Source of the DNA: Alphaproteobacteria bacterium
GTDB taxonomy: Bacteria > Pseudomonadota > Alphaproteobacteria > GCA-2731375
Direction: 5' to 3'
DNA length: 64,000 bases
Assembly (NCBI GenBank): GCA_040223615.1
Contig: JAVKFY010000011.1
Span: forward strand, 125,169 to 189,168
In this document: positions 1 through 64,000 of the stretch, piece by piece
Position numbering within the stretch: the first letter of the stretch is position 1
Layout of the letters: each line of letters begins with the position of its first letter
The notes under the pieces: generated by a model
Told to the model about the DNA's origin: nothing
Seen by the model: only the letters and a program-made list of their open reading frames with translations
Databases searched by the model: none
Program-made: the position numbers and the translations under genes

Positions 1-232
1 TTCGCTTGGTCGGATGCGCCCGGTCAGCTTCTCGGTCGACAAAATCGTTCAGCACGTAGATCGCGCTGGCCATGGCGGAAAAGCAGGCAACGGCGGCCAA
101 CGCCGCACCCACAGTGGCCAGGTTCACCGCTGAGGGCGTGAACGCCAGCGGCGCCAGCACGAAGCCGTTCTTCACCCACTGGTGCGGGCGAAGCAACCAC
201 AGCAGGGCGGCGAGGCTGGACGGCTGGGACAT
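1..232 (-). CDS. UbiA-family prenyltransferase, N-terminal fragment truncated by window edge (decaprenyl-phosphate phosphoribosyltransferase-like)
   Basis: Own minus-strand translation from ATG near 232: MSQPSSLAALLWLLRPHQWVKNGFVLAPLAF...YVLNDFVDREADRAHPTKR; RPHQWVKN and NDxxDxxxD motifs of the UbiA superfamily; absent from ORF track because it runs off the window. Confidence 0.5.
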   Translation of the reverse strand, partial: MSQPSSLAALLWLLRPHQWVKNGFVLAPLAFTPSAVNLATVGAALAAVACFSAMASAIYVLNDFVDREADRAHPTKR

Positions 233-311
233 CGGGCACGGTGTTATGAATCGTCCCGCGGTTCATAGACCACGCACCGTTAATCTTCCAACACTGCGGA
301 TCCGGTTCGGG

Positions 312-3300
312 CTACTCCGCCGGCTGCGCCTGTGGCGACTCGCGGCCGCGATCGGCGATGCGCTTGCGGCTGGCGACATAGGTGTAGACCGCCGGGATCA
401 CGTAGAGCGTGAATAGCGTGCCGACCAGGATGCCGCCGACGATCACCAGGCCGATATCCTGGCGGCTCATGGCGCCGGCGCCCGACGCGACCGCCAGCGG
501 CACGGCGCCGAAGACCATGGCGCCGGTGGTCATCAGGATCGGGCGCAACCGCAGCCCGGCCGCCTCAATCACCGCGTCGGTCAGACTGGCGCCGGCCTCG
601 TGGCGCTGATTGGCGAACTCGACAATCAGGATGCCGTGCTTGGTGATCAGGCCGATCAGGGTGACGATGCCGACCTTGGAATAGATGTTCAGCGTCGAGC
701 CGTCTAGCCACAGCGCGCCCAGCCCGCCGGCGATCGACAGCGGCACCGTCAGCATGATGATGAACGGCGAGCGAAAGCTCTCGAACTGCGCCGCCAGCAC
801 CAGGTAGATGAAGGCCAGCGACAGCACCAGGGTGAAGTAGATCGACTCGCTGGAGACCCGGAACTCGCGGCTCTCGCCGGTATAGTCGCGGGTGGTGCCG
901 GGCGGCAGCACCTCGTCGGCGGTCTTGGCCATGAACTCGAGCACCTCGCCCAGCGCGTAGCCTGGTGCCAGGTTGGCGGTGATGGTGGCGGCGCGAAGCT
1001 GGTTGAAGTGGTTCAGCTCGCGCGGCGCCACGGTCTCCGACACGGTCACCAGGTTGGCGAGCTGGATCAGCCGGCCGTCGCCGCCGCGCACGTAGAGCTT
1101 CGGCAGGTCGGACGGGCTGGTGCGGTACGGGTCGGCGACCTTGACCACCACGTCATATTGCTGGCCGTCGCGCTTGAACCGGGTGACCTGACGGCCGCCC
1201 AGCAGGGTTTCCAGGGTGCGGCCCAGCACTTCGGCCGGCACGCCCATGTCGGCGGCCCGCGCGCGGTCGACGTCGATCTTGAGCTGCGGCTTGTTCAGCA
1301 CCAGGTCGCTTTCCAGGTTCACCAGCGCAGGATTCTCCCGCAGCTTGTCCATGAAGGCGTTCGACATCTCCTGCAGCTTCTCGTACGGCTGCGTGGTCTG
1401 GATGACGAAGCCAACCGGCTTGTTGCGCACCGATTGCCCCAGCGGCGGCGGGTTGATCGGAAACGCCATGATGCCGGGGATGCCGAAGAAGCGCGGCGCG
1501 ATGGAAGCGCCGATTTCCTGCTGGGTTCGCTCGCGCTCGCCCCACGGCTTCAGGCCGGCGAAGGCGATGCCCTTGTTCACGACCGGGAAGCCGGAAACCA
1601 CGAAGTAACGCTCGATCTCCGGCACCGTCGCCAGGATCTCCTCGATCTGGCGCGCGTATATGTCGGTGAAGTCGATGGTCGAGCCTTCCGGGCCGAAGTA
1701 GAAGCCGACAATGGTGCCCTGGTCCTCGTAGGGCGCCAGCTCCTCCTTGAGCTGGGTGAAGAAGAAATAACCGCCGGCCGCGACACCGATGCCGACCAGC
1801 AGCACCAGCGGACGAACCTTCAGCGACCAGCGCAGGCTGCGGCGATAGCCGGCGGTGATGCCGTTCAGGAACCGCTCGGTGGCCCGGAAGATCAGGCCGT
1901 GCTTCTCGTTGCGCTTCAGGAACAGCGAACACATCATCGGCGACGCCGTCAGCGCCACGAAGCCGGAAACCAGCACCGCGCCGGCCAGGGTCAGCGCGAA
2001 TTCGGTAAACAGCTTGCCGGTGGTGCCGCCCTGGAACGCGACCGGCAGATACACCGCCGCCAGGGTCAGGGTCATGGCGACGACGGCGAAGGTGATCTCG
2101 CGGGCGCCGTCGATGGCGGCGCGGAACGGCGATTTGCCCTCCTCCACGTGCCGGTAGATGTTTTCCAGCATGACGATGGCGTCGTCGACCACCAGGCCGA
2201 TGGCCAGCACCATGGCCAGCAGGGTCAACGTGTTGATCGAAAAGCCGAACAGCTCCATCAGCGCGAAGGCGCCGATCAGCGAGATCGGGATGGTGACCAG
2301 CGGGATCAGGGTGGCGCGGATCGAGCGCAGGAAGGCGAAGATGATCAGCACCACCAGCCCGACCGCCTCCAGGATCGTCTGGTAGACGTTCTTGATCGAC
2401 TCGGCGATGAACTTGGAGCGGTCGTAGGCGACCTTGGCGACCATGCCCTGCGGCAGACCGTCGACGATCGCCGGGATCTTCTTGTAGACCGCGTCGGCCA
2501 CGTCGAGCGGGTTCGCCGTGGCTTGCTTGATCACGCCCAGCGCCACCGCGCTCTCGCCGTTGAAGCGCACGATGCGGCGCTCGTCGAGCGGGCCGAGCTC
2601 GGCATGGCCGACGTCGATCAGCCGCACCAGATAGCCTTGCGCGGTCTTCTTGATGACCATGTCGTTGAACTGCTGCGGCAGCTTCAGGTCGGTCTCCGAC
2701 AGCACCGTGAACTCGCGGTAGCGGCTCTCCACGAGACCGGCCGGGACCTCGACATTCTCGCGCCGCAGCGCCGCCTCGATGTCCTGCGGCGTCAGCCGGT
2801 AGGCGGCGAGACGGTCGGGATCGAGCCAGATCCGCATCGAATAGCGGCGCTCGCCGAAGATGCGGACCTGGGCGGCACCGGGGATGGTCTGCAGCTGGTC
2901 CTTCACGTAGCGGTCGGCGTAGTCAGTGATCTCCATCGACGAGTGCCGGTCGGACCAGAAGGCGATGTAGATGGTCGGCTGGGCGTCGGCCTCGACCTTC
3001 TCGATGATCGGCTCGTCGACCTCGTCGGGCAGGTTGCGCCGCGCCCGGCTGACCCGGTCACGCACGTCGGCGGCGGCCGAGGACGGGTCGCGATCGAGCG
3101 TGAAGGTGGCGGTGATCTGTGACTGGTCCTGGCGGCTGACCGAGGTGATGAAGTCGATGCCCTCGATGCCGGCCAGCACCTCTTCCAGCGCCTGGGTCAC
3201 CTGGCTCTCGATGATCTCCGCGCTGGCGCCGCGATAGACGGTGGTGACGGTGACCACCGGCGGGTCGATCTTCGGATACTCGCGCACCGTCAAGCGGGTA

Positions 3301-3386
3301 TATGAGACCAGCCCGACCAGGATCACGATCAGGCTCAGCACCGTGGCGAAGACCGGGCGGCGGATGCAGAGCTCGGAAATATTCAT
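312..3386 (-). CDS. RND multidrug/solvent efflux transporter permease (HAE1/AcrB family)
   Basis: 1024-aa ORF, 12-TM AcrB-like sequence (MNISELCIRRPVFATVLSLIVIL...); start overlaps stop of upstream MFP gene (ATGA). Confidence 0.93.
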   Translation of the reverse strand: MNISELCIRRPVFATVLSLIVILVGLVSYTRLTVREYPKIDPPVVTVTTVYRGASAEIIESQVTQALEEVLAGIEGIDFITSVSRQDQSQITATFTLDRDPSSAAADVRDRVSRARRNLPDEVDEPIIEKVEADAQPTIYIAFWSDRHSSMEITDYADRYVKDQLQTIPGAAQVRIFGERRYSMRIWLDPDRLAAYRLTPQDIEAALRRENVEVPAGLVESRYREFTVLSETDLKLPQQFNDMVIKKTAQGYLVRLIDVGHAELGPLDERRIVRFNGESAVALGVIKQATANPLDVADAVYKKIPAIVDGLPQGMVAKVAYDRSKFIAESIKNVYQTILEAVGLVVLIIFAFLRSIRATLIPLVTIPISLIGAFALMELFGFSINTLTLLAMVLAIGLVVDDAIVMLENIYRHVEEGKSPFRAAIDGAREITFAVVAMTLTLAAVYLPVAFQGGTTGKLFTEFALTLAGAVLVSGFVALTASPMMCSLFLKRNEKHGLIFRATERFLNGITAGYRRSLRWSLKVRPLVLLVGIGVAAGGYFFFTQLKEELAPYEDQGTIVGFYFGPEGSTIDFTDIYARQIEEILATVPEIERYFVVSGFPVVNKGIAFAGLKPWGERERTQQEIGASIAPRFFGIPGIMAFPINPPPLGQSVRNKPVGFVIQTTQPYEKLQEMSNAFMDKLRENPALVNLESDLVLNKPQLKIDVDRARAADMGVPAEVLGRTLETLLGGRQVTRFKRDGQQYDVVVKVADPYRTSPSDLPKLYVRGGDGRLIQLANLVTVSETVAPRELNHFNQLRAATITANLAPGYALGEVLEFMAKTADEVLPPGTTRDYTGESREFRVSSESIYFTLVLSLAFIYLVLAAQFESFRSPFIIMLTVPLSIAGGLGALWLDGSTLNIYSKVGIVTLIGLITKHGILIVEFANQRHEAGASLTDAVIEAAGLRLRPILMTTGAMVFGAVPLAVASGAGAMSRQDIGLVIVGGILVGTLFTLYVIPAVYTYVASRKRIADRGRESPQAQPAE

Positions 3387-4414
3387 CGCGCAGGCTCCAG
3401 CACCTTCACCGGCGAGCCTTCGCGGATCTTGAGCTGGCCGGCGGTGACCACCACGTCACCGGCCACCAGCCCGTCGACGATCTCGGCGCGGCCGTAGGCG
3501 CGCAGGCCGATGCGGATCTCGGTCTGCTTGGCGACGCCGTCGACGACCTTGAACACGAACAGCTTGTCGCCGCGCGGCACGATCGCCTGCTCGGGAATCA
3601 GCACCGCAGATTGCTGGCGTTCGACGATGATGTTGGTCCGCGCGAACAGGCCAGGCTTCAGCACGCCGTCCGGGTTCGGCACCGTCGCGCGCAGCGCCAG
3701 CGAGCGGCCCAGCGGGTCGACCCGCGGGCTGATCGCGGTCAGCGTGCCCTCGAACGCCTGCCCGGGCAGCGCGTCGACCTCCAGCTTCACCACCTGGCCG
3801 ACCGACAGGAACCGCAGGTAGCGTTCCGGCACCTCCAGGTCGATCTTCACCGGATCGATGTCGTCCAGCGTGACCAGGTCGGTGCCGGATTCGACATAGG
3901 CGCCGCGGTCGATGCGGACGATGCCGGCGGTACCGTCGAACGGCGCGGTGATGCGGGTCTTCTGCAGCCGCACCCTGGCGACCGTCGCCGTCGCCTGGTT
4001 GGTCTCAAGCTGCGAGAGCGCCTCGTCGCGGGTACGCGCGGTGCCGGCGCGACGCTGCAGCAGCTCATTGGCCCGGTCGAGGTTCGACTTGGCCAGCTTC
4101 AGGCCGACCTCGGCACGCTGCAGCTCGGCGTTGAACAGCGCGTCGTCGAGCGTGAACAGCAACTGGCCCTGCTTCACCGCCGCGCCGTCCTCGACGCCGA
4201 TCCGGATGACCACGCCGGCGATCTCCGGGCGCACGATGATCGATTTGTCGGCCAGCAGCGAACCGACCGCGTGCACGGTCTCCAGCAAGCTCTCAACCGC
4301 CACCGGCACGGCCTCGACCGGCGTCGGCGGACGACCTTGCGCCATGGCTGCCGACGGCGACGCGAACAAGAGCGCGACCGCCGCCGGGCGAATCCAGCGG
4401 TTCATCGACCTCAT
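3383..4414 (-). CDS. RND efflux periplasmic adaptor (membrane fusion protein, AcrA/MexA family)
   Basis: ORF 3383..4891 with true start at internal Met 160 (MRSMNRWIRPAAVALLFASPSAAMA signal peptide, then coiled-coil/beta-barrel MFP sequence); N-terminal 159 aa of track ORF is R/G-rich artefact. Confidence 0.85.
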   Translation of the reverse strand: MRSMNRWIRPAAVALLFASPSAAMAQGRPPTPVEAVPVAVESLLETVHAVGSLLADKSIIVRPEIAGVVIRIGVEDGAAVKQGQLLFTLDDALFNAELQRAEVGLKLAKSNLDRANELLQRRAGTARTRDEALSQLETNQATATVARVRLQKTRITAPFDGTAGIVRIDRGAYVESGTDLVTLDDIDPVKIDLEVPERYLRFLSVGQVVKLEVDALPGQAFEGTLTAISPRVDPLGRSLALRATVPNPDGVLKPGLFARTNIIVERQQSAVLIPEQAIVPRGDKLFVFKVVDGVAKQTEIRIGLRAYGRAEIVDGLVAGDVVVTAGQLKIREGSPVKVLEPAR

Positions 4415-4497
4415 AAACCTTTTACGTTCCTCGAAGAGACGTTCCGTCCCTGTTCGCGCCTCACGGTATGGGCCGACCCGGCGGTTGGCAAGCGCCC

Positions 4498-5850
4498 CTA
4501 ACCGGCCGCCGGCAACACCTTGGCATAGTGTGCCAGCGCCCGGTCGATGAAGGCGGCACCAGCGCCCTGGTAGGCCAGCGGATCGAAACAGGCCGCGAGC
4601 GCCTCGGGCGACAGCGCGGCGGCGACCTCGGGCACCTCGGCGAGGACGTCTTTCAGGTGCCGGTCCTCGGCTTGCGCGGCCCGGCACCCGGCTTCGACGA
4701 CCTTCTTGGCCTCGGGCCGCCCGAGGTGCGGCGCCAGCGCCATCATCGCCGCCTCGGCCAGCACCAGGCCCTGGGTCAGGTCGAGATTGCGGGCCATGCG
4801 GGCGGTGTCGACCTCCAGCGTCGCCAGCGCGGTGGCGACTCGCGCCACGGCGCCGGAAGTATGGATGAACAAAGCCGGCAGCGCGATCCACTCGGCATGC
4901 CAGGCGCCGGCGGCACGTTCGTGCTCCTGCTCCGCCGCGCCCTGCACCGCCGGGACCAGTGCGACGGCCTGGCGCGCGGCGGCCAGCGCGAAAAGGGCGT
5001 CCACCGGGTTGCGCTTGTGCGGCAGCGTCGAGGAGCCGCCCTTACCGGCCGCCGGCGCCTCGAACGCCTCCGCCACCTCGGTCTGCATCATCAGGGTCAG
5101 GTCGCGGGCGATCTTGGCCATCGAGCCGGCGAGGCTGCCGAGCTGGCCGGCGACGGCGCCGATCCGGTCGCGTTCGGCATGCCACGGCAGTACCGGCTCC
5201 GGCAGGTCCAGTTCGGCGGCCAGCGCCGCCATGATCTTCAGCCCGTCCTCGGCGCCAAGCGAAGCCAGCGTTCCCGCCGCGCCGCCGAACTGCAGCGCGA
5301 TGGCCTCGGCCCGCAGCGCCCGCAGCCGCTCGACCTGACGTACCGCGAGGTCGAGCCAGCGCGCCGCCTTCAGCCCGAAGGTGATCGGCAGCGCCTGCTG
5401 CAACAGCGTGCGGCCGACCATCGGCGTGTCGCGGTGGTCGCGGGCCAGGCGCGCCGCGGCGTCGGCCAGTGCGGCAAGCTGCGTTTCCAGCAGGTCGAAG
5501 GCGCCGCGCATCTGTAGCGCCAGGCCGGTGTCCATCACGTCCTGGCTGGTGCCGCCCCAATGCACGACCCGGGCCGCCTCGCCCTCCAGCTTGGACGTGA
5601 GGTGCTTCACGAGGGGGATGGCGGGATTGCCGGCGATGCTCATCTCGGCGTACAGCGCCGGCAGGTCGTAGAGTTCGGCCCGGCACTGCGCCTCGATGGC
5701 GTCCGCCGCGGCGGCCGGGATCACGCCAAGCCGGCCCTCGACGCGAGCCAACGCCGCCTCGAAATCCAGCATCGCCTGCACCCGCGCGACATCGTCGAAC
5801 AGCGCCGCCATCGCCGGCGCCCCGAACGCGGCATCGTGCAGCGCACTCAT
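4498..5850 (-). CDS. pcaB: 3-carboxy-cis,cis-muconate cycloisomerase
   Basis: Fumarase/adenylosuccinate-lyase class II fold with GSSTLPHKRNPV signature; follows pcaH-pcaG; start taken at MSALHD (Met10 of track ORF). Confidence 0.85.
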   Translation of the reverse strand: MSALHDAAFGAPAMAALFDDVARVQAMLDFEAALARVEGRLGVIPAAAADAIEAQCRAELYDLPALYAEMSIAGNPAIPLVKHLTSKLEGEAARVVHWGGTSQDVMDTGLALQMRGAFDLLETQLAALADAAARLARDHRDTPMVGRTLLQQALPITFGLKAARWLDLAVRQVERLRALRAEAIALQFGGAAGTLASLGAEDGLKIMAALAAELDLPEPVLPWHAERDRIGAVAGQLGSLAGSMAKIARDLTLMMQTEVAEAFEAPAAGKGGSSTLPHKRNPVDALFALAAARQAVALVPAVQGAAEQEHERAAGAWHAEWIALPALFIHTSGAVARVATALATLEVDTARMARNLDLTQGLVLAEAAMMALAPHLGRPEAKKVVEAGCRAAQAEDRHLKDVLAEVPEVAAALSPEALAACFDPLAYQGAGAAFIDRALAHYAKVLPAAG

Positions 5851-5909
5851 GGCCGTGCCCGACAGGACGCGGCCCACTTAAAGCTATGAGCGTGCTGTTG
5901 CGCGCTCAT
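5847..5909 (-). CDS. 20-codon upstream ORF (MSAQQHAHSFKWAASCRARP) inside repeated double-hairpin element; start overlaps pcaG stop (TGATG), stop overlaps pcaB start (ATGA)
   Basis: Read directly from minus strand; near-identical uORF present at 61103..61165. Confidence 0.3.
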   Translation of the reverse strand: MSAQQHAHSFKWAASCRARP

Positions 5910-6478
5910 CAGGCGTCGAAGAACACGGTCTCGTCGTCGCCCTGCAGCACGATGCGCAGGCGGTAGACCGGCGGCGTGCCGTCATCGCGCTGTGCGATCA
6001 GGGTGCCGCGACGCGCCTCGGGCACCGAGCCCAGAACCGGGTCGACCTTGTTGGCGCCGTTCTCGTCGGCGAAGTAGAGGCGGGTGTAGGCATGGTTCGG
6101 CATGCCGCGGGCGAAGACCGTCAGGTTCAGGTGCGGCGCCTGCAACACGTTGCCGCGCCCCGGCACCTGGCCCGGCTTGATGGTCTCGAACCAGAAGCAG
6201 CCCTCGGCGTCGGTCGGTGAGCGGCCCCAGCCCTTGAAACTGGCATCGACCGGCTTGTCCTGGGTGTCGTCGGGATGGTCGTAGCGGCCGGCGGCGTTGG
6301 CCTGCCACACCTCGATCAGCGCGTCCGGGACCACCGCGCCGGCGCCGTCGATCACCTGTCCCTCGACGCGGATGCGGGTGCCCTGCGCGCCAGCTTCGGC
6401 GATATGGTGCCGGTTCATCTGGTCGAAGCCGAGCCGCAGGTAGGGGCCGACGGTCTGCGACGGGGTCTGCATCGGCAT
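5909..6478 (-). CDS. pcaG: protocatechuate 3,4-dioxygenase alpha subunit
   Basis: 189 aa, intradiol dioxygenase alpha-chain sequence (GRYDHPDD, HLNLTVFARG); start 4 nt after pcaH stop. Confidence 0.9.
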   Translation of the reverse strand: MPMQTPSQTVGPYLRLGFDQMNRHHIAEAGAQGTRIRVEGQVIDGAGAVVPDALIEVWQANAAGRYDHPDDTQDKPVDASFKGWGRSPTDAEGCFWFETIKPGQVPGRGNVLQAPHLNLTVFARGMPNHAYTRLYFADENGANKVDPVLGSVPEARRGTLIAQRDDGTPPVYRLRIVLQGDDETVFFDA

Positions 6479-6481
6479 CGT

Positions 6482-7189
6482 CTAGTTCTCCATGGGTGTG
6501 GCGTCGCGGCCACGCAGCACGATGTCGAAGCGCCAGCCGAGCGCGAAATCGGGCCGCGTCAGCTCGTGGTCGTACCGCGCCACCAGCAGGTCGCGGCTGG
6601 CCGCCGGCACGCCGTTGAAGATCGGGTCGAGCGGCAGCAGCGGGTCGCCCTGGAAATACATCTGCGTCACCAGCCGGGTCAGGAAGCTCGGTCCGAACAG
6701 CGACAGGTGGATATGCGGCGGCCGCCAGGCGTTCTGGTGGTTCGGCCACGGATAGGCGCCAGGCCGGATCGAGACGTAGCTGTAGTTGCCCTGCTCATCG
6801 GTGACGCAGCGACCGGTGCCCTGGAAATTCGGATCGAGCGGCGCATCGTGCTGATCCCGCTCGTGGTTGTAGCGGCCGGCGGCATTGCACTGCCAGACCT
6901 CGACCAGGGTGTTCGGCACCGGCCGGCCGGCCTCGTCCAGGACCCGGCCGGAGACCACGATACGCTCGCCGACGGCTTCCGCCGTGGCGCCGGCCACATG
7001 GGTCAGATCGTCGTCGCCCGGCTGCATGTCGTCGTGCCCGAACAGCGGCCCGGTCAGCTCCGACAAGGTCTGCGGCAGCGGCAACAGCCGTTGCTTCGGC
7101 GCGCGCAGCCGCGTCGATTTGTACTCCGGCGTCAGGTAGGGCGGGTGCGCGGCCCAGTCGCGGGGGGTGTAGTCGGCGGGCTCGCTCAT
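6482..7189 (-). CDS. pcaH: protocatechuate 3,4-dioxygenase beta subunit
   Basis: Intradiol dioxygenase beta chain (GRYNHERD, PPHIHLSLFGPSF); start at MSEPADYTPRDW (Met59 of track ORF). Confidence 0.9.
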   Translation of the reverse strand: MSEPADYTPRDWAAHPPYLTPEYKSTRLRAPKQRLLPLPQTLSELTGPLFGHDDMQPGDDDLTHVAGATAEAVGERIVVSGRVLDEAGRPVPNTLVEVWQCNAAGRYNHERDQHDAPLDPNFQGTGRCVTDEQGNYSYVSIRPGAYPWPNHQNAWRPPHIHLSLFGPSFLTRLVTQMYFQGDPLLPLDPIFNGVPAASRDLLVARYDHELTRPDFALGWRFDIVLRGRDATPMEN

Positions 7190-7356
7190 GATCGGCGTCC
7201 TCGTGGCTATCTCTGGTGCCATTATCGACGGCATAGGCCGCAGATACAGGCCCCAACGCCAATATGTCGCACGAAACCCCGGAAAACAGGTGGAACCGGC
7301 CGACGGCCGCGCGCGTTTCTCCCGCTGACGCGAACCATCCCCAAGGAGGGAGCAAG

Positions 7357-7803
7357 ATGGCACAGCCAGCAGAAGAACTCCGGACCGACCCGTTCAGCGT
7401 TTACCCGACGCCCGCGGCGGTGCTTGCGGACGACACGTTGCCGACGTCCGGCAAACTCCAGGTATTGCGCGCGATGGAAGAGGATCTGGTCGCGCTGGAG
7501 CGGGCGGAGGGCGAGGCGATGGCGAGCCCCGATCCCGACGGCGGCGACGATCTCGGGGACCAGCTCGCCGCGGTGCGCGGCGCGATCATGGACCTCAGCC
7601 CGCGCAGCGAAGCGCACGGCGACAGCGAGCGCGAACGCAAGATCAGCGATGCGAAATCCGGCGCTCACCTGACGGTGGAGGAAGCGCGGCAGGGCGAGCC
7701 GCTATTCAAGACCACCGGGCGTCGCAACTCGTTCCTGATCTATATCGCCGCCGCGATCGCCGTCTTCGCCCTTATCGCGTTCTTCGCACGCCCCTGGGCG
7801 TGA
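7357..7803 (+). CDS. hypothetical acidic protein with C-terminal transmembrane anchor
   Basis: Start MAQPAEEL preceded by AAGGAGGGAG RBS; D/E-rich body, C-terminal SFLIYIAAAIAVFALIAFFA helix; divergent from pcaH. Confidence 0.4.
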   Translation: MAQPAEELRTDPFSVYPTPAAVLADDTLPTSGKLQVLRAMEEDLVALERAEGEAMASPDPDGGDDLGDQLAAVRGAIMDLSPRSEAHGDSERERKISDAKSGAHLTVEEARQGEPLFKTTGRRNSFLIYIAAAIAVFALIAFFARPWA

Positions 7804-7855
7804 TCGCGGAGCGGGGCGCCGGTGCCGATGCCCCGCTCCAGGTCCACTTAGACAG

Positions 7856-8959
7856 CTAGGCAGCGGCCGTCGCCGGCTCCGGCGTCAGATGCTTCACCTT
7901 GGCCAGGACCTCGGTCTGGATCAGGCCGAGCGAGGTCTTCCAGGCATCGGCCTTCTCGGTATAGTCGAAGCCGAAGACCAGAAGCTGGCCGAATCCGCCG
8001 ACCTCGTCGTAGACCTTCTCGATCTTCTCCGCCACGGTCGACGGCGAGCCGACGAGCCAGTTGTGCTTGGCGCAATAGGCCGCCGTCACGTCGCTGTCCG
8101 GCACGTCGGGATCGTGCTTCAGGAACTCCAGGAACCCGAAGGCGCTGAGCAGCGGCAGGAAGTATTCCGTCATCATCCGGCCCATCGGGCCGTCGACGGC
8201 GAGCTTCCAGGCCTCCTCGTCGGTGTCGGCGACGAACATCTCGCGCACCATGCGCCACTCCTTGCGGCTCGGGTTGCGGCCTGACTTGCGCGCACCCTCC
8301 TCGACCGACTCCCAGTGGCTGCCGACGTAGGCCGGATTCAGGTTCAGGCTCATCGGAATGTAGCCCTTCTCACCGGCCAGCTTCAGCGTGTCGGAGCCCT
8401 TCGACAGCCCGGCGACGCCGATCGGCGGGTGCGGCTGCTGGAACGGCTTGATGTGCGGATGCAGGAAGCCGAGCATCGGTTCCGGCTTGGTCACATTCCA
8501 GAACTGGCCCTTGTGATCGAAGGTTTCCTCCTCCGACCACATGCGCAGGATGATGTCGAGCGCCTCGCGGGTCATGTCTCGATTGACGCCGGACATGCCG
8601 TCGACGTTGAACATCGCCCAGTCCGACGGCAGGCCGCTGGCGGCGATGCCGAAATTCAGCCGGCCCTTGGAGATGTGGTCGAGCATGGCGACGCGATTGG
8701 CCAGTTCCGCCGGGTGGTGATAGGGCAGCAGGAAGCCGCCGGGGCCGAGGCGGATATTCTTGGTCTGGCGAAAGCCTTCGATGACCAGGAAGTCGGGAGA
8801 GGGATTCGGCTCCCACTTCGCGGTGTGATGCTCGCCGACCCAGCCTTCCGTGTAGCCGAACTCGTCAAGCCAGCGCAGGACCTGCAAGTCCCATTCGTAG
8901 CCGTCGCCGAGGCTGCGCTCCGGCGGGTGCGACGGCATCGTGAAAAAGCCGAATTCCAT
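7856..8959 (-). CDS. LLM-class (luciferase-like) flavin-dependent oxidoreductase
   Basis: 367-aa TIM-barrel monooxygenase-like sequence (MEFGFFTMPSHPPERSLGDGYEWDLQ...). Confidence 0.85.
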   Translation of the reverse strand: MEFGFFTMPSHPPERSLGDGYEWDLQVLRWLDEFGYTEGWVGEHHTAKWEPNPSPDFLVIEGFRQTKNIRLGPGGFLLPYHHPAELANRVAMLDHISKGRLNFGIAASGLPSDWAMFNVDGMSGVNRDMTREALDIILRMWSEEETFDHKGQFWNVTKPEPMLGFLHPHIKPFQQPHPPIGVAGLSKGSDTLKLAGEKGYIPMSLNLNPAYVGSHWESVEEGARKSGRNPSRKEWRMVREMFVADTDEEAWKLAVDGPMGRMMTEYFLPLLSAFGFLEFLKHDPDVPDSDVTAAYCAKHNWLVGSPSTVAEKIEKVYDEVGGFGQLLVFGFDYTEKADAWKTSLGLIQTEVLAKVKHLTPEPATAAA

Positions 8960-9097
8960 TGCTCTGTCTCCTCCCAGATCCGTTTCATCGCTGACCGTTG
9001 ATAATGAGGGTCGCGAGTCCGGTCGGCCGGGTCAATGCCCATGCCGTGACAAGCTGAGGTAGACTGCCGGCGTGGACCGGCGGCAGGAGAGTCGAAG

Positions 9098-9475
9098 ATG
9101 TCCGATGAGGAGTTCGCCGCCGGCATGGCGGTGCGCCGCGCGGTATTGGGCGACGCTCACGTCGACCGTGCCGAGGCCGGCAAGACCGAGCTGGACGCCG
9201 AATTCCAGCGCTTCATTACCGAGAGCGCCTGGGGCGGCGTGTGGACGCGGCCGGGCCTGGAACGCCGCGAACGCTCTATGATCACGCTGGCGATCCTGGC
9301 GACGCTGGGCCATTGGGAAGAGTTCGCCATGCACCTGCGGGCGACACGCAACACCGGCGCCAGCGCCGACGACATCAAGGAAATGCTGTTCCATGTCGCG
9401 GTCTATGCCGGGGTACCGGCTGCCAATCGTGGCTTCGCCCTCGCCAAGGAGCTTCTGGCGGCGGACGCCGGCTAG
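9098..9475 (+). CDS. pcaC: 4-carboxymuconolactone decarboxylase
   Basis: 125 aa; RRAVLGDAHVDRA...AWGGVWTRPGLERRERSMITLAILATLGHWEE matches the PcaC/CMD family core. Confidence 0.85.
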   Translation: MSDEEFAAGMAVRRAVLGDAHVDRAEAGKTELDAEFQRFITESAWGGVWTRPGLERRERSMITLAILATLGHWEEFAMHLRATRNTGASADDIKEMLFHVAVYAGVPAANRGFALAKELLAADAG

Positions 9476-9510
9476 GAAGTTTTTCACCCTGCCCATGTAT
9501 TTGAACGGCC

Positions 9511-12500
9511 ATGACGAAGAACCTGGCGGTTAGCGCGCTGCCCCACGGCGCAATCGACATCGGCGAGGCCCTGCGCCTGCTGGCCGACCGGCTGCGCGAC
9601 CTGGTTTGCTATGTCGACAGCGACGAGATCGTTCGCTACGTCAACCGCACCGGCGCCGACTGGTGGGGCTACGCACCGGACGACGCGATCGGGCGCGACC
9701 TGGACGACCTGCTTGGCGGTTACTACGACGAGCTGCGGCCGCTCTACCGGCGGGCGTTGAACGGTGAAACGATCGAAACCGAGCGCAGCGTCGACCATCC
9801 CGACGGCAGGCACCGCGAGGTGTTCCTGACGATGACGCCGCATCGTGACCACGCGGACGCCGTCATCGGCGTGCTGGTGGTCAGCGAGGACCGCTCCAGC
9901 CTGGCCGGCGCCCGCGCGGAAATGCGCCAACACCAGGCGCTGACGGACGAGGCGCTGGCGCACCTGGCGCAGGGCATGCTGGTCTTCGACGGCGCGCACA
10001 AGCTGCGGCTGTGGAACGAGCAGGCCCACACCTTGCGCGATTATCCTCGTGATTTCCTCCGCGACGGACTTAGCTATCGCGAGGTGCTGCAACACAATCT
10101 CGACGCCGGCCTGTTCGGTGACGTCGATCACCGGCAGTTCCTGGCTCGCGTGACGAGTCCGGAAGCAATGGCGCTGCCCGCGCGGCTCGAATTCTCGCTG
10201 GCCAATGGCAACATCGTCGACATGCAGCGCGCGCCGCTGCCCGGCGGCGGCTTCGTGCTGACCTATACCGACATCACCGAGGCGAAGCGCGTCGAGGCGA
10301 AGCTGCGAGATAGCGAACAGCGGTTCCGGCTGATCGTGCAGCGTCTGCCGGTGCCGGCAACCATCGTGCGGATTGCCGACGGCCAGGTTCTGTTCCGCAA
10401 TCCGGAAGCCGAGCAGCAGCTCGTCGATTTTCGCCGCCAGGGGCTGTTCGCGGCGAACAGCGACATCCAGGACATGTGGACCAGCAATCTGGCGAAATGG
10501 CTGGAACTGCCCGACGACGGCGGCTTTCGGCAGCAGGAGTTCCCGGTTCGGGTCAACGGCCAGCAACTGTGGTTCCTGGCCGCCGGACAGCGGCTTGAGT
10601 ATGACGGCGAGCCCTGCCTGTTCGTCACCTGGATCAACATCACCGAAGCCAAGATCTCGCGCGCGGCATTGGAGCGCTCGGAAGCGAACCTGGCCGAGGC
10701 GCAGCGTATCGCCAGCTTCGGAAGCTGGCAGCACGACCTGACCACCGACCGAGCGGTCTGGTCGGCGCACTATTTCACGCTGCTCGGCCTGCCGGCCGAC
10801 GCGCCGCCCAGCTATCAGACGATTCTGGAACTGGTGCACCCGGCCGACCGCGACGACTACAACGCGTTCTTCACCACGGCGATGCGCGAAGGCGCCGGCG
10901 GCGCGCGCGAGTACCGCATCGTGCATCCCGACGGACGGGTACGCACCCTGCGCACGATCTTCCATATCGATCGCGACGAAAACGGCGCCGCGACCCGCGT
11001 CGCCGGCACGACCCAGGACATCACCGACCTGCGCGAGGCGCAATCGGCCCTTGAGGAAAGCGAGGCGCGGCTGCGGCAGGCCTCGACGCTGGCGTCGCTC
11101 GGCCGATGGGTGTGGGACGCCGTGGCCGATCGCTGCACCTACTGCTCTGAGGAGAATGCAGAGATCCACGGCATGTCGGTCGAGGCTTACATGCGCGACG
11201 CCGCGCAACTGGACCAGGAGTTCATGTTTGTCCACGCCGACGACCGTGAGCGGGTCGAAGGGCACTACGCCAAGCTGCGGCAGGGCGAGCCGTTCGACAT
11301 CCAGTACCGGATCGTCACGCCGGCGGGCGAGGTGCGGCACCTGCATGAACTGGCGATGCCGGTGTTCGACGACGACGGCCGCGTGGTTGAGGAGTATGGC
11401 GTCGCGCAGGACGTCACCCGGCTGCTGGAGACCGAACGTGCCCTGGCGGCCAGCGAGGCGCGCTTCCGCGCCGTGGTGAACCAGTCGCCGATCGCCTTCG
11501 TGCTGACCGACGCCGACGGGCGGGTGCAGCTCGTGAACCGGACCTTCGAAGACTGGTTCTCCGTCGCCGCCAGTGACGCCGTCGGCGCGCCGTGTCGCGA
11601 CCTGGTGCCGCCGGAACTGGCACCCGGCATCGATCAGGTCACGGCCGCCGTGGTTGCCGACGGCAAGCCGCGCGAGATGGAGCTCGAACTGCCAGCCGAG
11701 GGCGCGGCGGCACGCGTTCTGCTGTGCTCGGCCTTCCCGATCCGCGATGGCGACGGGACGATTACCGGCATTGGCCACCTCGCGGTCGACGTGACCGCGC
11801 AACGCCACGCCGAGGAGCGGCTGCGCCACAGCCAGAAGATGGAAGCGGTCGGCCAGATAACCGGCGGCGTCGCGCACGATTTCAACAACCTGCTGACCGC
11901 GGTGATCGGCAACCTGGACTTGCTGGCGCTGAATGTCGCCGCGGACGACGATTCCCGGCGGCTGATCGACACGGCGATCCGCGCGGCGCAGCGCGGCGGC
12001 CGCCTGACACAGCAACTGCTGGCCTTCTCGCGCAAGCAGGTCCTGGACCCGGTGCCGACCGACCTGAACGAAGCGGTCAACGAGGTGCTGCCGCTGGCAC
12101 GCACCAGCACGCGCGGACCGATTCACATCGCGACGCAGCTGACGACGGCGGTGAAGCCGGTCGCGGTCGACCGCGGCCAGCTGGAGAACGCGCTGCTGAA
12201 CCTGGTGATCAACGCCCGCGACGCGCTGCCCGACGGCGGCGAGATCACGATCAGCACCGCGAACCAGGCACCCGGCGCCGACCTGGTCGGCCCCCGCGAG
12301 GAAATAGCGCCGGGCGAATACGTGATGATCGCCGTGGCCGACAACGGTGCCGGCATGTCCGCGCGCACCCGCGCCCAGGCAGTCGAGCCGTTCTTCACCA
12401 CCAAGCCGGTCGGCCAGGGCAGCGGCCTCGGCCTGTCGATGGTGTTCGGCTTCGTGAAGCAGTCCGGCGGCCACCTGGCGATCACCAGCACACCCGGCAA

Positions 12501-12954
12501 GGGCACCACCGTGCGGCTGTTTCTGCCGATCAGCGAGGCAACGTCGGCGGTGCGCGTCCGCGATGAAGCCGGCGACAGTTTCGGGCAGGCGCGCGGCGAA
12601 GAGCGCATTCTGGTGGTCGAGGACGATGCCGACGTGCGCCGCTTCGCCGCCTCGGTGCTGCAGCGGCTCGGCTACGACGTGCTGCAGGCGGAAGATGGCG
12701 AAGCCGCGATGGCGCTGATTGCGGCCCGCGACAGCATCGATCTGCTGCTCACCGACGTGGTGCTGCCCGGTACGGCCGGCGGCACCGACGTCGCCGATGC
12801 TTTCCAGGCGCGCTTCCCGCACGGCCGTGTCCTGTTCACCTCGGGCCACGTCGGCGACGGCAAGGCACCGGACGGGCCGATCCTGGAAAAGCCCTACCGC
12901 ATCGACACCTTGGCGCAGCGCATCCGCGAGGCGCTGGACGCGGCGCGCTCCTAG
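9511..12954 (+). CDS. cytoplasmic multi-PAS hybrid sensor histidine kinase / response regulator
   Basis: No TM segments, several PAS/PAC blocks, HisKA H-box ([12 protein letters not shown]), HATPase G-boxes, C-terminal receiver ([12 protein letters not shown]...[11 protein letters not shown]). Confidence 0.9.
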
Positions 12955-14651
12955 CCGGCGACGGCGACCCTGACGTCGAGCAGGGCCTGGCGCTTCTCCT
13001 CGCGGATCACCCGCTTGGCCTCGGCCAGCGCGCCCGGCAGGTCGGCGGCGTGCTCGACCTGGCGCGCCCAGCCGCGGCTGGCCTCGCAGATCGCGGTGTA
13101 GTTCGGCGCCGGCATCAGGCCGGTGATCGGCATGACGTTGGCCTTGGCGGCATCGCCGTCGGGATACATCGCCAGCGTGGCCCGGCGCACCGCGTTCCAG
13201 ATACCGTTGTTGAACACGATGGTCAGCACCGGCAGGCCCATCTGTTCCGCGACCTGATGACAGGCGACGGGATTGGCGAACATGTAGGAGCCATCGCCGA
13301 TTCCGGCGATCACCAGCCGGTTGCGGTCGGCGAGCTGCGCGCCCAACGCCGCCGGCAGGCCCCAGCCGAGCCCGGCCGACAGCGGCGGGCTGAAGAACCG
13401 GTTCGCTCCCTTCGGGCGCACCGAGCCGGCGTCGAGGCCGAGCTCGCCGAAGGCAATCGAGTCGTCGTCCATGATCTCCGCGACGCAGTGGCCGACATAG
13501 GCCGGCGCCATCGGGCTGCCGGCACCGCCCTGGGCGGCGGCTTCGGCCGCCGCCTTGCGACGCTCGCGATTGGCCTCTGCCAGACGGGCGCGGCGCTGCT
13601 CCGCCTTGGCGTCCGGCGCCGGCATGGCCTCGGCCAGCGCCGCCACGGTCGCGGTCGGATCGCCGGTCACGGCCAGGTCGGCGGGGAAGCCGCGCACCGG
13701 CACGCGCGCGAACAGCGGATCGGCGCCAAGCTGGATCACGCGGGCCTGGTCGCGCGGCCACTGCTTCTCGCCGAACCAGGGCACCATCGAGTCGACGACA
13801 ACGATGACGTCGGCGTCCCCGGTCCACGGGCCGGGGTCGTAGCCGGACTGCATCGGATGATCGGCGGCCAGCACGTTGCGCAGCGGCCAGCTTTCCACCA
13901 CCGGGATGCCGTGGCGCTCGGCGAACTCGCCCAGCACCGGGCTTAGCGTGCCTTCCGGGTCGCCGCGCTGGCAGAAGACCACCGGGTGCTCGGCCGCCGC
14001 CAGCCACTCGGCGGCCTGGCGCAAGGTCGCGGGGTCGGGCGCGGAAGCGGCGTTGGCCTGCTGCGCGCGGTCGCTCAGCGGCCGGTCATCCGGCCACGGC
14101 TCCGACAGCGGCTCGCGCGGCAGGCCGAGATAGACCGGACCGCGCGGCGCGCTCATGGCAATGGCCAGCGCCCGATCGGCCAGCGCCTCGACCTGGTCGC
14201 CATATCGCAGTTCGTAGTCCCACTTCACGGTCTCGCGCAGCATGCCGCCCTGGTCGCGCATCTCCTGGCCCCAGTGGATCGGTCGCGAGCGGGCGCCGAA
14301 GCGACCGCGCTCGCCGATCGGGGTGCGACCGGCCATCATCATGATCGGCACGTTGTCGGAGGCGGCGTTGATCAGCGGCATCAGCGCGTTGGCCAGGCCG
14401 ACATTGACGTGCACCATCGCCGCCTGCGGCCGACCGGTGGCGAGGTAGTAGCCATGCGCCATGCCGATGGCCGCGGTCTCGTGCACAACTGTCACCGCCT
14501 GCGGCAGGTCGAGGCCTTCCTTGGCGCCGCGCGCCAGCGCCTCGACGATGGCCGGGAAGTCGGTGCCGGCATTGGCGAAGAAATAGTCGACGCCGCGCGA
14601 CTTCAGGGTCAGCAGCAGCGCCTCGGCGGCGGTCTTCGGTGTCGTGGTCAC
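12951..14651 (-). CDS. thiamine-pyrophosphate-dependent enzyme (acetolactate synthase / benzoylformate decarboxylase family)
   Basis: GTG start after AAAGGGAGA RBS (MTTTPKTAAEALLLTLKSRGVDYFFANAGTDF...); TPP-binding GDGSYMF...NNGIWN motif; upstream 134 aa of track ORF is artefact. Confidence 0.85.
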   Translation of the reverse strand: MTTTPKTAAEALLLTLKSRGVDYFFANAGTDFPAIVEALARGAKEGLDLPQAVTVVHETAAIGMAHGYYLATGRPQAAMVHVNVGLANALMPLINAASDNVPIMMMAGRTPIGERGRFGARSRPIHWGQEMRDQGGMLRETVKWDYELRYGDQVEALADRALAIAMSAPRGPVYLGLPREPLSEPWPDDRPLSDRAQQANAASAPDPATLRQAAEWLAAAEHPVVFCQRGDPEGTLSPVLGEFAERHGIPVVESWPLRNVLAADHPMQSGYDPGPWTGDADVIVVVDSMVPWFGEKQWPRDQARVIQLGADPLFARVPVRGFPADLAVTGDPTATVAALAEAMPAPDAKAEQRRARLAEANRERRKAAAEAAAQGGAGSPMAPAYVGHCVAEIMDDDSIAFGELGLDAGSVRPKGANRFFSPPLSAGLGWGLPAALGAQLADRNRLVIAGIGDGSYMFANPVACHQVAEQMGLPVLTIVFNNGIWNAVRRATLAMYPDGDAAKANVMPITGLMPAPNYTAICEASRGWARQVEHAADLPGALAEAKRVIREEKRQALLDVRVAVAG

Positions 14652-14727
14652 GGTTCGCGGTCTCCCTTTGGTCAGATCGTAACGCGAATCCTGGCCGGCG
14701 CGCTGCGAATCAGGCAGGGTCGGCCGG

Positions 14728-16545
14728 ATGCTCGACCTCGTTCCCGACCTTTCCGCCGAGAAGCGCCGCGTGCTGCGCCAGGTGTTCGGCTTCGACGACT
14801 TCCGGCCCGGCCAGGAACCGGTGATCGACGCGCTGCTGGACGGCCGGGACACGCTGGCAGTGATGCCGACCGGCGCCGGCAAATCGCTGTGCTTCCAGGT
14901 GCCGGCGCTGACGCTGGGCGGGCTGACCATCGTGGTCTCGCCGCTGGTGGCGTTGATGCAGGACCAGGTCGCGGCCCTGCGGCTTGCTGGCGTGGCGGCG
15001 GAGACGATCAATTCCGGGCGCGACCGTGGCGATAACGTCGCGAGCTGGCGCAAGGTCGCCGCCGGAGAGACCCGCCTGCTCTACCTGTCGCCGGAACGGC
15101 TGATGACCGAGCAGATGCTGCGGGCGCTCGCGAAACTGCCGGTGAAACTGATCGCGGTCGACGAGGCGCACTGTATCTCGCAATGGGGACCGGCCTTCCG
15201 TCCGGAATATGAGATGCTGTCGAGCCTGCGGCAGCACTTCGCGGGCGTGCCGATCTCGGCCTTCACCGCGACCGCCGACGCGGTCACCCGCGATGACATC
15301 GTCGCCAAGCTGTTCGGCGCGAACCCGGCGGTGTTCGTCACCGGCTTCGACCGCCCGAACATCCGCCTCGCCGTGCAACCACGCCAGAAGAGCGACCGCC
15401 AGGTGCTCGCCTTCCTGGACCAGCATCGTGGCGCCAGCGGGATCGTTTATTGCCTGTCGCGCAAGAAGACCGACGAAACCGCACAACTGCTGGTGCGCGA
15501 GGGGTTCCGCGCCCTGCCCTACCACGCCGGCATGGACGCGGCCGCGCGCAACGCCAACCAGGACCTGTTCCTGACCGAGGCGGGCGTGATCATGGTGGCG
15601 ACGATCGCGTTCGGCATGGGCATCGACAAGCCGGACGTACGTTTCGTGCTGCACACCGACATCCCGGCGACGCTGGACGCCTACTACCAGGAGATCGGCC
15701 GCGCCGGGCGCGACGGCGAGGCGGCTGAGGCGGTGATGCTTTACGGCGCCGGCGACATCGCCATGCGGCGGCGCTTCATCGAGCAGGAGGAGACCGACGA
15801 GGCGCACAAGCGGCGCCAGCACAAGCGCCTCGACGCGCTGATCGGCTATGCCGAGGTCGCGGGCTGCCGCCGGCGCGTGCTGCTGAGCTATTTCGGCGAG
15901 GACCAGGCCGAGGACTGCGGCAACTGCGACAACTGCATCACCCCGGCGGTGCTGGAGGACGGCACCGAGATCGCCCGGCTGGTCGCCGAGACCGCGCGGC
16001 TGACCGGACAGCGCTTCGGCGCCGTGCACCTGATCGACATCCTGCGCGGCGGCCAGACCGAGAAGGTGATCGAACGCAACCACGACGAGCTGGCGACCTA
16101 TGGCGCCGCGGCCGACTGGCGCAAGCCGGCGCTGCGCAGCGTGATCCGCCAGATGGTCGCCGGCGAATTGCTGCGGCTCGACATCCAGGGCCACGGCGGC
16201 CTGTCGCTCACGCGCGCCGGCGAGGCGCTGTTGAACGGCGAGCGCGAATTCCGGTATCGCCCCGACGCCAGCGTGCCGAAGCGCGAGAAGACCGCCGCCG
16301 CGCCGCTGGCGGAGCTGGACGAAGCCGACCAGGGCCTGCTGGACCGCCTGAAGCGCCTGCGGCTGAAGCTGGCGCGCGAGCGCGGTGTGCCGGCCTATGT
16401 GGTGTTCCCGGACAAGACGCTGCACGACATGGCGGCGAAACGCCCGCGCGACCTCGTCGCGTTCGCCGAGGTCAACGGCGTCGGCGCCCGCAAGCAGGCC
16501 GAGTTCGGCGAGCTGTTCCTGGCCGAGATCGCGGCGGCGGGGTAG
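14728..16545 (+). CDS. recQ: ATP-dependent DNA helicase RecQ
   Basis: 605 aa; FRPGQEPVIDALLDGRD, MPTGAGKSLCFQ, DEAH box, zinc-binding and C-terminal HRDC region. Confidence 0.93.
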   Translation: MLDLVPDLSAEKRRVLRQVFGFDDFRPGQEPVIDALLDGRDTLAVMPTGAGKSLCFQVPALTLGGLTIVVSPLVALMQDQVAALRLAGVAAETINSGRDRGDNVASWRKVAAGETRLLYLSPERLMTEQMLRALAKLPVKLIAVDEAHCISQWGPAFRPEYEMLSSLRQHFAGVPISAFTATADAVTRDDIVAKLFGANPAVFVTGFDRPNIRLAVQPRQKSDRQVLAFLDQHRGASGIVYCLSRKKTDETAQLLVREGFRALPYHAGMDAAARNANQDLFLTEAGVIMVATIAFGMGIDKPDVRFVLHTDIPATLDAYYQEIGRAGRDGEAAEAVMLYGAGDIAMRRRFIEQEETDEAHKRRQHKRLDALIGYAEVAGCRRRVLLSYFGEDQAEDCGNCDNCITPAVLEDGTEIARLVAETARLTGQRFGAVHLIDILRGGQTEKVIERNHDELATYGAAADWRKPALRSVIRQMVAGELLRLDIQGHGGLSLTRAGEALLNGEREFRYRPDASVPKREKTAAAPLAELDEADQGLLDRLKRLRLKLARERGVPAYVVFPDKTLHDMAAKRPRDLVAFAEVNGVGARKQAEFGELFLAEIAAAG

Positions 16546-16549
16546 CGCC

Positions 16550-17524
16550 CTACCCCAACACTTCCGTGTTGATCACATTGGCCGGGTCGAGCTTGCCGTC
16601 GAAGCAGTCGAGGCAGTTCTGCGCCGCCGTGGCGCCCATGCGGTACATCGACTCCTGGGTCACGCCGGCCGAGTGCGGGCTGACCAGGATGTTGTCGTAC
16701 TTGAACAGCGGCTCGTCCGGCGTCGCGGGCTCGACCACAAAGGGATCGATGCCGGCGCCGGCGATGGTCTTCTTCTCCAGCGCGTCGCACAGCGCTGCCT
16801 CGTCGACGATGCCGCCGCGCGCGGTGTTGACCACGAAGGCAGTGGCCTTCATCGCCGCCAGCTCCTTGGCGCCGACCATGCCGTCGGTCTCCTCGTTCTT
16901 CGGGCAGTTCACCGACAGGAAGTCGATGTCGCCCAGCACCGCGCGCCAGTCTTCCACCGGCGTCGCCCCGGCGGTGACGATGGCGTCCTGCACCACGTAG
17001 GGGTCGTGCACCAGCACGTTCATCTCCATCGCCACGCAGCGCGGCACCAGGCGGCGGCCGATGCGCCCGAAGCCCAGGATCAGCACGGTACGGCCGGCCA
17101 GGTCGTAGGCCGGCGGATCGAAGCGCACCAGCCAGTTGCCCTTGCGCGTCTCGCGGTCGTACAGCACCGCGCGCTTGGCCAGCGCCAGCATGAAGAACAG
17201 CGCGTGCTCGGCCACCGTCACCGAGTTGGCGATGCCGACCACCGCCAGCGGGATGTTGTGATCGGTGAGCGCCGGCACGTCGACGGCGTCGTAGCCGACA
17301 CCGTGGCGCGCGACGATCTTCAGCTTCGTGCCGGCCTCGATGATGCGCCGCGTGAACGGCGCCACGCCGAGGATGGCGCCGTCATAATCGGCGATGCGCT
17401 GCAGCACGTTGTTCTCCGACGGGTCGGTGATGTGGTCCCACTCGACGTCGTCGCGGCCGTCCAGCACGCCCTTCAGGCCGGCGCCCACGCCCGGCATCAA
17501 CACCATGATCCGCTTCTTGCTCAC
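16550..17524 (-). CDS. D-isomer-specific 2-hydroxyacid dehydrogenase (NAD-binding)
   Basis: 324 aa; GxGxIGxxxA Rossmann (ILGFGRIGRRL) and catalytic R/E/H arrangement. Confidence 0.85.
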   Translation of the reverse strand: MSKKRIMVLMPGVGAGLKGVLDGRDDVEWDHITDPSENNVLQRIADYDGAILGVAPFTRRIIEAGTKLKIVARHGVGYDAVDVPALTDHNIPLAVVGIANSVTVAEHALFFMLALAKRAVLYDRETRKGNWLVRFDPPAYDLAGRTVLILGFGRIGRRLVPRCVAMEMNVLVHDPYVVQDAIVTAGATPVEDWRAVLGDIDFLSVNCPKNEETDGMVGAKELAAMKATAFVVNTARGGIVDEAALCDALEKKTIAGAGIDPFVVEPATPDEPLFKYDNILVSPHSAGVTQESMYRMGATAAQNCLDCFDGKLDPANVINTEVLG

Positions 17525-18366
17525 TTGCTTCCTCCCAGGCCGGCCAGCAGCCCCTTAATGTACCCGGCGCTGACCGCCGCCGTCGTCGGCCCGTCGGGCC
17601 GGTAGATGAATGGCTCCAGCGCCATCCAGCCGTCGTATCTATAGCGCTTCAGCGCCCTCAGGATCGACGCGAAATCGTCGGCGCCCTGGCCCGGACCGCG
17701 CCGGTTGCCGTCGTTGAGTTGGATGTGCGCCATGTGGCCGGAGCGCCAGTAGCGCGCGATCAGGTCGGCGACCGGCGGTTCGGTCGGCGTATTGGCCACG
17801 GCAGCGCAGTCGATCATGGTGCGCAGGCCGGGGCTGTCGACCTGGTCGACGATCGCGGCCGCCTCGGCCAGCGAGGTGACGAAGTTGGCCATCGGCGGCG
17901 CCAGCGGTTCGATGCAGTAGGTCACGCCGCAGCGCGCCGCGGTCTCGGCGACGCCGGCCAGCGCCTCGATGCCGCGCCGGCGCGCGGCCGCCTCGCCCTT
18001 GCCCCTGGGCAGTCGGCGCTGCGCCGGCGAACCATGCACCAACACGTCGCCGCCGAGTTCGGCGCAGAGCTCGGCCAGGCCGTGCATCACCTCCAGCGTC
18101 CGCGCGCGCTGCGTCTTGTCGGCGGCGGTGATCGACAGGCCCTTGGGCGCCAGCAGCAGCCAGTGCAGCCCGGACACCGCGACACCGGCATCGGCGGCGG
18201 TCTTGCGCAACGTCTTGATGCGGCGCGACGACAGCCGGTGCGGTGCCTCCGGCTCGACCGTGTAAGGCGCCAGTTCCAGGCCCTCGTAGCCGAGTTCGGC
18301 GGCGACGTCGCATTGCCGGCGCCACGACCACGGCGCCAGCACCTCGTTGCACAAGGACAGCCTCAT
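17521..18366 (-). CDS. sugar phosphate isomerase/epimerase (xylose-isomerase-like TIM barrel)
   Basis: 281 aa; start overlaps downstream dehydrogenase (ATGA); TIM-barrel isomerase-like sequence (ELGYEGLELAP...). Confidence 0.7.
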   Translation of the reverse strand: MRLSLCNEVLAPWSWRRQCDVAAELGYEGLELAPYTVEPEAPHRLSSRRIKTLRKTAADAGVAVSGLHWLLLAPKGLSITAADKTQRARTLEVMHGLAELCAELGGDVLVHGSPAQRRLPRGKGEAAARRRGIEALAGVAETAARCGVTYCIEPLAPPMANFVTSLAEAAAIVDQVDSPGLRTMIDCAAVANTPTEPPVADLIARYWRSGHMAHIQLNDGNRRGPGQGADDFASILRALKRYRYDGWMALEPFIYRPDGPTTAAVSAGYIKGLLAGLGGSK

Positions 18367-18446
18367 CGGCCGGCACATTCATGTTCAGGCATAGAAAGGT
18401 CCACGCTTGCGGGCGTGCGCCGAAGCCCTCTAACATCAGCAGAAGT

Positions 18447-18468
18447 AACCAACTGGTTATTTCTGGTT
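18447..18468. promoter_or_regulatory. near-palindromic candidate operator AACCAACTGGTT(N5)TGGTT in divergent promoter region
   Basis: Seen in sequence between divergent isomerase and PHP-like genes. Confidence 0.25.
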
Positions 18469-18484
18469 CCGCGGCGGAGGGCCG

Positions 18485-19972
18485 ATGGCGCGCGATCACC
18501 GCATTCTGTTCGGCGACATCCACAATCACAACGCCTACGGCTATGGCGTCGGCTCGATGGAGCGATCCATCGACATCGCGCGCACGCATCTCGACTTCTT
18601 CGCCTTCACCGGCCACGCCAGCTGGCACGACATGGTGCCGATGGAGGGCGGGCGCGAGAACCACTGGATCAAGGGCTTTGCCAAGCTGGCCGAGGGCTGG
18701 CCGATGGTGCAGTCGCTGATTGCCGACGCCAACCGGGCCGACGAGTTTTCCGCCTTCCTGGGCTACGAGTGGCATTCCAGCCAGTTCGGCGACCAGTGCG
18801 TGGTGTTTCCGGAGGACAACCGGCCGCTGGTGCTGCCCGACCACGTCGACGAGCTGCGCCGGTTCTGCGTCGGCGAAGGCGCGCTGATGATCCCGCATCA
18901 CCTGGCCTATCCGACCGGCCGGCGCGGCGTGAACTGGGAAGTGTTCGACCCGGCCTGCACGCCGGTGGTCGAGATCATGTCGGAACATGGCAATTCCGAG
19001 CACGACCGCGGCCCGAACGACTACATCACCCATTCGATGGGCGGCCGGGTCACCGCGAACACCGCCCGGCACGCGCTGGACCGCGGCCTGCGCTTCGGCT
19101 TCGTCGGCTCGACCGACAGCCACTCCGGTTTTCCCGGCGCCTATGGCGAGGGGCTGATGGCCGCGGTGGCGCCGGACAACTCGCGCCGCGCCATCATCGA
19201 GGCGATCAACGCCCGGCGCACCTACGCGTTGACCGGCGACCGGATCGAGGTCGACTTCACCGTCGACGGCGAGATGCTGGGCGGCATCCTGCCCGCGCGC
19301 GACGCCGTCGAGGCGGCCTGGGACGTGCGCGGCCGCGACGAGCTCGACGTGGTCGAGGTGATCTGCAACGGCCACGTCGTGCACCGCGACTTCCCCGGCT
19401 TCCCGGCCGCCGACGCCCTGTTCGGCGAGGGCGTGCAGCTGCGCCTGGAATGGGGCTGGGGACCGTGGGGCGATCTGGCGCTGGAACGCACCTGCGACTG
19501 GCGCTTCGACATCGCGGTCAAGGGCGGCCGGCTGCACCGCGCCTTCCCGTGCCTGCAATCCGGGCCGTTCGACGAGGCGCGCCGGCACCGGGTGACGCCG
19601 ACCGGCGCGAACGCGCTGGCCGTCACCTCCTACACCTCGCGGCGCGGCGCCTACCGGCAGAACCCGAACCAGTCGCTGGTGCTGGAGCTGGACGGGGACG
19701 CCGCGACCGAGGTCGAGGTGAAGCTGAGCCAGCCGGTCGGGCAGACCTGCACGACAACTCTCGGCGAACTGGCGCGGGGCTCGAAGATCGAGTTCACTGG
19801 GCCGTTCCCGAAGGAGGCCTACCAGTTCCACCGCCTGGTGCCGCGTCGCGCCAGCGCGGTTGCCGGCCGCGCCGCCATCGATGTGCCGGGCGGGCGCGGC
19901 TACGTCTACCTGCGCGTCAAACAACAGAACGGACACCTGGCATGGATCAGCCCGGTGTTCATCGGAACCTAG
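18485..19972 (+). CDS. PHP-like metal-dependent hydrolase of unknown function (DUF3604-like)
   Basis: 495 aa; N-terminal ILFGDIHNHNAYGYGVG (DxHxH metal site) and further His/Asp clusters; first gene of operon with tctCBA. Confidence 0.5.
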   Translation: MARDHRILFGDIHNHNAYGYGVGSMERSIDIARTHLDFFAFTGHASWHDMVPMEGGRENHWIKGFAKLAEGWPMVQSLIADANRADEFSAFLGYEWHSSQFGDQCVVFPEDNRPLVLPDHVDELRRFCVGEGALMIPHHLAYPTGRRGVNWEVFDPACTPVVEIMSEHGNSEHDRGPNDYITHSMGGRVTANTARHALDRGLRFGFVGSTDSHSGFPGAYGEGLMAAVAPDNSRRAIIEAINARRTYALTGDRIEVDFTVDGEMLGGILPARDAVEAAWDVRGRDELDVVEVICNGHVVHRDFPGFPAADALFGEGVQLRLEWGWGPWGDLALERTCDWRFDIAVKGGRLHRAFPCLQSGPFDEARRHRVTPTGANALAVTSYTSRRGAYRQNPNQSLVLELDGDAATEVEVKLSQPVGQTCTTTLGELARGSKIEFTGPFPKEAYQFHRLVPRRASAVAGRAAIDVPGGRGYVYLRVKQQNGHLAWISPVFIGT

Positions 19973-19986
19973 AAAGGGAGGCAGAC

Positions 19987-20949
19987 ATGCTCACCACCAT
20001 CAATCGCCGTGCCGTCGTCGCCGTACTGGCCGGCGTCGGCGTCCTGGCCGTCGCCGGCGGCGCCATCGCCGAGAGCTATCCGGACAAGCCGATCACCTTC
20101 GTCGTGCCGTGGCCGGCCGGCGGGCGCACCGACATCGTCGGCCGCATCGTCGCCTCGTCGATCGGCTCGGTCCTGGGCCAGCCGGTCGCGGTGGTGAACC
20201 GCACCGGTGGGCGCGGCGCGGTCGGCACCAAGTTCGTGCTCGACGCCCCGAAGGACGGCTACACCGTGCTGGTGACCACGCCGGGCAACCAGATCCTCGG
20301 TCCGGTGCACAATCCGGATATCGGGTTCAAGCCGATGGACTTCCGCGGCATCGGCCGCGTCGCCTCGGGCGCGGTGGTGCTGGCAGCCGGCGCCGACCAG
20401 CCGTTCAAGACGGCCAAGGAGATGCTGGACTACGCCAAGGCACATCCGGGCGAACTCAGCTATTCCGGCGTGAAGAACGTGCTGCCGTGGCTGGCGGCGG
20501 AGTCGCTGGCCAAGAATGCCGGCGTGTCGTTCAAGCACGTGCCGTCGAAGGGCGACGCCGACGCGGTGCCGATGGCGCTGGGCGGCCACGTCAACATGGT
20601 CTCCTCGTCGTCGGTGAACGCCATCGCGCCGCACCTGGGCGGTGGCAAGATCACGCCGCTGGTGGTGTTCGCCGACGAACGTCTGGCCGAGCTGCCGGAC
20701 ACCCCAACCGCCAAGGAGCTGGGCTACGACATCACCGCCAGCCCTTGGACCGGCCTCGCGGTGGCCAAGGGCGTGCCGGAGGATCGCATCGAGATCCTGC
20801 GCAAGGCGCTGAAGCAGGTGATCGAGGACAAGACCTTCCTCAACTTCGCCAGCCAGTCGAAGACGCTGGTGTCCTATGCCGACGGCGCCGCCTTCGAGCA
20901 GCAGTGGGCCAGCGAATACGGCAACTTCTCGGCTGTCGTCGGCAAGTAG
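19987..20949 (+). CDS. tctC: tripartite tricarboxylate transporter substrate-binding protein
   Basis: MLTTINRRAVVAVLAGVGVLAVAGGAIA signal peptide then Bug/TctC family fold; AAAGGGAGG RBS. Confidence 0.9.
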   Translation: MLTTINRRAVVAVLAGVGVLAVAGGAIAESYPDKPITFVVPWPAGGRTDIVGRIVASSIGSVLGQPVAVVNRTGGRGAVGTKFVLDAPKDGYTVLVTTPGNQILGPVHNPDIGFKPMDFRGIGRVASGAVVLAAGADQPFKTAKEMLDYAKAHPGELSYSGVKNVLPWLAAESLAKNAGVSFKHVPSKGDADAVPMALGGHVNMVSSSSVNAIAPHLGGGKITPLVVFADERLAELPDTPTAKELGYDITASPWTGLAVAKGVPEDRIEILRKALKQVIEDKTFLNFASQSKTLVSYADGAAFEQQWASEYGNFSAVVGK

Positions 20950-20964
20950 CCGACGACCCGGCCG

Positions 20965-21432
20965 GTGACCCAGGCGACGCGCGACCTGAGCGCGGGGTTG
21001 CTGCTGGCGGCGCTCGGATGCGCGTTGCTGGCGGCGATCCCGAGCCAGGTCGGCATGGGCGACGGCGGCTGGTTCTCGCCGGCCTTCATGCCGGCGGTGA
21101 TCGGCATTGTCATCGTCGCGCTGGCCCTGTTGCTGGCCGTACAAGGCTGGCTGCGGCGGCACCAAGAAGTCGTGGCGCGGGTCGAAGGCCGCGGGCGGGC
21201 GTGGCTGGCGATCTGCGCCGTCGTTGCGATCATCGCCGGTCAGGCCGCGTTGATGACATACGCCGGCTACATCGCCACCGGCGCGGTGGCGGTGGTGTTG
21301 CTGGCGCTGACCTATGGGCATCGGCGCTGGTGGCATCTAGTGTTGCTCGCAGTCGTGGTGCCGCCAGCGCTGCAACTCTTCTTCCGCTACACCATGCTGG
21401 TGCTGCTGCCGCAGGGCAGCTGGCTGGGCTAG
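20965..21432 (+). CDS. tctB: tripartite tricarboxylate transporter small permease
   Basis: 155 aa, 4 TM helices, GTG start. Confidence 0.75.
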   Translation: MTQATRDLSAGLLLAALGCALLAAIPSQVGMGDGGWFSPAFMPAVIGIVIVALALLLAVQGWLRRHQEVVARVEGRGRAWLAICAVVAIIAGQAALMTYAGYIATGAVAVVLLALTYGHRRWWHLVLLAVVVPPALQLFFRYTMLVLLPQGSWLG

Positions 21433-21492
21433 ATCATCTCCCGCTTGCGCGGGAGCGGGCCGGCGCAGACTAGACAGGAAACACACTGGGCC

Positions 21493-22989
21493 ATGGAACA
21501 CCTGGCGGCGGGCCTGGACCTGATCCTGGCATGGCAGAACGTGGCGCTGATGGCGCTGGGGCTGGTGGTCGGCATCGTCATCGGCGCCATTCCCGGGCTC
21601 AATGTGCCGCTGGCGGTCGCGCTGGCCCTGCCGTTCACCTTCCACCTGCCGCCGCTGGCCGGCCTGTCGATGCTGCTCGGCATCTACAAGGGCGGCACCT
21701 ATGGCGGCTCGATCGCGGCCGTGCTGATCAACGTGCCGGGCACGCCGGCGGCGGCCGCCACGGCGATGGACGGCTACAAGCTGGCGCGCGCCGGCAAGGC
21801 CGGCAAGGCACTGAAGACCTCGCTTTACGCCTCGGTGTTCGGCGAGCTTGTCTCCGATATCGTGCTGATCGTGCTGGCCGCTCAGGTCGCCCGGATCGCG
21901 CTCGCCTTCGGGCCGCACGAGTTCTTCGCTCTCGGCCTGTTCTCGCTCACCATCATCGCCCTGGTCTCCGGCAAGAGCCTGACCCGTGGGCTGCTCTCTG
22001 GCGCCGTCGGGGTACTGCTGGCCACCGTCGGGCTGGACCCGCTGGACGGCGAGGTGCGGCTCGCCTTCGGGGTCTACGAGCTGACCGGCGGGCTCAACTT
22101 CATCGCCCTGATCATCGGCGCCTTCGCCATCGCAGAATGTCTGGTGCAGGCGGAGAACCGGGCGCTCGGCAAGCTCGCCGCGCAGGTCCTGTCGATGTCG
22201 GCCGAACGCGCCGACAACCGGGTCAGCGCGGCCGAATTGCGCGCCCTGCTCCCAACCGTGCTGCGCGGCACCGGCATCGGCGTGTTCATCGGAGCGATTC
22301 CCGGCATCGGCGCCGCCATCGCCGCGTTCATGAGCTACGGCTTGGCCAAGCGTCTGTCGAAACAGCCGGAGACGTTCGGCGAGGGTGCGCTGGAGGGCGT
22401 GGCTGCGGCGGAAAGCGCCAACAACGCGGTTACCGGGTCCACGCTGATCCCGCTGCTGACGCTCGGCATCCCCGGCGACGTGATTACCGCGATCATGCTG
22501 GGCGCGCTCACCGTGCACGGCCTGATCCCCGGCCCGACCCTGTTCCAGCAGCAGGGCGACTTCGTCACCGCACTGCTGATCGGCATGCTGATGGTCACCG
22601 GCCTGCACCTGGTGATCGGCCGGCTCGGCCTGCCGCTGTTCATCCACGCGGTGCGGCTGCCGCCCGGCATCCTGTTCCCGCTGGTGGTGATGCTGTGCGT
22701 CACCGGCACCTACGTCGCCACGTCGAACACCTTCGACGTCTTCGTGATGCTGGCCTTCGGGGTGCTGGGCTATGGCATGGTGAAGTTCGACTTTCCGATC
22801 CCGCCGCTGCTGATCGGCTTTATCCTGGGGCCGCTGGTCGAGGTGTCGCTGCGCCAGGCGGTGATCCTGTCGAACAACGGCGCCTGGGATTTCGTCACCC
22901 GCCCGGTCAGCGCCGGGTTCCTGGCGCTGACCGTGATCGTCATCGGCTCGGTGATCCGGCAGCGGTTGAAGCAAGCGAGGCAGACATGA
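21493..22989 (+). CDS. tctA: tripartite tricarboxylate transporter large permease
   Basis: About 498 aa polytopic permease starting MEHLAAGLDLILAWQNV... Confidence 0.88.
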   Translation: MEHLAAGLDLILAWQNVALMALGLVVGIVIGAIPGLNVPLAVALALPFTFHLPPLAGLSMLLGIYKGGTYGGSIAAVLINVPGTPAAAATAMDGYKLARAGKAGKALKTSLYASVFGELVSDIVLIVLAAQVARIALAFGPHEFFALGLFSLTIIALVSGKSLTRGLLSGAVGVLLATVGLDPLDGEVRLAFGVYELTGGLNFIALIIGAFAIAECLVQAENRALGKLAAQVLSMSAERADNRVSAAELRALLPTVLRGTGIGVFIGAIPGIGAAIAAFMSYGLAKRLSKQPETFGEGALEGVAAAESANNAVTGSTLIPLLTLGIPGDVITAIMLGALTVHGLIPGPTLFQQQGDFVTALLIGMLMVTGLHLVIGRLGLPLFIHAVRLPPGILFPLVVMLCVTGTYVATSNTFDVFVMLAFGVLGYGMVKFDFPIPPLLIGFILGPLVEVSLRQAVILSNNGAWDFVTRPVSAGFLALTVIVIGSVIRQRLKQARQT

Positions 22990-24116
22990 AGATCGAACGC
23001 ATCGAGCTGTTTCCGGTGGTGCTGCCGCTGCGCGCGGTGCTGACCCTGCCGCGTGGCGCCAGCCGGACGCTGGCCGAGGGCAAGCAGGTGATCCTGGTGA
23101 AGATGACCGGCGACGACGGCACCGTCGGCTGGGGCGAGGCCGGGCCGAGCCGGCGCTGGTCGGCGGAGACCACGCATTCGACCTACACCAGCATCAAGCA
23201 TTACCTGGCACCGGTGCTGATCGGGCGCGACCCGTTCGACATCGCCGGCCTGCACGAGGCGATGAATACCGAGCTGGCGCCGGGGCTCGATCCCGGCCAA
23301 CCCGTTGCGAAAGCGGCGCTCGACATGGCGGCGCACGACCTAATCTGCAAGAAGCTCGGCATCAACCTGCAGACCTGGCTCGGCGCCAAGGCACGCGACC
23401 GGATCGCGCTCTCCTACCTCGTCTCCGCGCCGACACCGGACAAGATCTCGGAAGTCGTCGCCAAGGGCCTGGCGGAAGGCTTCCGCGCCTTCAAGGTCAA
23501 GGTCGGCCACGACCTCAGCCTCGACATCGACAACGTCAAGGCGGCGCTGGCCGCCGCGCCAGGCTGTGTGGTGTGGCCGGATGCCAACCAGGGCTACACG
23601 CTGGACCAGGGATTGCGCGCGGCGCGCGCCTTCGAGGCGCTCGGCATCGAGCTGTTCGAGCAGCCGATCCCGATGACCGACGTTTACGGCATGCGCAAGC
23701 TGCTCGCCGCGACGACGATGAACATTGCGCTCGACGAGGCCGCGATGGGCCTGCCCTACGTCATCGAGCTGATCCGGCGCGAGGCAGTCGAGGGCCTGGT
23801 GGTGAAGGTCAACAAGGTCGGCGGCATCCACTATGCGCGCCAGCTCTGCGACCTGGCGCGCAATGCCGGCTTCAGCCTGATCGGCTCCGGCCTGATGGAC
23901 GCACCACTAGGCTTCGCCGCCTCGGTGCACCTGTTCGCCGCCTACGGCATCGACTTCCCGGTCGACCTCAACGGGCCGCAGCACCTGTCCGGCGACTATC
24001 TCGCCGAGCCGCTGCCGATGGACGGGCAGGACGCGCTGGTACCGACAGTGCCGGGCCTGGGATGCGTCGTGGACGAGGAACGGATCGCCGGGGAGTTGCG
24101 TTTGGACCTGGCATGA
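22986..24116 (+). CDS. enolase-superfamily enzyme (mandelate racemase / muconate lactonizing enzyme family)
   Basis: 376 aa; MKIERIELFPVVLPL...KVKVG...WPDANQGY...ALDEA; start overlaps tctA stop (ATGA). Confidence 0.85.
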   Translation: MKIERIELFPVVLPLRAVLTLPRGASRTLAEGKQVILVKMTGDDGTVGWGEAGPSRRWSAETTHSTYTSIKHYLAPVLIGRDPFDIAGLHEAMNTELAPGLDPGQPVAKAALDMAAHDLICKKLGINLQTWLGAKARDRIALSYLVSAPTPDKISEVVAKGLAEGFRAFKVKVGHDLSLDIDNVKAALAAAPGCVVWPDANQGYTLDQGLRAARAFEALGIELFEQPIPMTDVYGMRKLLAATTMNIALDEAAMGLPYVIELIRREAVEGLVVKVNKVGGIHYARQLCDLARNAGFSLIGSGLMDAPLGFAASVHLFAAYGIDFPVDLNGPQHLSGDYLAEPLPMDGQDALVPTVPGLGCVVDEERIAGELRLDLA

Positions 24117-25480
24117 ACCGGGCACCGATTTCGACGAGATCCGCGGCCTCGCGACTGGCCGGCTGGCTCGTCGCGATCGCCCTGGTGTTCAGCGCCGGAT
24201 TCGCGGCCGCGCAGGACGCCGGTGACGCCAAGCCCGCCAGCACCATCGACGTCAAATCCGACGCCGACACCGACGCCAGCATCGCCCTGCGGCTCGGCGG
24301 CATCTATGACGCGCTCAGCGCCTTTCGCGGCGTCGAGATCGAGGTCGATGCCGGCGTGGTCAGCCTGAGCGGCACCGTGGCCGACTCCGCCTCGGTCGAA
24401 GAAGCCGCGGAGCTGGCACAGCGGGTCCAGGGCGTGGTGGCGGTGCGCAACGACATCGCGGTGGATGCCTCGCTTGGCGACCAGCTGACCCCTGCCTACG
24501 AACGTCTGACGGAGCGACTGCAGCTGATGGTCGGCCTGCTGCCGCTGATCGCGGTGGCACTCATCGTGTTCGTTGTCTTCCTGATCGTCGGCCTGTGGGC
24601 GGCGCGAAGCTGGGCCTTGTGGGACCGGATCGCGCCAAACGCTTTCGTCGGCGACCTGATCCGGCAGATCGTACGCATCGCCTTCATCGTCGGCGGCGCG
24701 GTGGTGGCGCTCGACATCCTGAGCGCCACCGCCTTGCTCGGCACGTTGCTGGGTACCGCCGGACTGGTCGGGCTGGCCGTCGGCTTCGCGGTCCGCGACA
24801 CCATCGAGAACTACATCGCCTCGATCCTGCTCTCGATCCGGCAGCCGTTCCGGCCCAACGACCACGTCCGGATCGAAGGCTTCGAAGGCCACGTGATCCG
24901 GCTGACGTCGCGCGCCACGATCATCATGACACTGGACGGCAACCACGTACGCATCCCCAACGCGACAGTGTTCAAGGGCGTGGTGGAGAATTTCAGCGCC
25001 AATCCGGAACGGCGCTTCGAGTTCGTGCTCGGTATCGATGCCGACGCCAGCCTGCGCGACGCGCTCGACCTCGGACTGGCGACGCTGGACCAAATCGACT
25101 TCGTGCTGAAGGAGCCCGAGCCGGTCGGCCTCGTACAGGATGTCGGCGACTCCAATGTGCTGCTGTGGTTCTCCGGCTGGATCGACCAGCGCGCCACCGA
25201 TTTCGGCAAGGCACGCGGCGAGTCGATCCGGCTGACCAAGCGGGCGCTGGAGAATGCCGGCTTCGGCCTGCCGGAACCGATCTACCGGCTGCGCATGGAA
25301 GGCACGCCGGCGACCCTGTCGACCACGCCACCAGCCAGACCGACAGCGCCGGAACCGCCGGCCGACAGCGCCGAAGCGGGCGACGCCTCGATCGAGAACG
25401 CGGTCGCCGAAAAGGTTGCCGAGGAACGCGCGCGCGGCGGCGAGGACGACCTGCTCGACCCGACGCGGCCGACCGAGTGA
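24113..25480 (+). CDS. mechanosensitive channel, MscS family, with N-terminal signal peptide and BON domain
   Basis: Signal peptide, BON-like block (GVVSLSGTVADSASVEEAAELAQRVQGVVAVRNDIAV), TM helices and MscS beta domain; start overlaps upstream stop (ATGA). Confidence 0.8.
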   Translation: MNRAPISTRSAASRLAGWLVAIALVFSAGFAAAQDAGDAKPASTIDVKSDADTDASIALRLGGIYDALSAFRGVEIEVDAGVVSLSGTVADSASVEEAAELAQRVQGVVAVRNDIAVDASLGDQLTPAYERLTERLQLMVGLLPLIAVALIVFVVFLIVGLWAARSWALWDRIAPNAFVGDLIRQIVRIAFIVGGAVVALDILSATALLGTLLGTAGLVGLAVGFAVRDTIENYIASILLSIRQPFRPNDHVRIEGFEGHVIRLTSRATIIMTLDGNHVRIPNATVFKGVVENFSANPERRFEFVLGIDADASLRDALDLGLATLDQIDFVLKEPEPVGLVQDVGDSNVLLWFSGWIDQRATDFGKARGESIRLTKRALENAGFGLPEPIYRLRMEGTPATLSTTPPARPTAPEPPADSAEAGDASIENAVAEKVAEERARGGEDDLLDPTRPTE

Positions 25481-25557
25481 GTTAGAACGGCTTCACGCTG
25501 ACCGGCTACGGCGCACGTCAACCCGGGATAGTCGTTGTCGTCTAGATCGTCGCCGCT

Positions 25558-27855
25558 CTAGCCGCGCAGTGCGCGCCAGACCCGTTCCGGGGTCGCCGGC
25601 ATCTGGATCTCGGCGCCGTTCAGCGCGTCGCGGATCGCGTTCATGATCGCGGCCGGCGCGCCGGACGTCGCGTTCTCGCCGGCGCCCTTCACGCCAACGG
25701 GGTTGTCGGTCTCGATCACCTCGTTGGTGGCGATGGCGAAGTCCGGCAGGTCGTCGGCGCGCGGCATGGTGTAGTCCATGAAGCTGCCCGACAGGGTCTG
25801 GCCGCTGCCAGGGTCGTAGACCACGTCCTCAAGCAGCGCCTGGCCGATGCCCTGGGCGGCGCCGCCGTGCATCTGGCCATCGACGATCATCGGGTTCACC
25901 ACCCGGCCGACGTCGGCGACGATCGAATAGCGATCCAGGCGGACCTGGCCGGTGGCGGGATCGATCTCGACCTCGGCGACGTGGCAGCCGTTGGAGTGCG
26001 CCTCGCGCTCGGTCAGGAAGTCGTGCTGCGCCGCCAGCCTCTTGCCCTGTCCGGCGGCGAAGCTCGCGACCTCGGCCAGGGTAGCGGCGCGGTCGGTGCC
26101 CTGGATGGTGAAGCTGCCCCCGGTATAGGCGATGTCGGCGGCCGCCGCCTCCAGCAGTTCGGCGGCCAGCTCGGTGCCGAGCTTGACCATGTCGCGGGCG
26201 CCGAACACCACCGCGGCACCGCCGATGCGCGCGGAGCGCGAGCCGTGCGAGCCGGAGCCGCGCGCGACCCGGTCGGTGTCGCCATAGGCAACCTTGATCG
26301 CCTCGAACGGCACACCGAGCTCGTCGGACAGGATCTGCGCGTACATCGTCGCGTGGCCCATGCCGAAATCCTGGGTCCCGGCGAGCAGGGTGATGGTGCC
26401 GTCGTCCTCGGCGACGACCTCGGCGAACTCGCCCGGCGCGCCGCCGTCATTCTCGATGAACAGCGACACGCCGATGCCGCGCTTCAAGCCCTTCTCCTCC
26501 GAGGCTTCGCGACGCGCCGCGAAGTGATCCCATTCGCCAAGGTCCAGGGCCCGGGCCAGGTTGGCGGTGAACTGGCCGGAGTGATAGACGGCGCCGCCCG
26601 GCGCGGTCCACGGCATCTCGGCAGGCGTCACCAGGTTGCGCCGGCGCAGCTCGATACGGTCGTGGCCGGTCTCGCGCGCGGCCTGGTCGATCAGGCTCTC
26701 GATCAGGTAGTTGGTCTCGACCCGGCCAATGCCGCGATAGGCGGCCTGCGGCGTGGTGTTGGTGAACAGCGAGCGAATAGAGATGTCGGCGGCGGGAATG
26801 CGGTAGACGCCGCCGATGGTCGGCGGCAGGAAGTTGATGATGACCCAGATGTTGCGGCTGGGGATGTAGGCGCCGTGGCGCCAGTCGATGTTGGCGCGCA
26901 CCGCCAGGAAGTTGCCGTCGGCGTCGAGTGCCAGTTCGGCGCGCATCACGTGGTCGCGCGACTGGTTGTCGGCCAGGAAACTCTCGGCCCGGTCGGCGGT
27001 CCACTTCACCGGCCGGCCCAGCAGCCTGGCCGCCGCCAGCGTGAGCGCGAATTCCGGATACACCCCGCCGCGCGCACCGAAGCCGCCGCCGGTGTCCGGC
27101 ACCACCACGCGCAGGTTCTCCATCGGCATGTCGAACATCGCCGCCAGGCCGGCACGCATGCCGTGCGCGCCCTGACAGCCGACGTGCATGGTGACGTGGT
27201 CGTCGCCGTCGGGCTCGGCCAGGCAGGCGCGTGGCTCCATGAAGGCGATGACGACGCGATTGTTGACCAGGGTCATGGACGTGACGTGCGCTGCCTGCTC
27301 GAACGCCTGCTTCGCCGCCGCTGCGTCGCCGCCGGCCCAGTCCAGCGACACGTTGTCGGGCGCGGCGTCCCACAGCGGCGCCTCGGCGGCCAGCGCCTGC
27401 TCGATGGTGACCGCCGCCGATAGTTCGTCGTAGTCGACCTCGACGGCCTGTGCCGCGTCGCGCGCCTGTTCCAGCGTGTCGGCGACGACGAAGGCGACCG
27501 GCTCGCCGAGATAGCGCACCCGGTCGGTCGCCAGCGGATACTGCGAGGCGTCGGTCGCCGGCTCGCCGTCGCGGCCGCGCACGTCGAACGGCGGTTCCGT
27601 GGTCAGCGACGGGATCGGATGCTTGATCACGTCGCGCAGGTCGGCTGCGGCGTAAACCGCGCGCACGCCCGCCATCGCCCGCGCCGCGCCGGTGTCGATG
27701 GCGCGGATCGTGGCGTGCGGATGCGGCGAACGCACCACGATCGCAGTCAGTTGGCCGTCGCGGGTCAGATCGTCGCTGAACTGGCTGGCGCCAGTCAGAA
27801 AGCGGCGATCCTCGACCCGCGGGACCGACGCGCCAATACCCTTGTGCTCTGTCAT
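25558..27855 (-). CDS. xanthine dehydrogenase / aldehyde oxidase / CoxL-family molybdopterin-binding subunit
   Basis: 765 aa from MTEHKGIGASVPRVEDRRFLTG (a/b-hammerhead then MoCo domains); GAGGG RBS; upstream 154 aa of track ORF is artefact. Confidence 0.88.
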   Translation of the reverse strand: MTEHKGIGASVPRVEDRRFLTGASQFSDDLTRDGQLTAIVVRSPHPHATIRAIDTGAARAMAGVRAVYAAADLRDVIKHPIPSLTTEPPFDVRGRDGEPATDASQYPLATDRVRYLGEPVAFVVADTLEQARDAAQAVEVDYDELSAAVTIEQALAAEAPLWDAAPDNVSLDWAGGDAAAAKQAFEQAAHVTSMTLVNNRVVIAFMEPRACLAEPDGDDHVTMHVGCQGAHGMRAGLAAMFDMPMENLRVVVPDTGGGFGARGGVYPEFALTLAAARLLGRPVKWTADRAESFLADNQSRDHVMRAELALDADGNFLAVRANIDWRHGAYIPSRNIWVIINFLPPTIGGVYRIPAADISIRSLFTNTTPQAAYRGIGRVETNYLIESLIDQAARETGHDRIELRRRNLVTPAEMPWTAPGGAVYHSGQFTANLARALDLGEWDHFAARREASEEKGLKRGIGVSLFIENDGGAPGEFAEVVAEDDGTITLLAGTQDFGMGHATMYAQILSDELGVPFEAIKVAYGDTDRVARGSGSHGSRSARIGGAAVVFGARDMVKLGTELAAELLEAAAADIAYTGGSFTIQGTDRAATLAEVASFAAGQGKRLAAQHDFLTEREAHSNGCHVAEVEIDPATGQVRLDRYSIVADVGRVVNPMIVDGQMHGGAAQGIGQALLEDVVYDPGSGQTLSGSFMDYTMPRADDLPDFAIATNEVIETDNPVGVKGAGENATSGAPAAIMNAIRDALNGAEIQMPATPERVWRALRG

Positions 27856-28122
27856 CTGATTGCCCTCTTCCGCGCGCATGATGCCGTTCGCAGGGGGCAA
27901 CGCCAAGCACCGGCTTGCTTGACACGTACCGGCGCCCGTGCGATGCGACCACAGGTTTTGTCCGCGAATGCGCGACGGACGGCGACATGCCGATTCCCTC
28001 CCGGGCCAGGCCGTTTGAAATCGTTCGCGCCGCAATCGCGCGTGGCGGCGAACACAAGGGCACCACGACACGACGACCGCCGAGAAGGGCTGACGCGTGG
28101 GTGCGATAGGCAGAATTACAGT

Positions 28123-29337
28123 TTGACCGACACGACGTTTACCGGCCTCGGCCTCGCCGAGCCGTTGATACGTGCACTGAACCAGGCACGCTTCACCCAA
28201 CCGACTCCCATTCAAGCCAAGGCGATCGGACCGATCCTGCAGGGTCGCGACCTGCTCGGCCTGGCACAGACCGGCACCGGCAAGACCGCGGCCTTCGCGC
28301 TGCCGTTGCTGCATCACCTCGCCGCCGATACCGCGCCCCTGGCCAAGCGGTCGGTGCGGGCGCTGATCCTGGCGCCGACGCGCGAACTGGCGCTACAGAT
28401 CCAGGCCGAGATCAAGATGCTGTCGGCGCACCTGAAGCTGCGCAGCGTCACCGTCATGGGCGGCGTCGGCCGCCAGCCGCAGGTGCGCGCGGTGGCGCGC
28501 GGGGCCGACATCATGGTCGGCACGCCTGGCCGGGTGCTCGACCTGTTGCAGGCCGGCGACATGCGCCTCGACACGTTGACCCACTTCGTGCTCGACGAGG
28601 CCGACCGGATGCTCGACTTCGGCTTCATCCGCGACATCCGCAAGATCGTCGAGCGGCTGCCGGAGAAGCGCCAGTCGCTGCTGTTCTCGGCCACCATGCC
28701 GGACGACGTCGCCAAGCTGGCGGCGACGATCCTGGACCGGCCGGAGCGGGTCGAGGCTGGCCGCGACAAGATGATTGCGCCCGAGCGTATCGACCAGCAG
28801 GTGCATTTCGTCGCCCAGGGCGACAAGCGCGCGCTGCTCAACCAGTTGCTGGCCGATGGCCAGGTGGCGCGGGCGATCGTGTTCACCCGCACCAAGCACG
28901 GCGCCAACCGCGTCGCCAAGCACCTGATGACCGACGGCACCGAGGCGGACGCGATCCACGGCAACAAGAGCCAGTCGGCGCGGCAGACCGCGCTGGCCCG
29001 GTTCCGCGACGGCCGCGCCCGGGTGCTGGTCGCCACCGACATCGCCGCGCGCGGCATCGACGTGGCCGGCATCAGCCACGTGTTCAACTTCGACCTGCCG
29101 AATGTCCCGGAAAGCTACGTGCACCGCATTGGGCGGACCGCGCGCGCCGGGGCCAGCGGCACGGCGGTGTCGTTCTGCGACGCCAGCGAGGTCGAGTATC
29201 TGCGCGACATCGAAAAACTGACCGGCCATCGGTTGCAGGTCATCGGCGGCGGCGCCCCGGACACCGTCGCGACCAAGGCGCCGAAGAAGCCTCGACGGAA
29301 CAGAAACCGCGGCCGGCGGTTCCAGAAAGCGGCCTGA
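28123..29337 (+). CDS. DEAD-box ATP-dependent RNA helicase (RhlE-like)
   Basis: Q-motif, AQTGTGKTAAF, DEAD, SAT, HRIGRTARAG; start assigned to in-frame TTG (no ATG upstream), so start is uncertain. Confidence 0.85.
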   Translation: MTDTTFTGLGLAEPLIRALNQARFTQPTPIQAKAIGPILQGRDLLGLAQTGTGKTAAFALPLLHHLAADTAPLAKRSVRALILAPTRELALQIQAEIKMLSAHLKLRSVTVMGGVGRQPQVRAVARGADIMVGTPGRVLDLLQAGDMRLDTLTHFVLDEADRMLDFGFIRDIRKIVERLPEKRQSLLFSATMPDDVAKLAATILDRPERVEAGRDKMIAPERIDQQVHFVAQGDKRALLNQLLADGQVARAIVFTRTKHGANRVAKHLMTDGTEADAIHGNKSQSARQTALARFRDGRARVLVATDIAARGIDVAGISHVFNFDLPNVPESYVHRIGRTARAGASGTAVSFCDASEVEYLRDIEKLTGHRLQVIGGGAPDTVATKAPKKPRRNRNRGRRFQKAA

Positions 29338-29403
29338 GCATTGGCCGCCGAAGCGTAATATGCGTAATCGGCATCAACCACTTCGCCAAAGGAGACTTTC
29401 GAC

Positions 29404-29613
29404 ATGGCGACCGGTACCGTGAAATGGTTCAACGCAACCAAGGGTTTCGGCTTCATCGAACCGGATGAAGGCGGCAAGGACGTGTTCGTGCACATCAGCG
29501 CCGTCGAACGCGCGGGGATGAGCAACCCGAACGAGGGTGACAAGATTGCTTTCGATCTGCACCGCGACCCGAAAAAAGGCCGCGTTTCGGCCGAGAATCT
29601 GCGCAAACTGTAG
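29404..29613 (+). CDS. cspA: cold-shock protein (CspA family)
   Basis: 69 aa; [34 protein letters not shown]. Confidence 0.93.
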
Positions 29614-29620
29614 CGCACAC

Positions 29621-29655
29621 GCGCTGGAATCCGACGGCGGCGCGCCGTCGTCGGT
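29621..29655 (+). terminator. intrinsic terminator after cspA
   Basis: GACGGCG-GCG-CGCCGTC hairpin followed by TCGGTTTCC. Confidence 0.5.
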
Positions 29656-29681
29656 TTCCGTCCACCTGATGGAGAATGCCG

Positions 29682-29834
29682 ATGGCCCGTAGGCCGAACT
29701 ACAATTTCGAGCGCATGGAGCGCGAACGTCAAAAGGCCGCGAAAAAGGCCCAAAAACTGGAAGCCAAGCGGGCCAAGGCCGCCGCCAAGCGAGGCGAAGG
29801 CGAGGACCAGCCCGAGGAACCGCCGGCCGACTAG
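29682..29834 (+). CDS. small 50-aa lysine/alanine-rich protein (MARRPNYNFERMERERQKAAKKAQKLEAKRAKAAAKRGEGEDQPEEPPAD)
   Basis: GGAGAA RBS 6 nt upstream of ATG; below the 60-aa cut-off of the ORF track. Confidence 0.35.
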   Translation: MARRPNYNFERMERERQKAAKKAQKLEAKRAKAAAKRGEGEDQPEEPPAD

Positions 29835-29912
29835 GCCCGCCGCCAAGCCTGGCGCCTCGACCCGGGGCGCCGGATATGCTGGCATCGCCCTCGCCATCTG
29901 GGGAGCGCGCCG

Positions 29913-30926
29913 ATGCCCGATCACGAAACTTTCATCCTCCGCGACTTCCGGTTGCAGACCGGTATCGTGTTGCCGACCGCCGAGCTGGCCTACAAGACCT
30001 ATGGCACGCTGTCGCCGGCGCGCGACAACGCGATCCTCTACCCGACCTCCTACGGTGCGCAGCACGGCGATATCGACTGGCTGGTCGGACCCGGGCGCGT
30101 GCTCGATCCGGAACGCTGGTTCATCGTCATCCCCAACCAGTTCGGCAACGGCGCCTCGTCGTCGCCCTCCACGCTGCCGGAGCCGTTCGGGCCCGGCCGG
30201 TTTCCGCGCTTCCGGCACTGGGACAATATCGAGGCGCAGCGCCGGCTGCTGACCGAGGTGTTCGGCATCGAGCAGCTCGCCCTGGTCTACGGCTGGTCGA
30301 TGGGCGCGCAGCAGGCACTGCACTGGGGCGCGATCCATCCCGACCGGGTGCGCGCGCTCTGCGCCGTCTGCGGCTCGGCACGGACGTCGATCCACAACAA
30401 GGTGTTCCTGGAGGGCGTGCGCTCGACGCTGTGCGGCGACACGACCTGGCGCGGCGACCGTTTCGTCGGCCGCCCGACGCAGGGCCTGCGCGCCATGGGC
30501 CGGGTCTATGCCGGCTGGGCGATGAGCCAGGCGTTCTATCGCGAGCGACTGTACGAGACCATCGGCTACGACAGCCTGGAGGACTGGCTGGTGCGCAACT
30601 GGGAGGCCAACTTCCTGCGCCGCGACGGTCACGACCTGCTGTCGATGCTGGACACGTGGTACCACTCCGACATCGCCGACAACGAGATCTTCGGCGGCGA
30701 CCTGGGCGCGGCGCTGGGCGCGATCACGGCGAAGGCCATCGTGATGCCGTCTCGCACCGACCTCTACTTCACGCCCGAGGACAGCGAGATCGAGACCGCC
30801 AAGATGCCGAACGCGGCGTATCGCCCGATCGAGTCGATCTGGGGCCACCGCGCCGGCAACCCGGCGCAGAACCCCGACGACGAGGCGGTGCTGCGAGCGG
30901 CGGTGGCGGAGTTGCTCGGCGGCTGA
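29913..30926 (+). CDS. MetX-like alpha/beta hydrolase (homoserine O-acetyltransferase family)
   Basis: 337 aa; GWSMGAQQAL nucleophile elbow, MetX-like N-terminus. Confidence 0.75.
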   Translation: MPDHETFILRDFRLQTGIVLPTAELAYKTYGTLSPARDNAILYPTSYGAQHGDIDWLVGPGRVLDPERWFIVIPNQFGNGASSSPSTLPEPFGPGRFPRFRHWDNIEAQRRLLTEVFGIEQLALVYGWSMGAQQALHWGAIHPDRVRALCAVCGSARTSIHNKVFLEGVRSTLCGDTTWRGDRFVGRPTQGLRAMGRVYAGWAMSQAFYRERLYETIGYDSLEDWLVRNWEANFLRRDGHDLLSMLDTWYHSDIADNEIFGGDLGAALGAITAKAIVMPSRTDLYFTPEDSEIETAKMPNAAYRPIESIWGHRAGNPAQNPDDEAVLRAAVAELLGG

Positions 30927-31022
30927 GCAAGTGCCCGGGCGGGACCCGGGCGGTTTTCTTCCGGGCCATGTCACATCGTGCGGCGCTACCTCGTCCTATC
31001 ACCAAGACGAGGAGATTTGCCC

Positions 31023-31403
31023 ATGCGCGTCGCGGTGGCTCTGCTGGTTGGCGTGTTCTTGTTCGGTAACGGCGGCTTCATGCTGCTGGCGCCGGGCGTC
31101 TGGTACGAGACGGTACCCGGCGTGATCGGTACCGGACCGCTGAACGTGCACTTCGTGCGCGATATCGGTGCCGCTTACCTGGCCAGCGCCGGCGCGGCGC
31201 TGTGGCTGGCGGCGGACCGGCGTGCCTGGCCGGCGGCATTGGTCGCCAGCATCTTCCTGGGCCTGCACGGGTTGATCCATCTCGTCGAGTGGCTTGGCGG
31301 GCACGGTCACGGGCATCTCGCAACCGACCTGCCGGGCATCTGGTTGCCGCCGCTGGCCCTGCTCTGGCTGGGCTGGCCGCGACGCGCGACGAAGGAGACC
31401 TGA
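31023..31403 (+). CDS. hypothetical integral membrane protein
   Basis: 126 aa, 4 predicted TM helices, GAGGAG RBS; first gene of membrane protein/CMD/ECF-sigma operon. Confidence 0.55.
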   Translation: MRVAVALLVGVFLFGNGGFMLLAPGVWYETVPGVIGTGPLNVHFVRDIGAAYLASAGAALWLAADRRAWPAALVASIFLGLHGLIHLVEWLGGHGHGHLATDLPGIWLPPLALLWLGWPRRATKET

Positions 31404-31404
31404 C

Positions 31405-31947
31405 ATGCTGAAATGGCTGATCCGCAACCGGCTCGATGCGTTCGAGAAGAAGTATCGCTATGACCTTGGCTACATGCGCGAGCTGATGGACCTGGACTAT
31501 GCCGGCTTCCGGCACTTCGCGCGCGCCATCGGCGGCGGCAAGTATCGCGGCGCGCTACCGCGCGATGCCTGGTACGCGGCCAAGCTGGCGACCATGCAAC
31601 ACGACGATTGCGGCCCCTGCGCGCAACTTTGCGTCGACATGGCGCTGGAAGAAGGCGTCCCAGCCGACGCGCTCAAGGCCGGCGCGGACCGCGCGCCGGC
31701 GGCGATGCCGGCTGACATGGCGCTGGCCTGGCGCTTCGCCACCGCGACGCTGACCCGCGATCCGGCCGCCGACCATCTGCGTGATCAGGCCGTGGCGCGC
31801 TGGGGGGCGGCCGGCGCGGCGTCCCTGGCGCTCACCATCACGCTGGCGCGGCTCTACCCGACGCTGAAATACGCCATGGGCCACGGCAAGACATGTCAGA
31901 CGCTGAGCGTAGCGGGCACGGAGAACCCGTTGCGGCCGGTGGCATGA
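31405..31947 (+). CDS. carboxymuconolactone-decarboxylase (AhpD-like) family protein
   Basis: 180 aa; starts 2 nt after previous stop with GGAGA RBS; DDCGPCAQLC motif; stop overlaps sigma-factor start. Confidence 0.5.
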   Translation: MLKWLIRNRLDAFEKKYRYDLGYMRELMDLDYAGFRHFARAIGGGKYRGALPRDAWYAAKLATMQHDDCGPCAQLCVDMALEEGVPADALKAGADRAPAAMPADMALAWRFATATLTRDPAADHLRDQAVARWGAAGAASLALTITLARLYPTLKYAMGHGKTCQTLSVAGTENPLRPVA

Positions 31948-32819
31948 ACGACGACGCGGCAGCCGGCTTCGAGCCGCACCGGCGGCACCTGATCGCGCTC
32001 GCCTACCGGATGCTGGGCTCGCGCAGCGAAGCGGAGGACATCGTGCAGGACGCCTATTTGCGCTGGCACCGGACCGAGCGGGCAGAGGTGGCGGAAGCGC
32101 GCGGCTTCCTGACCACAGTGGTCACGCGGCTCTGCCTCGACCACCTGAAGTCGGCTCGCGTGCGACGCGAGAGCTATGTCGGCCCCTGGCTGCCCGAGCC
32201 GGTGCTGGACGCGCAAGCGCTGTCGCCGGAGCGGTCGAGCGAGATCGCCGAGGACCTGACCATTGCCCTGCTGATGACCATGGAACGCCTGTCGCCGCTG
32301 GAGCGCGCCGCCTTCCTGCTGCATGACGTGTTCGAGCTCGATTTCGCCGAGGTGGCCTCGACCCTGGACCGATCGCCGGCCGCCTGCCGCCAGTTGGCCG
32401 CCCGCGCCCGGACCCAGGTGCAACGCGACCGGCCGCGCTATGGCACCAACCGGAAAGACGCCGATCGCCTGGTCCGCGCCTTCAAGACCGCGGCGGAACA
32501 GGGCGACGTGGCCGCGCTCGTCGAAGTGCTGGCCGGAGACGTCGTGCTCTACAACGATGCCGGCGGCCGACGTCACGCCGCACTGAACCCGATCTTCGGT
32601 CGCGATCGGTTCCTGCGCTTCGTCGCCGGCATTCGCAAGAAGGATCCCGACGTCGGAGCGATCCGCTACGAGGTCGCCGAGGTCAACGGCCGGCCCGGCT
32701 TGCTGGGGCACGAGGTCGACGGCGGCCACTTCGCCATCGCTTTCGACTGCGTCGACGGCAGGATCGTGGCGGTCTACACCATGTTGAACCCGGACAAGCT
32801 GACGCATCTGCCGCATTGA
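31944..32819 (+). CDS. ECF sigma factor, ECF41/SigJ-like, with C-terminal SnoaL-like extension
   Basis: sigma-2 region (IVQDAYLRWHR), sigma-4 (DVFELDFAEVASTLDRSPAACRQLAARAR), then about 100-aa C-terminal extension; no anti-sigma gene. Confidence 0.85.
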   Translation: MNDDAAAGFEPHRRHLIALAYRMLGSRSEAEDIVQDAYLRWHRTERAEVAEARGFLTTVVTRLCLDHLKSARVRRESYVGPWLPEPVLDAQALSPERSSEIAEDLTIALLMTMERLSPLERAAFLLHDVFELDFAEVASTLDRSPAACRQLAARARTQVQRDRPRYGTNRKDADRLVRAFKTAAEQGDVAALVEVLAGDVVLYNDAGGRRHAALNPIFGRDRFLRFVAGIRKKDPDVGAIRYEVAEVNGRPGLLGHEVDGGHFAIAFDCVDGRIVAVYTMLNPDKLTHLPH

Positions 32820-32849
32820 CCTGGCGCACGGGCGGACGATATCGCATGG

Positions 32850-34208
32850 GTGAGCGATCGTCCCGTCATCGTCTGGTTCCGCCAGGATCTGCGTCTGTCC
32901 GACCACCCCGCCCTGCGCGCGGCGGCGGAGACCGGCCGGCCGATCGTGCCGCTCTACGTGCTGGACGAGACTGAAGCCGGTGAGCGCACGCCGGGCGGCG
33001 CCTCGAAGTGGTACCTGCACGGCAGCCTGGCCAAGCTGGCGGCCAGCCTGCGTCGGCGGCACGGCGGCCTGGTGCTGCGGCGCGGGCCGGTGGCAGAGAC
33101 CGTGGCGCGGCTGGTGCAGGAGATCGGCGCCGAAGCGATCTTCCTGACCCGCGCCTACACGCCCGGCGGCATCGCCGACGAAACGGCGTTGGCAAAGCAG
33201 CTCGACGTGAAACGCTATGGCGGCGCGCTGCTATGGGAGCCGGAGGCGGTGGAGACCAAGGACGGCGGACCGTACAAGGTGTTCACGCCGTTCCATCGCG
33301 CCTGCCAGGCGCAGCGCGAGCCGGCCGCACCGAAGCCGGCGCCGGAAAACCTGACGCTGATATCGGCGCCCGGCGACGATCTGGATGACTGGGGTCTGCT
33401 GCCCACCAGACCCGATTGGGCTGGCGGCCTGCGCGAGAGCTGGACGCCCGGCGAGGCCGGCGCGCAAGCGCGCCTGGCGGCGTTCGCCGATTGTGCCGTG
33501 GCCGATTATGCAGACGGACACGACCGGCCCGATGTCGACGGCACGTCGCGGCTGTCGCCGGCTCTGCATTTCGGCGAGATCAGCCCGCGCCAGGCCTGGC
33601 ACGCGGTCGGCGACCATCGTGGCGGCGCGGCGTTTCGGCGCGAGCTGGTGTGGCGCGAATTCTGCGCCCACCTGCTGTTCCACTTCCCCGACCTGCCGAC
33701 ACAGCCGTTCAAGGCGGACTTCGCCGACTTCCCGTGGCGCGTCGACGAGGCGGCGCTGCTGGCATGGCAGCGCGGCCAGACCGGCTACCCGCTGGTCGAC
33801 GCCGGCATGCGCCAGCTCTGGGAAACCGGCTGGATGCACAACCGGGTGCGCATGGTGGTCGCGTCCTTCCTGGTCAAGCACCTGCTGATCGGCTGGTGGC
33901 ACGGCGAGGCGTGGTTCTGGGACACGCTGGTCGACGCGGATCTCGCCAACAATGTCGGCGGCTGGCAATGGGTCGCCGGCTGCGGCGCCGACGCCGCGCC
34001 CTACTTCCGCATCTTCAACCCGATCCTGCAGGGACAGAAGTTCGATCCCGATGGGGCGTATGTGCGCAGATGGGTTCCGGCGCTTCGTGACATCCCGGAC
34101 GCGCACGTGCATGAGCCGTGGAAGGCAGGCGGGGCGGCGCCGATCGTAGACCACGCGGCGGCGCGGCAACGTGCCCTGGCGGCACTGAAGGCGACAAATC
34201 GAGGCTGA
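32850..34208 (+). CDS. phrB: deoxyribodipyrimidine photolyase
   Basis: 452 aa; WFRQDLRLSDHPAL, FAD-binding WREF...GWMHNRVRM..DADLANNVGGWQW. Confidence 0.9.
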   Translation: MSDRPVIVWFRQDLRLSDHPALRAAAETGRPIVPLYVLDETEAGERTPGGASKWYLHGSLAKLAASLRRRHGGLVLRRGPVAETVARLVQEIGAEAIFLTRAYTPGGIADETALAKQLDVKRYGGALLWEPEAVETKDGGPYKVFTPFHRACQAQREPAAPKPAPENLTLISAPGDDLDDWGLLPTRPDWAGGLRESWTPGEAGAQARLAAFADCAVADYADGHDRPDVDGTSRLSPALHFGEISPRQAWHAVGDHRGGAAFRRELVWREFCAHLLFHFPDLPTQPFKADFADFPWRVDEAALLAWQRGQTGYPLVDAGMRQLWETGWMHNRVRMVVASFLVKHLLIGWWHGEAWFWDTLVDADLANNVGGWQWVAGCGADAAPYFRIFNPILQGQKFDPDGAYVRRWVPALRDIPDAHVHEPWKAGGAAPIVDHAAARQRALAALKATNRG

Positions 34209-34246
34209 GCGAGCCGGCGACGCGGCTGGGGTCGCAGGGCAGCCGG

Positions 34247-36628
34247 CTAAGCACCGTCGCCGGGCGGCACGATATGGACGACACGCTGGGGAAACGGAAT
34301 CTCGATGTCCGCCTCGCGGAAGCGGCGGTCGATCTCGAACCGGATGTCGGAAGCGATGATGATCTTGTACAGGACGTCGTCGGTATAGCAACGCAGCTCG
34401 AAATCCAGGCTGCTGTCGCCGAAATTCATGAACAGCACGAACGGCGCCGGGTAGTCCAGCACGCGCTCGTGCGCGTTGGCCGCCTCCAGCATGATCTCTT
34501 TCACCCGCGCCGTGTCGCTGCCGTAGGCGACCCCGACCCCGACCTCGATGCGGCCGTAGCGGTCCTGGTGCGTCCAGTTCATCACGCTGGAGGAGATCAG
34601 GTCCGCGTTGGGAATGATCACCGAGGCGCGCTGGAAGGTCTGCAACTCGGTGGCACGCACGTTGATCTTCTTCACGAAGCCTTCGTTGCCGCCGACGACC
34701 ACCCAGTCGCCGACCTTGACCGGCCGCTCGATCAGCAGGATCAGGCCGGAGACGAAGTTGTTGACCACGTTCTGCAGGCCAAAGCCGATGCCGACCGACA
34801 GCGCGCCGGCGATCAGCGCGATGTTCGACAGGTCGATGCCGAGCGCCGCCACCGCCAGCGTGCCGGCCAGCAGCACGCCAAGGTAGCCGAAGCCCGACGC
34901 GATGGAGTTCTGCACCCCGAGGTCGAGGTTGGTCTCCGGCAAAAGTTGTTCGGCCAACCCCCGGCGCAGCAGCCGGGTGATGATCAGTCCAACCACGAGC
35001 ACCAGGATCGCGGTGCCGATATCGGTGATTGACAAGGTGACGTTGCCGACGCGTAAGCCGGTCAGGATCAGCGTTGCCCATTCGCTGAGCGCGGCCCAGG
35101 CGACGCCCCAGAAGGGCAGCACAAGCAGCAGCCCGCCAAAGACCAGCACTAGGTCGAGCAGGACGCGAAGCCAGAACTTCAGCAGCCGGCGGGTACGGTG
35201 GCTGATCCCGGCCTGCTCGCGTATCAGCCGGGCGCGCAGGCCGATGCCAACCAGTTCGCGCAGCACGCCGCGCAGCAGGAACAGCGTGCCGACGACAAGG
35301 CCGCTGATCACCAGGTTCTTGATCAGGTAGTCGCCGAGGCCGGCATGGCCGATCAAGATGGCGCCCATGCCGACAACCACCACGATCGCGACCAGCAGGC
35401 GCAGCAGCGGCCAGAACGGTGCCGCCGCCGCCGCTTCGACCTTCTCCACGTCGCTGCCCGGTGTCCGTTTCTGCAGACGCCACAGCGACGGGCGCAGCAA
35501 CAGCAGGATGCCGGCGCCCTCCAGCAGGTCGGTGACCGTGGCGTAGATCGAGCGCAGCGCCGGCACGATGTCGGCATCGTGAAAGGCGACGATCAACGCC
35601 ACGTCGAGCGCGAAGATGAATCCGACCAGGCCAATCCAGCGGCACATCGCGCGCGCCGAGCGCGCCTCGATCGGCATCAGGCTCCAAACCGGCTGCGAGG
35701 GCGCCAACACCGCGCGCGGCAGCGATACCGCCAGCACCAGTACGATCAGCCCGAGACAGGCGGCGGCGACATAGTCGGCGACCGGACCGAAGAACAGGTC
35801 GCTTCGGGCGGTGGCGCGCTGCAGGATGGTCAGCAGCAACGCCGCCGGGATAAGGCCACGGGCCGCCCCTTCCGCGATCGCGGCGGCGAAGCGCCGGGTA
35901 TAGGTCGGGTCCGGATCCGCATTGCGCCCGAAGCGGCGCAGCAGCACGCGTCGCAGCAACCAGCCCAAGGCCAGCACGCAGATCGTGATCAGCACCATGC
36001 GGGCGAAGATCACATTGCCGCGCTTGCGCGCGGCCAGCTCGGCCCGCCAGTCGAGCGCCGACCGTGCCGTTTCGCTCGCCAGCGCGTAGGCGGCGGCGAG
36101 ACCATCGCGCCAGGTATCGGCCTCGAAGGGCGGCGGGTAGGCACGGCCGAGGTCGTCGAAGAAGCCGGACAGCGTCAGCTCGCCAAGCTGCCCCCGGAGC
36201 TGTTCGGCGCGGGCGATGGTGAGTTCGGTCTGGGTGACGCGGGCCCGGAGCTGGGCGACTCTCTCGTTCAACGTGTCGCGTTCCTTGCGCACGTCGTCGG
36301 TTTCCGCCGGCTCGCCCTCCTTCGGTTCGGGTCCGAGGGCGGTCAGCAGTTCCTGCGCCTTCTCCAGGTCGGCGCGCGCGATGTTGGCGACCTCGTGCGC
36401 CTCCAGCAGGAGCTGACCGATCTTCGCGATCCAGTCGTCGGTCTCCGCTTCGACCTGCTGCGTCCGGTCGAGATAGACCTGCGCCTGGTCGAGGATACGG
36501 TTCCACTCGGTAAGCTGAGTGCCGAAGGGTCGCGAGATCTTTTGCGCGGATTGCGCCGCCGCCGTGCCGGCCAGGACCACCAGCACCAGGATCAATGGCA
36601 GGCAGCGAGCGACGGCACGCGCGGTCAT
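34247..36628 (-). CDS. mechanosensitive channel, MscK/KefA (large MscS) family
   Basis: 793 aa; signal peptide, long coiled-coil periplasmic domain, about 11 TM, C-terminal MscS domain. Confidence 0.85.
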   Translation of the reverse strand: MTARAVARCLPLILVLVVLAGTAAAQSAQKISRPFGTQLTEWNRILDQAQVYLDRTQQVEAETDDWIAKIGQLLLEAHEVANIARADLEKAQELLTALGPEPKEGEPAETDDVRKERDTLNERVAQLRARVTQTELTIARAEQLRGQLGELTLSGFFDDLGRAYPPPFEADTWRDGLAAAYALASETARSALDWRAELAARKRGNVIFARMVLITICVLALGWLLRRVLLRRFGRNADPDPTYTRRFAAAIAEGAARGLIPAALLLTILQRATARSDLFFGPVADYVAAACLGLIVLVLAVSLPRAVLAPSQPVWSLMPIEARSARAMCRWIGLVGFIFALDVALIVAFHDADIVPALRSIYATVTDLLEGAGILLLLRPSLWRLQKRTPGSDVEKVEAAAAAPFWPLLRLLVAIVVVVGMGAILIGHAGLGDYLIKNLVISGLVVGTLFLLRGVLRELVGIGLRARLIREQAGISHRTRRLLKFWLRVLLDLVLVFGGLLLVLPFWGVAWAALSEWATLILTGLRVGNVTLSITDIGTAILVLVVGLIITRLLRRGLAEQLLPETNLDLGVQNSIASGFGYLGVLLAGTLAVAALGIDLSNIALIAGALSVGIGFGLQNVVNNFVSGLILLIERPVKVGDWVVVGGNEGFVKKINVRATELQTFQRASVIIPNADLISSSVMNWTHQDRYGRIEVGVGVAYGSDTARVKEIMLEAANAHERVLDYPAPFVLFMNFGDSSLDFELRCYTDDVLYKIIIASDIRFEIDRRFREADIEIPFPQRVVHIVPPGDGA

Positions 36629-37356
36629 GATCCGAACAGCCGTCCCCAGGGGCGCAGGCGCGCCATGTCGACACCCAGCCGGTCCAGGCTATGCCAGACC
36701 GTGAGCGCGACGGAGTCCACGACCGGCTTGCCGATCTCGGCCTCGATCTCGGCGGCAACGGCGGCGCCGTTCAGATTGGTGCAGTAGATCATCACCGCGT
36801 CGACGTCCGGCGCGACGTCGCGGCACATCGCGGCCAGCCGGTCCGGCGGCACCTCGGAGAACGCGAAGTTCTCGGAAATGCCGAGGTGGCGCTCGACACG
36901 GCAGTCGAGCCCTTCCTCGCCGTAGTGACCGACGATCGCGGCCTGCACGTCGTCGGTGTAGGGCGTGACCAGACCGATGCGGCTCATGCCCCAGCGTCGG
37001 AACAGCTCGGCGCTGGCCAGCGTCGTGGTGGTCGCCAGCGCGCCGGTCGCGGCCTCGATCCGGCGGCACAGGTCGCGGTCGTGCTCGAAGCCGAGCCAGC
37101 CGGCCGAGGTGCCGTTCCAGGCGATCACCTGACAGCGCGCATCGCCCAGCAGCTCGGCCGCGCGCAGCAATTCGCTATGGTCGAACTGCGCCAGCGCGTC
37201 GTCGGCGAGTGCAATGCGGGTGACGCGGAAGCGACTGAAATGCGCGCTCACATCCGGCAAGTCGGCCAGGATCCCGGCGCAGACCGGCTCCAGCGTGGTG
37301 TTGGAGGACGGCGTCAGCATGCCCACGAGACGGCGGCCCACCTTGTCCGTCGTCAT
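36625..37356 (-). CDS. Asp/Glu/hydantoin racemase superfamily protein (maleate isomerase / arylmalonate decarboxylase-like)
   Basis: 243 aa; overlaps start of downstream MscK gene and stop of upstream ligase. Confidence 0.7.
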   Translation of the reverse strand: MTTDKVGRRLVGMLTPSSNTTLEPVCAGILADLPDVSAHFSRFRVTRIALADDALAQFDHSELLRAAELLGDARCQVIAWNGTSAGWLGFEHDRDLCRRIEAATGALATTTTLASAELFRRWGMSRIGLVTPYTDDVQAAIVGHYGEEGLDCRVERHLGISENFAFSEVPPDRLAAMCRDVAPDVDAVMIYCTNLNGAAVAAEIEAEIGKPVVDSVALTVWHSLDRLGVDMARLRPWGRLFGS

Positions 37357-38927
37357 GCGCTGCTCCGCTGCCGCATGGCCTCGTCCGCCATCTCGCGCAG
37401 CCGGCCGCGCTGGATCTTGGTGCCGTTGGCCGACTTGGCGGTCGGGAACTCGTCCAGCACGGCGACACCGACCGGCGCCTTGAACTTGGCCAGGCCGGCC
37501 TGGCAGTGGGCGATGATCTCGGCTTCCGACACCTGTGCGCCCGTTGCCGGCACCACGAAGGCGAAGGCGCGGCGGCCGGCCGTCGCGTCGACGGCGACCA
37601 CCTGGGCGTGGCCGACCTCCGGACGCTGTTCGATATGCGCCTCGATCTCGACGGGGCTGACCAGGAAGCCGCCCAGCCGCAGCACGTCGCCCATGCGTTG
37701 CAGGTAGACGAAGCGGCCGTCGGCGCAGGTGTGGCCGAGGTCGCCGGTACGGACGAAGCCGTCGGCGGTGATGGCCTCGGCGGTGGCTTCCGGGTTGCCG
37801 TCATAGCCGGCCATCTGGCTCGGCCCTTTCAGTTCCAGCTCGCCGGGCTGGTCGTGCGGCAGCAGCGCGCCGGTATCGGGGTCGCGCACCCGCACCCCGG
37901 CCAGCGACGAAACCGGGAAGCCGCCGCCCTGCACCCGGTCCGCCAGTGGCAGGCTATCCGGCTGCCGGCTGTACAGCGCCTGCACCTCGCTCATGCCGTA
38001 GAGGCCGATGACGTTGATGCCCTTGGCGTCGCAGTCGGCGACCAGCTTGTTGAAGCCGGCGTTGAAGGCGGCGGAACCGACGGCGCGGATATTGCCCAGC
38101 GATCCGGCGTCGATCAGGGCACGCAGCATGTCGTCGGTAGCGTTCAAGTGGCGCACGTCGTGCTCGGCGATGAGCTTGATCGCGGCGCCAGGATCAAAGG
38201 CGCTTTGCAGCAGCATCGGCCGGCCGCCGGCCAGCGCCGCGGCCGCCTGGGTGAAGCCGAACACACCGCAGAAGGGCAGCGCCTGCAGCATCGCGCCCTC
38301 GTGGTAGCCGAAGCCGTCGACCACCTCGATGGCGTGGTCGGCGATCGAGTGCTGTTCGTGCAGGACGAATTTCGGCGCCTTGGTCGTGCCCGACGTGGTG
38401 AAGATGTTGCATGGGCTGTCGCGGTCGCCGTCGACCGCGTCGCGCGGCGCGGCGCCGGCCAGCTCGCCGAAACTCAGGCGCTGTATCTTGTCGAGCGCGG
38501 CGGGCAACGCCGGCTGGTCCTCGCCCTCGTCGTAGGTGACGACGGCGCGCAGGCGGGCCAGCGCGGCCGGGTCGACCTCGGCCAGCAGGCCCGGGAAGTC
38601 GATGTTGCGGAAGCCCGGCCACATCGCCAGCACCGTGGCACCGGAGCGGCCGACGATGTCGGCGACCTCGAGCGAGCGGAAGCGCGTGTTCACCGCCACA
38701 GCGATGGCGCCGAGCCGGCAGCAGGCCAGGTACAATGCCAGGTAGGCCGGCGTGTTCGGCAGCCACATCGCCACCCTGCCGCCAGGGCCGATGCCGAGCT
38801 CCGACAGGCCGCCGGCGACGCGCGCGCTCATTCGCTCCAGTTCGCCATAGGTCATCGCCCGGCCGGCGTAGTACAGCGCCGGCGCGGCCGGGTCCTGCCG
38901 CCGCAGCAGATCGGTGACGGCGAGCAT
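37353..38927 (-). CDS. AMP-dependent acyl-CoA synthetase/ligase
   Basis: 524 aa; TSGTTKAPK P-loop-like motif, GYGMSE, TGDLG. Confidence 0.88.
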   Translation of the reverse strand: MLAVTDLLRRQDPAAPALYYAGRAMTYGELERMSARVAGGLSELGIGPGGRVAMWLPNTPAYLALYLACCRLGAIAVAVNTRFRSLEVADIVGRSGATVLAMWPGFRNIDFPGLLAEVDPAALARLRAVVTYDEGEDQPALPAALDKIQRLSFGELAGAAPRDAVDGDRDSPCNIFTTSGTTKAPKFVLHEQHSIADHAIEVVDGFGYHEGAMLQALPFCGVFGFTQAAAALAGGRPMLLQSAFDPGAAIKLIAEHDVRHLNATDDMLRALIDAGSLGNIRAVGSAAFNAGFNKLVADCDAKGINVIGLYGMSEVQALYSRQPDSLPLADRVQGGGFPVSSLAGVRVRDPDTGALLPHDQPGELELKGPSQMAGYDGNPEATAEAITADGFVRTGDLGHTCADGRFVYLQRMGDVLRLGGFLVSPVEIEAHIEQRPEVGHAQVVAVDATAGRRAFAFVVPATGAQVSEAEIIAHCQAGLAKFKAPVGVAVLDEFPTAKSANGTKIQRGRLREMADEAMRQRSSA

Positions 38928-38932
38928 CGCGC

Positions 38933-39277
38933 TCAGATCTCCCCGCGAACTTTCTTGAGAAGCGTTTCCAGGTCCATCGGCACCACGACCACCTCGTTCA
39001 ACCGGCGCTCGAAATCGCTCTCGTCACGCGTCCAGCCGTCCGGTGGCAGTTCGGAAACCACCACTTCCATGAACACGCGGTAGAGCTTCAGCGCCTCCTC
39101 CGGGCCGCGCAGGTCGGCCAGCAGGGCGAGCGCGAGCTGCGCCGGGCCGGTGCCTTCATAGCCCCATTCGAACCCCTCGGCGCCCAGGTCGCGGACCTGA
39201 CGGGCCGGATCCAGCGGCTGGCCATCCACCGTGACCAGCACGCCACCGTCGATACGCTCGGCGCGGTAAACCTTCAT
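38933..39277 (-). CDS. hypothetical protein (114 aa)
   Basis: MKVYRAERIDGGVLVTVDGQPLDP...; no recognisable motif; 6 nt upstream of ligase gene. Confidence 0.45.
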   Translation of the reverse strand: MKVYRAERIDGGVLVTVDGQPLDPARQVRDLGAEGFEWGYEGTGPAQLALALLADLRGPEEALKLYRVFMEVVVSELPPDGWTRDESDFERRLNEVVVVPMDLETLLKKVRGEI

Positions 39278-39384
39278 GACTCGGGCAGTTTACTCCGAGC
39301 CGACCCGTTTGTGACGCCAGACCCACCATTATTCGTCACCCCCGGCCTTGATCCGGGCTGACGCACCGTGGAAGTAGAACGACG

Positions 39385-39408
39385 AAGGGCGCCGTCGCCG
39401 GCGCCCTT
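39385..39408 (-). terminator. GC-rich hairpin (AAGGGCGCCG-GCGA-CGGCGCCCTT) downstream of thiolase gene
   Basis: Seen in sequence; weak U-tract. Confidence 0.35.
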
Positions 39409-39433
39409 CGCGATCCGTCAGCCCGATTCAAGC

Positions 39434-40618
39434 TCAGGCGATCTCGAACAGGCCGGCGGCGCCCTGGCCGCCGCCGATGCACATGGTGGCGACGGCGTAC
39501 TTGGCGCCGCGACGCTTACCCTCGATCAGCATGTGGCCGACCATCCGCGCCCCGCTCATGCCATAGGGGTGACCGATGGAGATCGCGCCGCCGTTGACGT
39601 TGAGCTTGTCGGCCGGGATGCCGAGCTGGTCGCGGCTGTACAGGACCTGCACCGCGAAGGCCTCGTTCAGCTCCCACAGGTCGATGTCGTCGACCTTCAG
39701 GCCGGCCCGCTCCAGCAGGCGCGGCACGGCGAAGACCGGGCCGATGCCCATCTCGTCGGGCTCGCAACCAGCCACCGCGAAGCCACGGAAGATGCCGAGC
39801 GGCTGGAGGCCGCGCTGCTCGGCGAGCTTGGCGTCCATCACCACACAGGCCGACGCGCCGTCGGAAAGCTGGCTGGCGTTGCCGGCGGTGATGTGGCCGT
39901 CCGGGCCGGTCACCGGCTCCAGCGCGGCCAGGCCCTCCGCGTTGGTCGACGGGCGGTTGCCCTCGTCCTTGGTCAGCGTGACTTCTTCCTCGGAGACCTC
40001 GCCCGTCTCCTTGTTCTGCACCAGCTTGGTGGTCGGCAGCGGCACGATCTCGTCGTCGAACTTGCCGGCCTGCTGCGCCGCGGCGGTGCGCATCTGGCTC
40101 TGCAGCGCGTACTCGTCCTGGTATTCCCGCGACACGTTGTAGCGGTCGGCGACGCACTGCGCGGTCTGCAGCATGGAGTGGTAGATCGCCGGCTTGTGCT
40201 CCTCGATCCAGGGATCGCGGGCACGGTACTTGTTGGCGTGCTCGTTCTGCACCAGCGACAGGTTGTCGAGCCCGCCGCCGACCATCACCGGCACGCCGTC
40301 GACGATGACGCGCTGCGCCGCCATGGCGATGGTCTGCAGGCCGGACGAGCAGAACCGGTTCACCGTGACGCCCGAGGTGGTCACTGGCATGCCGGCGCGG
40401 ATCGCCGCCTGGCGCGCGATGTTGCCGCCGGTGGCGCCTTCCGGCGCGCCGCAGCCCATGATCACGTCCTCGACTTCGGCCGGGTCGACGCCGGCGCGCT
40501 CGACGGCGTGCTTGATCACATGGCCGCCCATGGTGGCGCCATGGGTGTTGTTGAAGGCGCCGCGATAGGCCTTGCCGATCGGCGTGCGCGCGGTAGAGAC
40601 GATGACGGCTTCACGCAT
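39434..40618 (-). CDS. acetyl-CoA C-acyltransferase (thiolase; possibly beta-ketoadipyl-CoA thiolase)
   Basis: 394 aa from [20 protein letters not shown]; active-site [10 protein letters not shown]-terminal CIGGGQG; GAGGAA RBS. Confidence 0.92.
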
Positions 40619-40695
40619 CGTTGCGTTCCTCGACTGCTGTAGTTGCACGCACTATACCGATGCCCACGTGGACTCGCCAGCAGCGCAAAGGGGCC

Positions 40696-42471
40696 ATGGA
40701 CAAACTCGACAAAACCCGTTCGAAAGCCCGAAAATCCGGGACTGTCGAGGCTTGGCGCGCGGTGCTGGCGCTGGCGCCGGAGGATCCGGAGGCGCACTTC
40801 CAGGTAGGCAATGCGGCGCTGGCGGACGGCGACGCGGCGACGGCGGTTGCCCGCTACCGCCGGGCGCGGGCGGTGGCGCCGGATGTCGAGGCGGTGGCGG
40901 CCAACCTGGCGACGGCGCTGGCGGCGCTGGGTCTGGCGGAACAGGACGCGGGCCGGCACCAGGTTGCGGCCGAGACCTTCCGCGAGGCGCTGCCGCTGTC
41001 GGACAGCCCGATCCTGCGCAACAACCTGGCGCTGTCGCTGATCGCGCTTCGCCAGTTCGACGCGGCCATCGACCTGCTGCGCCCGCTGAACGACCTGGCG
41101 GCGCAGCGCAATCTGGCGCAGGCGCTGGAACTGGCCGGCCGCCATGAGCAGGCGCGGCGCACCTGGGAGGCGCTCCAGGCCGCCATGCCGGGCGACGCCG
41201 ACGCGCTGGCGCACCTGTTCCATGCCAGCCTGCAGACCTGCGCCTGGGATGAATTGGATAGCCTCAAGGCGCGGCTCGCGGCGACGATCGACGGCGACCC
41301 CTGCCCGGCGCTGCCGCTGTTCGCGTTGCAGGGCATGGAGCTGACGACGACGCAGGCACGTCGCGCCGCCAAGTCGGCCGCGCCAGCAGCCGAACCACTG
41401 CCGGCGCGTCCTCTGAGCAGTGGTCTGCTCACGGTCGGCTATCTCTCGCCGGACCTGCGTGGCCATAGCGTCGGGCGCAGCCTGGCAGCGGTCTTCGCCG
41501 CGCACGATCGCGCAAAGCTGCATGTCGTCGGCTACGCGGTCGGCGATGCGGCACCCGACGATGTCGGCCTTGACCGGGTGGCCGATCTGCGCCATCGGCC
41601 GGCCGAGGCCATCGCCGAGACCATCGCGGAAGACGGCGTCGACATCCTGGTCGACCTGGCCGGCCCGACACGCGGCGGCGCGCTGGAGGTGCTGGCGCGC
41701 CACCCGGCGCCGCTTTCGGCGCACTATTTCGGCTATGGCGGCAGCCTGGGCGGGCTGGTCGACTACCTGGTCTCCGACGCCACTCATCTGCCCGATCCCG
41801 CCGATGTGGCGGAGGCCGTAGTGCACCTGCCGGGCAGCTTCTTCGTCGCCGCTCAGCCGGCGATCGGCTCGACGACGCGGTCCGAACACGACTTGCCGGA
41901 CGACGCCAAGGTGCTGATGAACCTGAATGCGCCGTACAAGACCCAGCCGGCGATGTTCCGGGCCTGGCTCGATATCCTGGCACGGCGCGACGACGCGGTG
42001 CTGTGGTTGCTGGACGGCGGCAGCCAGGCCAACAACCGGCTGCGCGGCGCGGCTGGCGCGCAGAAGAATCGGCTGGTGTTCGCGCCGGCCGTCGACCACG
42101 CGACACACGCGGCGCGGCAGACCCTGGCGGACGTGGCCCTGGACACCTATCCGCACGGCGGCGGCGTGACCACGTTGGATGCGCTGGCCGCCGGGGTGCC
42201 GGTGGTGACGCTGACCGGCGCGACACCTGCCTCGCGAACGGGTGCGTCGATTCTCCATGCGGCGGGCATGCCTGGGCTGCTGTGCGACAATGTTGGCGAC
42301 TACGTCGCGACCGTGCTGGCCATGCTCGACAGGCGGACACCGCCGGGCGCGCTGTCATTGTTCAATCCGGCGGCAAGGGCTAAGCAACTCAAAACGGCCT
42401 TTGAGAAGATGGCCGATCGGCACCGCGCCGGCCTGCCGCCGGCCAGCTTCACCGTGGAGGACACATCATGA
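40696..42471 (+). CDS. TPR-repeat protein with C-terminal GT41 (O-GlcNAc-transferase/SPINDLY-like) glycosyltransferase domain
   Basis: N-terminal TPR repeats, C-terminal two-lobed GT41-like region (HVVGYAVGD...NLNAPYK...TYPHGGGVTTLDALAAGVPVVTL). Confidence 0.7.
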   Translation: MDKLDKTRSKARKSGTVEAWRAVLALAPEDPEAHFQVGNAALADGDAATAVARYRRARAVAPDVEAVAANLATALAALGLAEQDAGRHQVAAETFREALPLSDSPILRNNLALSLIALRQFDAAIDLLRPLNDLAAQRNLAQALELAGRHEQARRTWEALQAAMPGDADALAHLFHASLQTCAWDELDSLKARLAATIDGDPCPALPLFALQGMELTTTQARRAAKSAAPAAEPLPARPLSSGLLTVGYLSPDLRGHSVGRSLAAVFAAHDRAKLHVVGYAVGDAAPDDVGLDRVADLRHRPAEAIAETIAEDGVDILVDLAGPTRGGALEVLARHPAPLSAHYFGYGGSLGGLVDYLVSDATHLPDPADVAEAVVHLPGSFFVAAQPAIGSTTRSEHDLPDDAKVLMNLNAPYKTQPAMFRAWLDILARRDDAVLWLLDGGSQANNRLRGAAGAQKNRLVFAPAVDHATHAARQTLADVALDTYPHGGGVTTLDALAAGVPVVTLTGATPASRTGASILHAAGMPGLLCDNVGDYVATVLAMLDRRTPPGALSLFNPAARAKQLKTAFEKMADRHRAGLPPASFTVEDTS

Positions 42472-43112
42472 CGCTGACCGACCGCCTCGCCAGGCTCTAC
42501 ACCAGCGCCGTGCACGACGTGATGCATGGGCGGGGCCATTCCAACTGCGTGCTGCCGCCGGGCCTGAACGCGGTGAACCCGGCGCATACCGTCGCCGGCG
42601 AGGTGTTCACCATCGACGGCCACTTCCAGGAGGGTCAGCCGACCAACGAGACCTTGCGCGGCTGGGCCGAGGTGCTGTCGAAGGCGCCGGCCGGCAAGGT
42701 GATCGTGTGCCAGCCGAACACCATGGAAGTGGCGCTGATGGGCGAACTGTCGGCCTCGACCCTGGCGAAGAAGGGCGTGCTCGGCTACATCGCCGACGGC
42801 GGGACGCGCGACGTGCCGCTGCTGGCGGAGATGGACTTCCCGGTATTCTCGCGCTTCGCCACGCCGAAGGACATTGCCGGACGCTGGAAAGCGAAATCGA
42901 TGGGCGAGCCGATCACCATCGGCACGGTCACGATCCACACTGGCGACTACGTGCTGGCCGACCGCGACGGCGTGGTGATCCTGCCGCACGACATCGCGGC
43001 CGAGATCGTCGCCGAGACCGAGGCCAAGGCGGAGACCGAGAACCAGATGCGCGAGGCCCTGCTGGCCGGCATGGATCCGCTCGACGCCTTCGACAAGTTC
43101 GGGACGTTCTAG
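42468..43112 (+). CDS. RraA-family protein (RNase E inhibitor / HMG-CHA aldolase-like)
   Basis: 214 aa; start overlaps previous stop (ATGA). Confidence 0.85.
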   Translation: MTLTDRLARLYTSAVHDVMHGRGHSNCVLPPGLNAVNPAHTVAGEVFTIDGHFQEGQPTNETLRGWAEVLSKAPAGKVIVCQPNTMEVALMGELSASTLAKKGVLGYIADGGTRDVPLLAEMDFPVFSRFATPKDIAGRWKAKSMGEPITIGTVTIHTGDYVLADRDGVVILPHDIAAEIVAETEAKAETENQMREALLAGMDPLDAFDKFGTF

Positions 43113-43117
43113 CGCCC

Positions 43118-43933
43118 GTGCCCCGCGACGCCGACATCCCCGTCCCGCCCTACCGCGAGCCCGGCCTGATCAACTGGGTCGGGTTCTGGACGCTGTACGC
43201 CAAGGAGGTGCATCGCTTCTTCAAGGTCGGGTGGCAGTCGATCGTGGCGCCGGTGGTCACCACGCTGCTGTTCCTGACCATCTTCACCGTCGCGTTCGGC
43301 GACCGGGAACCGCACCTGCCGGCCGACATCTCGTTCGCCGCGTTCCTGGCGCCGGGGTTGATCATGATGGCGATCATCCAGAACAGCTTCGCCAACACGT
43401 CGTCCTCGCTGCTGATTTCCAAGGTGCAGGGCAACATCGTCGATGTGCTGCTGCCGCCGCTGCATCCGATGGAGATCATGGCCGGCTATGTGCTGGCGGC
43501 GGTGACGCGGGGCCTGCTGGTGGCCTGCGCCGTCGGGCTCGGCATGGCGACCTTTTCCGAAGTCGCGATACTGCACTGGTGGCCGATCCTGTTCTTCGCC
43601 CCTGCCTCGGCCCTGCTGATGGCGCAACTCGGCCTGCTGGCGGGGATGTGGGCGACCAAGTTCGACCACATGTCGGCGGTCACCAATTTCATCATCACGC
43701 CGCTTGCGTTTCTGTCCGGGACGTTCTATTCCGTCGACCGCCTGCCGCAGTGGTTGCGGGGGGTCAGCCAGGGCAACCCGTTTTTCTACATGATCGACGG
43801 ATTCAGATACGGGATGATCGACCACGCCGACGGATCGGTGGTGGCCGGCGCGTGCCTGATCGCTGCCTTGAACGTCGCGCTCGGGGCGGCGTGCTATGGC
43901 TTGCTGCGACGTGGGTGGAACCTGAAGTTCTAA
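43118..43933 (+). CDS. ABC-2 type transporter permease (no ATPase gene adjacent)
   Basis: 6-TM ABC-2 permease sequence (WTLYAKEVHRFFKVGWQSIVAPVV...); GTG start 6 nt after RraA stop. Confidence 0.75.
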   Translation: MPRDADIPVPPYREPGLINWVGFWTLYAKEVHRFFKVGWQSIVAPVVTTLLFLTIFTVAFGDREPHLPADISFAAFLAPGLIMMAIIQNSFANTSSSLLISKVQGNIVDVLLPPLHPMEIMAGYVLAAVTRGLLVACAVGLGMATFSEVAILHWWPILFFAPASALLMAQLGLLAGMWATKFDHMSAVTNFIITPLAFLSGTFYSVDRLPQWLRGVSQGNPFFYMIDGFRYGMIDHADGSVVAGACLIAALNVALGAACYGLLRRGWNLKF

Positions 43934-43978
43934 CTGGCGCCGCCCGCCTTCTCTCCTGAGCAAACTGGACTTAAACTC

Positions 43979-44010
43979 AACCGGGCGTCGCGCTAGCGAC
44001 GCCTTTTGCA
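43979..44010 (+). terminator. intrinsic terminator
   Basis: GGCGTCGC-GCTA-GCGACGCC hairpin followed by TTTTGCATTT. Confidence 0.5.
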
Positions 44011-44026
44011 TTTATGGGATGGACCC

Positions 44027-45202
44027 ATGTCGATAACTGCCGTGATGCCGACCTATGCCAGAACCGATGTCGCCTTCGAGAAGGGTGAGGGTAGCTACCT
44101 GACGGACAGCACCGGTCGACGCTACCTCGACTTCGGCACCGGTATCGCCACGGCGGGCATCGGCCATTGCCACCCGCACCTGGCCGAAGCCATCGCCAAG
44201 CAGGCGGCGACGCTGATGCACTGCTCGAACCTGTACAACATCCCGGGCCAGCAGAAGATGGCCGACCGGCTGGTCGCCGCGACCTTCGCCGACTCGGTGT
44301 TCTTCGGCAACTCCGGCGCCGAGGCCAACGAGTGCGCGATCAAGATGGCGCGCCGCTACCAGCACGTCAGCGGCCATCCGGAGCGCTACCGCGTCATCAC
44401 CTTCGAGAACTGCTTCCACGGCCGCACGCTGGCGACCATCGCGGCGACCGGCGCGGAAAAGGTGCTGCAGGGCTTCGGGCCCAAAGTCGACGGCTTCGAT
44501 CATGTCCCCTTCGGCGACCTGAAGGCGACCGAGGGTGCGATCTCCAACGAGACCGCGGCGATCATGGTCGAGGCGGTGCAGGGCGAAGGCGGCTTCTTCG
44601 TCGCGCCGGACGGCTTCCTGGAGGGGCTGCGCAAGCTTTGCGACAAGCACGGCCTGCTGCTGATCGCCGACGAGATCCAGACCGGCATGGGCCGCACCGG
44701 GACGTTCCTGGCGTTCGAGCAGTTCGGCGTGAAGCCGGACATCGCCACGCTCGGCAAGTCGATCGGCGGCGGCTTCCCGACCGCCGCGTGCATCGCCACC
44801 GCGGAAGCGGCCAAGGGCATGACCGCCGGCACCCATGGCTCGACCTATGGCGGCAACCCGCTGGCCATGGCGGCGGCGAACGCGACCATGGACGTGGTGC
44901 TGGAGGCCGGCTTCATGGACCACGTGCAGGCGATGTCCAAGCGGCTGCGCGCCGGCGTGGAGGCGATCCGCGACCGCAACGACTCGCTGATCGAACTGGT
45001 GCGCGGCAAGGGGCTGATGATCGGGCTGAAAACCCGCGTGCCGAACGGTGAGATCGTCAACAAGCTGCGCGACGCCGGCATGCTGACGGTGCCGGCCGGC
45101 GACAACGTGGTCCGGCTGCTGCCGCCGATGACGGTGTCCGAGGCGGAGATCGACGAGGCGCTGGCGATCATCGAGAAGATCTGCGTCGAGGATGGATCGT
45201 GA
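44027..45202 (+). CDS. argD: acetylornithine aminotransferase
   Basis: Class III aminotransferase; PLP-lysine region [17 protein letters not shown]...[10 protein letters not shown]. Confidence 0.9.
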
Positions 45203-46125
45203 CCGGGCCACGGCATTTCGTCGATATCGACACGATGTCGCGCGAGGAATTGCGCGGCATCCTCGATATCGCCGGCAAGCTGAAGGCTGACCGTCCGACC
45301 CGGGGCATGGCGACGGCGCACAACGACGCGCCGCTCGCCGGCAAGATGCTGGCGATGATCTTCGAGAAGCCGTCGACCCGCACGCGCGTCTCGTTCGACG
45401 TGGCGATGCGCCAGCTCGGCGGCCAGACCATCGTGCTGGAGGGCGTCTCGATGCAGCTCGGCCGCGGCGAGAGCCCGGCCGACACCGCGCGCGTGCTGTC
45501 GCGCTATGTCGACGCGATCATGGTGCGCACGCGCGGCCACGACCTGATCGAAGAGATGATGCAATTCGCCACGGTGCCGGTGATCAACGGGCTGACCGAC
45601 AACAACCACCCGTGCCAGCTGATGGCCGACGTGATGACCTTCGAGGAACATCGCGGCGCCATCGACGGCCATACCGTGGGCTGGGTCGGCGACGGCAACA
45701 ACATGGCGCGCAGCTGGATCGACGGCGCCGCGCGCTTCGGCTACCGCCTGCGCCTGGCCTGCCCGGAACCGCTGGCGCCGCCGCCGGACGCGGTCGAGCA
45801 GGCCCGCGCCGAGGGCGCCGACGTGATCGTCACCACCGATCCCGAGGCCGGCGTCGCCGACAGCGACCTGGTGGTCACCGACACCTGGGTGTCGATGCAT
45901 GACGACGCCGGCTCCGACCGCCATAACCTGCTGGCCGGTTATCAGGTCAACGAGCGCCTGATGTCGCACGCGGCGAAGGACGCGATCTTCATGCACTGCC
46001 TGCCGGCGCATCGCGGCGAGGAGGTCTCGGCTGAGGTGATCGACGGGCCGCAATCGGTGGTCTGGGACCAGGCCGAAAACCGCCTGCACGCGCAGAAGGG
46101 CATCCTGACCTGGTGTCTGACCTGA
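45199..46125 (+). CDS. argF: ornithine carbamoyltransferase
   Basis: STRTR carbamoyl-phosphate motif, HPCQ, HCLP. Confidence 0.93.
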
Positions 46126-47060
46126 GCTCCGCGACCGCTTCTCAAGACGACCTGGTCCGCCCGTTCCAGCTCGAGTCGGGACCGATCCGCGGCCGGCTGG
46201 TGCGGCTCGGCACCACCGCCGACGAGGTGCTGACCCGGCACGGCTATCCGGTCGCGGTGGCAACGCTGCTGGGCGAGGCGCTGGCGCTTACCGCCGCGCT
46301 GTCCTCGGCGTTGAAGTTCGACGGCATCTTCACCCTGCAGGCCAAGGGCGACGGGCCTTGCCGGATGCTGGTCGCCGACCTGGCCACGCCCGGCCGGATG
46401 CGCGGCTACGCCCAGTTCGACCGCGATGCCGCGGCGCCCGACGACGCCATCGAGGACGGTCGCGCCTCGGTGCCCCGCCTGCTCGGCGCCGGCCACCTGG
46501 CGTTCACCGTCGACCAGGGTATCAACGACCGCTACCAGGGCATCGTGTCGCTGGAGGGCCACAGCCTGGCCGATTGCGCGCACCACTATTTCCAGGAATC
46601 GGAGCAGATCCCGGCGGCGCTGCACGTCGTCGCCGGCCAGGCCGGACCCAGCGGCGCCTGGCGCGCCGGTGCGCTGCTGCTGCAACGGCTGCCGGAGGGT
46701 GATCCCGCCCTGCTGGCCCGCGGCGCCGAGTTCGACCGCGAGGACACCGAGGAGGCCTGGCACCGCGCCGTCACCTTCCTGGCCACGGCGAAGCGCGAGG
46801 AGTTGCTCGACCCCGGCCTGGACGGCGACGACCTGCTGTTCCGGCTGTTCCACGAGGAGGGCGTTCGGGTGTTCGATCCGACGCCGGTGGGCTTCGGCTG
46901 TCGTTGCACGCCGGAGCGCGCGGTCGCCGTGCTGCGCCAGCTCGACGACGAGGAACTGGCCGGCCTGGCCGACGACGGCAGAATCGAGGTGCGTTGCGAG
47001 TTCTGCAACACCCCTTATCTCTATGACCTGGAAGAGTTGCGGCCGACGGGGAGGCCATGA
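46113..47060 (+). CDS. hslO: Hsp33 redox-regulated chaperone
   Basis: C-terminal CRC...CEFC zinc centre; conserved argD-argF-hslO order of alphaproteobacteria. Confidence 0.9.
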
Positions 47061-47638
47061 TGCGCGCCGTTTGGATCTCGCTGCTGCTGGTCGTGGGGTT
47101 GGCGGCTTGCCAGTCCTCGCCGCCGCCGGCGACCTATCCGCAGATCACCTACCTGAACAAGCAGCCGATCGCGCTCGACGTCGCGCGCATCGACGTGGTC
47201 GTCGCCTACCAGCCGCCACTGAAAGCGCCGAACGTGGAGCACCGCCTGCCGGTGTCGCTTTCCGATACCATCGCGCGCTGGGCCACCGACCGGCTCCGCG
47301 CCGTCGGCAGCAGCGGCACCGCGACCTTCACCGTCCTCGACGCCTCGGTGATCGAACAGGAACTGGAAACCCGCAAGGGCCTGACCGGCCTCATCAACAC
47401 CGACCAGGCCGCGCGCCTGAAGGGCCGGGTCGCGGCGCGGCTGGAGATCGACCAGGGCGGCGGCCTGGCCACCGGCTTCGCCGAAGCCAACGCCAGCCGC
47501 ATCCAAACCATCGCGGAAGGCATCACCCTGGCCGAGCGCGACGATGTGTTCTACCGGTTCGAGGAGGCCATGGCGAAAGACCTCGACCGCGAACTGGAAG
47601 CGGTGGTGCGCGAAAAGCTCGGCGCGTTCGTGCGCTAG
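47057..47638 (+). CDS. hypothetical lipoprotein
   Basis: Signal peptide with lipobox LAAC; start overlaps hslO stop. Confidence 0.55.
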   Translation: MMRAVWISLLLVVGLAACQSSPPPATYPQITYLNKQPIALDVARIDVVVAYQPPLKAPNVEHRLPVSLSDTIARWATDRLRAVGSSGTATFTVLDASVIEQELETRKGLTGLINTDQAARLKGRVAARLEIDQGGGLATGFAEANASRIQTIAEGITLAERDDVFYRFEEAMAKDLDRELEAVVREKLGAFVR

Positions 47639-47688
47639 CCCCCTACACGCGTCGTGCCGGGCTGGACCCGGATGACGATACCAGCGGC

Positions 47689-48852
47689 CTACTTCCCCTC
47701 CAGGTGATCCAGCACGCGGCCGATGAGCTGGCTGCACTCGGCGATCTGGCTTTCCTCGACGAATTCGTCGGGCTTGTGCGCCTGCTCGATGTTGCCGGGG
47801 CCGCAGACCACGGCGGGCACGCCGACGCCCTGGAACAGACCGGCCTCGGTGCCGTAGCTCACCGCATAGGTCTGGTTCGAATTGGCCAGCGCCAGCATCA
47901 AGGACTCCCACGAGCCGCCCTCGTCAGGCAGCAGGCCAGGCACCTCGGCACGGATCTCGTGCGTGATGTCGGCTTGCGGGTGGACCTTGCGCATGCGCGG
48001 CACCACCTCGTCGGCGCAGTAGGTCTTGAACCGCTCGAACACGTCGCGCGGGTTCATCTGCGGCACGGCGCGGCATTCCCAGGTGAAGCGCGATTGCTTG
48101 GGGATGATGTTGGGCGCGGTGCCGCCCTTGATCAGGCCGACGTTGATGGTCGAATAGGGCGGATCGAAACGTTCGTTCTGGAACGCCGGCGCCTTGTATT
48201 CCTCGGCCATGCGGGCGAGCTCGGCGATCAGCTCCGCGGCATACATGATCGCGTTAACGCCCTGGTGGGTCTTGGAGGAGTGCCCTTCCAGGCCATGCAC
48301 CGTGGTGTGCACGCCGATCGAGCCCTTGTGCGCGTTGACCACCGAGAGGTCAGTCGGCTCGCCGACGATCACCGCGCGCGGCCGCACCGGCAAACCCTCG
48401 ACATGTTCGACCAGCCCGCGCGCGCCGAGGCAGCCGACCTCCTCGTCGTAGGACAGCGCAAAGTGGATCGGCCGGTTGAGCTGGCGCTTGTTCATCTCCG
48501 GCACGGCGGCGAGCGCGCAGGCGATGAAGCCCTTCATGTCGGCGGTGCCGCGGCCGAACAGCTTGCCGTTGGCCTTGCGCACCTCGAACGGATTGGACGA
48601 CCAGTCCTGACCGTCGACCGGCACCACGTCGGTATGGCCGGAGAGCACGATGCCGCCATCCGCCACCGGGCCGACCGTGGCCCACAGGTTGGCCTTGTTG
48701 CCGGTCTCGTCGTGGATCAGGTCGCTGGCGACGCCATGGTCGGCCAGGTAGTCGCGCACGAAGTGGATCAGTTCGAGGTTGCTCTCGCGGCTGGTGGTGT
48801 CAAACGCCACCAGACGGTCGAGCATCTCGACGGGGGAATAGACCGCAGCCAT
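47689..48852 (-). CDS. argE: acetylornithine deacetylase (M20 peptidase family)
   Basis: 387 aa from MAAVYSPVEM; GGAGCA RBS; M20 metal-binding H/D/E pattern; rest of 814-aa track ORF is artefact. Confidence 0.85.
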   Translation of the reverse strand: MAAVYSPVEMLDRLVAFDTTSRESNLELIHFVRDYLADHGVASDLIHDETGNKANLWATVGPVADGGIVLSGHTDVVPVDGQDWSSNPFEVRKANGKLFGRGTADMKGFIACALAAVPEMNKRQLNRPIHFALSYDEEVGCLGARGLVEHVEGLPVRPRAVIVGEPTDLSVVNAHKGSIGVHTTVHGLEGHSSKTHQGVNAIMYAAELIAELARMAEEYKAPAFQNERFDPPYSTINVGLIKGGTAPNIIPKQSRFTWECRAVPQMNPRDVFERFKTYCADEVVPRMRKVHPQADITHEIRAEVPGLLPDEGGSWESLMLALANSNQTYAVSYGTEAGLFQGVGVPAVVCGPGNIEQAHKPDEFVEESQIAECSQLIGRVLDHLEGK

Positions 48853-48917
48853 GCAGGTTGCTCCGAAGAATTGCCAGACGCCGAGCCTATCGGCGGGCCG
48901 CCGTCCGGTCCAGCCGC

Positions 48918-50360
48918 TCAGGCGCGCCAGAAGCCCGGCGTGAACATCACCAGCACGGTGAACAGTTCCAGCCGGCCGAGCAGCATGCCGGCCGACAGCA
49001 GCCACTTGGCCGGATCCGGCAGGGCGGCGAAGTTGCCGGCGGGACCGATGATCTCGCCCAAGCCCGGTCCGACATTGGCCAGCGCCGAGGCGGCGCCGGA
49101 CAGCGCCGTGATCAGGTCCAGCCCGACGAAGGTCAGCGCCAGGGCGAGCAGCGCGTAGGACAGCACGAACAGGAAGAAGAAACTCATCACCGAGTCGGCG
49201 ACCGATTCCGGCACCGGATGGCGGTTGAACATCGGCACGAACACGCCGTGCGGTTGCAGCAGGCGGCGCATCTGGGTCATGCCGGTGGCATAGAGGATCT
49301 GGAAGCGGAATACCTTGATGCCGCAACTGGTCGAGCCGGCGCAGCCGCCGATCAGCATGACGAAGAAGAACAACGTCACCGGGAAGGCACCCCACAGGCC
49401 GTAGTCGATGGTGGCGTAGCCGGTGCCGGTGACGATCGAGACGACGTTGAAGCTGGCGTAGCGCAGCGCCGCGCCCGGCGCCATCGCGTCGGTGACCACC
49501 AGCCACACCGACATGGTGGCGATCACCGTGGCCAGGATGCCGAAGAACCAGCGCACCTGGGTGTCGGCGAACAGCGACAGCGGCTCGCCGCGCACGGCCC
49601 GGAAGTAGAGCAGGAAGGGCAGGCTGCCGACGATCATGAACACCGTGGCGATGGCGTCGATCAGCGGCGAGTCGAAGAATCCGATCGAGGCGTCGTAGGT
49701 GGAAAAGCCGCCGGTGGCGATGGTGGTCATGGCATGTGCCACTGCCTCGAACAGCGGCATCCCGGCCAGCCGGTAGGCAAGCGCGCACAAGGTCGACAGC
49801 GCCAGATAGATCACCGCGATGACGAGCGAGATCTGCGCCGCGCGCGGCAGCGCCTTCTCCCGCTCCGAGCTCTCCATGCGGAACAACTGCATGCCGCCGA
49901 TCCGCAGCATCGGCAGCACCGCGACCGCGGTGACGATGATACCGATGCCGCCCAGCCACTGCAGCAGCGCGCGCCACATCAGGATGCCGGGCGGCGCCAC
50001 GTCGAGGCCGCTGATCACCGTCGAGCCGGTGGTGGTCAGCCCCGACATCGCCTCGAAGAAACTGTCGGTGTAGCTCATCTCTAGTTCGCAGAAGGCGAAA
50101 GGCAACGCCGCGAAGGCCGGCAGCACGACCCATAGCGCAGTGGTCAGCACGAAGGCCTGCTGCAGGCTAAGTTCGCGGCCGCCGCGGTTGGCCAGCGCCA
50201 GGGCGGCGCCGACGAAGCTGGTCAGGAACCCAGCCACGAGGAAGACCTGCCAGTCCGGGTTGGCGACCGCCAGGTCGATGGCGGCGGGGATCGCCATCAA
50301 CAGGCCGACCAGGGTCAGCATGACGCCGACCACGAGCAGGATCGGTCGGTTGTCGCGCAT
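48918..50360 (-). CDS. trkH: TrkH-family potassium uptake protein
   Basis: 480 aa polytopic; repeated selectivity-filter-like GTTGS/GTGYA motifs. Confidence 0.9.
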   Translation of the reverse strand: MRDNRPILLVVGVMLTLVGLLMAIPAAIDLAVANPDWQVFLVAGFLTSFVGAALALANRGGRELSLQQAFVLTTALWVVLPAFAALPFAFCELEMSYTDSFFEAMSGLTTTGSTVISGLDVAPPGILMWRALLQWLGGIGIIVTAVAVLPMLRIGGMQLFRMESSEREKALPRAAQISLVIAVIYLALSTLCALAYRLAGMPLFEAVAHAMTTIATGGFSTYDASIGFFDSPLIDAIATVFMIVGSLPFLLYFRAVRGEPLSLFADTQVRWFFGILATVIATMSVWLVVTDAMAPGAALRYASFNVVSIVTGTGYATIDYGLWGAFPVTLFFFVMLIGGCAGSTSCGIKVFRFQILYATGMTQMRRLLQPHGVFVPMFNRHPVPESVADSVMSFFFLFVLSYALLALALTFVGLDLITALSGAASALANVGPGLGEIIGPAGNFAALPDPAKWLLSAGMLLGRLELFTVLVMFTPGFWRA

Positions 50361-50386
50361 GGTTCAGGCCAGGCGGGCGAGCCGGC

Positions 50387-50779
50387 TCAGTTCAACCGCC
50401 GCGGCTGGTCCGGGATATCCAGCGAGAAGGCCGGGATGTCGACTTCGAAGCGCTCGCCGCCCGGCCCTTCCATCTCGTAGGTACCGACCATGATGCCAGA
50501 AGGCGTGTTGAGCGGGCTGCCGCTGGTGTACTCGAAGTGCTCGCCGGGTTGCAGCACCGGCTGCTTGCCGACGACGCCGGGACCGCGCACCTCCTGCACC
50601 TGGCCGCGCCCGTCGGTGATGTGCCAGTAGCGGTTCAACAGTTGCACCGTCTCGCCGCCCTGGTTCTCGATGCGCACGTGATAGGCCCACACGAAATAGT
50701 TCTCGTCCGGGTCGGACTGCTCGTCCAGATAGGACGGTTCGACCTGGACGCGGATCGCGCGGGTGGTCTTGGCGTACAT
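50387..50779 (-). CDS. apaG: ApaG protein (DUF525)
   Basis: 130 aa; [29 protein letters not shown]. Confidence 0.88.
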
Positions 50780-50794
50780 CGCTGGTCTCCGTCC

Positions 50795-51283
50795 CTAGGC
50801 CGCGGATTCGGCCGGCCGCTTGCGCAACAGGTACTTCTGCTCGCCGTCCAGCACCAGCACGCCGTCCTGATTGTGCACCGTGGCGCGGACCACGACGACA
50901 CCGGTGGTGCGTTGCGGCGTCAGCTCGGTGATCTCCAGCATCGGATACAGCGTGTCGCCGGCGAAGACCGGCGCCAGAAAGCGCGACGACTGCTCGATGA
51001 AGCCAACCAGCGCGTCGCCAACCAGGGCCGGGAACTGGCCGGCGCCGGCCGCCGCCTGGATCAGCACCTGGTACCCGTGCGCCAGCATGTCGCGATAGCC
51101 GCGCGCCTGGCAGTAGGGCCGGTCGTAGTGGATCGGGTGGTTGTCGCCCGACGCGAGCTGGAACGCCGCGAACAGCGCGTCGGTCATGGTCCGCGACGGG
51201 ATCGGGAACTTCTGCCCGAGGCTCAGGTCCTCGAAGAAATGCGGTTCGGCGAGCTGGTGCTCGGCCGGGTTGAAATCGCTCAT
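50795..51283 (-). CDS. MaoC-like (R)-hydratase / dehydratase (hot-dog fold)
   Basis: 162 aa from MSDFNPAEHQLAEPHFFEDLSLGQKF; start overlaps CoA-transferase stop. Confidence 0.85.
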   Translation of the reverse strand: MSDFNPAEHQLAEPHFFEDLSLGQKFPIPSRTMTDALFAAFQLASGDNHPIHYDRPYCQARGYRDMLAHGYQVLIQAAAGAGQFPALVGDALVGFIEQSSRFLAPVFAGDTLYPMLEITELTPQRTTGVVVVRATVHNQDGVLVLDGEQKYLLRKRPAESAA

Positions 51284-52464
51284 GCCGTCCTCTCGTGCAG
51301 GATCTTGTCGTTGGCCAGTTGCGCGATCTCGGCCGCCGTGAAACCCCATTCGGCGAGCACGGCGCGGCCGTCCGCGCCGGTGTCCGGCACCTGCTGGCGC
51401 GGGTCGTCGGCGTCGACGGCGGGCGTGCCCGGCATCTGGATCGCACGCACCGCGCCGACGCCGGCCTGCTCGATTTCCGGCGCGGCGCGCACCGCGCGGA
51501 CGTGCGGGTCGGCCAGGTAGTCGGTATAGCTGGCGATGCGCTCGCACAGGATGTTCTCCGCCGCCAGGGCGGCCTGCCAGTCGGCGGTGTCGCGGGTCGC
51601 CATCGCGGCGGCGACCATCGGGATCAGCTCATCGGCGTGTCCGGCGCGCTTGCCGGTGGAATCGTAGGCCGGGTCGTCGGCCAGATCCGGTCGGCCGATC
51701 AGCCGGGCCAGCGCCTGCCACTGCGTTTCCTTGACCAGCGCCACGGTGATCCAGCCGTCGCGGGTGCGATAGCTGCCGGTCGGCACGTTCAGCGGTTCCG
51801 GCGTGCCGCCCTCCAACGCCGCCTCGACCAGCCTGATTGACTGGATCGCGGCCGCCGACTGCATCAAGGAGATGTCCAGGTGGCGGCCCCCTGCCCCGTC
51901 GCGGCGGCCGAAAAGCGCCGCCTGCACCGCCTGGAAGGCGTAGAGGCCGGTGACCTGATCGACGATCAGGAATGGCACGCGGTGCGGCTGACCGTCATTG
52001 CCGCGATTCACGTCGGCCAGCCCGGTGAAGCTTTGCGCCACGCCGTCGGTGCAGGGCCGCGCGGCATTCGGGCCGGTCTGGCCGAAACCGCTGACCGAGA
52101 CGTAGAGCAGGTCCGGGCTGGCGGTGCGCAATGCCGCGTAGCCCAGGCCCATCGCCTCGGTGATGCCGGGCCGGAAACTTTCCACGAAGATATCGGCCAC
52201 GCCCGCCAGCCGGCGCACCGTCGCCTGCCCGGCGGCGCTCTTCAGGTCCAGCGCCAGGCTACGCTTGCCGCGGTTGTTGGCCAGGCCGGCGGCGGAGTGG
52301 TCGCCGTAGCGTCGCCCGAGCTTGCGGATCCAGTCGCCATAGGGCGGCTCGACCTTGATCACGTCGGCGCCGTACTGCGCCAGCATCATCGCGCAGTACG
52401 GCCCGGCCACGCCCTGGCTCAGGTCGACCACCTTCAGGCCGGTATAGGGGAGTGTCTCGTTCAT
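51280..52464 (-). CDS. CoA-transferase family III (CaiB/BaiF) protein
   Basis: LKVVDLSQGVAGPYCAMMLAQYGADVIKVE N-terminus, catalytic Asp region. Confidence 0.88.
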   Translation of the reverse strand: MNETLPYTGLKVVDLSQGVAGPYCAMMLAQYGADVIKVEPPYGDWIRKLGRRYGDHSAAGLANNRGKRSLALDLKSAAGQATVRRLAGVADIFVESFRPGITEAMGLGYAALRTASPDLLYVSVSGFGQTGPNAARPCTDGVAQSFTGLADVNRGNDGQPHRVPFLIVDQVTGLYAFQAVQAALFGRRDGAGGRHLDISLMQSAAAIQSIRLVEAALEGGTPEPLNVPTGSYRTRDGWITVALVKETQWQALARLIGRPDLADDPAYDSTGKRAGHADELIPMVAAAMATRDTADWQAALAAENILCERIASYTDYLADPHVRAVRAAPEIEQAGVGAVRAIQMPGTPAVDADDPRQQVPDTGADGRAVLAEWGFTAAEIAQLANDKILHERTA

Positions 52465-52542
52465 GGCCGGGATCATAGCCCTACAGCGTCGTCCGTGCCA
52501 TTTGCCGCGGGCCTGGCAGGCGCGGTATATTCCACCCCGGCC

Positions 52543-52617
52543 GCGGGCGTAGTTCAGTGGTAGAACGTCAGCTTCCCAAGCTGAATGTCGTCGGTTCGAT
52601 CCCGATCGCCCGCTCCA
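52543..52617 (+). tRNA. tRNA-Gly (anticodon CCC)
   Basis: Cloverleaf folded by hand: acceptor GCGGGCG/CGCCCGC, anticodon loop TTCCCAA, T-arm GGTTCGATCC, CCA encoded. Confidence 0.85.
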
Positions 52618-52624
52618 ACCTTGC

Positions 52625-53911
52625 TCAGCCCAGCAACCTCGGCAGCCAGAGCGTCCAGCTCGGGAACACGATCAGGCAGGCGAGCAGCGCCAGCAACGCG
52701 CCCAGGAACGGGGTGAGTTCGCGCACCACGGCGACCGCACGCGCCTCGGCCTGCGCGGCGGTCAGGTAGATCAGGAAGCCGACCGGCGGGGTGATCAGGC
52801 CGATCAGGGTCGACAGCACCGCGACCACGCCGAGCTGTACCAGATCGACGCCGACGGATCGCGCGGTCGGCACCAGGATCGGCACCACCACGATCAGCAA
52901 GGTGACCGGCTCCAGCACCATGCCGAGCAGCAGCAGCAGCACCGCGATCGCCGCCAGGATGATGGTCGGATCGTCGGACAGGCCGGCGACGCCGGCGGCC
53001 AGGTGCCGCGCCAGGCCCATGTTGGCGACGATCCAGACGAAGGCACCGGCGATGGAGATCACGATCAGCACGGTCACGGCGGCCAGCGCCGCACGCTGCA
53101 ACGTCGCCCACAGGCCCTTCGGGTCGAGGTCGCGGTAGACCAGCAGGCTGATGGCGATGGCGTAGACCGCGGCGACGGCGCCGACCTCGGTGACCGTGGC
53201 GACGCCGCCGGCCAGCCCGACCACCACGATCACCGGCATCAGCAGCGCCAGGATGGCGTCACGGGCGGCGCGGCCGAGCTCGCCCATGCCCTGCCAATCG
53301 GTCGCCGGATAGTTGCGCCGCCAGCTCACCACGAACGACGCGGCGAGCAGGAACAGGCCCATCAGCACGCCGGGCACCACGCCGGCGAGGAACAGCTGGC
53401 CGATGGAGACGCCGGCGAACAGGCCGTAGACCACCAGCGGGATCGATGGCGGGATCACCGGCCCGATGGTGGCCGAGGCGGCGGTGACGGCGGCCGCGTA
53501 GCCCGGTGCGTAACCGGCGCGCTTCATCGCCGGCACCAGCACCGAGCCGATCGCCGAGGCGTCGGCCACGGCGGAGCCGCTGACCCCAGCGAAGACCATC
53601 GAGGCCAACACGTTGACGTGGCTGAGGCCGCCGCGGATGTGACCGACCAGGGCCGAGGCGAGGCGCAGCAGGCGGCGGCTGATGCCGCCGGCGTTCATCA
53701 CCTCGCCGGCCAGGAAGAAGAAGGCGATGGCGGCGTAGTTGTAGCTGTCGATGCCCTGCATGAAGGACTGGCCGACCACCATCGCCGGCAACTTGGGTTG
53801 GAACGCCAGGCCATAGGCGGCGACGGCGGCGGCCATGGCGAAGAAGATCGGCGCGCCCAGCACCATGCCGGCCAGCATGGTGCCGAACAGGACGGCGAGC
53901 TCAAGCAGCAT
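52625..53911 (-). CDS. dctM: TRAP transporter large permease
   Basis: Start at MLLELAVLFGTMLAG (Met39 of track ORF); 12-TM DctM family. Confidence 0.85.
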   Translation of the reverse strand: MLLELAVLFGTMLAGMVLGAPIFFAMAAAVAAYGLAFQPKLPAMVVGQSFMQGIDSYNYAAIAFFFLAGEVMNAGGISRRLLRLASALVGHIRGGLSHVNVLASMVFAGVSGSAVADASAIGSVLVPAMKRAGYAPGYAAAVTAASATIGPVIPPSIPLVVYGLFAGVSIGQLFLAGVVPGVLMGLFLLAASFVVSWRRNYPATDWQGMGELGRAARDAILALLMPVIVVVGLAGGVATVTEVGAVAAVYAIAISLLVYRDLDPKGLWATLQRAALAAVTVLIVISIAGAFVWIVANMGLARHLAAGVAGLSDDPTIILAAIAVLLLLLGMVLEPVTLLIVVVPILVPTARSVGVDLVQLGVVAVLSTLIGLITPPVGFLIYLTAAQAEARAVAVVRELTPFLGALLALLACLIVFPSWTLWLPRLLG

Positions 53912-54380
53912 CGGGATCGGCGGACAGCAGGCGCGCCAGTTCCAGCGCGGCGGCGATGGCCAGCCCGCAGGCGCCGGCCAGCACCGGGTAGTATTTGATC
54001 CGGGCGTCGATCTCCAGGGCGCCAAGCTCGATGCCGGCGAACGCGTTCAGCGTCTGCCAGGTCACCGCCACCAGCGCGACGGCGCCGGCGCACGCCAGCG
54101 CGTTGATGGCGACATCGAGGCGGCGGCGCCAGCGGCCCCAGGTGGCGAGCGGCACGATGTCAGCGGTCAGGTGCGCGCGATTGAGCCAGAGATGCACGGC
54201 GCCGAGCCAGGTCATCCAGGCCAGCGCCATCACCGACACCTCCTCGACCCACAGGATCGAAGCCGCGAACAGATAGCGCAGCACCACCTGGGAGAACGCC
54301 AAGGCCAGGATCAGCAACAGACAAAGCCCGACTGCCGGCGCCAGCAACCGGCTCAAGCCATGGCGCAGTCGGGCGACCAC
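53901..54380 (-). CDS. dctQ: TRAP transporter small permease
   Basis: 159 aa, 4 TM. Confidence 0.8.
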   Translation of the reverse strand: MVARLRHGLSRLLAPAVGLCLLLILALAFSQVVLRYLFAASILWVEEVSVMALAWMTWLGAVHLWLNRAHLTADIVPLATWGRWRRRLDVAINALACAGAVALVAVTWQTLNAFAGIELGALEIDARIKYYPVLAGACGLAIAAALELARLLSADPDAA

Positions 54381-54387
54381 CCGGGCG

Positions 54388-55389
54388 CTACTTCATCATG
54401 TTGATCTTGTCATACAGACCTTCCGGCCAGGCCTTGCCATCCAGGCCGTCGACCACCGGCCGCGAGGCGGCGCGGAAGGCCTCCCTGTCGGCCTCGACGA
54501 TCTCCACGCCCTTGGCCTTGGCGGCGGCGAAGGCGTCGGCCAGTTCCTGATCGTAGGCGGCCAGCGCCTCCGCGTCGGCGGCCTTGCCGGCGGCGGTCAC
54601 CCAGCCCTGCTGCTCCGCGGTCAGGCTGGCCCACTTGGCGCCGCTGATCCACAGGCCCATGCCGGAATGCAGGTAGTCGATGGTGGAGAAATAGTCCTGC
54701 ACCTCGGTGTAGCCGGCGGCGACGACGTCGATGATGCCGTTGTCCTGGCCGTCGACCAGGCCGGTCTGCAGCGCGGTGTAGAGCTCCGACGCCTTGATCG
54801 GGGTCGGGTTGGCGCCCCAAGCCTCGAAAGTCTTGGTGATCGCCGGCACCAGCGGGGTGCGGATCTTCATGCCCTTCAGGTCGGCCGGGGTGCGTACCGC
54901 CTTGCCCTTGGTGGAGAGCGCGCGCGGGCTGCGGTCGCCGACATAGCCGACGAACTTGAAGCCGATCTTCTCCTCGGCCTGGCCCATCATGCCGGCGAAG
55001 GTGTCGGAGTCGACGAAGGCGCGCCAATGCGCCTGATCGCGAAACAGGTACGGCGCGAAGATGATGAAGAAGTGCCGCGCCTCCTTGATCGCCAGCACCG
55101 CGCCGATATCGATCAGGTGCATGTCCAAGGTGCCGGCGCGGACCTGAGCCCACAGTTCCGGCAGGCTGCCGAGCGCGCCGCCGGGCACGATGTCGACCGC
55201 CATCTTGCCGCCGGACAGTTCGCCCAGGTGCTTGTTGAAGCGTTCCGCCGCGGTCTGGAACGAACTGGTCGGCGGCGCCACGTGGGCCAGCTTCAAGGTC
55301 ACGTCGGCGGCGCGGGCCGCCATCGTGGTCATCGCCATGGCCGCGCCGAAACACGCGACCTTGGCCAGCGTCAAACCGAATTTCCGCAC
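54388..55389 (-). CDS. dctP: TRAP transporter substrate-binding protein
   Basis: GTG start after GGAGGG RBS (MRKFGLTLAKVACFGAAMAMTTMAARA signal peptide), DctP family fold; upstream 278 aa of track ORF is artefact. Confidence 0.85.
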   Translation of the reverse strand: MRKFGLTLAKVACFGAAMAMTTMAARAADVTLKLAHVAPPTSSFQTAAERFNKHLGELSGGKMAVDIVPGGALGSLPELWAQVRAGTLDMHLIDIGAVLAIKEARHFFIIFAPYLFRDQAHWRAFVDSDTFAGMMGQAEEKIGFKFVGYVGDRSPRALSTKGKAVRTPADLKGMKIRTPLVPAITKTFEAWGANPTPIKASELYTALQTGLVDGQDNGIIDVVAAGYTEVQDYFSTIDYLHSGMGLWISGAKWASLTAEQQGWVTAAGKAADAEALAAYDQELADAFAAAKAKGVEIVEADREAFRAASRPVVDGLDGKAWPEGLYDKINMMK

Positions 55390-55491
55390 CAGTTGCCCTC
55401 CGAGCTTGACAGGATGTGCCTCCTGTTCGTAACGGACGTTACTAAGAAATACAAAACTGCGAAACCTAAAACCTGTCAACGGAGAACGCCG

Positions 55492-56292
55492 ATGCCGACC
55501 CCCGCCGCGAGACAGACCGCGCGACGCAACCGGCCGGCGTCGCCGCGCCTGTTCGATGCCATGGCGACGGACTGGCAGGACGCCGGACAGCCCGGATTCT
55601 ACCACAAGATGGTCTATGGCGACCGCGAGGCCGGACGGTTCCTGGGTCTGATCCGAATCGACCCGATGATGCGCTCGGGCCTGCACCAGCATCAGGGCGT
55701 GGCCACCAGCTATTTCCTGGCCGGGACGATCTCGGACTATGGCGGCACGGTCCAGCGCGGGCAGGCCGGCATCAATCTGGCCGGCGACACCCATGACGCG
55801 ACCACCTATGACGGCTGCACCCTGGCGGCGCGCCTGGAGGGGCCGGTGATCTACGTCGAGGCCGACCAGACGCATGAACTGCACCTGGGCGCAACGCAAG
55901 CCGCGCTGCCGGACCTGAATCCGGAACGGCGTCCGGACATCAACATCACGGTCGACGGACTTCCCGAAGTGCCGACCAGCCTGGCCGGGATCAGCCGCGC
56001 GACGATTTTCGACTATGCCGGCACGCCGGACGACCGGCGCTGGGTCTCTCTGCGGCTGCAGCCGGGCGCCAGCCTGCCGGCGCATGTCGCGAACGCGCCG
56101 CTGGACTGGTTCGTGGTCGCCGGCGACCTGAAGGTGAGCAAGGCTGGCATCGCGCGCGCCGGTAGTTTCGTGGTGGCGGATGCCGGCTGTACGCTGGCGG
56201 CGACCAGCCGCGGCGGTTGCCACCTGCTGGCCTGGTCGGAAGCTCCGGTGAGCTGGGCACGCGGCAATCGCCCGGACCCGTACGGATTCTGA
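55492..56292 (+). CDS. cupin-domain protein (ChrR-like)
   Basis: GGAGAA RBS; two cupin-like beta-barrel halves with His-rich motif (GLHQHQG). Confidence 0.65.
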   Translation: MPTPAARQTARRNRPASPRLFDAMATDWQDAGQPGFYHKMVYGDREAGRFLGLIRIDPMMRSGLHQHQGVATSYFLAGTISDYGGTVQRGQAGINLAGDTHDATTYDGCTLAARLEGPVIYVEADQTHELHLGATQAALPDLNPERRPDINITVDGLPEVPTSLAGISRATIFDYAGTPDDRRWVSLRLQPGASLPAHVANAPLDWFVVAGDLKVSKAGIARAGSFVVADAGCTLAATSRGGCHLLAWSEAPVSWARGNRPDPYGF

Positions 56293-56304
56293 GACTCAAA
56301 TGGG

Positions 56305-56805
56305 CTAGTTGCCGTCGTCGTCTTCGGTCTCCCAGCCACGCACGGTGTCTTCCAGTTTGCGTAGCAGACGGCGCAGTTGCCGCTCTTCGGTGTCCGACAG
56401 CGCCGAAAACAGTGTGCGCTCGCGCGTCTTGGCGGCCGGCGCAATGGCCAGAAAGACCTCGCGGCCATCCGGGGTCAGGCGCAACAGGGTCCGGCGGCGA
56501 TCGCCCGGATCGGGATCGCGGCTGATCCGGCCCATCGACGTCATCCGGCGCACGGCGCGGGAAATGCTCATCTTGTCGATGCCGATGAGCTGCGCCAGTT
56601 CGTGCGCTGCCAGGCCAGGGTAGCTCGCCAGCGCCATCATCACCCGCCACTCATTCAGTGTAAGTGAATATTGTTTTGAGAAACGCAGATTGAACGGCTT
56701 CGCGGTCAGGTTCACCAGGCGCATGAACTGGAAGAAGGGCGAATCGTCGATCGAAATCGGGTTGGTGACGTGTTTGTCGTCGGTCGAGTTCTGCTCGGCG
56801 TCCAT
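56305..56805 (-). CDS. MarR-family transcriptional regulator
   Basis: Winged-helix segment LTLNEWRVMMALASYPGLAAHELAQLIGIDKMSISRAVRRM; start at Met11 preceded by AAAGGAGG. Confidence 0.85.
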   Translation of the reverse strand: MDAEQNSTDDKHVTNPISIDDSPFFQFMRLVNLTAKPFNLRFSKQYSLTLNEWRVMMALASYPGLAAHELAQLIGIDKMSISRAVRRMTSMGRISRDPDPGDRRRTLLRLTPDGREVFLAIAPAAKTRERTLFSALSDTEERQLRRLLRKLEDTVRGWETEDDDGN

Positions 56806-57294
56806 GCCTTGGCAGCCTCCTTTATCGTTAAGCATTACTAATCTAAAACTCGCAATCCCGTCGCATTCTAGGGGGTCGGTACCATCTAAGATACCAGTGC
56901 CATTCGGCCTCCCCTTCGTAACGTCAACGGCCCTGGCGCCGGTTGGTTCATTCGGGCTACCCGAACGCCACCCAATTCATGACGAATCCACGCAAAATCA
57001 CCATGTTGTTAACCAATTAGAGACAATCGCAGAATAGTTTGAACCTGCATCCCCGTGCATTCCCCGAGTTGCCGCGTACTGGCCGCCCCCATCCGGGAGC
57101 GGCCAGATGGTGACTCCTGGATTCAAACATCAATATCATCAAATATAACTTCGTTAACCATTTCGTCACAACTACAACGTATAATTGATATTGCGTTGAG
57201 TACGAAGCTGACGCTGCGTTTCCGCGCCAGCCGACAAGAACAAGGTCGTCTCGTTGCGTTCGAGTACCCGAGTATAGAATGAAAGACTTCATAA

Positions 57295-57329
57295 GCGACC
57301 GTCGTAATCGGCGGTCGCTTAATTCTCTT
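57295..57329 (+). terminator. intrinsic terminator inside island (GCGACCG-N9-CGGTCGC then TTAATTCTCTTT)
   Basis: Seen in sequence, plus-strand orientation. Confidence 0.4.
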
Positions 57330-57557
57330 TAGAATTTCTTCATCAATAAAAAACGAATACCGCTGTCGCTACAGGCGACGTGACAATCGACACGGCAGCC
57401 CGGTGTGCCGTGGCGCGATACGGCGCGCAGGGCGAGGCAGCGGATTATCGCTAGCGCTTGAAAGCATACACAAAGGGCACGAATGGTCCCGTTGTTAACT
57501 ATTCATCAACGGGGCACTGGTACGGTTCTGCTTGCCACCCAAGCACACCACACGACT

Positions 57558-57587
57558 CAGGCCGCCTTTCCGGGCGGCCTCTTTCTT
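57558..57587 (+). terminator. intrinsic terminator inside island (AGGCCGCC-TTTCC-GGGCGGCCT then CTTTCTT)
   Basis: Seen in sequence, plus-strand orientation; may also act bidirectionally for trpE(G). Confidence 0.4.
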
Positions 57588-57652
57588 GCCTGCAGGTCCT
57601 GCCAAGCCCGCCGCGTGGCGGACTTAAGTAGCATTACCTAGCGAATCGCCGC

Positions 57653-59812
57653 CTATTCGGCGGCCCGCGCCGGCACTTCGATCAGTTCGCGAAGTGCGTT
57701 TTCGACCAGGCGATGACCGGCCCGCTGGTCCAGCGACAGTATCGACTCCGGGTGAAACTGCACCGCGGCCAGCGGCGCGGAGCGGTGTCGCACCGCCATA
57801 ACCAGCTGGCGCTCATTGCGTGCGGTGACATGTAGCTCCGCCGGCACCTTGGCCTCGACGGCGTAGAGTGAATGGTAGGCGCCGACCTGAGCCGGGTTCG
57901 GCAGTCCCTCGAACAGGCCGGAGCCGTCATGTGCCAGAGTCCAGCGCTTGCCGTGGCGCGGCTCCGGCAGGATGCCAAGCTCGCCGCCGAACGCCTCGAC
58001 CATCGCCTGCAGGCCGAGGCAGACGCCGAATTGCGGCACGCCACGGTCCGTCAGCGCGCGGATCAGCTCCGGCGCGCCGAAGTCTGACGGTCGGCCCGGC
58101 CCCGGCGAATGCACCACCAGCGCCGGCCGGTCGCGCAGCAGGCGGTCGACCGCGGTGCCGGCGCGGAAAGTGGTCACCTCGGCGCCGGTCTGGCGGAAAT
58201 AGTCGGCCAGCGTGTGAACGAAGCTGTCCTCGTTGTCGACCATCACCACGCGCACGCCGGCGAAAGGGCGCTCCGGTTCCGGCTCGGCGGCGCGGACGCT
58301 GCCACCCTCCATGGCGCGGAAGAACGACGTCGCCTTGGTACGGGTCTCCTGCTCCTCCTCCTCCGGCACCGAGTCGAAGACCAGCGTGGCGCCGGCGCGG
58401 TAGTGGGCGCGGCCGTCGCGCAGGTGCACGGTGCGGATGGTGATGCCGGTGTTCACGTTGCCGTTCAGCGACAGGACGCCGACAGCGCCGCCGTACCACT
58501 GCCTGGCGGTCGCCTCCATGTCCTCGATCAGGCGCACGGCCATGCGCTTGGGCGCGCCGGTGAGCGTCACCGCCCACATGTGGCTGAGAAAGGCATCGAT
58601 GCCGGTGAAGCCCTCGCGCAACCGGCCCTCGACATGATCAACGGTATGGATCAGGCCGGCGTAGCGCTCGATGTTGCGCCGGGCCAGCAACTTGACCGTA
58701 CCGGGCCGGCAGATGCGCGCCTTGTCGTTGCGGTCGACGTCGGTGCACATGGTGAGCTCGACCTCGTCCTTCTCGGAGTTGAACAGGGCCTTCAGACGGT
58801 CGGCATCCTCCATCGGGTTGGCGCCGCGACGCACGGTGCCGCAGATCGGCGCGGATTCGACCCGGTCGCCGTCGACGCGTACGAACATCTCCGGCGAGGC
58901 GCCGACAAGCTGTTCGTCGCCGAGCTGGAACAGGAATTCGTAAGGCGACGGGTTGATCCGCCGCATCGAGCGGAACAGTGCCGACGGGGCGCCGCGAAAC
59001 GGTGTCGAGAAGGTCCGGCTCAGCACCACCTCGAAGATGTCGCCGACGCGCATGTGTTCCTTCGCCTTGGCCACGTTGGCCTGGTATTCGGCGTCGGTGA
59101 GGTCGGAAACGATGCCGCCCTCCTCGACCGGCCGCTCCTGGCCGAAGGGCGCTTCCGGCCGGGTCGCCATCACCCCCTCGGTGGTGACGGTGCCGAGCTG
59201 GAAAGTGAAGTGGTGGCAGGTCGCGGTCTCCTTGTGCCGATCGACCACGTAGACCCGGTCGGGCAGGAACAACTTCAGGATCGGCCGCTCGGGCTCGCGC
59301 GCCTGGCTCAACCGCATCGGCTCGAAGGTGAAGATCAGGTCGTAGCCGAAGGTGCCGAACAGCCCCAGGAAGGGATCGGGGTAGCCTTCGAACTCGGCCA
59401 GCAGGCGGCGGATCGGGCTCAGCACGGAGGGCTGGCGGCTGCGGTCCTCTTCCGCGAACACCACCTCGGCGCGGGCGATGCGCAGCTTCAGGACGGTGTC
59501 GTCCTGGTGTTCCACGGTGGTCTCCGGCCCGGCGACCAGGATCGGCGTGAGCAGCTTCAGCAGCGGCCGGCCGACCTCGTTCAGCGCCGTCACGGTCAGG
59601 GTCTCGGCGGTGCCCTCGAAGCCGAGCGGCGGCGAGGCGAAGCCCATGTCGAAGCGCGAATACTTGTCCGGATCCTCCACGCCGGAGGACAGGTAGGCGC
59701 CGGGCTCGCGGTCGAGCCGGTCGATCAGGTTGTCGATACCCTGCTCATAGGGCAGGTCGATGATCTCGCGGCCGACGCGCAGGCCGCTGGGGGCAATGAA
59801 TGTCTCGGTCAT
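57653..59812 (-). CDS. trpE: anthranilate synthase, fused component I / glutamine amidotransferase, TrpE(G)
   Basis: 719 aa; chorismate-binding domain plus C-terminal class I GATase with catalytic Cys (GVCLG) and His (VQFHPES). Confidence 0.93.
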   Translation of the reverse strand: MTETFIAPSGLRVGREIIDLPYEQGIDNLIDRLDREPGAYLSSGVEDPDKYSRFDMGFASPPLGFEGTAETLTVTALNEVGRPLLKLLTPILVAGPETTVEHQDDTVLKLRIARAEVVFAEEDRSRQPSVLSPIRRLLAEFEGYPDPFLGLFGTFGYDLIFTFEPMRLSQAREPERPILKLFLPDRVYVVDRHKETATCHHFTFQLGTVTTEGVMATRPEAPFGQERPVEEGGIVSDLTDAEYQANVAKAKEHMRVGDIFEVVLSRTFSTPFRGAPSALFRSMRRINPSPYEFLFQLGDEQLVGASPEMFVRVDGDRVESAPICGTVRRGANPMEDADRLKALFNSEKDEVELTMCTDVDRNDKARICRPGTVKLLARRNIERYAGLIHTVDHVEGRLREGFTGIDAFLSHMWAVTLTGAPKRMAVRLIEDMEATARQWYGGAVGVLSLNGNVNTGITIRTVHLRDGRAHYRAGATLVFDSVPEEEEQETRTKATSFFRAMEGGSVRAAEPEPERPFAGVRVVMVDNEDSFVHTLADYFRQTGAEVTTFRAGTAVDRLLRDRPALVVHSPGPGRPSDFGAPELIRALTDRGVPQFGVCLGLQAMVEAFGGELGILPEPRHGKRWTLAHDGSGLFEGLPNPAQVGAYHSLYAVEAKVPAELHVTARNERQLVMAVRHRSAPLAAVQFHPESILSLDQRAGHRLVENALRELIEVPARAAE

Positions 59813-59995
59813 GACGGTTCTCTGGACGGAAGCGATCCGGCGCGGGCCGGACGTCGATAGGGGCAGTTGGCTGATAGCGCGCCTTGGCGGGCGTCGCGCG
59901 GACCCTTCAGATGAGCGTCACCAAGGACAACGGACGGACCGCGGCTCGGCGAGGCCGGCGATAGCGGGGCGGATCCATCCTGGGGTACTCATGGG
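59813..59995 (-). promoter_or_regulatory. trpE(G) leader region with candidate 24-codon leader peptide (MSTPGWIRPAIAGLAEPRSVRCPW, ATG near 59992) and downstream GC hairpins
   Basis: Own translation of minus strand; two Trp codons, one immediately before the stop; coordinates approximate to within 2 nt. Confidence 0.3.
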
Positions 59996-60024
59996 CCGCG
60001 ACGCTACACAACTCGCCCGGCTCT

Positions 60025-60334
60025 GTCCATCACGCGCTGTCTGTCGGCCGGCACCGGCGCCTCGGTGCGCGGCACATCGGAAGCGCTGCACGCACGCAAC
60101 CCGAAGATCCACTGCGTCGCCGTGGAGCCGGCGGAATCGGCGGTGCTGTCAGTCAGCGACGGCGGCGAGCACCGGATCGAAGGCATCGGCGCCGATTTCG
60201 TGGTGCCGCTGTGGCGGGCCGACGCCGTCGACGGGACCGAAACCGTCGCCACCGAGGCGGCGATGGTCACGCTGATGGTCGACAGCGGGATGAAGTACCT
60301 GTCGACCGCGCTCTACGGCCGCGCCGGCGGCTAG
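60025..60334 (+). pseudogene. 3' remnant of a cysteine synthase (CysK/CysM family) gene lacking its N-terminal ~180 codons
   Basis: Frame reads ...SAGTGASVRGTSEALHARNPKIHCVAVEPAESAVLS...HRIEGIGADFVVP...MKYLSTALYG, matching the C-terminal third of CysK (GTGGT loop, VAVEPxxSPVLS, IQGIGAGF, ERYLSTALF); no room upstream for the PLP-lysine half. Confidence 0.55.
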
Positions 60335-60894
60335 CGGTTCGCGCCCGGCACCCAGAGCACGTCGGTGGCGCCATCGTCGTTCAGGTGGCGGCTCAGCACG
60401 AACAAATGGTCGGACAGGCGGTTGACATATTTCAGTGCCGCCTCGTTGACCGGCTCGGCGGCGGCCAGGGCCACCATCTCGCGCTCGGCGCGGCGGGCTA
60501 CGGTGCGGGCCTGATGCAGGTGCGCGGCGGCGGCCGAGCCGCCCGGCAGCACGAAGGAGTTGAGCGGCGCCAGCTTCTCGTTGAGCGCGTCGATCTCGGC
60601 CTCCAGCCGGTCGACCTGCGCCGGCGCGACGCGAAGGCCGCCGGCCTTGCGCCCCTCGCCCTGCGGCGTGCACAGGTCGGCACCGAGGTCGAACAGGTCG
60701 TTCTGGATCCGCGCCAGCATCGCGTCGGCGTCGCCCTCGGTGTGCAGGCGGGCCAGGCCGATGGCGGCGTTGGTCTCGTCGACGGTGCCGAACGCCGCGA
60801 CGCGCAATGCGGTCTTGGATACTCGGCTGCCGTCGCCCAGGCTGGTCTCGCCAGCGTCCCCGCCTCGGGTATAGATGCGCGTCAGGCGAACCAT
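60331..60894 (-). CDS. cob(I)yrinic acid a,c-diamide / cob(I)alamin adenosyltransferase, PduO type
   Basis: IYTRGGDAGETSL N-terminal motif of PduO-type ATR. Confidence 0.88.
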   Translation of the reverse strand: MVRLTRIYTRGGDAGETSLGDGSRVSKTALRVAAFGTVDETNAAIGLARLHTEGDADAMLARIQNDLFDLGADLCTPQGEGRKAGGLRVAPAQVDRLEAEIDALNEKLAPLNSFVLPGGSAAAAHLHQARTVARRAEREMVALAAAEPVNEAALKYVNRLSDHLFVLSRHLNDDGATDVLWVPGANR

Positions 60895-60908
60895 CTCAGC
60901 TCACCTGC

Positions 60909-61106
60909 CTACAGCACGAACAGGAACAGCAGGATCACGCCGACGGCGGCGAACTGCAGCAGCACGCGCAACTGCATGAGCTTGTTGGAGCGCCGGTGTT
61001 TCTCCACGCTATCGCCGTCGCGCGCCATGGTGACGACGCCGAACAGCAACACGCCGACAATCGCCACCAGCAGCACGACCATCACGATCGGCAGGGCGGC
61101 GCTCAT
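60909..61106 (-). CDS. twin-transmembrane-helix small protein (65 aa)
   Basis: Two hydrophobic helices separated by MARDGDSVEKHRRSNKLMQLR. Confidence 0.65.
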   Translation of the reverse strand: MSAALPIVMVVLLVAIVGVLLFGVVTMARDGDSVEKHRRSNKLMQLRVLLQFAAVGVILLFLFVL

Positions 61107-61167
61107 GGCCGTGCCCAGCAGAACACGGCCCGCTTATCATGATGAGCGTGCTGCTGCGCGCTCATGG
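61101..61167. repeat. about 65-nt double-hairpin repeat, copy 2 (copy 1 at 5847..5911)
   Basis: Hand alignment: CTCATGGCCGTGCCC(A/G)(G/A)CAG(A/G)AC(A/G)CGGCCC..(8-10)..ATGAGCGTGCTG(C/T)TGCGCGCTCAT, about 85% identical between copies. Confidence 0.6.
61103..61165 (-). CDS. 20-codon upstream ORF (MSAQQHAHHDKRAVFCWARP) inside second copy of double-hairpin element; stop overlaps start of twin-TM gene (ATGA)
   Basis: Read from minus strand; paralogous to uORF at 5847..5909. Confidence 0.3.
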   Translation of the reverse strand: MSAQQHAHHDKRAVFCWARP

Positions 61168-61291
61168 CCGCTTCACAACCTCAGTCATGATGCAGACATA
61201 TGGTGCCGGCGTCTCGCTGGCAATGGCACTGTCGTCGGCGCGAGGCAGCGGGCTAGCATGGCCGCGTCCCGCTAGCGCCAAGGAATTTCCA

Positions 61292-62065
61292 ATGATCCAG
61301 TTCTACGATGTCCCGTTCAGCCCGTTCGCGCAGAAGGTGAAGCTCGCACTGCTGGAGAAGGGCCTGGACTACGAAACGCCGCCGGCCGAGCTCGGCCCGG
61401 ACACGCCGATGAAGGCGGTCAATCCGCGCGGCGAGGTCCCGGCGCTGGTCGACGAGGGGCTGGCGATCTTCGACAGCTCGATCATCCTGGAATACCTGGA
61501 GGACCGGTATCCCGAGACACCGCTGCGGCCGGCCGATGCCGCCGGACGGGCCCGCGCGCGGATGATCGAGGAAGTCTGCGACAGCCAGTTCGAGGCGGTG
61601 AACTGGGGCCTGAACGAGATCATCGGCTTCAAGCGCGCCGACGGCGACCTGGCGGCGCGCATCCTGGCCCGGGCGAGCGCGGAGGCGGCGCAGTTGCAGG
61701 GCTGGCTCGAAGGTCAACTCGGCGGCGCCGACTGGTTCAATGGCGCCACCTTCGGCTATGGCGACATCGCGGTCTGGCCCTACGTGCAGACCGCGTCGAT
61801 CTTCAAGCGCGGGCCCGCCGAGGGCTCAGCGCTGGCCGCCTGGCATGGCCGCATGGCCGAGCGCGCCAGCGTGCAGCGGACCATCGCGGAAGTGAAGCAG
61901 GCGCTGCCGCTGATCCGCGAACTGGGCGCGAAGTTCACCAGCGGCCAGGCGGCGCGACAGTTCCGCGACCACCGGCTGGAGTTCATGTTGCGTGCCGGCG
62001 GCGCGGAAGTCGTTACCCGGGGACTGGAGAACGGCACGATCCGGTTCTCCACCCTCCCGGGATAA
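61292..62065 (+). CDS. glutathione S-transferase family protein
   Basis: 257 aa from MIQFYDVPFSPFAQKVKLAL; thioredoxin-like N-domain plus helical C-domain. Confidence 0.85.
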   Translation: MIQFYDVPFSPFAQKVKLALLEKGLDYETPPAELGPDTPMKAVNPRGEVPALVDEGLAIFDSSIILEYLEDRYPETPLRPADAAGRARARMIEEVCDSQFEAVNWGLNEIIGFKRADGDLAARILARASAEAAQLQGWLEGQLGGADWFNGATFGYGDIAVWPYVQTASIFKRGPAEGSALAAWHGRMAERASVQRTIAEVKQALPLIRELGAKFTSGQAARQFRDHRLEFMLRAGGAEVVTRGLENGTIRFSTLPG

Positions 62066-62074
62066 CGAACCCGG

Positions 62075-62500
62075 CTACTCGTCGAGCGTGTCGCCAGAGC
62101 CGCCGAAGTCGGACGGCATGTCCTTGAACTTGGGCAGGCCGTCCTTCACCGAGACCGACTTCATGCCATAGAAGACATGCAGCGCCGGCTTGTGTTCCAT
62201 GCCCGCCACGACGTCGTGATAGACGTCGACCATCTTGAAATTGGGATGGTCGGAATAGAGATGGCCGCCACAGGTCTTGCAGAACTTGCGGAAGCTGTTC
62301 TCGGTCTTGTTGAAGGTGGCGATATTGTCCTCGCCCTTGGTCACGGCGACGCTGCCGAGCGGAAACAGCGAGAAGGCATTGATCGGCGCCGCGGCCCACT
62401 GCGCGCAGTCGTCGCAATGGCAGTAGCCCTGCACCGCGGGCTCGCCGCTGACCTCGAACTCGACGGCGCCGCAGAAACATTTTCCGGTCAAACCAGCCAT
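62075..62500 (-). CDS. GFA-family (glutathione-dependent formaldehyde-activating / CENP-V-like) zinc protein
   Basis: CFCGAV...CHCDDC...CKTCG cysteine pattern. Confidence 0.85.
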   Translation of the reverse strand: MAGLTGKCFCGAVEFEVSGEPAVQGYCHCDDCAQWAAAPINAFSLFPLGSVAVTKGEDNIATFNKTENSFRKFCKTCGGHLYSDHPNFKMVDVYHDVVAGMEHKPALHVFYGMKSVSVKDGLPKFKDMPSDFGGSGDTLDE

Positions 62501-62614
62501 GTCGTTTCTCCCTGATCGATTGGTGGCATAGCTTAACCACGATCCGTGGCGCTTTGAAACGGACCCGCGCGCTGACTAGGATGCCTGCCGCATGCTGACA
62601 TATCGAAAACGGCG

Positions 62615-63166
62615 ATGAGCGCGGCAGCCGAGGACGCCGATGACGCGATCCGCATCTTCACCTCCAGGTGGAAGATGGCGGCGCTGGTGCTGCCGTGTTT
62701 CTTCGTCGCCACGGTTGGCCTGCGCGGGCTGTGGCTGGAAGGCATCGAGCACAACCTGCTCGTCAACGTCATGCTGATCGCGATCGGGATCGGCGGCGGA
62801 CTGATCCTGGCCAACATGGCGTTCGAGCGCGAGCCGGTTCTGACCATCGATGCCGAGGGCGTGACCTGTCGTCGGCCGCCGACCGGCCTGATCCCGTGGG
62901 AGGCGATCGCGGGGCTGGGCATGGGCAAGGTGTCGCTGCTGCGCAAGGTGCTGCTGATCGCGGTCGACACGCCGGCGACCGAGCCGGCACTGGCGGCCAA
63001 GGTCGACCGGTTTCGCGCCTCGACGCTGCTGAACCCGGCCGTGTCGCGCTTCCAGGGCCAGTTCAAGGGCGGCGCGGTGATCCAGGTGCCGATCTCGCTG
63101 CTGGACGTGAAAGCGCCCGAGCTGCAACGACTTTTGGAGGAACGGGTGCACTACGCCGGCGACTGA
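62615..63166 (+). CDS. hypothetical membrane protein
   Basis: 183 aa, two N-terminal TM helices, no recognised motif. Confidence 0.45.
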   Translation: MSAAAEDADDAIRIFTSRWKMAALVLPCFFVATVGLRGLWLEGIEHNLLVNVMLIAIGIGGGLILANMAFEREPVLTIDAEGVTCRRPPTGLIPWEAIAGLGMGKVSLLRKVLLIAVDTPATEPALAAKVDRFRASTLLNPAVSRFQGQFKGGAVIQVPISLLDVKAPELQRLLEERVHYAGD

Positions 63167-63200
63167 GACCGGCGGCCCGCAACAGAGGAGATGAGGGAAC

Positions 63201-63872
63201 ATGGGTAAGGATCTGACGCTGACCAGCGACGACGGCCACAGCTTCGTGGCCTACCGGGCCGACCCGTCCGGCACGCCGAAAGGCGCCATCATGGTGATCC
63301 AGGAAATCTTCGGCGTGAACAAGCACATCCGCGAGGTCTGCGACGGTTTCGCCAAGGACGGCTTCGTCGCGGTGGCGCCGTCGCTCTACGACCGCAGCTC
63401 GGCCAAGGCGGTACAGCTCGGCTACACGCCCGAAGACGTCGCCAAGGGCCGCGACCTGCGCACAGAGTTTCCGGAGAGCGAAGCGGTCAAGGACATGGCC
63501 ACCACGGTGAAGATGTTGAACGACGAAGGCCTGCAGGTCTGCTCGGTCGGCTATTGCTGGGGCGGGACGATGTCGTATCTCGCGGGCGTGCACGTGCCGG
63601 TGAAGGGCGCGGTGGTCTATTACGGCGGCCAGATCATGCCGCACGTCGACGAAAAGGGCGGCTGCCCGATGCTGATGCACTTCGGCACCAAGGACCAGGG
63701 CATCCCGCTGGACGACGTGAAGGAGATCGACGCCAAGCATCCCGAGGCCGAGGTCCACACCTACGAGGCCGACCACGGCTTCAATTGCGACCATCGCGGC
63801 CAGTATGACGAAGCGGCGGCCAAGCAGGCGCGCGAACGCACCGTCGCCTTCTTCAACAAGCAGTTGGGGTAG
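63201..63872 (+). CDS. dienelactone hydrolase family protein (carboxymethylenebutenolidase-like)
   Basis: 223 aa; VGYCWGG nucleophile motif, catalytic D and H downstream; GAGGAG RBS. Confidence 0.85.
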   Translation: MGKDLTLTSDDGHSFVAYRADPSGTPKGAIMVIQEIFGVNKHIREVCDGFAKDGFVAVAPSLYDRSSAKAVQLGYTPEDVAKGRDLRTEFPESEAVKDMATTVKMLNDEGLQVCSVGYCWGGTMSYLAGVHVPVKGAVVYYGGQIMPHVDEKGGCPMLMHFGTKDQGIPLDDVKEIDAKHPEAEVHTYEADHGFNCDHRGQYDEAAAKQARERTVAFFNKQLG

Positions 63873-64000
63873 GCGGTAACGAATCCGGGGCCGCCGTCAC
63901 GTTGCGGTGAGCGGTGACCCTGGCGTTGCCAACGCCGCCTACACTCCCGACGACATTCGCGGGAGGTATGTGATGTTGAAGTGGTTGCGCGGCGCGGTGC

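Follow-up and report, generated by a model that had tools for sequence, protein, structure and literature searches.

The window analysed here, a stretch of 64,000 nucleotides, holds two copies of a short element, one between pcaG and pcaB and the other in front of a gene for a small membrane protein. The features of the two loci, each of which lies on the minus strand, are the following.

5909..6478, minus strand: pcaG, upstream of copy 1, which encodes the protocatechuate 3,4-dioxygenase alpha subunit and has its stop codon at 5911-5909
5909..5847, minus strand: element copy 1, 63 nt, between pcaG and pcaB; 80.5 bits with the covariance model
ATG 5909-5907 to TGA 5849-5847, minus strand: mini-ORF of copy 1, 20 codons, of the same extent as the element copy
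5886..5909, minus strand: hairpin 1 of copy 1, ATGAGCGCGC-AACA-GCACGCTCAT, with one internal C/A mismatch
5875..5885, minus strand: linker of copy 1, AGCTTTAAGTG, AT-rich and single-stranded, the variable part of the family
5851..5874, minus strand: hairpin 2 of copy 1, GGCCGCGTCC-TGTC-GGGCACGGCC, 10 bp with one C/A mismatch
5847..5850, minus strand: right ATGA of copy 1, where the pcaB start (5850-5848, the start of orthologous pcaB genes) overlaps the mini-ORF stop (5849-5847)
4498..5850, minus strand: pcaB (Lyase_1/ADSL_C, 450 aa), downstream of copy 1
61165..61103, minus strand: element copy 2, 63 nt, in the 5′ leader of the HIG_1_N gene; 83.8 bits with the covariance model
61142..61165, minus strand: hairpin 1 of copy 2, perfect apart from the family-wide C/A mismatch
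61131..61141, minus strand: linker of copy 2, CATGATAAGCG
61107..61130, minus strand: hairpin 2 of copy 2, 10 bp, -17.7 kcal/mol
61103..61106, minus strand: right ATGA of copy 2, where the start codon of the HIG_1_N gene overlaps the mini-ORF stop
60909-61106, minus strand: gene for the small HIG_1_N membrane protein, 65 aa, the downstream gene of copy 2

Copy 1, laid out as ATGAGCGCGCAACAGCACGCTCAT-AGCTTTAAGTG-GGCCGCGTCCTGTCGGGCACGGCC-ATGA, agrees with copy 2 at 52/63 bases (82.5%); the original prediction, of a repeat of about 65 nt at about 85% identity, was right as to recurrence, location and strand, with 63 nt and 82.5% as the figures that replace its own. Either half of the element matches just these two places in the 64 kb when 3 mismatches are tolerated (shuffles lead one to expect 0), and the window yields no third copy with the covariance model, a borderline match at 40029-40089 having been discarded as it falls within a 400-aa coding region. 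Translation bears out the 20-aa peptide claimed for both copies, with one Trp codon each (MSAQQHAHSFKWAASCRARP in copy 1 and MSAQQHAHHDKRAVFCWARP in copy 2, where the mini-ORF again spans exactly the element, 61103..61165 on the minus strand). The claim that copy 1 chains its neighbours also holds, as its ATG shares an A with the pcaG stop (TGATG) and its TGA overlaps the pcaB ATG; in the 5′ arm of hairpin 1 the mini-ORF begins, and a second TGA stands in frame right behind the pcaG stop (5911-5909), and hairpin 2 finishes one base ahead of the pcaB start codon. The 31-nt spacer formerly given for pcaG-pcaB is in truth 58 nt, since orthologues place the pcaB start at the ATG at 5850 and the shorter figure arose because the pcaB ORF had been over-extended to a GTG at 5877. 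Hairpin 2 had been correctly anticipated, including its C/A mismatch in copy 1, with the correction that its stem is 10 bp and not 7. Copy 2 has no co-directional upstream gene, its neighbour being a divergent GST-like gene.

A wider search brought to light a dispersed family, of which at least 27 copies are spread over three or four related genomes, with at least 24 copies in a related MAG beyond the two of the window. Copies that satisfy a strict pattern number 22, in one Rhodospirillales MAG, and strict-pattern matches in the remaining genomes consist of the searched word alone, with the rest of the element missing. The element is a lineage-restricted, non-autonomous repeat in uncultured soil Alphaproteobacteria, sited exactly on gene start codons. 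Among 20 independent loci, a long, high-GC3 upstream ORF stops at the left RTGA of the element in 17, a long downstream ORF begins at its right RTG in 18, and the element lies in the sense orientation in all 20; at pcaG-pcaB the upstream stop immediately precedes the left TGA. The flanking genes are operon partners, the downstream ones comprise some 20 unrelated genes, and the operons that bear an element include ccmC-ccmD, mraZ-rsmH and 2-oxoacid dehydrogenase E1beta-E2. Most of the sites would otherwise be 4-nt ATGA/GTGA stop/start overlaps within operons.

The family also varies in informative ways. Four loci (L022, L006, L030 and L010) hold two head-to-tail units with an RTGA in common, two units being the maximum among the loci examined, and a 78-nt subfamily with a nested hairpin recurs at 3 unlinked loci. 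The original prediction had taken loss of the frame or length of the peptide in further copies as the mark of a purely nucleotide-level repeat, and that mark is not seen: the ORF-bearing copies with both hairpins intact fall into length classes of 63, 66, 78 and 123 nt, all of them open in frame. When damaged copies are included, the indels comprise +3, +15 and +60, which keep the relay, +1 and -20, which give in-frame fusions, and -19, which breaks the frame, and this spread does not differ from chance. The hairpin module can, furthermore, exist without the relay, because two members (L053 249..186 and L030 293..231) have both hairpins but no ORF and no RTGA ends, with neither ATG nor TGA.

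Filled and empty sites can be compared at both window loci. At pcaG-pcaB the window and L040 have the element, and the junction is empty (TGAgATGAGCC) in L041 and L056. In the HIG1 leader the window and the MAG have it, and L052, L053 and L057 show the empty site (..aaggagcctgtgATGAGCGCGG). As the empty orthologous sites in these more distant relatives carry a single ATGA, each copy amounts to a 59-nt insertion plus a repeated RTGA, that is, a unit of 59 nt with RTGA at either side. Such ends fit either a 4-nt duplication or the insertion, beside an RTGA, of a unit that itself carries ATGA; the left R differs from the right R at 3 single-unit loci, and A prevails as the right-end R (17:2, compared with 15:9 in the background, P=0.08). 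The base preceding the left TGA is a purine in 20/20 loci and A in 14/20, where ordinary third codon positions are A in only 3.5% of cases. GCG follows the right RTGA at 9/19 occupied junctions and 1/24 unoccupied ones (P=0.002), which may point to a preference for RTGAGCG or to microhomology, a longer target duplication having been weighed as well. A tblastx comparison of the window with the MAG loci returned paralogues only and yielded no extra filled/empty pairs. Searches for the element further afield comprised blastn of the consensus against 72,556 plasmids, with zero matches, a JGI metagenome scan with the hairpin-2 word CCGTGTCCTGYTGGGCACGG, an over-strict word that skips the TGTC-loop variant of window copy 1 and L053, with 9 matches, all due to chance, and a viral-contig scan with a looser two-part pattern, with one chance match in coding sequence.

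The anatomy common to the family is a hairpin, an AU-rich linker of 9-11 nt and a second hairpin. Hairpin 1 includes the left RTGA and has an energy of -12.7 kcal/mol, and hairpin 2, a 10-bp stem closed by a tetraloop, finishes at position -1 of the downstream start, with predicted energies of -15.9 kcal/mol (copy 1), -17.7 (copy 2) and -20.5 (consensus). Two-sided changes occur at 7 pairs over both hairpins, as against 1.6 in shuffles, and 0/500 shuffles produced as many; among the 7 is the pair of the start-codon base with position 24 (AU 11, GC 6, GU 1; Fisher P=0.018). Conservation follows these stems rather than the peptide. Between orthologues, the operon-internal copy is conserved at 43/46 positions compared with 186/254 4-fold sites (P=0.002); the 5′-leader copy changes at about the rate of 4-fold sites, and in the MAG its hairpin 1 has degenerated. 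At the locus Rfam 15 gave nothing beyond chance-level matches, a permissive E-value included, and over the whole window the sole family to reach the gathering threshold was tRNA. No U-run of the kind that an intrinsic terminator or attenuator would have stands behind either hairpin. An IHF site (WATCAANNNNTTR) considered in the linker was rejected by eye, the ATCAA core occurring in only a minority of linkers and the TTR part being absent.

The two RTGA ends each do double duty, the left one as upstream gene stop and mini-ORF start and the right one as mini-ORF stop and downstream start. The Shine-Dalgarno (SD) sequence of the host gene stays ahead of the mini-ORF, so that the displaced start codon is left without one: 5′ of the left RTG the mean anti-SD pairing energy is -5.1 kcal/mol, as against -6.4 at unoccupied junctions and -2.7 in random sequence, and 5′ of the right RTG it is -2.9 kcal/mol, which is background. 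As the displaced start codon, besides being without an SD, stands at the foot of the 10-bp hairpin 2 with its -20 kcal/mol, independent initiation there should be poor. Since its ends overlap the flanking stop and start, the mini-ORF probably passes ribosomes across the insertion. In outline, ribosomes that arrive at the upstream stop, or are recruited by the native SD, would translate the mini-ORF, melt hairpin 2, terminate at its UGA and reinitiate on the overlapping AUG, in which case the insertion would keep, and probably tighten, translational coupling rather than abolish expression. Coupling kept in this manner would explain why the element is tolerated in the ccmC-ccmD, mraZ-rsmH and E1beta-E2 operons. 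A relay without an SD may nonetheless be inefficient, because removal of the SD from E. coli overlapping gene pairs cut reinitiation by 60-90% in most pairs tested (PMC6728339).

In the linker, 0 in-frame stops are observed against 2.3-3.2 expected (P=0.005-0.03, for a linker that is semi-conserved and copies that are related). Frame 1, with no ORF to protect, is also depleted of stops (column permutation, P=0.08; within-copy shuffle, P=0.01), and the linker codons are AT-rich and atypical of the host genome. Avoidance of in-frame stops is weak and only modestly significant. A profile of the peptide found zero homologues in a 5.8-billion-protein database, and to judge from the aligned copies its sequence shows no constraint beyond what the hairpins require. 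The hairpins would most likely be the part that serves propagation, as single-stranded DNA recognised by some enzyme, and/or exert an effect at the RNA level.

On balance we regard it as fairly probable that the element is a MIRU-like mobile repeat whose relay ORF preserves translational coupling, where both the translation of the mini-ORF and the manner of spread are inferred. A rival account takes the element for a palindromic repeat at the nucleotide level alone, either REP-like or of IS200/IS605-type descent, whose ORF is an accident of its RTGA bounds, so that the downstream gene initiates independently and the mini-ORF is untranslated or irrelevant. The members that keep both hairpins and have no ATG, TGA or ORF speak for such a repeat, as do stems that carry the conservation in place of the peptide, the atypical linker codon usage, a stop depletion in frame 1 that nearly equals that in frame 0, and a peptide missing from so large a database. 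We nevertheless think this account rather unlikely, as it leaves the displaced start without an SD and beside a -20 kcal/mol hairpin in operons such as ccmCD, mraZ-rsmH and E1beta-E2, and as the ORF-bearing copies with both hairpins remain open at 63, 66, 78 and 123 nt, every locus has the element in sense, and the right end falls exactly on the start codon in 18/20. An intercistronic module for RNA processing or stability would make the linker a putative RNase E-type endonuclease site, with hairpin 1 shielding the upstream fragment and hairpin 2 the downstream one to give differing levels of the operon genes. The layout of two hairpins about a 9-11 nt AU-rich linker, their conservation in place at an operon junction and the absence of a terminator all suit such a module, as does the known stabilisation of upstream mRNA by REP-type hairpins (PMC5082802). 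We hold it to be improbable, however, given that a cut in the linker would break the mini-ORF and strand the downstream start behind hairpin 2 with no SD, and that the RTGA ends and the exact registration on stop and start would go unexplained.

The original prediction had offered a REP/MITE-like repeat or a coupling leader peptide, and what stands is a combination of the two (a dispersed family with filled and empty sites and a chained ORF), with the MITE and the gene-specific leader set aside. That the element might be an attenuator or amino-acid-sensing uORF specific to its gene, or a functional micropeptide, draws some support from the window, in which both copies place a short ORF directly before a gene and each has RNA hairpins and a single Trp codon; the same element precedes some 20 functionally unrelated genes, however, which argues against a gene-specific leader, and the Trp codon stands at position 12 in copy 1 and 17 in copy 2. 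Together with hairpins that have no terminator behind them and match no Rfam family, peptide residues that vary freely where the stems co-vary, linker residues without constraint and the failure to find protein homologues among 5.8 billion sequences, this makes such a leader or micropeptide exceedingly unlikely. A classical MITE is contradicted by the absence of terminal inverted repeats.

The closest likeness of the relay repeat that we favour is to the mycobacterial interspersed units (MIRUs), which insert at start codons and have within them an ORF that is coupled at -4 nt (Supply et al. 1997, cited after PMC12548453). Both are short dispersed repeats, intergenic or intercistronic and oriented with the flanking genes, according to the descriptions of MIRUs in PMC12548453 and PMC4473831; from the same descriptions, both insert at start codons with a small ORF that overlaps the neighbouring stop and start at -4 nt, and both occur as tandem units at some loci, with 2 units as the maximum here. 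Unlike the element, with its two hairpins and 7 covarying pairs, MIRUs are described as having no dyad symmetry (PMC4473831). The hosts also differ, being Actinomycetota for MIRUs and Alphaproteobacteria for the element. By this likening the element has the MIRU architecture in a hairpin-bearing form that is presumably unrelated in sequence.

Other palindromic repeats resemble the element in part. REP/BIME sequences, which are associated with RAYT (a Y1 HUH enzyme), are small GC-rich imperfect palindromes with a GTAG-type 5′ tetranucleotide, usually arranged in inverted pairs 3′ of genes. With these and with IS200/IS605-derived repeats the element has in common small GC-rich imperfect palindromes with compensatory stem changes, a fixed flanking tetranucleotide, the absence of terminal inverted repeats, strand-specific copies and lineage-restricted families, and with the IS200/IS605-derived ones also subterminal hairpins at both ends. 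It differs from REPs in having no GTAG-type 5′ tetranucleotide, in its two hairpins, which are unlike each other and in direct order rather than an inverted pair, and in its placement on start codons. In IS608 the left-end and right-end hairpins are near-identical, whereas the two hairpins here have only a CGYG/CACG core in common. IS200/IS605-type elements insert 3′ of a fixed tetra- or pentanucleotide and duplicate no target, and the RTGA ends here would fit either that mode or a 4-nt duplication. Rickettsia palindromic elements are likewise palindromic repeats compatible with an open reading frame, but they are embedded in protein-coding genes and end up in the protein product, where the present element sits between genes with a start and a stop of its own. 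Classical MITEs such as Correia elements, with terminal inverted repeats and a site-dependent duplication, are similarly small, numerous, bounded by a short direct repeat and co-transcribed with their neighbours; in the element, by contrast, the left end ATGAGCGCGC is unlike the reverse complement of the right end TCATGGCCGT, and the flanking repeat is the same RTGA at every locus. Last, the bicistronic-design cassettes of synthetic biology and natural 'ribosome delivery' uORFs employ a short leader ORF whose stop overlaps the gene start (PMC12548453), and in them the upstream SD is used while ribosomes unfold structure and reinitiate (PMC12548453), as we presume for the element. The engineered cassettes embed a second SD in the leader ORF, which the element does not have, and the element is natural, multi-copy and apparently mobile.

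A more specific scheme, which we regard as doubtful, would have the element be a transposable unit specialised on the ATGA/GTGA stop-start junctions that are near-universal in bacterial operons, in which TCAY at the foot of hairpin 1 pairs with, and thereby selects, the RTGA target in the manner of a guide in IS200/IS605-type HUH transposition and the unit brings its own relay ORF. GTGA..CAC and ATGA..CAT would then be variants of differing target specificity, and a self-supplied start codon and relay ORF would let the unit settle in essential operons with no polar effect, as a mobile element that lives as a parasite on translational coupling.

If the relay works, it would be a second, independent start-codon repeat with a ribosome-delivering mini-ORF, outside the mycobacteria, and the first such repeat built on conserved hairpins, so that convergent solutions would exist for entering operons without breaking them. 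Some two dozen loci would then offer natural tests of how ribosomes reinitiate after termination where a Shine-Dalgarno is absent and a stable hairpin stands in the way, and the element would be a compact 'bicistronic design' part of natural origin. The elements also bear on annotation, as they give rise to wrongly extended starts (e.g. the 'pcaB' ORF from the GTG at 5877) and as the 20-codon ORFs within them are missed by gene callers, and whether a site is filled or empty could mark lineages among these uncultured Alphaproteobacteria.

The original prediction, a repeated double-hairpin element carrying a 20-codon ORF chained between pcaG and pcaB, proves correct with three amendments, and the element itself turns out to be more general than could be seen from the window. 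The features concerned are as follows.

5909..5847, minus strand: element copy 1, 63 nt, at the pcaG-pcaB junction
61165..61103, minus strand: element copy 2, 63 nt, in the HIG_1_N leader
4498-5877, minus strand: over-extended pcaB ORF of the mechanical ORF list, with its GTG at 5877 inside the element
60331-60894, minus strand: cob(I)alamin adenosyltransferase
52543-52614, plus strand: tRNA gene, the sole Rfam family at gathering score in the window

Both copies consist of an RTGA-bounded hairpin 1 (24 nt; RTGA being ATGA or GTGA), an AT-rich linker (11 nt; 5885-5875 and 61141-61131), hairpin 2 (24 nt) and a closing ATGA, and 52 of their 63 bases are identical. Each encodes a 20-codon ORF, which in copy 1 shares a base of its ATG with the pcaG stop and overlaps the pcaB ATG with its TGA. 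The second hairpin had been recognized but wrongly sized; its stem has 10 bp and is closed by a tetraloop. The proposed 31-nt pcaG-pcaB spacer is an artefact of the over-long pcaB ORF beginning at GTG 5877, as orthologues place the true start at ATG 5850, and elements of this kind can mislead start-codon annotation. Last, copy 2 lies in no co-directional gene pair, and a divergent GST-like gene adjoins the HIG_1_N leader that it occupies. When the two halves of the element were searched separately with up to 3 mismatches, these two copies were the only matches in the 64 kb (zero in shuffled sequence), and a covariance model gave no third copy in the window. One borderline match to that model was rejected, as it lies inside a long coding region.

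The family was sought with the hairpin 1 core as a pattern in one genome per species. Of 38 matching stretches, 22 belong to one MAG, that of an uncultured Rhodospirillales bacterium (GCA_964627965.1, contigs CAZVLI01), where they are spread over 17 contigs, and the rest of the element is present only at these 22; the remaining matches consist of the searched word alone. With a profile search, further units, degenerate or truncated, came to light beside some of the MAG copies. The MAG is related to the window organism (cob(I)alamin adenosyltransferase 92% identical, in a syntenic neighbourhood). Searches of plasmids, viral contigs and Rfam returned no copy, nor did a JGI metagenome scan, for which the pattern was too strict, and as such the family looks lineage-restricted. 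In the literature searched, no description of a comparable element in Alphaproteobacteria was found.

We surveyed 20 independent loci for long, high-GC3 ORFs ending or beginning at the borders of each copy. In 17/20 loci the left RTGA provides, with its TGA, the exact stop of an upstream ORF (mostly 180-880 codons, a few cut by the contig end); at pcaG-pcaB the stop immediately precedes the left RTGA, and no co-directional upstream gene is present at the HIG1 leader or at L018 (L numbers denote loci from other genomes). The right RTGA supplies, with its RTG, the start codon of a long ORF in 18/20, the other two being a truncated copy and one cut by the contig end. All copies lie in the sense orientation, and if one unit and one RTGA are taken out, what remains is the usual 4-nt stop/start overlap. 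The neighbours of the element are gene pairs typical of operons: a branched-chain amino-acid ABC permease and its ATPase, MraZ and RsmH, CcmC and CcmD, a [2Fe-2S] and a molybdopterin subunit, and 2-oxoacid dehydrogenase E1beta and E2. Just before the left TGA, the last codon of the upstream gene has a purine in third position in 20/20 loci and A in 14/20; in pcaB, by comparison, 3.5% of third positions are A.

Judged by comparison of filled and empty sites, the element is an insertion. The pcaG-pcaB junction is filled in the window and in metagenome contig L040 (PcaG 86% identical), and empty in contigs whose PcaG is 80% and 78% identical, where it reads gacgccTGAgATGAGCCCGC and the genes have no intervening DNA. 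The HIG1 leader is filled in the window and the MAG (L051), and empty in three relatives (neighbours 87%, 86% and 82% identical), which have a Shine-Dalgarno sequence as well as a single ATGAGCGC(G/C)G before the gene. In a 78-nt subfamily, a nested hairpin, CTCGACGCANTGCGTCGAG, replaces GTGT in hairpin 2 (net +15). Among the fetched loci this hairpin is confined to elements. Three unlinked loci have it, two of them with tandem pairs, so copying has extended to the variant too:

L006, 2016-2034 and 2090-2108: nested hairpins
L020, 2767-2785: nested hairpin
L022, 1438-1456 and 1512-1530: nested hairpins

Four features bear on how the element spreads: terminal inverted repeats are absent, every copy has this same RTGA on its flanks, the right RTGA is followed by GCG at 9/19 occupied versus 1/24 unoccupied junctions (P=0.002), and TCAY at the base of hairpin 1 is the pairing partner of the left RTGA. 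They are about as compatible with a 4-nt duplication as with a single-strand mechanism like that of IS200/IS605.

Constraint acts on the structure. Across an alignment of 22 units, 94% of its cells are paired, and two-sided changes occur in 7/16 pairs against 1.6 in column shuffles (0/500 reach 7), as in GGTCGTG/CACGACC (L001) and TGCCGTG/CACGGCA (L023); the test collapses when registers are shifted. The start codon of the mini-ORF has a first base that pairs with position 24 (AU 11, GC 6, GU 1, unpaired 4; Fisher P=0.018). Hairpin 1 has an energy of -12.7 kcal/mol and hairpin 2 a consensus of -20.5 kcal/mol (copy 1 -15.9, copy 2 -17.7). Between the window and L040, identity is 43/46 for hairpins and ends, against 186/254 for those sites in pcaG and pcaB that are four-fold degenerate (P=0.002). 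The 5'-leader copy at HIG1 is conserved no better than four-fold sites, and in the MAG its hairpin 1 has decayed to -4.5 kcal/mol.

With regard to the mini-ORF, predicted anti-Shine-Dalgarno pairing before the left RTG averages -5.1 kcal/mol, near the value for unoccupied overlap junctions (-6.4) and clearly stronger than in random sequence (-2.7; P=0.0003), while before the right RTG it is at background (-2.9 kcal/mol), so that the mini-ORF is now the one served by the host initiation signals. The 5' arm of hairpin 1 holds the mini-ORF start and the upstream stop, and the displaced downstream start codon lies directly 3' of hairpin 2. Copies with both hairpins measure 63, 66 (L023), 78 (subfamily) or 123 nt (L040), and the frame proposed from two copies is kept in all of them, open from RTG to TGA. 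Three independent indels are all multiples of three (chance probability 1/27); over all six indel events the excess is not significant. Among damaged units, in-frame fusion with the following start is seen in L030a (+1) and L034 (-20), and the frame of L010a (-19) is broken. In-frame linker stops number 0 versus 2.3-3.2 expected under column permutation (P=0.005 for 21 units, 0.03 for 18 independent units). Since the linker is semi-conserved, this avoidance is only suggestive; frame 1 stops are also low (P=0.08), and frame 2, that of the downstream gene, holds 14 versus 5.6 expected in within-copy shuffles (P=0.0002). These frame 2 stops often take the form TGATAAG.

The simplest account, and one we regard as probable, is a small non-autonomous element that sits on start codons and brings a relay ORF with it. 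The 20 codons of this ORF would be translated by ribosomes that come from the upstream gene or load at the native Shine-Dalgarno sequence; these would melt hairpin 2, finish at UGA and begin again on the overlapping AUG. Experiments have established that termination-reinitiation occurs at ATGA overlaps and that its efficiency often falls when the Shine-Dalgarno sequence is lost (PMC6728339), so the relay may lower expression or make coupling tighter. A REP-like repeat indifferent to the ORF is a less likely reading. Its case draws on the weak linker stop statistics and on two divergent ORF-less members (both minus strand), L030 293..231 and, on the 3' side of a dienelactone hydrolase gene, L053 249..186. 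These lack the RTGA ends and keep both hairpins, with the outer hairpin 1 stem wholly compensated to GGGGG/CCCCC or GGCGG/CCGCC. However, this reading would leave start codons occluded and without a Shine-Dalgarno sequence in operons whose products are presumably needed. A module for RNA processing or stability, though anatomically plausible, would orphan the downstream start codon, and we consider it improbable. The gene-specific leader peptide or attenuator offered in the original prediction is very hard to sustain, given that the downstream genes are diverse, a terminator is absent and the peptide has no constraint of its own.

The start-codon, relay-ORF architecture resembles that reported for mycobacterial MIRUs. 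Dyad symmetries are absent from MIRUs (PMC4473831), whereas two covarying hairpins define the alphaproteobacterial element, and as such we file it as working like a MIRU rather than as a member of that family. It is, then, a lineage-restricted, hairpin-bearing, MIRU-like element placed on start codons, with a chained mini-ORF whose translation is predicted.

Two further palindromes were seen in or next to family members. In the orthologous pcaG-pcaB copy of L040, a 65-nt palindromic insert (2660-2724) with ends CTTACCG/CGGTAAG and two inner GC-rich hairpins replaces 5 nt of the hairpin 1 loop (net +60), and the mini-ORF stays open at 40 codons. Its inner hairpin motif (GACCCCNNNGGGGTC) has no other occurrence in the fetched loci, and the insert is possibly another small repeat lodged within the element. 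The ORF-less copy of L053 is followed immediately on its 3' side, at about 175-110 (minus strand), by a long perfect-armed hairpin, AATCCGGGAC...GTCCCGGATT, a candidate terminator or further palindromic repeat.

Follow-up and report, generated by a model that had tools for sequence, protein, structure and literature searches.

The locus described here raises the question of whether a tightly packed set of genes for a TTT importer, a PHP-like protein, an enolase-superfamily enzyme and a TIM barrel forms one functional unit and, if so, which compound it handles. Genes were called by GC3 frame analysis and Pfam in a window of 64 kb, which is the whole stretch of DNA analysed. Six genes follow one another on the plus strand, one more than in an earlier reading of the same DNA made from its sequence only (the sequence-only reading): the gene for protein A (18485–19972; 495 aa, matching PF12228, DUF3604), tctC (19987–20949; 320 aa; PF03401, E 2.5e-40; its start had been implied 1 nt off), tctB (20965–21432; 155 aa, GTG start; PF07331, E 8e-14), tctA (21493–22989; 498 aa; PF01970, E 4e-142; alternative TTG start at 21445), the gene for Eno, the enolase-superfamily enzyme (22986–24116; 376 aa; MR_MLE_N and MR_MLE_C), and a BON-MscS gene (24113–25480; 455 aa; BON and MS_channel_2nd). 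Divergent from A, on the minus strand, lie the genes for a xylose-isomerase-like TIM barrel (17521–18378; 285 aa; AP_endonuc_2, E 3e-40; alternative start at 18366) and a D-2-hydroxyacid dehydrogenase (16550–17524; 324 aa; 2-Hacid_dh_C, E 9e-53, and 2-Hacid_dh), which overlap each other by 4 nt. The families proposed earlier for all eight genes, the divergent pair included, were borne out by Pfam. ATGA stop/start overlaps join tctA to Eno (22986–22989) and Eno to BON-MscS (24113–24116), as had been described, and the remaining plus-strand spacers are 14, 15 and 60 nt, so the operon-like packing stands. Overlaps of 4 nt are, however, common in this compact high-GC genome, and it is from gene spacing and motif conservation that the cluster is predicted to be co-transcribed and jointly regulated.

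A conserved core and its operator

The comparison set comprised 80 loci with a homologue of A, from 80 different other genome assemblies of Alpha- and Betaproteobacteria, SAR324, Trueperaceae, Opitutales and Rhodothermia. An Eno orthologue (59–83% identity) adjoins A in 62 of these loci, as does a TctC-type receptor (62/80); TctA is found in 34, TctB orthologues in 25 and TIM-barrel orthologues (44–59% identity) in 30. When the count was limited to loci flanked by at least 6 kb on each side, Eno lay within 8 kb of A in 34 of 43 and TctC in 37 of 43. Eno directly follows A in 35 of 78 cases. In clusters with the same gene order (L001, L077, L005, L050, L055 and L066) TctC is 66–76% identical, and TctA reaches 71–79% identity in the closest clusters; the betaproteobacterial versions carry orphan TctC genes only. 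The arrangement in Trueperaceae is TIM, A′ (35% identical), Eno′, A, in which the triad recurs with divergent paralogues, and that in Opitutales is TetR, A, GNAT, Zn-ADH, TIM, with Eno absent. About one-fifth of the loci, mostly those in which A is only 55–59% identical, are without Eno and TTT, and these we count against the reading favoured below. Altogether, linkage of A, Eno, TTT and TIM extends to dozens of genomes in several phyla, with three different gene orders. They form a real, widely conserved and uncharacterised bacterial gene cluster, of which the divergently transcribed TIM barrel is a conserved member. The sequence-only reading had proposed one functional catabolic unit, to be abandoned if the homologues were never co-localised elsewhere; because they are co-localised in dozens of genomes, the proposal holds.

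The divergent promoter region contains an inverted repeat (18440–18465) of the form CAGAAGTAACCA-AC-TGGTTATTTCTG, with 12-nt arms that are 92% complementary and a core, AACC-N4-GGTT, located 38 nt upstream of the A start codon. The core TAACCANNTGGTTA has one perfect match in the 64 kb, and three matches with at most two mismatches, where 0.11 would be expected. Across genomes the conserved core reads AAC(C/T)-N4-(A/G)GTT and occurs upstream of A and of other cluster promoters. It lies 18–180 nt (mostly 26–89 nt) before A in 29 of the 49 loci in which a separate upstream region precedes A, and is also present at TetR|TctC and ABC-SBP|DHDPS-like promoters. Per kb it occurs 0.51 times in intergenic and 0.015 times in coding DNA, a 34-fold difference. 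The near-palindrome noticed earlier is therefore a real, longer and conserved operator; the third TGGTT half-site included in that description is not conserved. A TetR gene (TetR_C_29) is carried by 37 of the 80 related loci. In the present cluster there is no regulator gene, and no orthologue of the usual TetR was found in the 64-kb window, so the earlier statement that a regulator is lacking is correct for the window and does not extend to the related clusters. The palindrome is presumably the binding site of a TetR-family repressor that the window does not encode and the gene for which is, in this genome, located elsewhere or lost.

The proteins of the core

The N-terminus of A reads MARDHRILFGDIHNHN, and the DxHxH motif therefore corresponds to D11-H13-H15. 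The PHP metal ligands (H13/H15, E95, H138/H139, H168 and D211/H213) are invariant and are kept in homologues down to 28% identity, in agreement with the PHP-type metal motif proposed earlier for the N-terminus. A structure model and structure comparison, the check suggested at that stage, confirmed the PHP fold: a PHP barrel (residues ∼1–260) at the N-terminus is followed by C-terminal β-sandwich domains. The structures closest to the model are uncharacterised PHP proteins and PsfC. TM0559 (2anu), BVU_3505 (3e38) and PsfC (7rty) have in common with A the distorted (β/α)7 PHP barrel and the HxH, E, H, H, DxH metal ligands, and BVU_3505 also has a C-terminal β domain. However, identity within the group formed by these proteins and CehA/McbA is only 16–18% to A, TM0559 and BVU_3505 have no known function, PsfC is an oxidative decarboxylase, and A is distinguished by an invariant loop (residues 169–189, modelled with low confidence) and by its β-sandwich part of ∼230 residues. 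The CehA/McbA domain model aligns to residues 10–301 with 52 bits against a cut-off of 80. The public annotation of A is ‘DUF3604 domain-containing protein’, and the Pfam score is indeed above the gathering threshold, but the match is confined to residues 223–260, just 38 of 591 profile positions, and A is ∼100 residues shorter than canonical DUF3604 proteins (PF12228, ∼590 aa). The literature on DUF3604 gave no known function; the mention found was unrelated. The family of A consists of 236 clusters (50% identity, E < 1e-30) and is tight and separate. A is a cytoplasmic two-domain metalloenzyme of a DUF3604-related, uncharacterised family.

Eno is an enolase-superfamily enzyme of the MLE subgroup and the conserved partner of A. 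K170-x-K172, D199, E225, D250, K274, K277, D305 and D327 are invariant in 58 orthologues. The cap loops are rich in arginine (R27 and R56/R57 invariant, R23 present in at least 85% of the 58), which implies that the substrate carries a second anionic group. In the PDB, Eno is matched best by 2qde, 2p88 and 1jpm (AEE); 2p88, whose entry is titled only MR/MLE family protein, is an N-succinyl-Arg/Lys racemase-type (NSAR-type) enzyme. Structures of N-succinylamino-acid racemase, dipeptide epimerase and muconate cycloisomerase score 140–149 bits against Eno, and all NCBIfam equivalogs are under their cut-offs.

In its three components and their order the transporter matches known TctCBA systems. 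TctC is a TctC/Bug-type periplasmic solute receptor with an N-terminal signal peptide (NRRAVV...AIA-ES), TctB is the small and TctA the large membrane subunit. TctC was compared with the Bug receptors BugD and BugE and with terephthalate-binding TphC/TBP, and its nearest solved relatives are 25hk, 4x9t, BugE (2dvz) and BugD (2f5x). Among characterised enzymes, the TIM barrel comes closest to ketose 3-epimerases and to IolO, a 5-keto-L-gluconate epimerase, with scores far under their cut-offs.

Substrate and chemistry

With somewhat more confidence than doubt, we read the region as one regulator-less copy of a widespread uptake and catabolism module under TetR operator control, with a core made up of the TTT importer (TctC with TctB/TctA), A, Eno and the divergent ketose-epimerase-like TIM barrel. 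As follows from the families involved, TctC would capture an anionic carboxylate in the periplasm and TctAB would import it. Eno, with its Mg2+ site (D199/E225/D250) and Lys acid/base pair (K170/K172 and K277), would take the proton α to a carboxylate and then epimerise, cycloisomerise or dehydrate the substrate; the catalytic residues are in place, and the type of reaction is suggested by them. The metal ligands of A are likewise present, and with its di- or trinuclear metal centre A may act on an ester, lactone, amide or phosphoester linkage by cleavage or rearrangement. The TIM-barrel enzyme would isomerise or epimerise the keto product, and in this genome the 2-hydroxyacid dehydrogenase could interconvert 2-oxo and 2-hydroxy acids toward central metabolism. 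A TetR-type repressor bound to AACC-N4-GGTT between the divergent promoters would be released by the substrate or an intermediate.

For the substrate, a polyanionic carboxylate is the best reading, with an acid sugar or the corresponding lactone as its most likely origin. The neighbours of A in related clusters have an acid-sugar flavour: a DHDPS/NanA-like protein, often with a 4-nt overlap with A, an SDR of the ‘epimerase/dehydratase’ type, Zn- and Fe-dependent alcohol dehydrogenases, a trio of GFO_IDH_MocA, DUF993 and TIM proteins, a heparinase II/III-like lyase and sulfatases. In the window itself, the best matches of the TIM barrel (IolO and ketose 3-epimerases) and of the dehydrogenase (GhrB/PGDH-type reductases) are counted for the same reading. 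The assignment to an acid sugar or sugar-acid lactone, possibly uronate-derived, is tentative and parallels the pairing of a lactone isomerase of the amidohydrolase superfamily with a lactone cycloisomerase of the enolase superfamily in oxidative galacturonate breakdown. In the oxidative D-galacturonate pathway of Agrobacterium tumefaciens, lactone-handling Gli and the cycloisomerase Gci are followed by KdgD of the DHDPS family (PMC6353982). The cluster similarly pairs a metal-dependent enzyme of the amidohydrolase/PHP-type clan with an enolase-superfamily enzyme, a DHDPS-family enzyme and an SDR-type dehydrogenase follow in related clusters, and the substrate would again be an acidic sugar derivative. 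It differs in that A is a PHP-fold two-domain protein and Gli an amidohydrolase_2, in that Eno is only distant kin of Gci (4ggb, the galactarolactone cycloisomerase, 64 bits), and in having a TTT transporter and a ketose-epimerase-like TIM barrel in its core. The class named by the sequence-only reading, an acid sugar or hydroxy-dicarboxylate, still fits best. Against it we count the 64-bit score to 4ggb beside the 140–149 bits to the racemase, epimerase and muconate cycloisomerase structures, the kinship of TctC to the amino-acid receptors BugE and BugD, the GNAT neighbour described below, the fact that no cluster enzyme reaches the curated cut-off of a characterised family, and the facts that canonical PHP enzymes are phosphoesterases and that PsfC, the closest characterised structural neighbour of A, is not a hydrolase.

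Less probable, at perhaps half the weight of the acid-sugar class, is a pathway whose substrates are N-acylated or N-substituted amino acids or dipeptide-like compounds. Eno would racemise or epimerise the α-carbon of an N-substituted (di)carboxylic amino acid, and A would be a metallo-amidohydrolase that removes the N-substituent, by the same logic as the NSAR route that converts D- to L-amino acids, or as the acyl-diaminopimelate pathway (acyltransferase, deacylase, epimerase). The nearest characterised relatives of Eno, 2p88 (NSAR-type) and 1jpm (L-Ala-D/L-Glu epimerase), share its KxK / D-E-D / K catalytic set, the two-Lys arrangement is that of 1,1-proton-transfer enzymes, and the Arg-rich cap loops could hold a distal carboxylate. 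The nearest liganded relatives of TctC, BugE and BugD, are receptors for the amino acids Glu and Asp. In 15 of 81 clustered loci, even in Opitutales without Eno, A has a GNAT acyltransferase as a neighbour, which suits an amino compound more than a simple sugar acid and echoes the NSAR-type set of acyltransferase, racemase and metallohydrolase; the DHDPS-like protein and a Rossmann protein with a weak DapB_N match, also found as neighbours, point the same way. The CehA/McbA relatives of A are carbaryl hydrolases and cleave a carbamate, so the fold of A is not restricted to phosphoesters. However, the DxD of dipeptide epimerases is replaced in Eno by D327-L-N329, and the AEE, DgcA, NSAR/OSBS and cis-3-hydroxyproline dehydratase models score far below their cut-offs. 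The hydrolase of the NSAR-type route has an M20 fold and that of the cluster a PHP fold, and the GNAT gene is missing from the window and most loci. The amino-acid pathway also leaves unexplained the conserved TIM barrel and the sugar-type oxidoreductases, lyase and sulfatases of related clusters.

It is improbable that A is instead a PsfC-like enzyme, a dinuclear-iron oxidase or oxidative decarboxylase whose hydroxy-dicarboxylate substrate is prepared or consumed by Eno and the TIM barrel. A is just 16% identical to PsfC, TM0559 and BVU_3505, both annotated phosphoesterases, outscore it as structural neighbours, the full His/Asp/Glu set of hydrolytic PHP enzymes is kept, and there are no phosphonate genes near A.

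Local additions to the cluster

The sequence-only reading also counted the BON-MscS channel as part of the catabolic operon and set the dehydrogenase in the divergent pair; in the comparison neither gene belongs to the conserved unit. BON-MscS is a small-conductance mechanosensitive channel made up of a signal peptide, a periplasmic BON domain, three transmembrane helices and an MscS β-domain, and coding from 24113 is backed by GC3. Its gene overlaps Eno by 4 nt, a search of the junction turned up neither a terminator nor a promoter-like site, and it is probably co-transcribed with the cluster. Elsewhere in the window, another gene of the MscS family (34247–36628, minus strand) likewise ends a metabolic operon with a 4-nt overlap. 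These features could suggest a working component, e.g. a release valve or exporter of an anionic substrate or product analogous to MscCG in glutamate export, which we nevertheless regard as slightly more doubtful still than a PsfC-like role for A. BON-MscS is found in none of the 80 A-containing loci, its architecture is that of a large stand-alone family (>5000 homologues), and its homologues elsewhere have unrelated neighbours, stress and signalling genes including an HWE kinase with a response regulator. Marinibaculum pumilum has both A and a BON-MscS, on different contigs, and 4-nt overlaps are frequent in this genome. By gene neighbourhood, BON-MscS is not part of the conserved module. 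The dehydrogenase best resembles GhrB/PGDH-type reductases, with all NCBIfam equivalogs under cut-off (best PGDH, 238/454 bits, and GhrB, 148/492 bits). No orthologue was found in the 80 loci, only paralogues of 28–31% identity in four, and the gene is a window-specific addition. Both genes are local add-ons recruited in this lineage only.

They illustrate that a 4-nt overlap can come with the insertion of an unrelated gene, but chance packing of unrelated neighbours in a compact genome is highly improbable as an account of the whole, and for the core genes it is effectively refuted by the synteny across phyla and gene orders and by the operator common to the A, Eno, TTT and TIM genes. The cluster is not a new kind of system; it is a good target for function discovery.

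Gene layout and linkage across related loci

The G+C content of the window is ~69%, because of which its ORF lists are crowded with shadow ORFs, and the real genes were picked by third-position GC (GC3) profiles together with Pfam. The plus strand of the cluster then contains six genes, one more than the sequence-only reading had counted: the gene for A, a 495-aa PHP/DUF3604-like protein (18485–19972); tctC (19987–20949; GC3 profile and PF03401), tctB (20965–21432; GC3 profile and PF07331) and tctA (21493–22989; PF01970, with a possible TTG start at 21445), which encode a TTT importer; the gene for Eno, an MR/MLE-type enzyme of the enolase superfamily (22986–24116; MR_MLE_N and MR_MLE_C); and the gene for a BON-MscS channel (24113–25480; PF04972 and PF00924). 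The ATGA overlaps described earlier are seen at the tctA/Eno and Eno/MscS junctions, and the remaining spacers on this strand are 14, 15 and 60 nt. A 4-nt overlap also joins the two genes of the minus strand, which encode a xylose-isomerase-like TIM barrel (17521–18378; AP_endonuc_2) divergent from A and, beside it, a D-2-hydroxyacid dehydrogenase (16550–17524; catalytic and NAD-binding Pfam domains). An Rfam scan of 16–26 kb of the window returned no RNA family, and a scan of the intergenic regions for consensus promoters and terminators gave nothing useful.

The cluster is flanked by unrelated convergent genes, RecQ ending at 16545 and a molybdopterin hydroxylase ending at 25558, and farther out by genes for a TPP enzyme, a PAS-rich hybrid kinase and a DEAD-box helicase. 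The hybrid sensor kinase (1147 aa, 9511–12954, plus strand), which is encoded two genes upstream of RecQ, contains at least five PAS domains, HisKA, HATPase_c and a receiver. A link to pca (protocatechuate) genes 11 kb upstream of the cluster, which encode a PcaB-like Lyase_1/ADSL_C protein (4498–5877, minus strand), protocatechuate 3,4-dioxygenase alpha-/beta-like subunits (5909–6478 and 6482–7363, minus strand) and a carboxymuconolactone-decarboxylase-family protein (9098–9475, plus strand), was rejected, since unrelated housekeeping genes intervene.

Hundreds of A homologues with 63–71% identity are found in Alpha- and Betaproteobacteria, SAR324, Rokubacteria and other groups. In 80 loci from other genomes that encode an A homologue, relatives of the window genes were placed by tblastn, genes were re-called with a codon model for which the tblastn-confirmed segments served as the training set, and the 1159 proteins were clustered. 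Eno orthologues (59–83% identical) and TctC-type receptors are each present in 62 of the 80 loci, TctA in 34, TctB in 25 and the TIM barrel (44–59% identical) in 30. Eno directly follows A in 35 of 78 cases, and of the 43 loci in which each flank of A extends for 6 kb or more, Eno lies within 8 kb of A in 34 and TctC in 37. Three gene orders were observed. In the window and its closest relatives (loci L001 and L077, in which A is 68–71% and Eno 79–83% identical to the window proteins), the TIM barrel gene diverges from the series A–(TetR)–TctC–TctB–TctA–Eno, where TetR is the predicted regulator of the cluster. In marine Rhodospirillaceae it diverges from A–Eno–TctC–TctB–TctA, and in Burkholderiales the genes run in one direction as DHDPS-like–(ABC genes)–A–Eno–TctC–(TctC)–TetR–TIM. 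A Trueperaceae MAG locus (L065, 6298–11488) has a codirectional tandem, TIM–A′–Eno′–A, with TctCBA upstream; A′ is 35% identical, Eno′ is a divergent 417-aa MR_MLE protein, and the arrangement suggests that the enzyme pair was duplicated long ago. In an Opitutales locus, TetR diverges from A–GNAT–Zn-ADH–TIM. The gene association outlasts both paralogy and phylum boundaries. The earlier view of all these genes as one unit holds for A, Eno, the TTT importer and the TIM barrel, which are linked across the loci, but not for the BON-MscS channel and the dehydrogenase: tblastn found no relatives of the channel in the 80 A-encoding loci, and those of the dehydrogenase are only 28–31% identical paralogues in four loci.

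A conserved operator and its putative regulator

An inverted repeat, CAGAAGTAACCA-AC-TGGTTATTTCTG, is located at 18440–18465, upstream of A. Its core, TAACCAACTGGTTA, is the sole perfect match to TAACCANNTGGTTA in 64 kb, a length in which three core matches with at most two mismatches were found and 0.11 were expected. The core, AAC(C/T)-N4-(A/G)GTT, at 18447–18458 in the window, is also present at cluster promoters in about 40 loci, and in 29 of the 49 loci in which A has its own upstream region it precedes the A start codon by 18–180 nt (in most by 26–89 nt). Further core sites are located in the gap between TetR and tctC, in the intergenic region from which the ABC-receptor and DHDPS-like genes diverge, and at additional cluster promoters. 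The core density is 0.51 per kb in intergenic versus 0.015 per kb in coding regions. The palindrome that had been noticed upstream of A is real and conserved at cluster promoters, and it turns out to be a conserved, predicted regulatory signature of the whole regulon. The extra TGGTT half-site that had been assigned to it is conserved in no related locus, and this third TGGTT was dropped as a part of the operator.

The obvious candidate for the operator-binding protein is the cluster TetR. The sequence-only reading had reported that no regulator gene is present; this is correct for the window, in which tblastn (E 1e-5) detected no homologue of the cluster TetR in 64 kb and Pfam identified no TetR among the 45 proteins scanned, but not for the related loci, as 37 of the 80 contain a TetR_C_29-type gene. 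The window lacks TetR, so its copy of the cluster would be either controlled in trans or derepressed. Elsewhere in the window, weak operator-like matches with two mismatches occur at 56998 and 57155, inside a stretch (56001–58000) in which the G+C content falls to 0.61 (about 0.69 elsewhere).

Protein families of the cluster

The DxHxH motif attributed to A is present (the protein starts MARDHRILFGDIHNHN), and residues D11, H13, H15, H44, H48, E95, H97, H138, H139, E167, H168, D211 and H213 are invariant in 56 homologues. H13, E95, H138, H139 and H213 do not vary even among relatives down to 28% identity, in which conservation of H15 and D211 is 90% or higher; the PHP reading therefore stands. 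The ligand set of the PHP superfamily (HxH followed by His, Glu, His, His and Asp-x-His) is complete in A, and the AlphaFold model (pLDDT 84, pTM 0.87) comprises a PHP barrel (~residues 1–260) followed by beta-sandwich domains. A is a bona fide PHP-fold protein. The loop at residues 169–189 (window 18989–19051) has a pLDDT below 50, yet its sequence is nearly invariant (H168, G169, E172, D174, R175, G176, H183, S184, G186, G187 and R188), and in the model it is probably a mobile active-site lid that sets specificity. The match of A to DUF3604 (PF12228; 35.3 bits, gathering score 20.4) covers only residues 223–260, which correspond to profile positions 379–416 of 591, and the NCBIfam CehA/McbA metallohydrolase model (NF038032) aligns with residues 10–301 at 52.1 bits (cut-off 80, E 6.5e-14), a score that indicates homology without membership. 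A PDB sequence search with A detected no solved structure. In a 50%-identity representative library, limits of E < 1e-30 and E < 1e-10 give an A family of 236 and 1714 clusters, respectively; long homologues (1033–1327 aa) showed no informative domain fusion, only CARDB or nothing, and the sole mention of DUF3604 in the literature was in one unrelated paper.

Eno is a bona fide MLE-subgroup member, with the KxK motif at the end of strand 2, D/E/D Mg2+ ligands on strands 3–5 and a Lys on strand 6, and both MR_MLE_N and MR_MLE_C score above their cut-offs. K170-V-K172, D199, E225, D250 and K274/K277 are invariant in 58 orthologues, and the catalytic residues align with those of 1jpm and 2p88. 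D305, D327, N329 and the cap-loop residues R27, R56 and R57 are also invariant in this set, and R23 is conserved in at least 85% of orthologues; the cap-loop Arg residues suggest that the substrate carries a second anionic group. Among solved structures, Eno is closest to 2qde (function unknown), 2p88 and 1jpm (L-Ala-D/L-Glu epimerase), and next to muconate cycloisomerases; 2p88, which is named in its PDB entry only as an MR/MLE family protein, is an N-succinyl-Arg/Lys racemase-type enzyme. All NCBIfam models score far below cut-off against Eno, including that of muconate/chloromuconate cycloisomerases (TIGR02534; 179 versus 335 bits) and those of dipeptide epimerases (NF041118, 124 versus 500 bits; NF011708, 63 versus 343 bits). 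Dipeptide epimerases bind the ammonium group of the dipeptide through a DxD motif that follows strand 8, and the corresponding residues in Eno read D327-L-N329. The public names of Eno orthologues are generic and mutually contradictory.

The transporter is a bona fide TTT system: PF03401, PF07331 and PF01970 are all matched above gathering scores by the products of contiguous genes, and TctC has an N-terminal signal sequence. The nearest solved relatives of TctC include two receptors without an informative name, as well as BugE and BugD, which bind Glu and Asp; BugE, BugD and the terephthalate binding protein (E 1e-37 to 1e-29) are too distant for specificity to be transferred. The TIM barrel belongs to the AP_endonuc_2 fold family (E 3e-40) and appears to be distant kin of ketose 3-epimerases and IolO, with scores of 70 against 300 bits for IolO and 62 against 300 bits for psicose epimerase. 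The best NCBIfam equivalog for the dehydrogenase is PGDH (238 versus 454 bits), and the protein is predicted to be a generic D-2-hydroxyacid dehydrogenase of the PGDH/GhrB-like type. By these profile comparisons, no cluster enzyme fits any characterised isofunctional family.

Accessory genes and a candidate pathway

Related clusters encode a number of accessory proteins, among them a 354-aa DHDPS/N-acetylneuraminate-lyase-like protein (24 loci, often with a 4-nt overlap with A; weak PDB matches), a GNAT protein with an Acetyltransf_18 domain (15 loci), an SDR of the 'epimerase/dehydratase' type (15 loci), an ABC transporter with an SsuA/NMT1-type receptor, an arylsulfotransferase-like (ASST-like) beta-propeller, a MetE-like protein, a PhyH dioxygenase, CrtI/CrtO-like flavoproteins, a second enolase-like protein, sulfatases, an Fe-ADH near 4-hydroxybutyrate dehydrogenase (467 bits versus a cut-off of 500) and a GFO_IDH_MocA, DUF993 and TIM trio. 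No NCBIfam model matched the DHDPS-like, GNAT, SDR-like or propeller proteins, and the whole neighbourhood is enzymological dark matter. The window contains none of the accessory genes and therefore harbours a minimal version of the cluster. In one Rhodothermales MAG locus (L075, 8117–9976), a gene for a heparinase II/III-like lyase is located 9 nt upstream of A, and genes for SGSH_C-domain sulfatases directly follow Eno in three Alphaproteobacterial loci (L024, 6920–8311; L028; L009); these neighbours hint that the substrates may originate in sulfated or uronate polysaccharides. The molybdopterin hydroxylase of the window (xanthine-dehydrogenase family, 25558–28317, minus strand) is convergent to the channel gene, and paralogues with [2Fe-2S] subunits lie within 10 kb of A in four loci (L011, L012, L073 and L076), which may be coincidental or may reflect a loose connection with the oxidation of N-heterocycles or aldehydes. 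As these paralogues are just 28–31% identical, a link of the MoCo hydroxylase to the cluster was not retained.

With the gene families, intact catalytic residues, conserved linkage and conserved operator as observed, a route can be proposed in which TctC would bind an anionic carboxylate and TctAB would import it. Eno would abstract the proton alpha to the carboxylate, form a Mg2+-stabilised enediolate and then epimerise, cycloisomerise or dehydrate the substrate, the metal centre of A would cleave or rearrange an ester, lactone, amide or phosphoester bond, the TIM-barrel enzyme would isomerise a keto intermediate, and the dehydrogenase of the window would act on a 2-oxo or 2-hydroxy acid. The substrate would also release the TetR repressor from the palindrome. 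By analogy, we tentatively favour an acid sugar or sugar-acid lactone as the substrate class, an assignment that falls short of probable, because most accessory genes, the TIM barrel and the dehydrogenase are of sugar or sugar-acid type, and because the oxidative galacturonate pathway offers a direct precedent. In that pathway, an SDR-type uronate dehydrogenase is followed by Gli, a lactone isomerase of the amidohydrolase superfamily, and Gci, a lactone cycloisomerase of the enolase superfamily, and then by the DHDPS-family enzyme KdgD (PMC6353982).

The main alternative to the acid-sugar class is a route for N-acyl or otherwise N-substituted amino acids, in which Eno and A would act as racemase and deacylase and the GNAT protein would acylate. 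We consider this route unlikely, though it would be in line with the nearest characterised relatives of Eno, with the amino-acid binding of the Bug receptors related to TctC and with the GNAT gene of related clusters; the specificity motifs are missing, and the TIM barrel is left unexplained. A mirror of the diaminopimelate pathway (DHDPS-like protein, DapB_N-like Rossmann protein, acyltransferase, deacylase and epimerase) was rejected, as the DapB_N match is marginal (E 0.007) and there is no aminotransferase, and the analogy was kept just as a flavour of the amino-acid route. For A, a PsfC-like role, in which its chemistry would be non-hydrolytic, is improbable.

In the channel, PF00924 and PF04972 score above cut-offs, an MscS beta-domain follows the pore-lining TM3 in combination with a periplasmic BON domain, and the NF007662 MscS alignment spans residues 146–390. 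Both domains are present in 120 of 120 top homologues, and BON+MscS is a very large stand-alone architecture. Two close homologues elsewhere are encoded beside an HWE kinase and response regulator or amid stress genes, and in Marinibaculum pumilum A and a BON-MscS are on separate contigs. Given its absence from the 80 loci, its stand-alone architecture and the unrelated contexts elsewhere, the channel is best seen as a passenger that was added in this lineage at the operon's 3′ end, and its place in a catabolic operon, which had been flagged as unusual, turns out to be incidental. It is probably co-transcribed with Eno, given the 4-nt overlap of the two genes and the lack of any terminator-like site in the scan. 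A functional role of the channel in the cluster is highly improbable, even though it is noteworthy that a second, large MscS-family channel gene of the window (793 aa, 34247–36628, minus strand; MS_channel_2nd and MS_channel_3rd) also closes a metabolic operon with a 4-nt overlap, in this case with an arylmalonate-decarboxylase/Asp-Glu-racemase-like gene (36625–37356, minus strand) that in turn overlaps an AMP-dependent ligase gene (37353–38927, minus strand). AMDase genes have been reported near TTT and MR/MLE genes (PMC4996985).

In kind, the cluster is nothing out of the ordinary, an operon that is controlled by a regulator and serves receptor-dependent uptake and catabolism, and it leaves current concepts unchallenged; its novelty lies in the particular, strongly conserved set of enzymes with an uncharacterised PHP family at its centre. 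We give nearly an even chance to the reading that the A and Eno pair, together with the DHDPS-like, GNAT, SDR-like and ASST-like families that share a TetR operator with it, constitutes an undescribed catabolic pathway for an environmentally common polyanionic compound, in which the chemistry of the DUF3604-related, PHP-fold A would go beyond that of classical PHP phosphoesterases (cleavage of a lactone, ester or amide, isomerisation of a lactone, or an oxidative reaction like that of PsfC). If true, this branch of the PHP superfamily would gain its first function. The cluster is a clean, ready target for function discovery: a family of ~500-residue proteins with no characterised member and 55–71% identity across several phyla is coupled to one Eno orthologue group (62 of 80 loci), a solute receptor of its own and an operator that can be recognised. 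Ligand screening of the TctC receptor gives direct experimental access, carriers of the cluster are in culture, among them Marinibaculum pumilum KCTC 42964, Ramlibacter albus GTP1, Frigidibacter sp. ROC022 and Rhizobiales bacterium IMCC20636, and the pair of operator and TetR is a possible biosensor readout. With the cluster solved, thousands of metagenomic genes from soil and sea that are labelled 'DUF3604 domain-containing' or 'mandelate racemase/muconate lactonizing' would gain an annotation, and the known chemistry of the PHP fold would also be widened.

Follow-up and report, generated by a model that had tools for sequence, protein, structure and literature searches.

ABC-2 exporters are usually read as pairs of a permease gene and an ATPase gene, and annotation pipelines as well as transporter censuses depend on this pairing. 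A 64-kb stretch of alphaproteobacterial DNA (the window) holds an ABC-2 permease gene at the end of a compact array, preceded by genes for an RraA-like protein and for a TPR-containing glycosyltransferase of family GT41, with no ATPase gene among them. Where does such a permease obtain its ATPase, if it needs one at all, and do its neighbours have any part in its function? A sequence-only reading of the locus had proposed that the RraA-like gene occupies the position expected of the ATPase gene. The protein families, the tight coupling of the genes and the absent ATPase that it described all hold up; the RraA-like protein as an ATPase substitute is not supported, and the NodJ/KpsM label for the permease is loose.

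The three genes and their products

The array is as compact as first described (Table 1). The stop codon of the GT41 gene and the start codon of the RraA-like gene overlap in an ATGA (42468-42471), and the spacer between the RraA-like and permease genes, initially given as 6 nt, measures 5 nt (43113-43117). The strong terminator noted behind the permease has a stem rich in GC pairs at 43983-44004 and TTTGCATTT after it. No other terminator-like site lies within 40300-44300, and the hairpin is kept in three relatives (L001, L072 and L073), with a comparable one in a fourth (L003). Junctions of -4 nt and +5 nt together with one terminator after the permease support a single transcription unit, so that the three genes would share one transcript; they are probably co-transcribed and translationally coupled, the unit ending at the terminator at 43983. 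The NCBI gene calls on the contig give the identical three consecutive proteins (MEQ9639331-333) and place the permease start at the GTG given here, and an Rfam scan of 38000-47500 for riboswitches or leaders found none. In the downstream block, argD matches the NCBIfam acetylornithine transaminase model PRK01278 with 584 bits.

Table 1. Coordinates of the permease locus within the window
Feature	Coordinates	Strand	Remarks
TPR + GT41 (OGT/SPINDLY-like) glycosyltransferase	40696..42471	+	ATG to TGA, 591 aa; first of three compact genes
RraA-like/class II pyruvate aldolase-like protein, long form	42468..43112	+	ATG to TAG, 214 aa
ABC-2 (type V ABC exporter) permease, YadH-like	43118..43933	+	GTG to TAA, 271 aa
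Intrinsic terminator	43983..44012	+	9-bp stem, 7 GC pairs, 4-nt loop, T-rich tail
argD-argF-hslO	44030..47060	+	argD 44030-45202, argF 45199-46125, hslO 46113-47060; PRK01278, tblastn

All three family assignments are borne out by matches to PF13844, PF03737 and PF01061, respectively. The product of the first gene, which NCBI names 'hypothetical protein' (MEQ9639331, 591 aa), reaches 151.8 bits against PF13844 Glyco_transf_41 (cut-off 25) and 38.1 bits against TPR_2 (cut-off 27), and several TPR families are matched. Its matches among PDB sequences include human OGT (2.7e-53), XcOGT (2vsn, 3.3e-41) and SPINDLY (1.4e-30). The UDP-binding lysine of the human OGT motif 'NQLYK' is kept as 'NAPYK', and as far as sequence can tell the protein belongs to the TPR-containing GT41 enzymes.

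The second protein is RraA-like in the sense of PF03737 (106.3 bits), and at 214 aa it is longer than the RraA models with their ~161 positions. It falls short of both RraA equivalogs (NF006875, 44.6 vs 136 bits; TIGR02998, 21.1 vs 241.25). Its best NCBIfam matches, led by PRK08245 and PRK09262 (CHA aldolase/oxaloacetate decarboxylase), are all below cut-off, and the HMG/CHA aldolase models are likewise missed (TIGR02798 ligK/PcmE, 80.3 vs 304.5; NF006731, 91.3 vs 179 bits); the annotated flanking genes include none of the protocatechuate/gallate pathway. Solved structures matched by the protein are 3k4i, 5ir2 and 3noj, the closest of which, 3k4i, is an uncharacterised protein. Residues G92, R113, D114 and E191 align with Gly101, Arg123, Asp124 and Glu199 of 3NOJ, in keeping with the aldolase superfamily; in 3NOJ, Arg123 is catalytic and Asp124 and Glu199 are metal ligands (PMC5065237). 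The equivalents of the 3NOJ pocket residues Thr145 and Lys147 are not conserved. Since the curated scores lie well below cut-off and these pocket residues are not conserved, the protein counts neither as a proven CHA aldolase nor as a regulator of RNase E; rather, it looks like a metal-dependent enzyme of the pyruvate aldolase/decarboxylase type.

The permease matches PF01061 ABC2_membrane with 104.8 bits (cut-off 26.9) over residues 23-233, covering profile positions 3-210 of 211. Among curated models it comes closest to the YadH-like PRK15066 (NF011648), with which it aligns at full length (positions 6-256 of 257), scoring 216.3 bits (cut-off 225); on these profile scores it is a close relative of the YadH family, not a certified member. 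The label NodJ/KpsM-type is loose by comparison, with 42.3 bits for NodJ (TIGR01291, cut-off 206.65) and 17.2 bits for KpsM (NF050053, cut-off 300). An AlphaFold2 model (pLDDT 87.5, pTM 0.86) contains six TM helices and an N-terminal interface helix, and Foldseek places this six-TM fold with KpsM (8tun_C, TM-score 0.71), TarG (6jbh_C), Wzm (6oih) and the ABCG/ABCH proteins. Within its alphaproteobacterial clade the permease shows 45-96% identity and 46 invariant columns in 47 sequences; this conservation speaks for an intact protein subject to purifying selection. Members of the clade carry a variable N-terminal extension of ~10-25 aa ahead of the interface helix. The GTG start, over which an N-terminal truncation had been a stated concern, holds good: the conserved helix at the N-terminus is complete, starting at residue ~17, homologues of 256-300 aa align with 95-100% coverage, and the NCBI start agrees.

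Distribution of the ATPase gene and of the upstream neighbours

Scans for Walker A and signature motifs detected no ABC ATPase in the 64-kb window, and neither did a comparison of its six-frame ORFs with an HMM of 15 partner ATPases of related permeases; the permease has no cognate ATPase (PF00005) in its operon. The same holds at 60 of 60 alphaproteobacterial permease loci, for which 823 kb of flanking sequence were surveyed. A local rearrangement specific to this strain, the objection raised when the locus was first read, is thus not the cause. Outside the class the picture is different: in all 16 non-alphaproteobacterial relatives, which are gamma- and deltaproteobacterial with a permease identity of 33-48%, a DrrA/NodI-type ATPase gene ends 0-3 nt before the permease start. 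In a neighbour-joining tree the ATPase-less permeases form a monophyletic clade, sister to three ATPase-linked permeases (L053-L055), which comprises Rhodospirillales, Geminicoccaceae, Sneathiella, Parvibaculaceae, Pyruvatibacter and one Pelagibacteraceae genome. Even in the streamlined marine genome of the latter (L052) the permease has no linked ATPase, and some ATPase-less loci hold two or three tandem permease paralogues. The absence of a linked ATPase is a feature of gene organisation and not a property of the protein family itself.

A few ABC ATPases are encoded 1.4-7 kb from alphaproteobacterial permeases, most of them belonging to other recognisable systems: SufC, PstB, DppF-type, sugar-importer type, ProV-like and ABC-F proteins were set aside as partners on these grounds, as was an ATPase encoded beside an NMT1-family binding-protein gene, which was assigned to another system. 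A GldA-type ATPase was rejected because it has its own ABC-2 permease (GldF/G-like genes) and auxiliary domains, and one ATPase, 6.5 kb from the permease at locus L019, matched no specific family. A search with a profile of the sister-clade ATPases gave named matches that were all gamma- or deltaproteobacterial among the best 120 listed; within the limits of these 120 matches, this is weakly consistent with the Alphaproteobacteria having no close orthologue of the YadG type. Overall, neither the window nor the flanks of the 60 loci yielded a candidate partner ATPase.

The genes on either side of the permease behave very differently. Downstream, argD-argF-hslO directly follows the permease at most alphaproteobacterial loci (tblastn; L001-L052 and L072-L075). 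Upstream, the neighbours vary and include an MscS-type channel, RecX, TamB, GcrA, a xanthine-dehydrogenase-type protein, ArsC and others; as they differ from one part of the clade to another and are not related, a neighbouring gene cannot replace the ATPase throughout. An RraA-like gene precedes the permease only in one monophyletic subclade, formed by the window, L001, L072/73, L002 and L018, and in every member the two genes either overlap at stop and start codon or lie 5 nt apart, down to a permease identity of 56%. The ~50 other members of the clade have no RraA-like gene nearby and are equally ATPase-less, and L003, the sister of the RraA subclade, lacks it too. The proposal that the RraA-like gene is a meaningful occupant of the ATPase position is therefore not supported, as the ATPase-less state is clade-wide and independent of it. 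Elsewhere, an orthologue of the RraA-like protein with 64% identity is encoded behind AcrB, where there is no permease. When metagenomes were scanned for the RraA-like protein, close relatives numbered only two (L076 and L077, from one organism), and neither adjoins a permease.

The glycosyltransferase is still more restricted: a GT41 gene at the window's position is found only in L001 (76% identity) and L072 (68% identity), and it evolves much faster than its neighbours, with 76% vs 95-96% identity against L001. GT41-like genes are present as well at L024, L026, L043, L048 and L051, on the other strand and within ~2-4 kb upstream. An ancestral MscS-GT41-permease neighbourhood was considered and rejected; the MscS-type channel of the window (34247-36628) has only 25-32% identity, over the conserved domain, to the MscS proteins encoded ahead of the permease at other loci. 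The GT41 and RraA-like proteins are ordinary members of their families, and their coupling to the permease is lineage-specific.

Possible partners of the permease

These findings are best explained by a type V (ABC-2) exporter split between two loci. The permease would form its membrane half, an unlinked gene would supply the ATPase, and the RraA-like and GT41 genes would be later neighbours; on balance we consider this probable. The alphaproteobacterial family would have parted from its ATPase gene once, early in the clade, and thereafter the permease would have kept its place immediately 5′ of argD-argF-hslO, a conserved block. Within the lineage of the window, the gene for an RraA-like enzyme may then have come directly upstream of the permease, followed by a TPR-GT41 protein glycosyltransferase; presumably neither is mechanistically required by it. 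The unlinked ATPase, which we infer to exist, could be a dedicated orphan or could be shared with another ABC-2 system. It is established that ABC subunits assemble without linkage of their genes, as is seen with the shared ATPases of sugar importers and of ECF transporters. The most conserved segments of the permease face the cytoplasm (0.81 for coupling loop 102-116 and 0.83 for loop 179-183, against 0.63 overall), which is expected if it still docks a nucleotide-binding domain, and E30, R33, K102, L111 and P114 are common to the ATPase-less and ATPase-linked clades.

Two other explanations have some claim on the same evidence, and both are unlikely. As the sequence-only reading in essence had it, the RraA-like protein might be a true cytoplasmic partner in its subclade, either a regulatory subunit that docks on the coupling loop or an enzyme feeding its product to the exporter. 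Such a partnership is favoured by the conserved cytoplasmic loops and by the junction retained in every member of the subclade, which could reflect a functional tie that the unlinked-ATPase explanation treats as incidental. However, the coupling-loop residues are identical in members with and without the RraA-like gene, and the many RraA-less members, among them the sister L003, also have no ATPase. The orthologue beside AcrB does without a permease, and the Arg, Asp and Glu of class II pyruvate aldolases kept in the protein point to an ordinary soluble enzyme.

Alternatively, the clade may need no nucleotide-binding domain, the permease having become an ATP-independent facilitator, a scramblase or a membrane scaffold derived from an ABC exporter. 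The consistent absence of the ATPase gene at 60 loci, including the streamlined genome and those with tandem paralogues, agrees with this, as does the lack of any alphaproteobacterial protein among the named matches to the sister-clade profile in the best 120 listed. Yet all structures matched above threshold are TM domains of ABC transporters that were solved together with their ATPases, and precisely the elements that contact the ATPase in those structures, the coupling loop and the interface helix, are highly conserved, with invariant residues in common with the ATPase-linked clade; moreover, an unlinked gene is no obstacle to assembly. Equally doubtful, and if anything harder to accept, is a loss of the nucleotide-binding domain by the clade that left either an ATP-independent device or, in the window's subclade, a permease driven or gated by the coupled RraA-like protein.

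A single glycoconjugate pathway, in which the product of the glycosyltransferase is exported as by Wzm/KpsM/TagG-type exporters, is very improbable, even though the three genes are compact, on one strand and closed by one terminator, structurally known ABC-2 exporters move glycans and glycolipids, and GT41-like genes recur near five other loci. TPR-GT41 enzymes such as OGT, SPINDLY and XcOGT glycosylate proteins and do not synthesise polymers; the permease resembles YadH (216 bits) and not KpsM (17) or NodJ (42); the fast-diverging GT41 gene is confined at this position to the closest relatives; and none of the annotated flanking genes is for a flippase, a polymerase, sugar nucleotides or any other polysaccharide function. 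It is hardly credible that the permease gene is a decaying relic, or an N-truncated pseudogene, that outlived its ATPase: the missing ATPase, a GTG start with a weak upstream Shine-Dalgarno-like sequence and broken reading frames in two related soil-MAG loci (L067 and L069) might suggest it, but an unrelated ATPase gene is also frameshifted on the same contigs (L037/L067), which points to assembly errors, and the full-length reading frame with its intact N-terminus, its conservation, the confident structure prediction, the agreeing NCBI start and the retention of the gene in ~60 species, including streamlined marine lineages, all contradict it.

What is at stake is a conserved alphaproteobacterial permease family that has stayed apart from an ATPase gene throughout its history, while the permeases nearest to it outside the class are still paired with one. 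An ATPase that is simply unlinked or shared would make the family a useful caution for transporter annotation and a clean system for studying partner choice by ABC-2 membrane domains. If no ATPase exists, the view of what a type V ABC membrane domain needs would change, and the type V ABC transmembrane domains would have their first known family that works without an ABC ATPase. A literature search on orphan ABC-2 permeases and yadGH brought up no account of an ABC-2 exporter with an ATPase that is unlinked throughout a clade; orphan components of ABC systems have in general been noted before, for example in Ca. Liberibacter asiaticus (PMC3688454). With ordinary protein families in an arrangement that is consistent clade-wide and for which this search found no description, the locus is a modest curiosity.

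Comparison with known systems

The glycosyltransferase resembles Xanthomonas XcOGT (2vsn/2jlb), SPINDLY and human OGT in combining N-terminal TPRs with a GT41 catalytic domain, and its residues 139-556 align to XcOGT (E 3e-41). It differs from these enzymes in having few TPRs recognisable by Pfam (within ~17-127). Its 'GGGVTT' segment is less like 'NGHTTG', the OGT counterpart in the alignment, than like 'AGTTTT', which we take to be the corresponding segment of SPINDLY. The RraA-like protein shares with the P. putida HMG/CHA aldolase 3NOJ the PF03737 domain, the long form with a C-terminal helix and the catalytic and metal-binding residues.

For the permease, the nearest known system is E. 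coli YadG/YadH, itself related to DrrAB and NodIJ, with which it has in common the PF01061 domain, the size and the six-TM layout. The yadG-yadH arrangement, with the ATPase gene abutting the permease gene, is exactly that of the non-alphaproteobacterial relatives retrieved here, whereas the alphaproteobacterial permeases have no adjacent ATPase; the window's permease also scores just under the YadH cut-off and carries the N-terminal extension. YadGH is reported to be a macrolide efflux pump (PMC13462070).

More distant likenesses are structural. KpsMT-KpsE (8tun/8tsh), TarGH (6jbh), Wzm-Wzt (6oih and 7k2t) and ABCG/ABCH proteins are matched with a Foldseek probability of 1.00 and TM-scores of 0.6-0.71, and the predicted model shares with these solved type V exporters the N-terminal interface helix and six TM helices, with a coupling loop on the cytoplasmic side linking TM2 to TM3 and a re-entrant segment from TM5 to TM6. 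The permease identity to them is only 12-21%. Bacterial polysaccharide and teichoic-acid exporters normally have their cognate ATPase in the same gene cluster, and no polysaccharide-biosynthesis genes are found among the annotated flanking genes of the window's locus.

An ATPase acting in trans, as proposed here, would by analogy resemble the shared ATPases of the MsiK/MsmK type and the group II ECF transporters. In both, the genes for membrane components are scattered and the ATPase serves them in trans; these precedents are importers of other folds, unlike an ABC-2 exporter permease.

Absence of a linked ATPase gene

The ABC-2 permease gene of the window, which lies downstream of a TPR-GT41 glycosyltransferase gene and an RraA-like gene, has no ABC ATPase gene nearby: a motif scan and an HMM made from 15 partner ATPases of related permeases found none in the entire 64 kb. 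The sequence-only reading had pointed out this lack, and the arrangement is not a rearrangement unique to one strain. A species-representative genome scan returned 71 loci with permease relatives, to which exact-protein look-ups added further loci (handles such as L001 denote loci of relatives with their flanks). The comparison set consisted of 60 alphaproteobacterial loci, with 823 kb of flanking DNA, and 16 loci from Gammaproteobacteria, Thermodesulfobacteriota and others. In all 16 of the latter a DrrA/NodI-type ATPase gene ends 0-3 nt before the permease start, the canonical yadG-yadH layout, whereas the window and the alphaproteobacterial loci lack this layout, with an adjacent ABC ATPase in none of the 60. 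The ATPase-less alphaproteobacterial permeases form one clade in a neighbour-joining tree, and its sister is L053-L055, the closest group with a linked ATPase, so that a single early parting of the permease gene from the ATPase gene would be the simplest history.

The few ABC ATPases encoded 1.4-7 kb from alphaproteobacterial permeases were rejected as partners since the ones that were examined are parts of other systems: SufC, PstB, a DppF-type ATPase, one next to the gene of an NMT1-family binding protein, a sugar-importer type, a ProV-like ATPase, an ABC-F protein, and a GldA-type ATPase that has an ABC-2 permease and auxiliary domains of its own. One more, 6.5 kb away in L019, has no specific family match.

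The gene 3 product is an ABC-2 membrane protein (PF01061, 104.8 bits). Its best curated model is the NCBIfam YadH-like PRK15066 (216.3 bits, slightly under the cut-off of 225); the earlier label 'NodJ/KpsM-type' is loose, the scores being 42 bits for NodJ and 17 bits for KpsM. An AlphaFold2 model built from 47 homologues is confident (pLDDT 87.5) and predicts an N-terminal interface helix (residues 20-36), six TM helices and a cytoplasmic TM2-TM3 loop; its Foldseek matches are membrane domains from KpsMT, TarGH, Wzm-Wzt and ABCG/ABCH transporters, with TM-scores of at most 0.71. Across 47 members of the ATPase-less clade 46 columns are invariant, and the cytoplasm-facing segments are the most conserved parts of the protein, with a mean major-residue frequency of 0.81 in the TM2-TM3 coupling loop (102-116) and 0.83 in the TM4-TM5 loop (179-183), compared with 0.63 overall. 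The ATPase-less clade shares interface-helix residues E30 and R33 and coupling-loop residues K102, L111 and P114 with the ATPase-linked one. In solved type V exporters (KpsMT, TarGH, Wzm-Wzt), interface helix and coupling loop touch the ATPase. Retention of these contact elements argues that the permease still uses a cytoplasmic partner, which would most simply be an ABC ATPase encoded elsewhere.

We lean, with modest confidence, towards an ABC-2 exporter of which the permease is the membrane half and the ATPase would be unlinked or shared, with the RraA-like and GT41 genes as lineage-specific neighbours now probably co-transcribed with the permease; an unlinked ATPase probably explains the missing linked one. 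It is unlikely that the clade works without any ATPase: the consistent absence of the gene would fit, as would the absence of alphaproteobacterial names among the best 120 matches listed for a profile of the sister-clade ATPase, but the conservation of the coupling elements speaks against it.

Gene order around the permease

Features of the window and of related loci
Sequence	Feature	Positions	Strand	Remarks
Window	DUF6166 gene	38933-39277	-	divergent, upstream of genes 1-3
Window	thiolase	39434-40618		divergent, upstream of genes 1-3
Window	gene 1, GT41/TPR, 591 aa	ATG 40696 - TGA 42471	+	MEQ9639331, 'hypothetical protein'
Window	gene 2, RraA-like, 214 aa	ATG 42468 - TAG 43112	+	MEQ9639332, 'RraA family protein'
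Window	gene 3, ABC-2 permease, 271 aa	GTG 43118 - TAA 43933	+	MEQ9639333, 'ABC transporter permease'
Window	terminator hairpin	43983-44004		9-bp GC-rich stem, T-rich tail
Window	argD	44030-45202		downstream of permease
Window	argF	45199-46125		downstream of argD
Window	hslO	46113-47060		downstream of argF
Window	putative lipoprotein, 193 aa	47057-47638	+	directly after hslO
L001	GT41	850-2616		
L072	GT41	7581-9335		
L018	273-aa ORF	8817-9638		between permease and argD
L020	tandem permease triplet	520-2931		
L042	tandem permease triplet	6269-8680		
L027	tandem permease triplet	4288-6735		
L033	tandem permease triplet	6321-8768		
L038	tandem permease triplet	7941-10370		
L067	split permease	8001-8770		
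L069	split permease	8001-8665		
L037	split DppF-type ATPase	10149-11030		
L076/L077	RraA-like orthologue	5001-5642		

The three genes occupy 40696-43933 on one strand, with ORFs and junctions read directly. The start of gene 2 overlaps the end of gene 1 by four bases (ATGA), and the junction between RraA-like and permease genes is as tight as had been claimed, although the spacing measures 5 nt after the RraA stop rather than 6. The hairpin is the sole terminator-like site in 40300-44300, and the post-permease terminator is conserved among close relatives. Two small conserved genes lie at the edges of the region: that of the DUF6166 protein, which also occurs in L018, and the lipoprotein gene, which is kept after hslO in at least 26 related loci.

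Most alphaproteobacterial loci have the permease directly upstream of argD-argF-hslO, and the gene preceding it varies by lineage (MscS-type channel, RecX, TamB, GcrA, a xanthine-dehydrogenase-type protein, ArsC or thiolase). The order in Pyruvatibacter mobilis is pstSCAB-phoU-phoB, gcrA, permease, argD, argF, hslO. In some marine lineages, a Pelagibacteraceae genome included, the permease stop lies 23-28 nt (L043, L048, L051) or 0 nt (L052) from the argD start, and permease and arginine-biosynthesis genes probably share a transcript in these lineages; the window differs in having a terminator between them.

Marine Rhodospirillaceae/MarineAlpha3-type genomes carry three tandem ATPase-less permease paralogues upstream of argD, none accompanied by an ATPase gene, and L011, L014 and L031 have two copies. 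Each triplet paralogue is a tree lineage of its own, which points to an old triplication, and the tandem arrangement is a hint of hetero-oligomeric membrane domains. Among Geminicoccaceae-like and related soil lineages (L019, L029, L032, L034, L035, L037, L039, L046, L068), a TamB gene (~1460 aa, PF04357) shares the strand of the permease and stops 38-144 nt upstream of it. The ORF inserted in the 4.9-Mb MAG of L018 looks, from its sequence, like a putative nitrilase/carbon-nitrogen hydrolase gene, and Geminicoccaceae loci have a 750-1050-nt insert in the same place.

The RraA-like and GT41 genes

Gene 2 matches PF03737 (106.3 bits). Its scores fall far below the curated thresholds of true RraA models. 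It is a long form, nearest to uncharacterised proteins and CHA aldolase/oxaloacetate decarboxylase. G92, R113, D114 and E191 align with Gly101, Arg123, Asp124 and Glu199 of the Pseudomonas putida HMG/CHA aldolase (structure 3NOJ), in which Arg123 is catalytic and Asp124 and Glu199 are metal ligands (PMC5065237), whereas pocket residues differ between the two. We read gene 2 as encoding a putative metal-dependent pyruvate aldolase/decarboxylase-type enzyme rather than an RNase E regulator.

An RraA-like gene immediately upstream of the permease occurs only in the window, L001, L072/L073, L002 and L018, whose permeases (95%, 75%, 67% and 56% identical to that of the window, respectively) form one subclade of the tree with it. 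The TTG start of the permease overlaps the RraA stop in L072 and L018, so that tight coupling is kept within this subclade. Such conserved coupling would suit an RraA-like protein that is a real partner of the permease there, yet we hold this to be improbable, as some 50 clade members lack RraA and an independent orthologue exists apart from the permease. That orthologue (L076/L077; 64% identical, from a 45%-GC organism), with no permease found nearby, follows an AcrB-type RND transporter gene at a distance of ~190 nt, a second, different pairing of the subfamily with a membrane exporter gene. Its other flank carries, on the opposite strand, adenylosuccinate-lyase-family protein, gamma-glutamyltranspeptidase and aminotransferase genes.

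Gene 1 is, judged from its sequence, a TPR and GT41 glycosyltransferase gene (PF13844, 151.8 bits), with strong matches to human OGT, Xanthomonas XcOGT and plant SPINDLY; the OGT 'NQLYK' lysine is retained in the alignment. The GT41 gene stands before RraA in no locus other than the window, L001 and L072; L018 has the thiolase immediately next to RraA. The window GT41 is 76% identical to that of L001, where thiolase, RraA-like protein, permease and ArgD reach 95-96%, and 68% identical to that of L072 (neighbours 75-93%); by these identities the gene is diverging much faster than its neighbours. That the three genes constitute a GT41-dependent glycoconjugate export pathway is very unlikely.

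Integrity of the permease and relation to known systems

Permease homologues span 256-300 aa at 95-100% coverage, and a conserved segment, 'NWxGxWTLYxKEVxRFxKV', begins at about residue 19 after a variable N-terminal tail. With this segment intact, the permease is by alignment full length, and the NCBI annotation of the source contig (196.5 kb, MAG) makes the identical three gene calls, GTG start included. A wrong GTG start and an N-truncated pseudogene, once entertained as an alternative, are contradicted by these conservation data and practically negligible. Permeases split between reading frames occur in the 'MFD' soil MAG contigs L067 and L069, as does an unrelated split DppF-type ATPase in L037; the likeliest cause is frameshift errors in assembly or sequencing, not pseudogenisation.

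Each of the three proteins is an ordinary member of a known family, or nearly one, and annotation routinely names the permease 'ABC transporter permease'. The literature searched yielded no account of YadH-like permeases that lack a linked ATPase throughout an alphaproteobacterial clade while sister clades have one. Orphan ABC components have been noted before, for instance in Ca. Liberibacter asiaticus (PMC3688454); a clade-wide lack of a linked ATPase is unusual enough to note.
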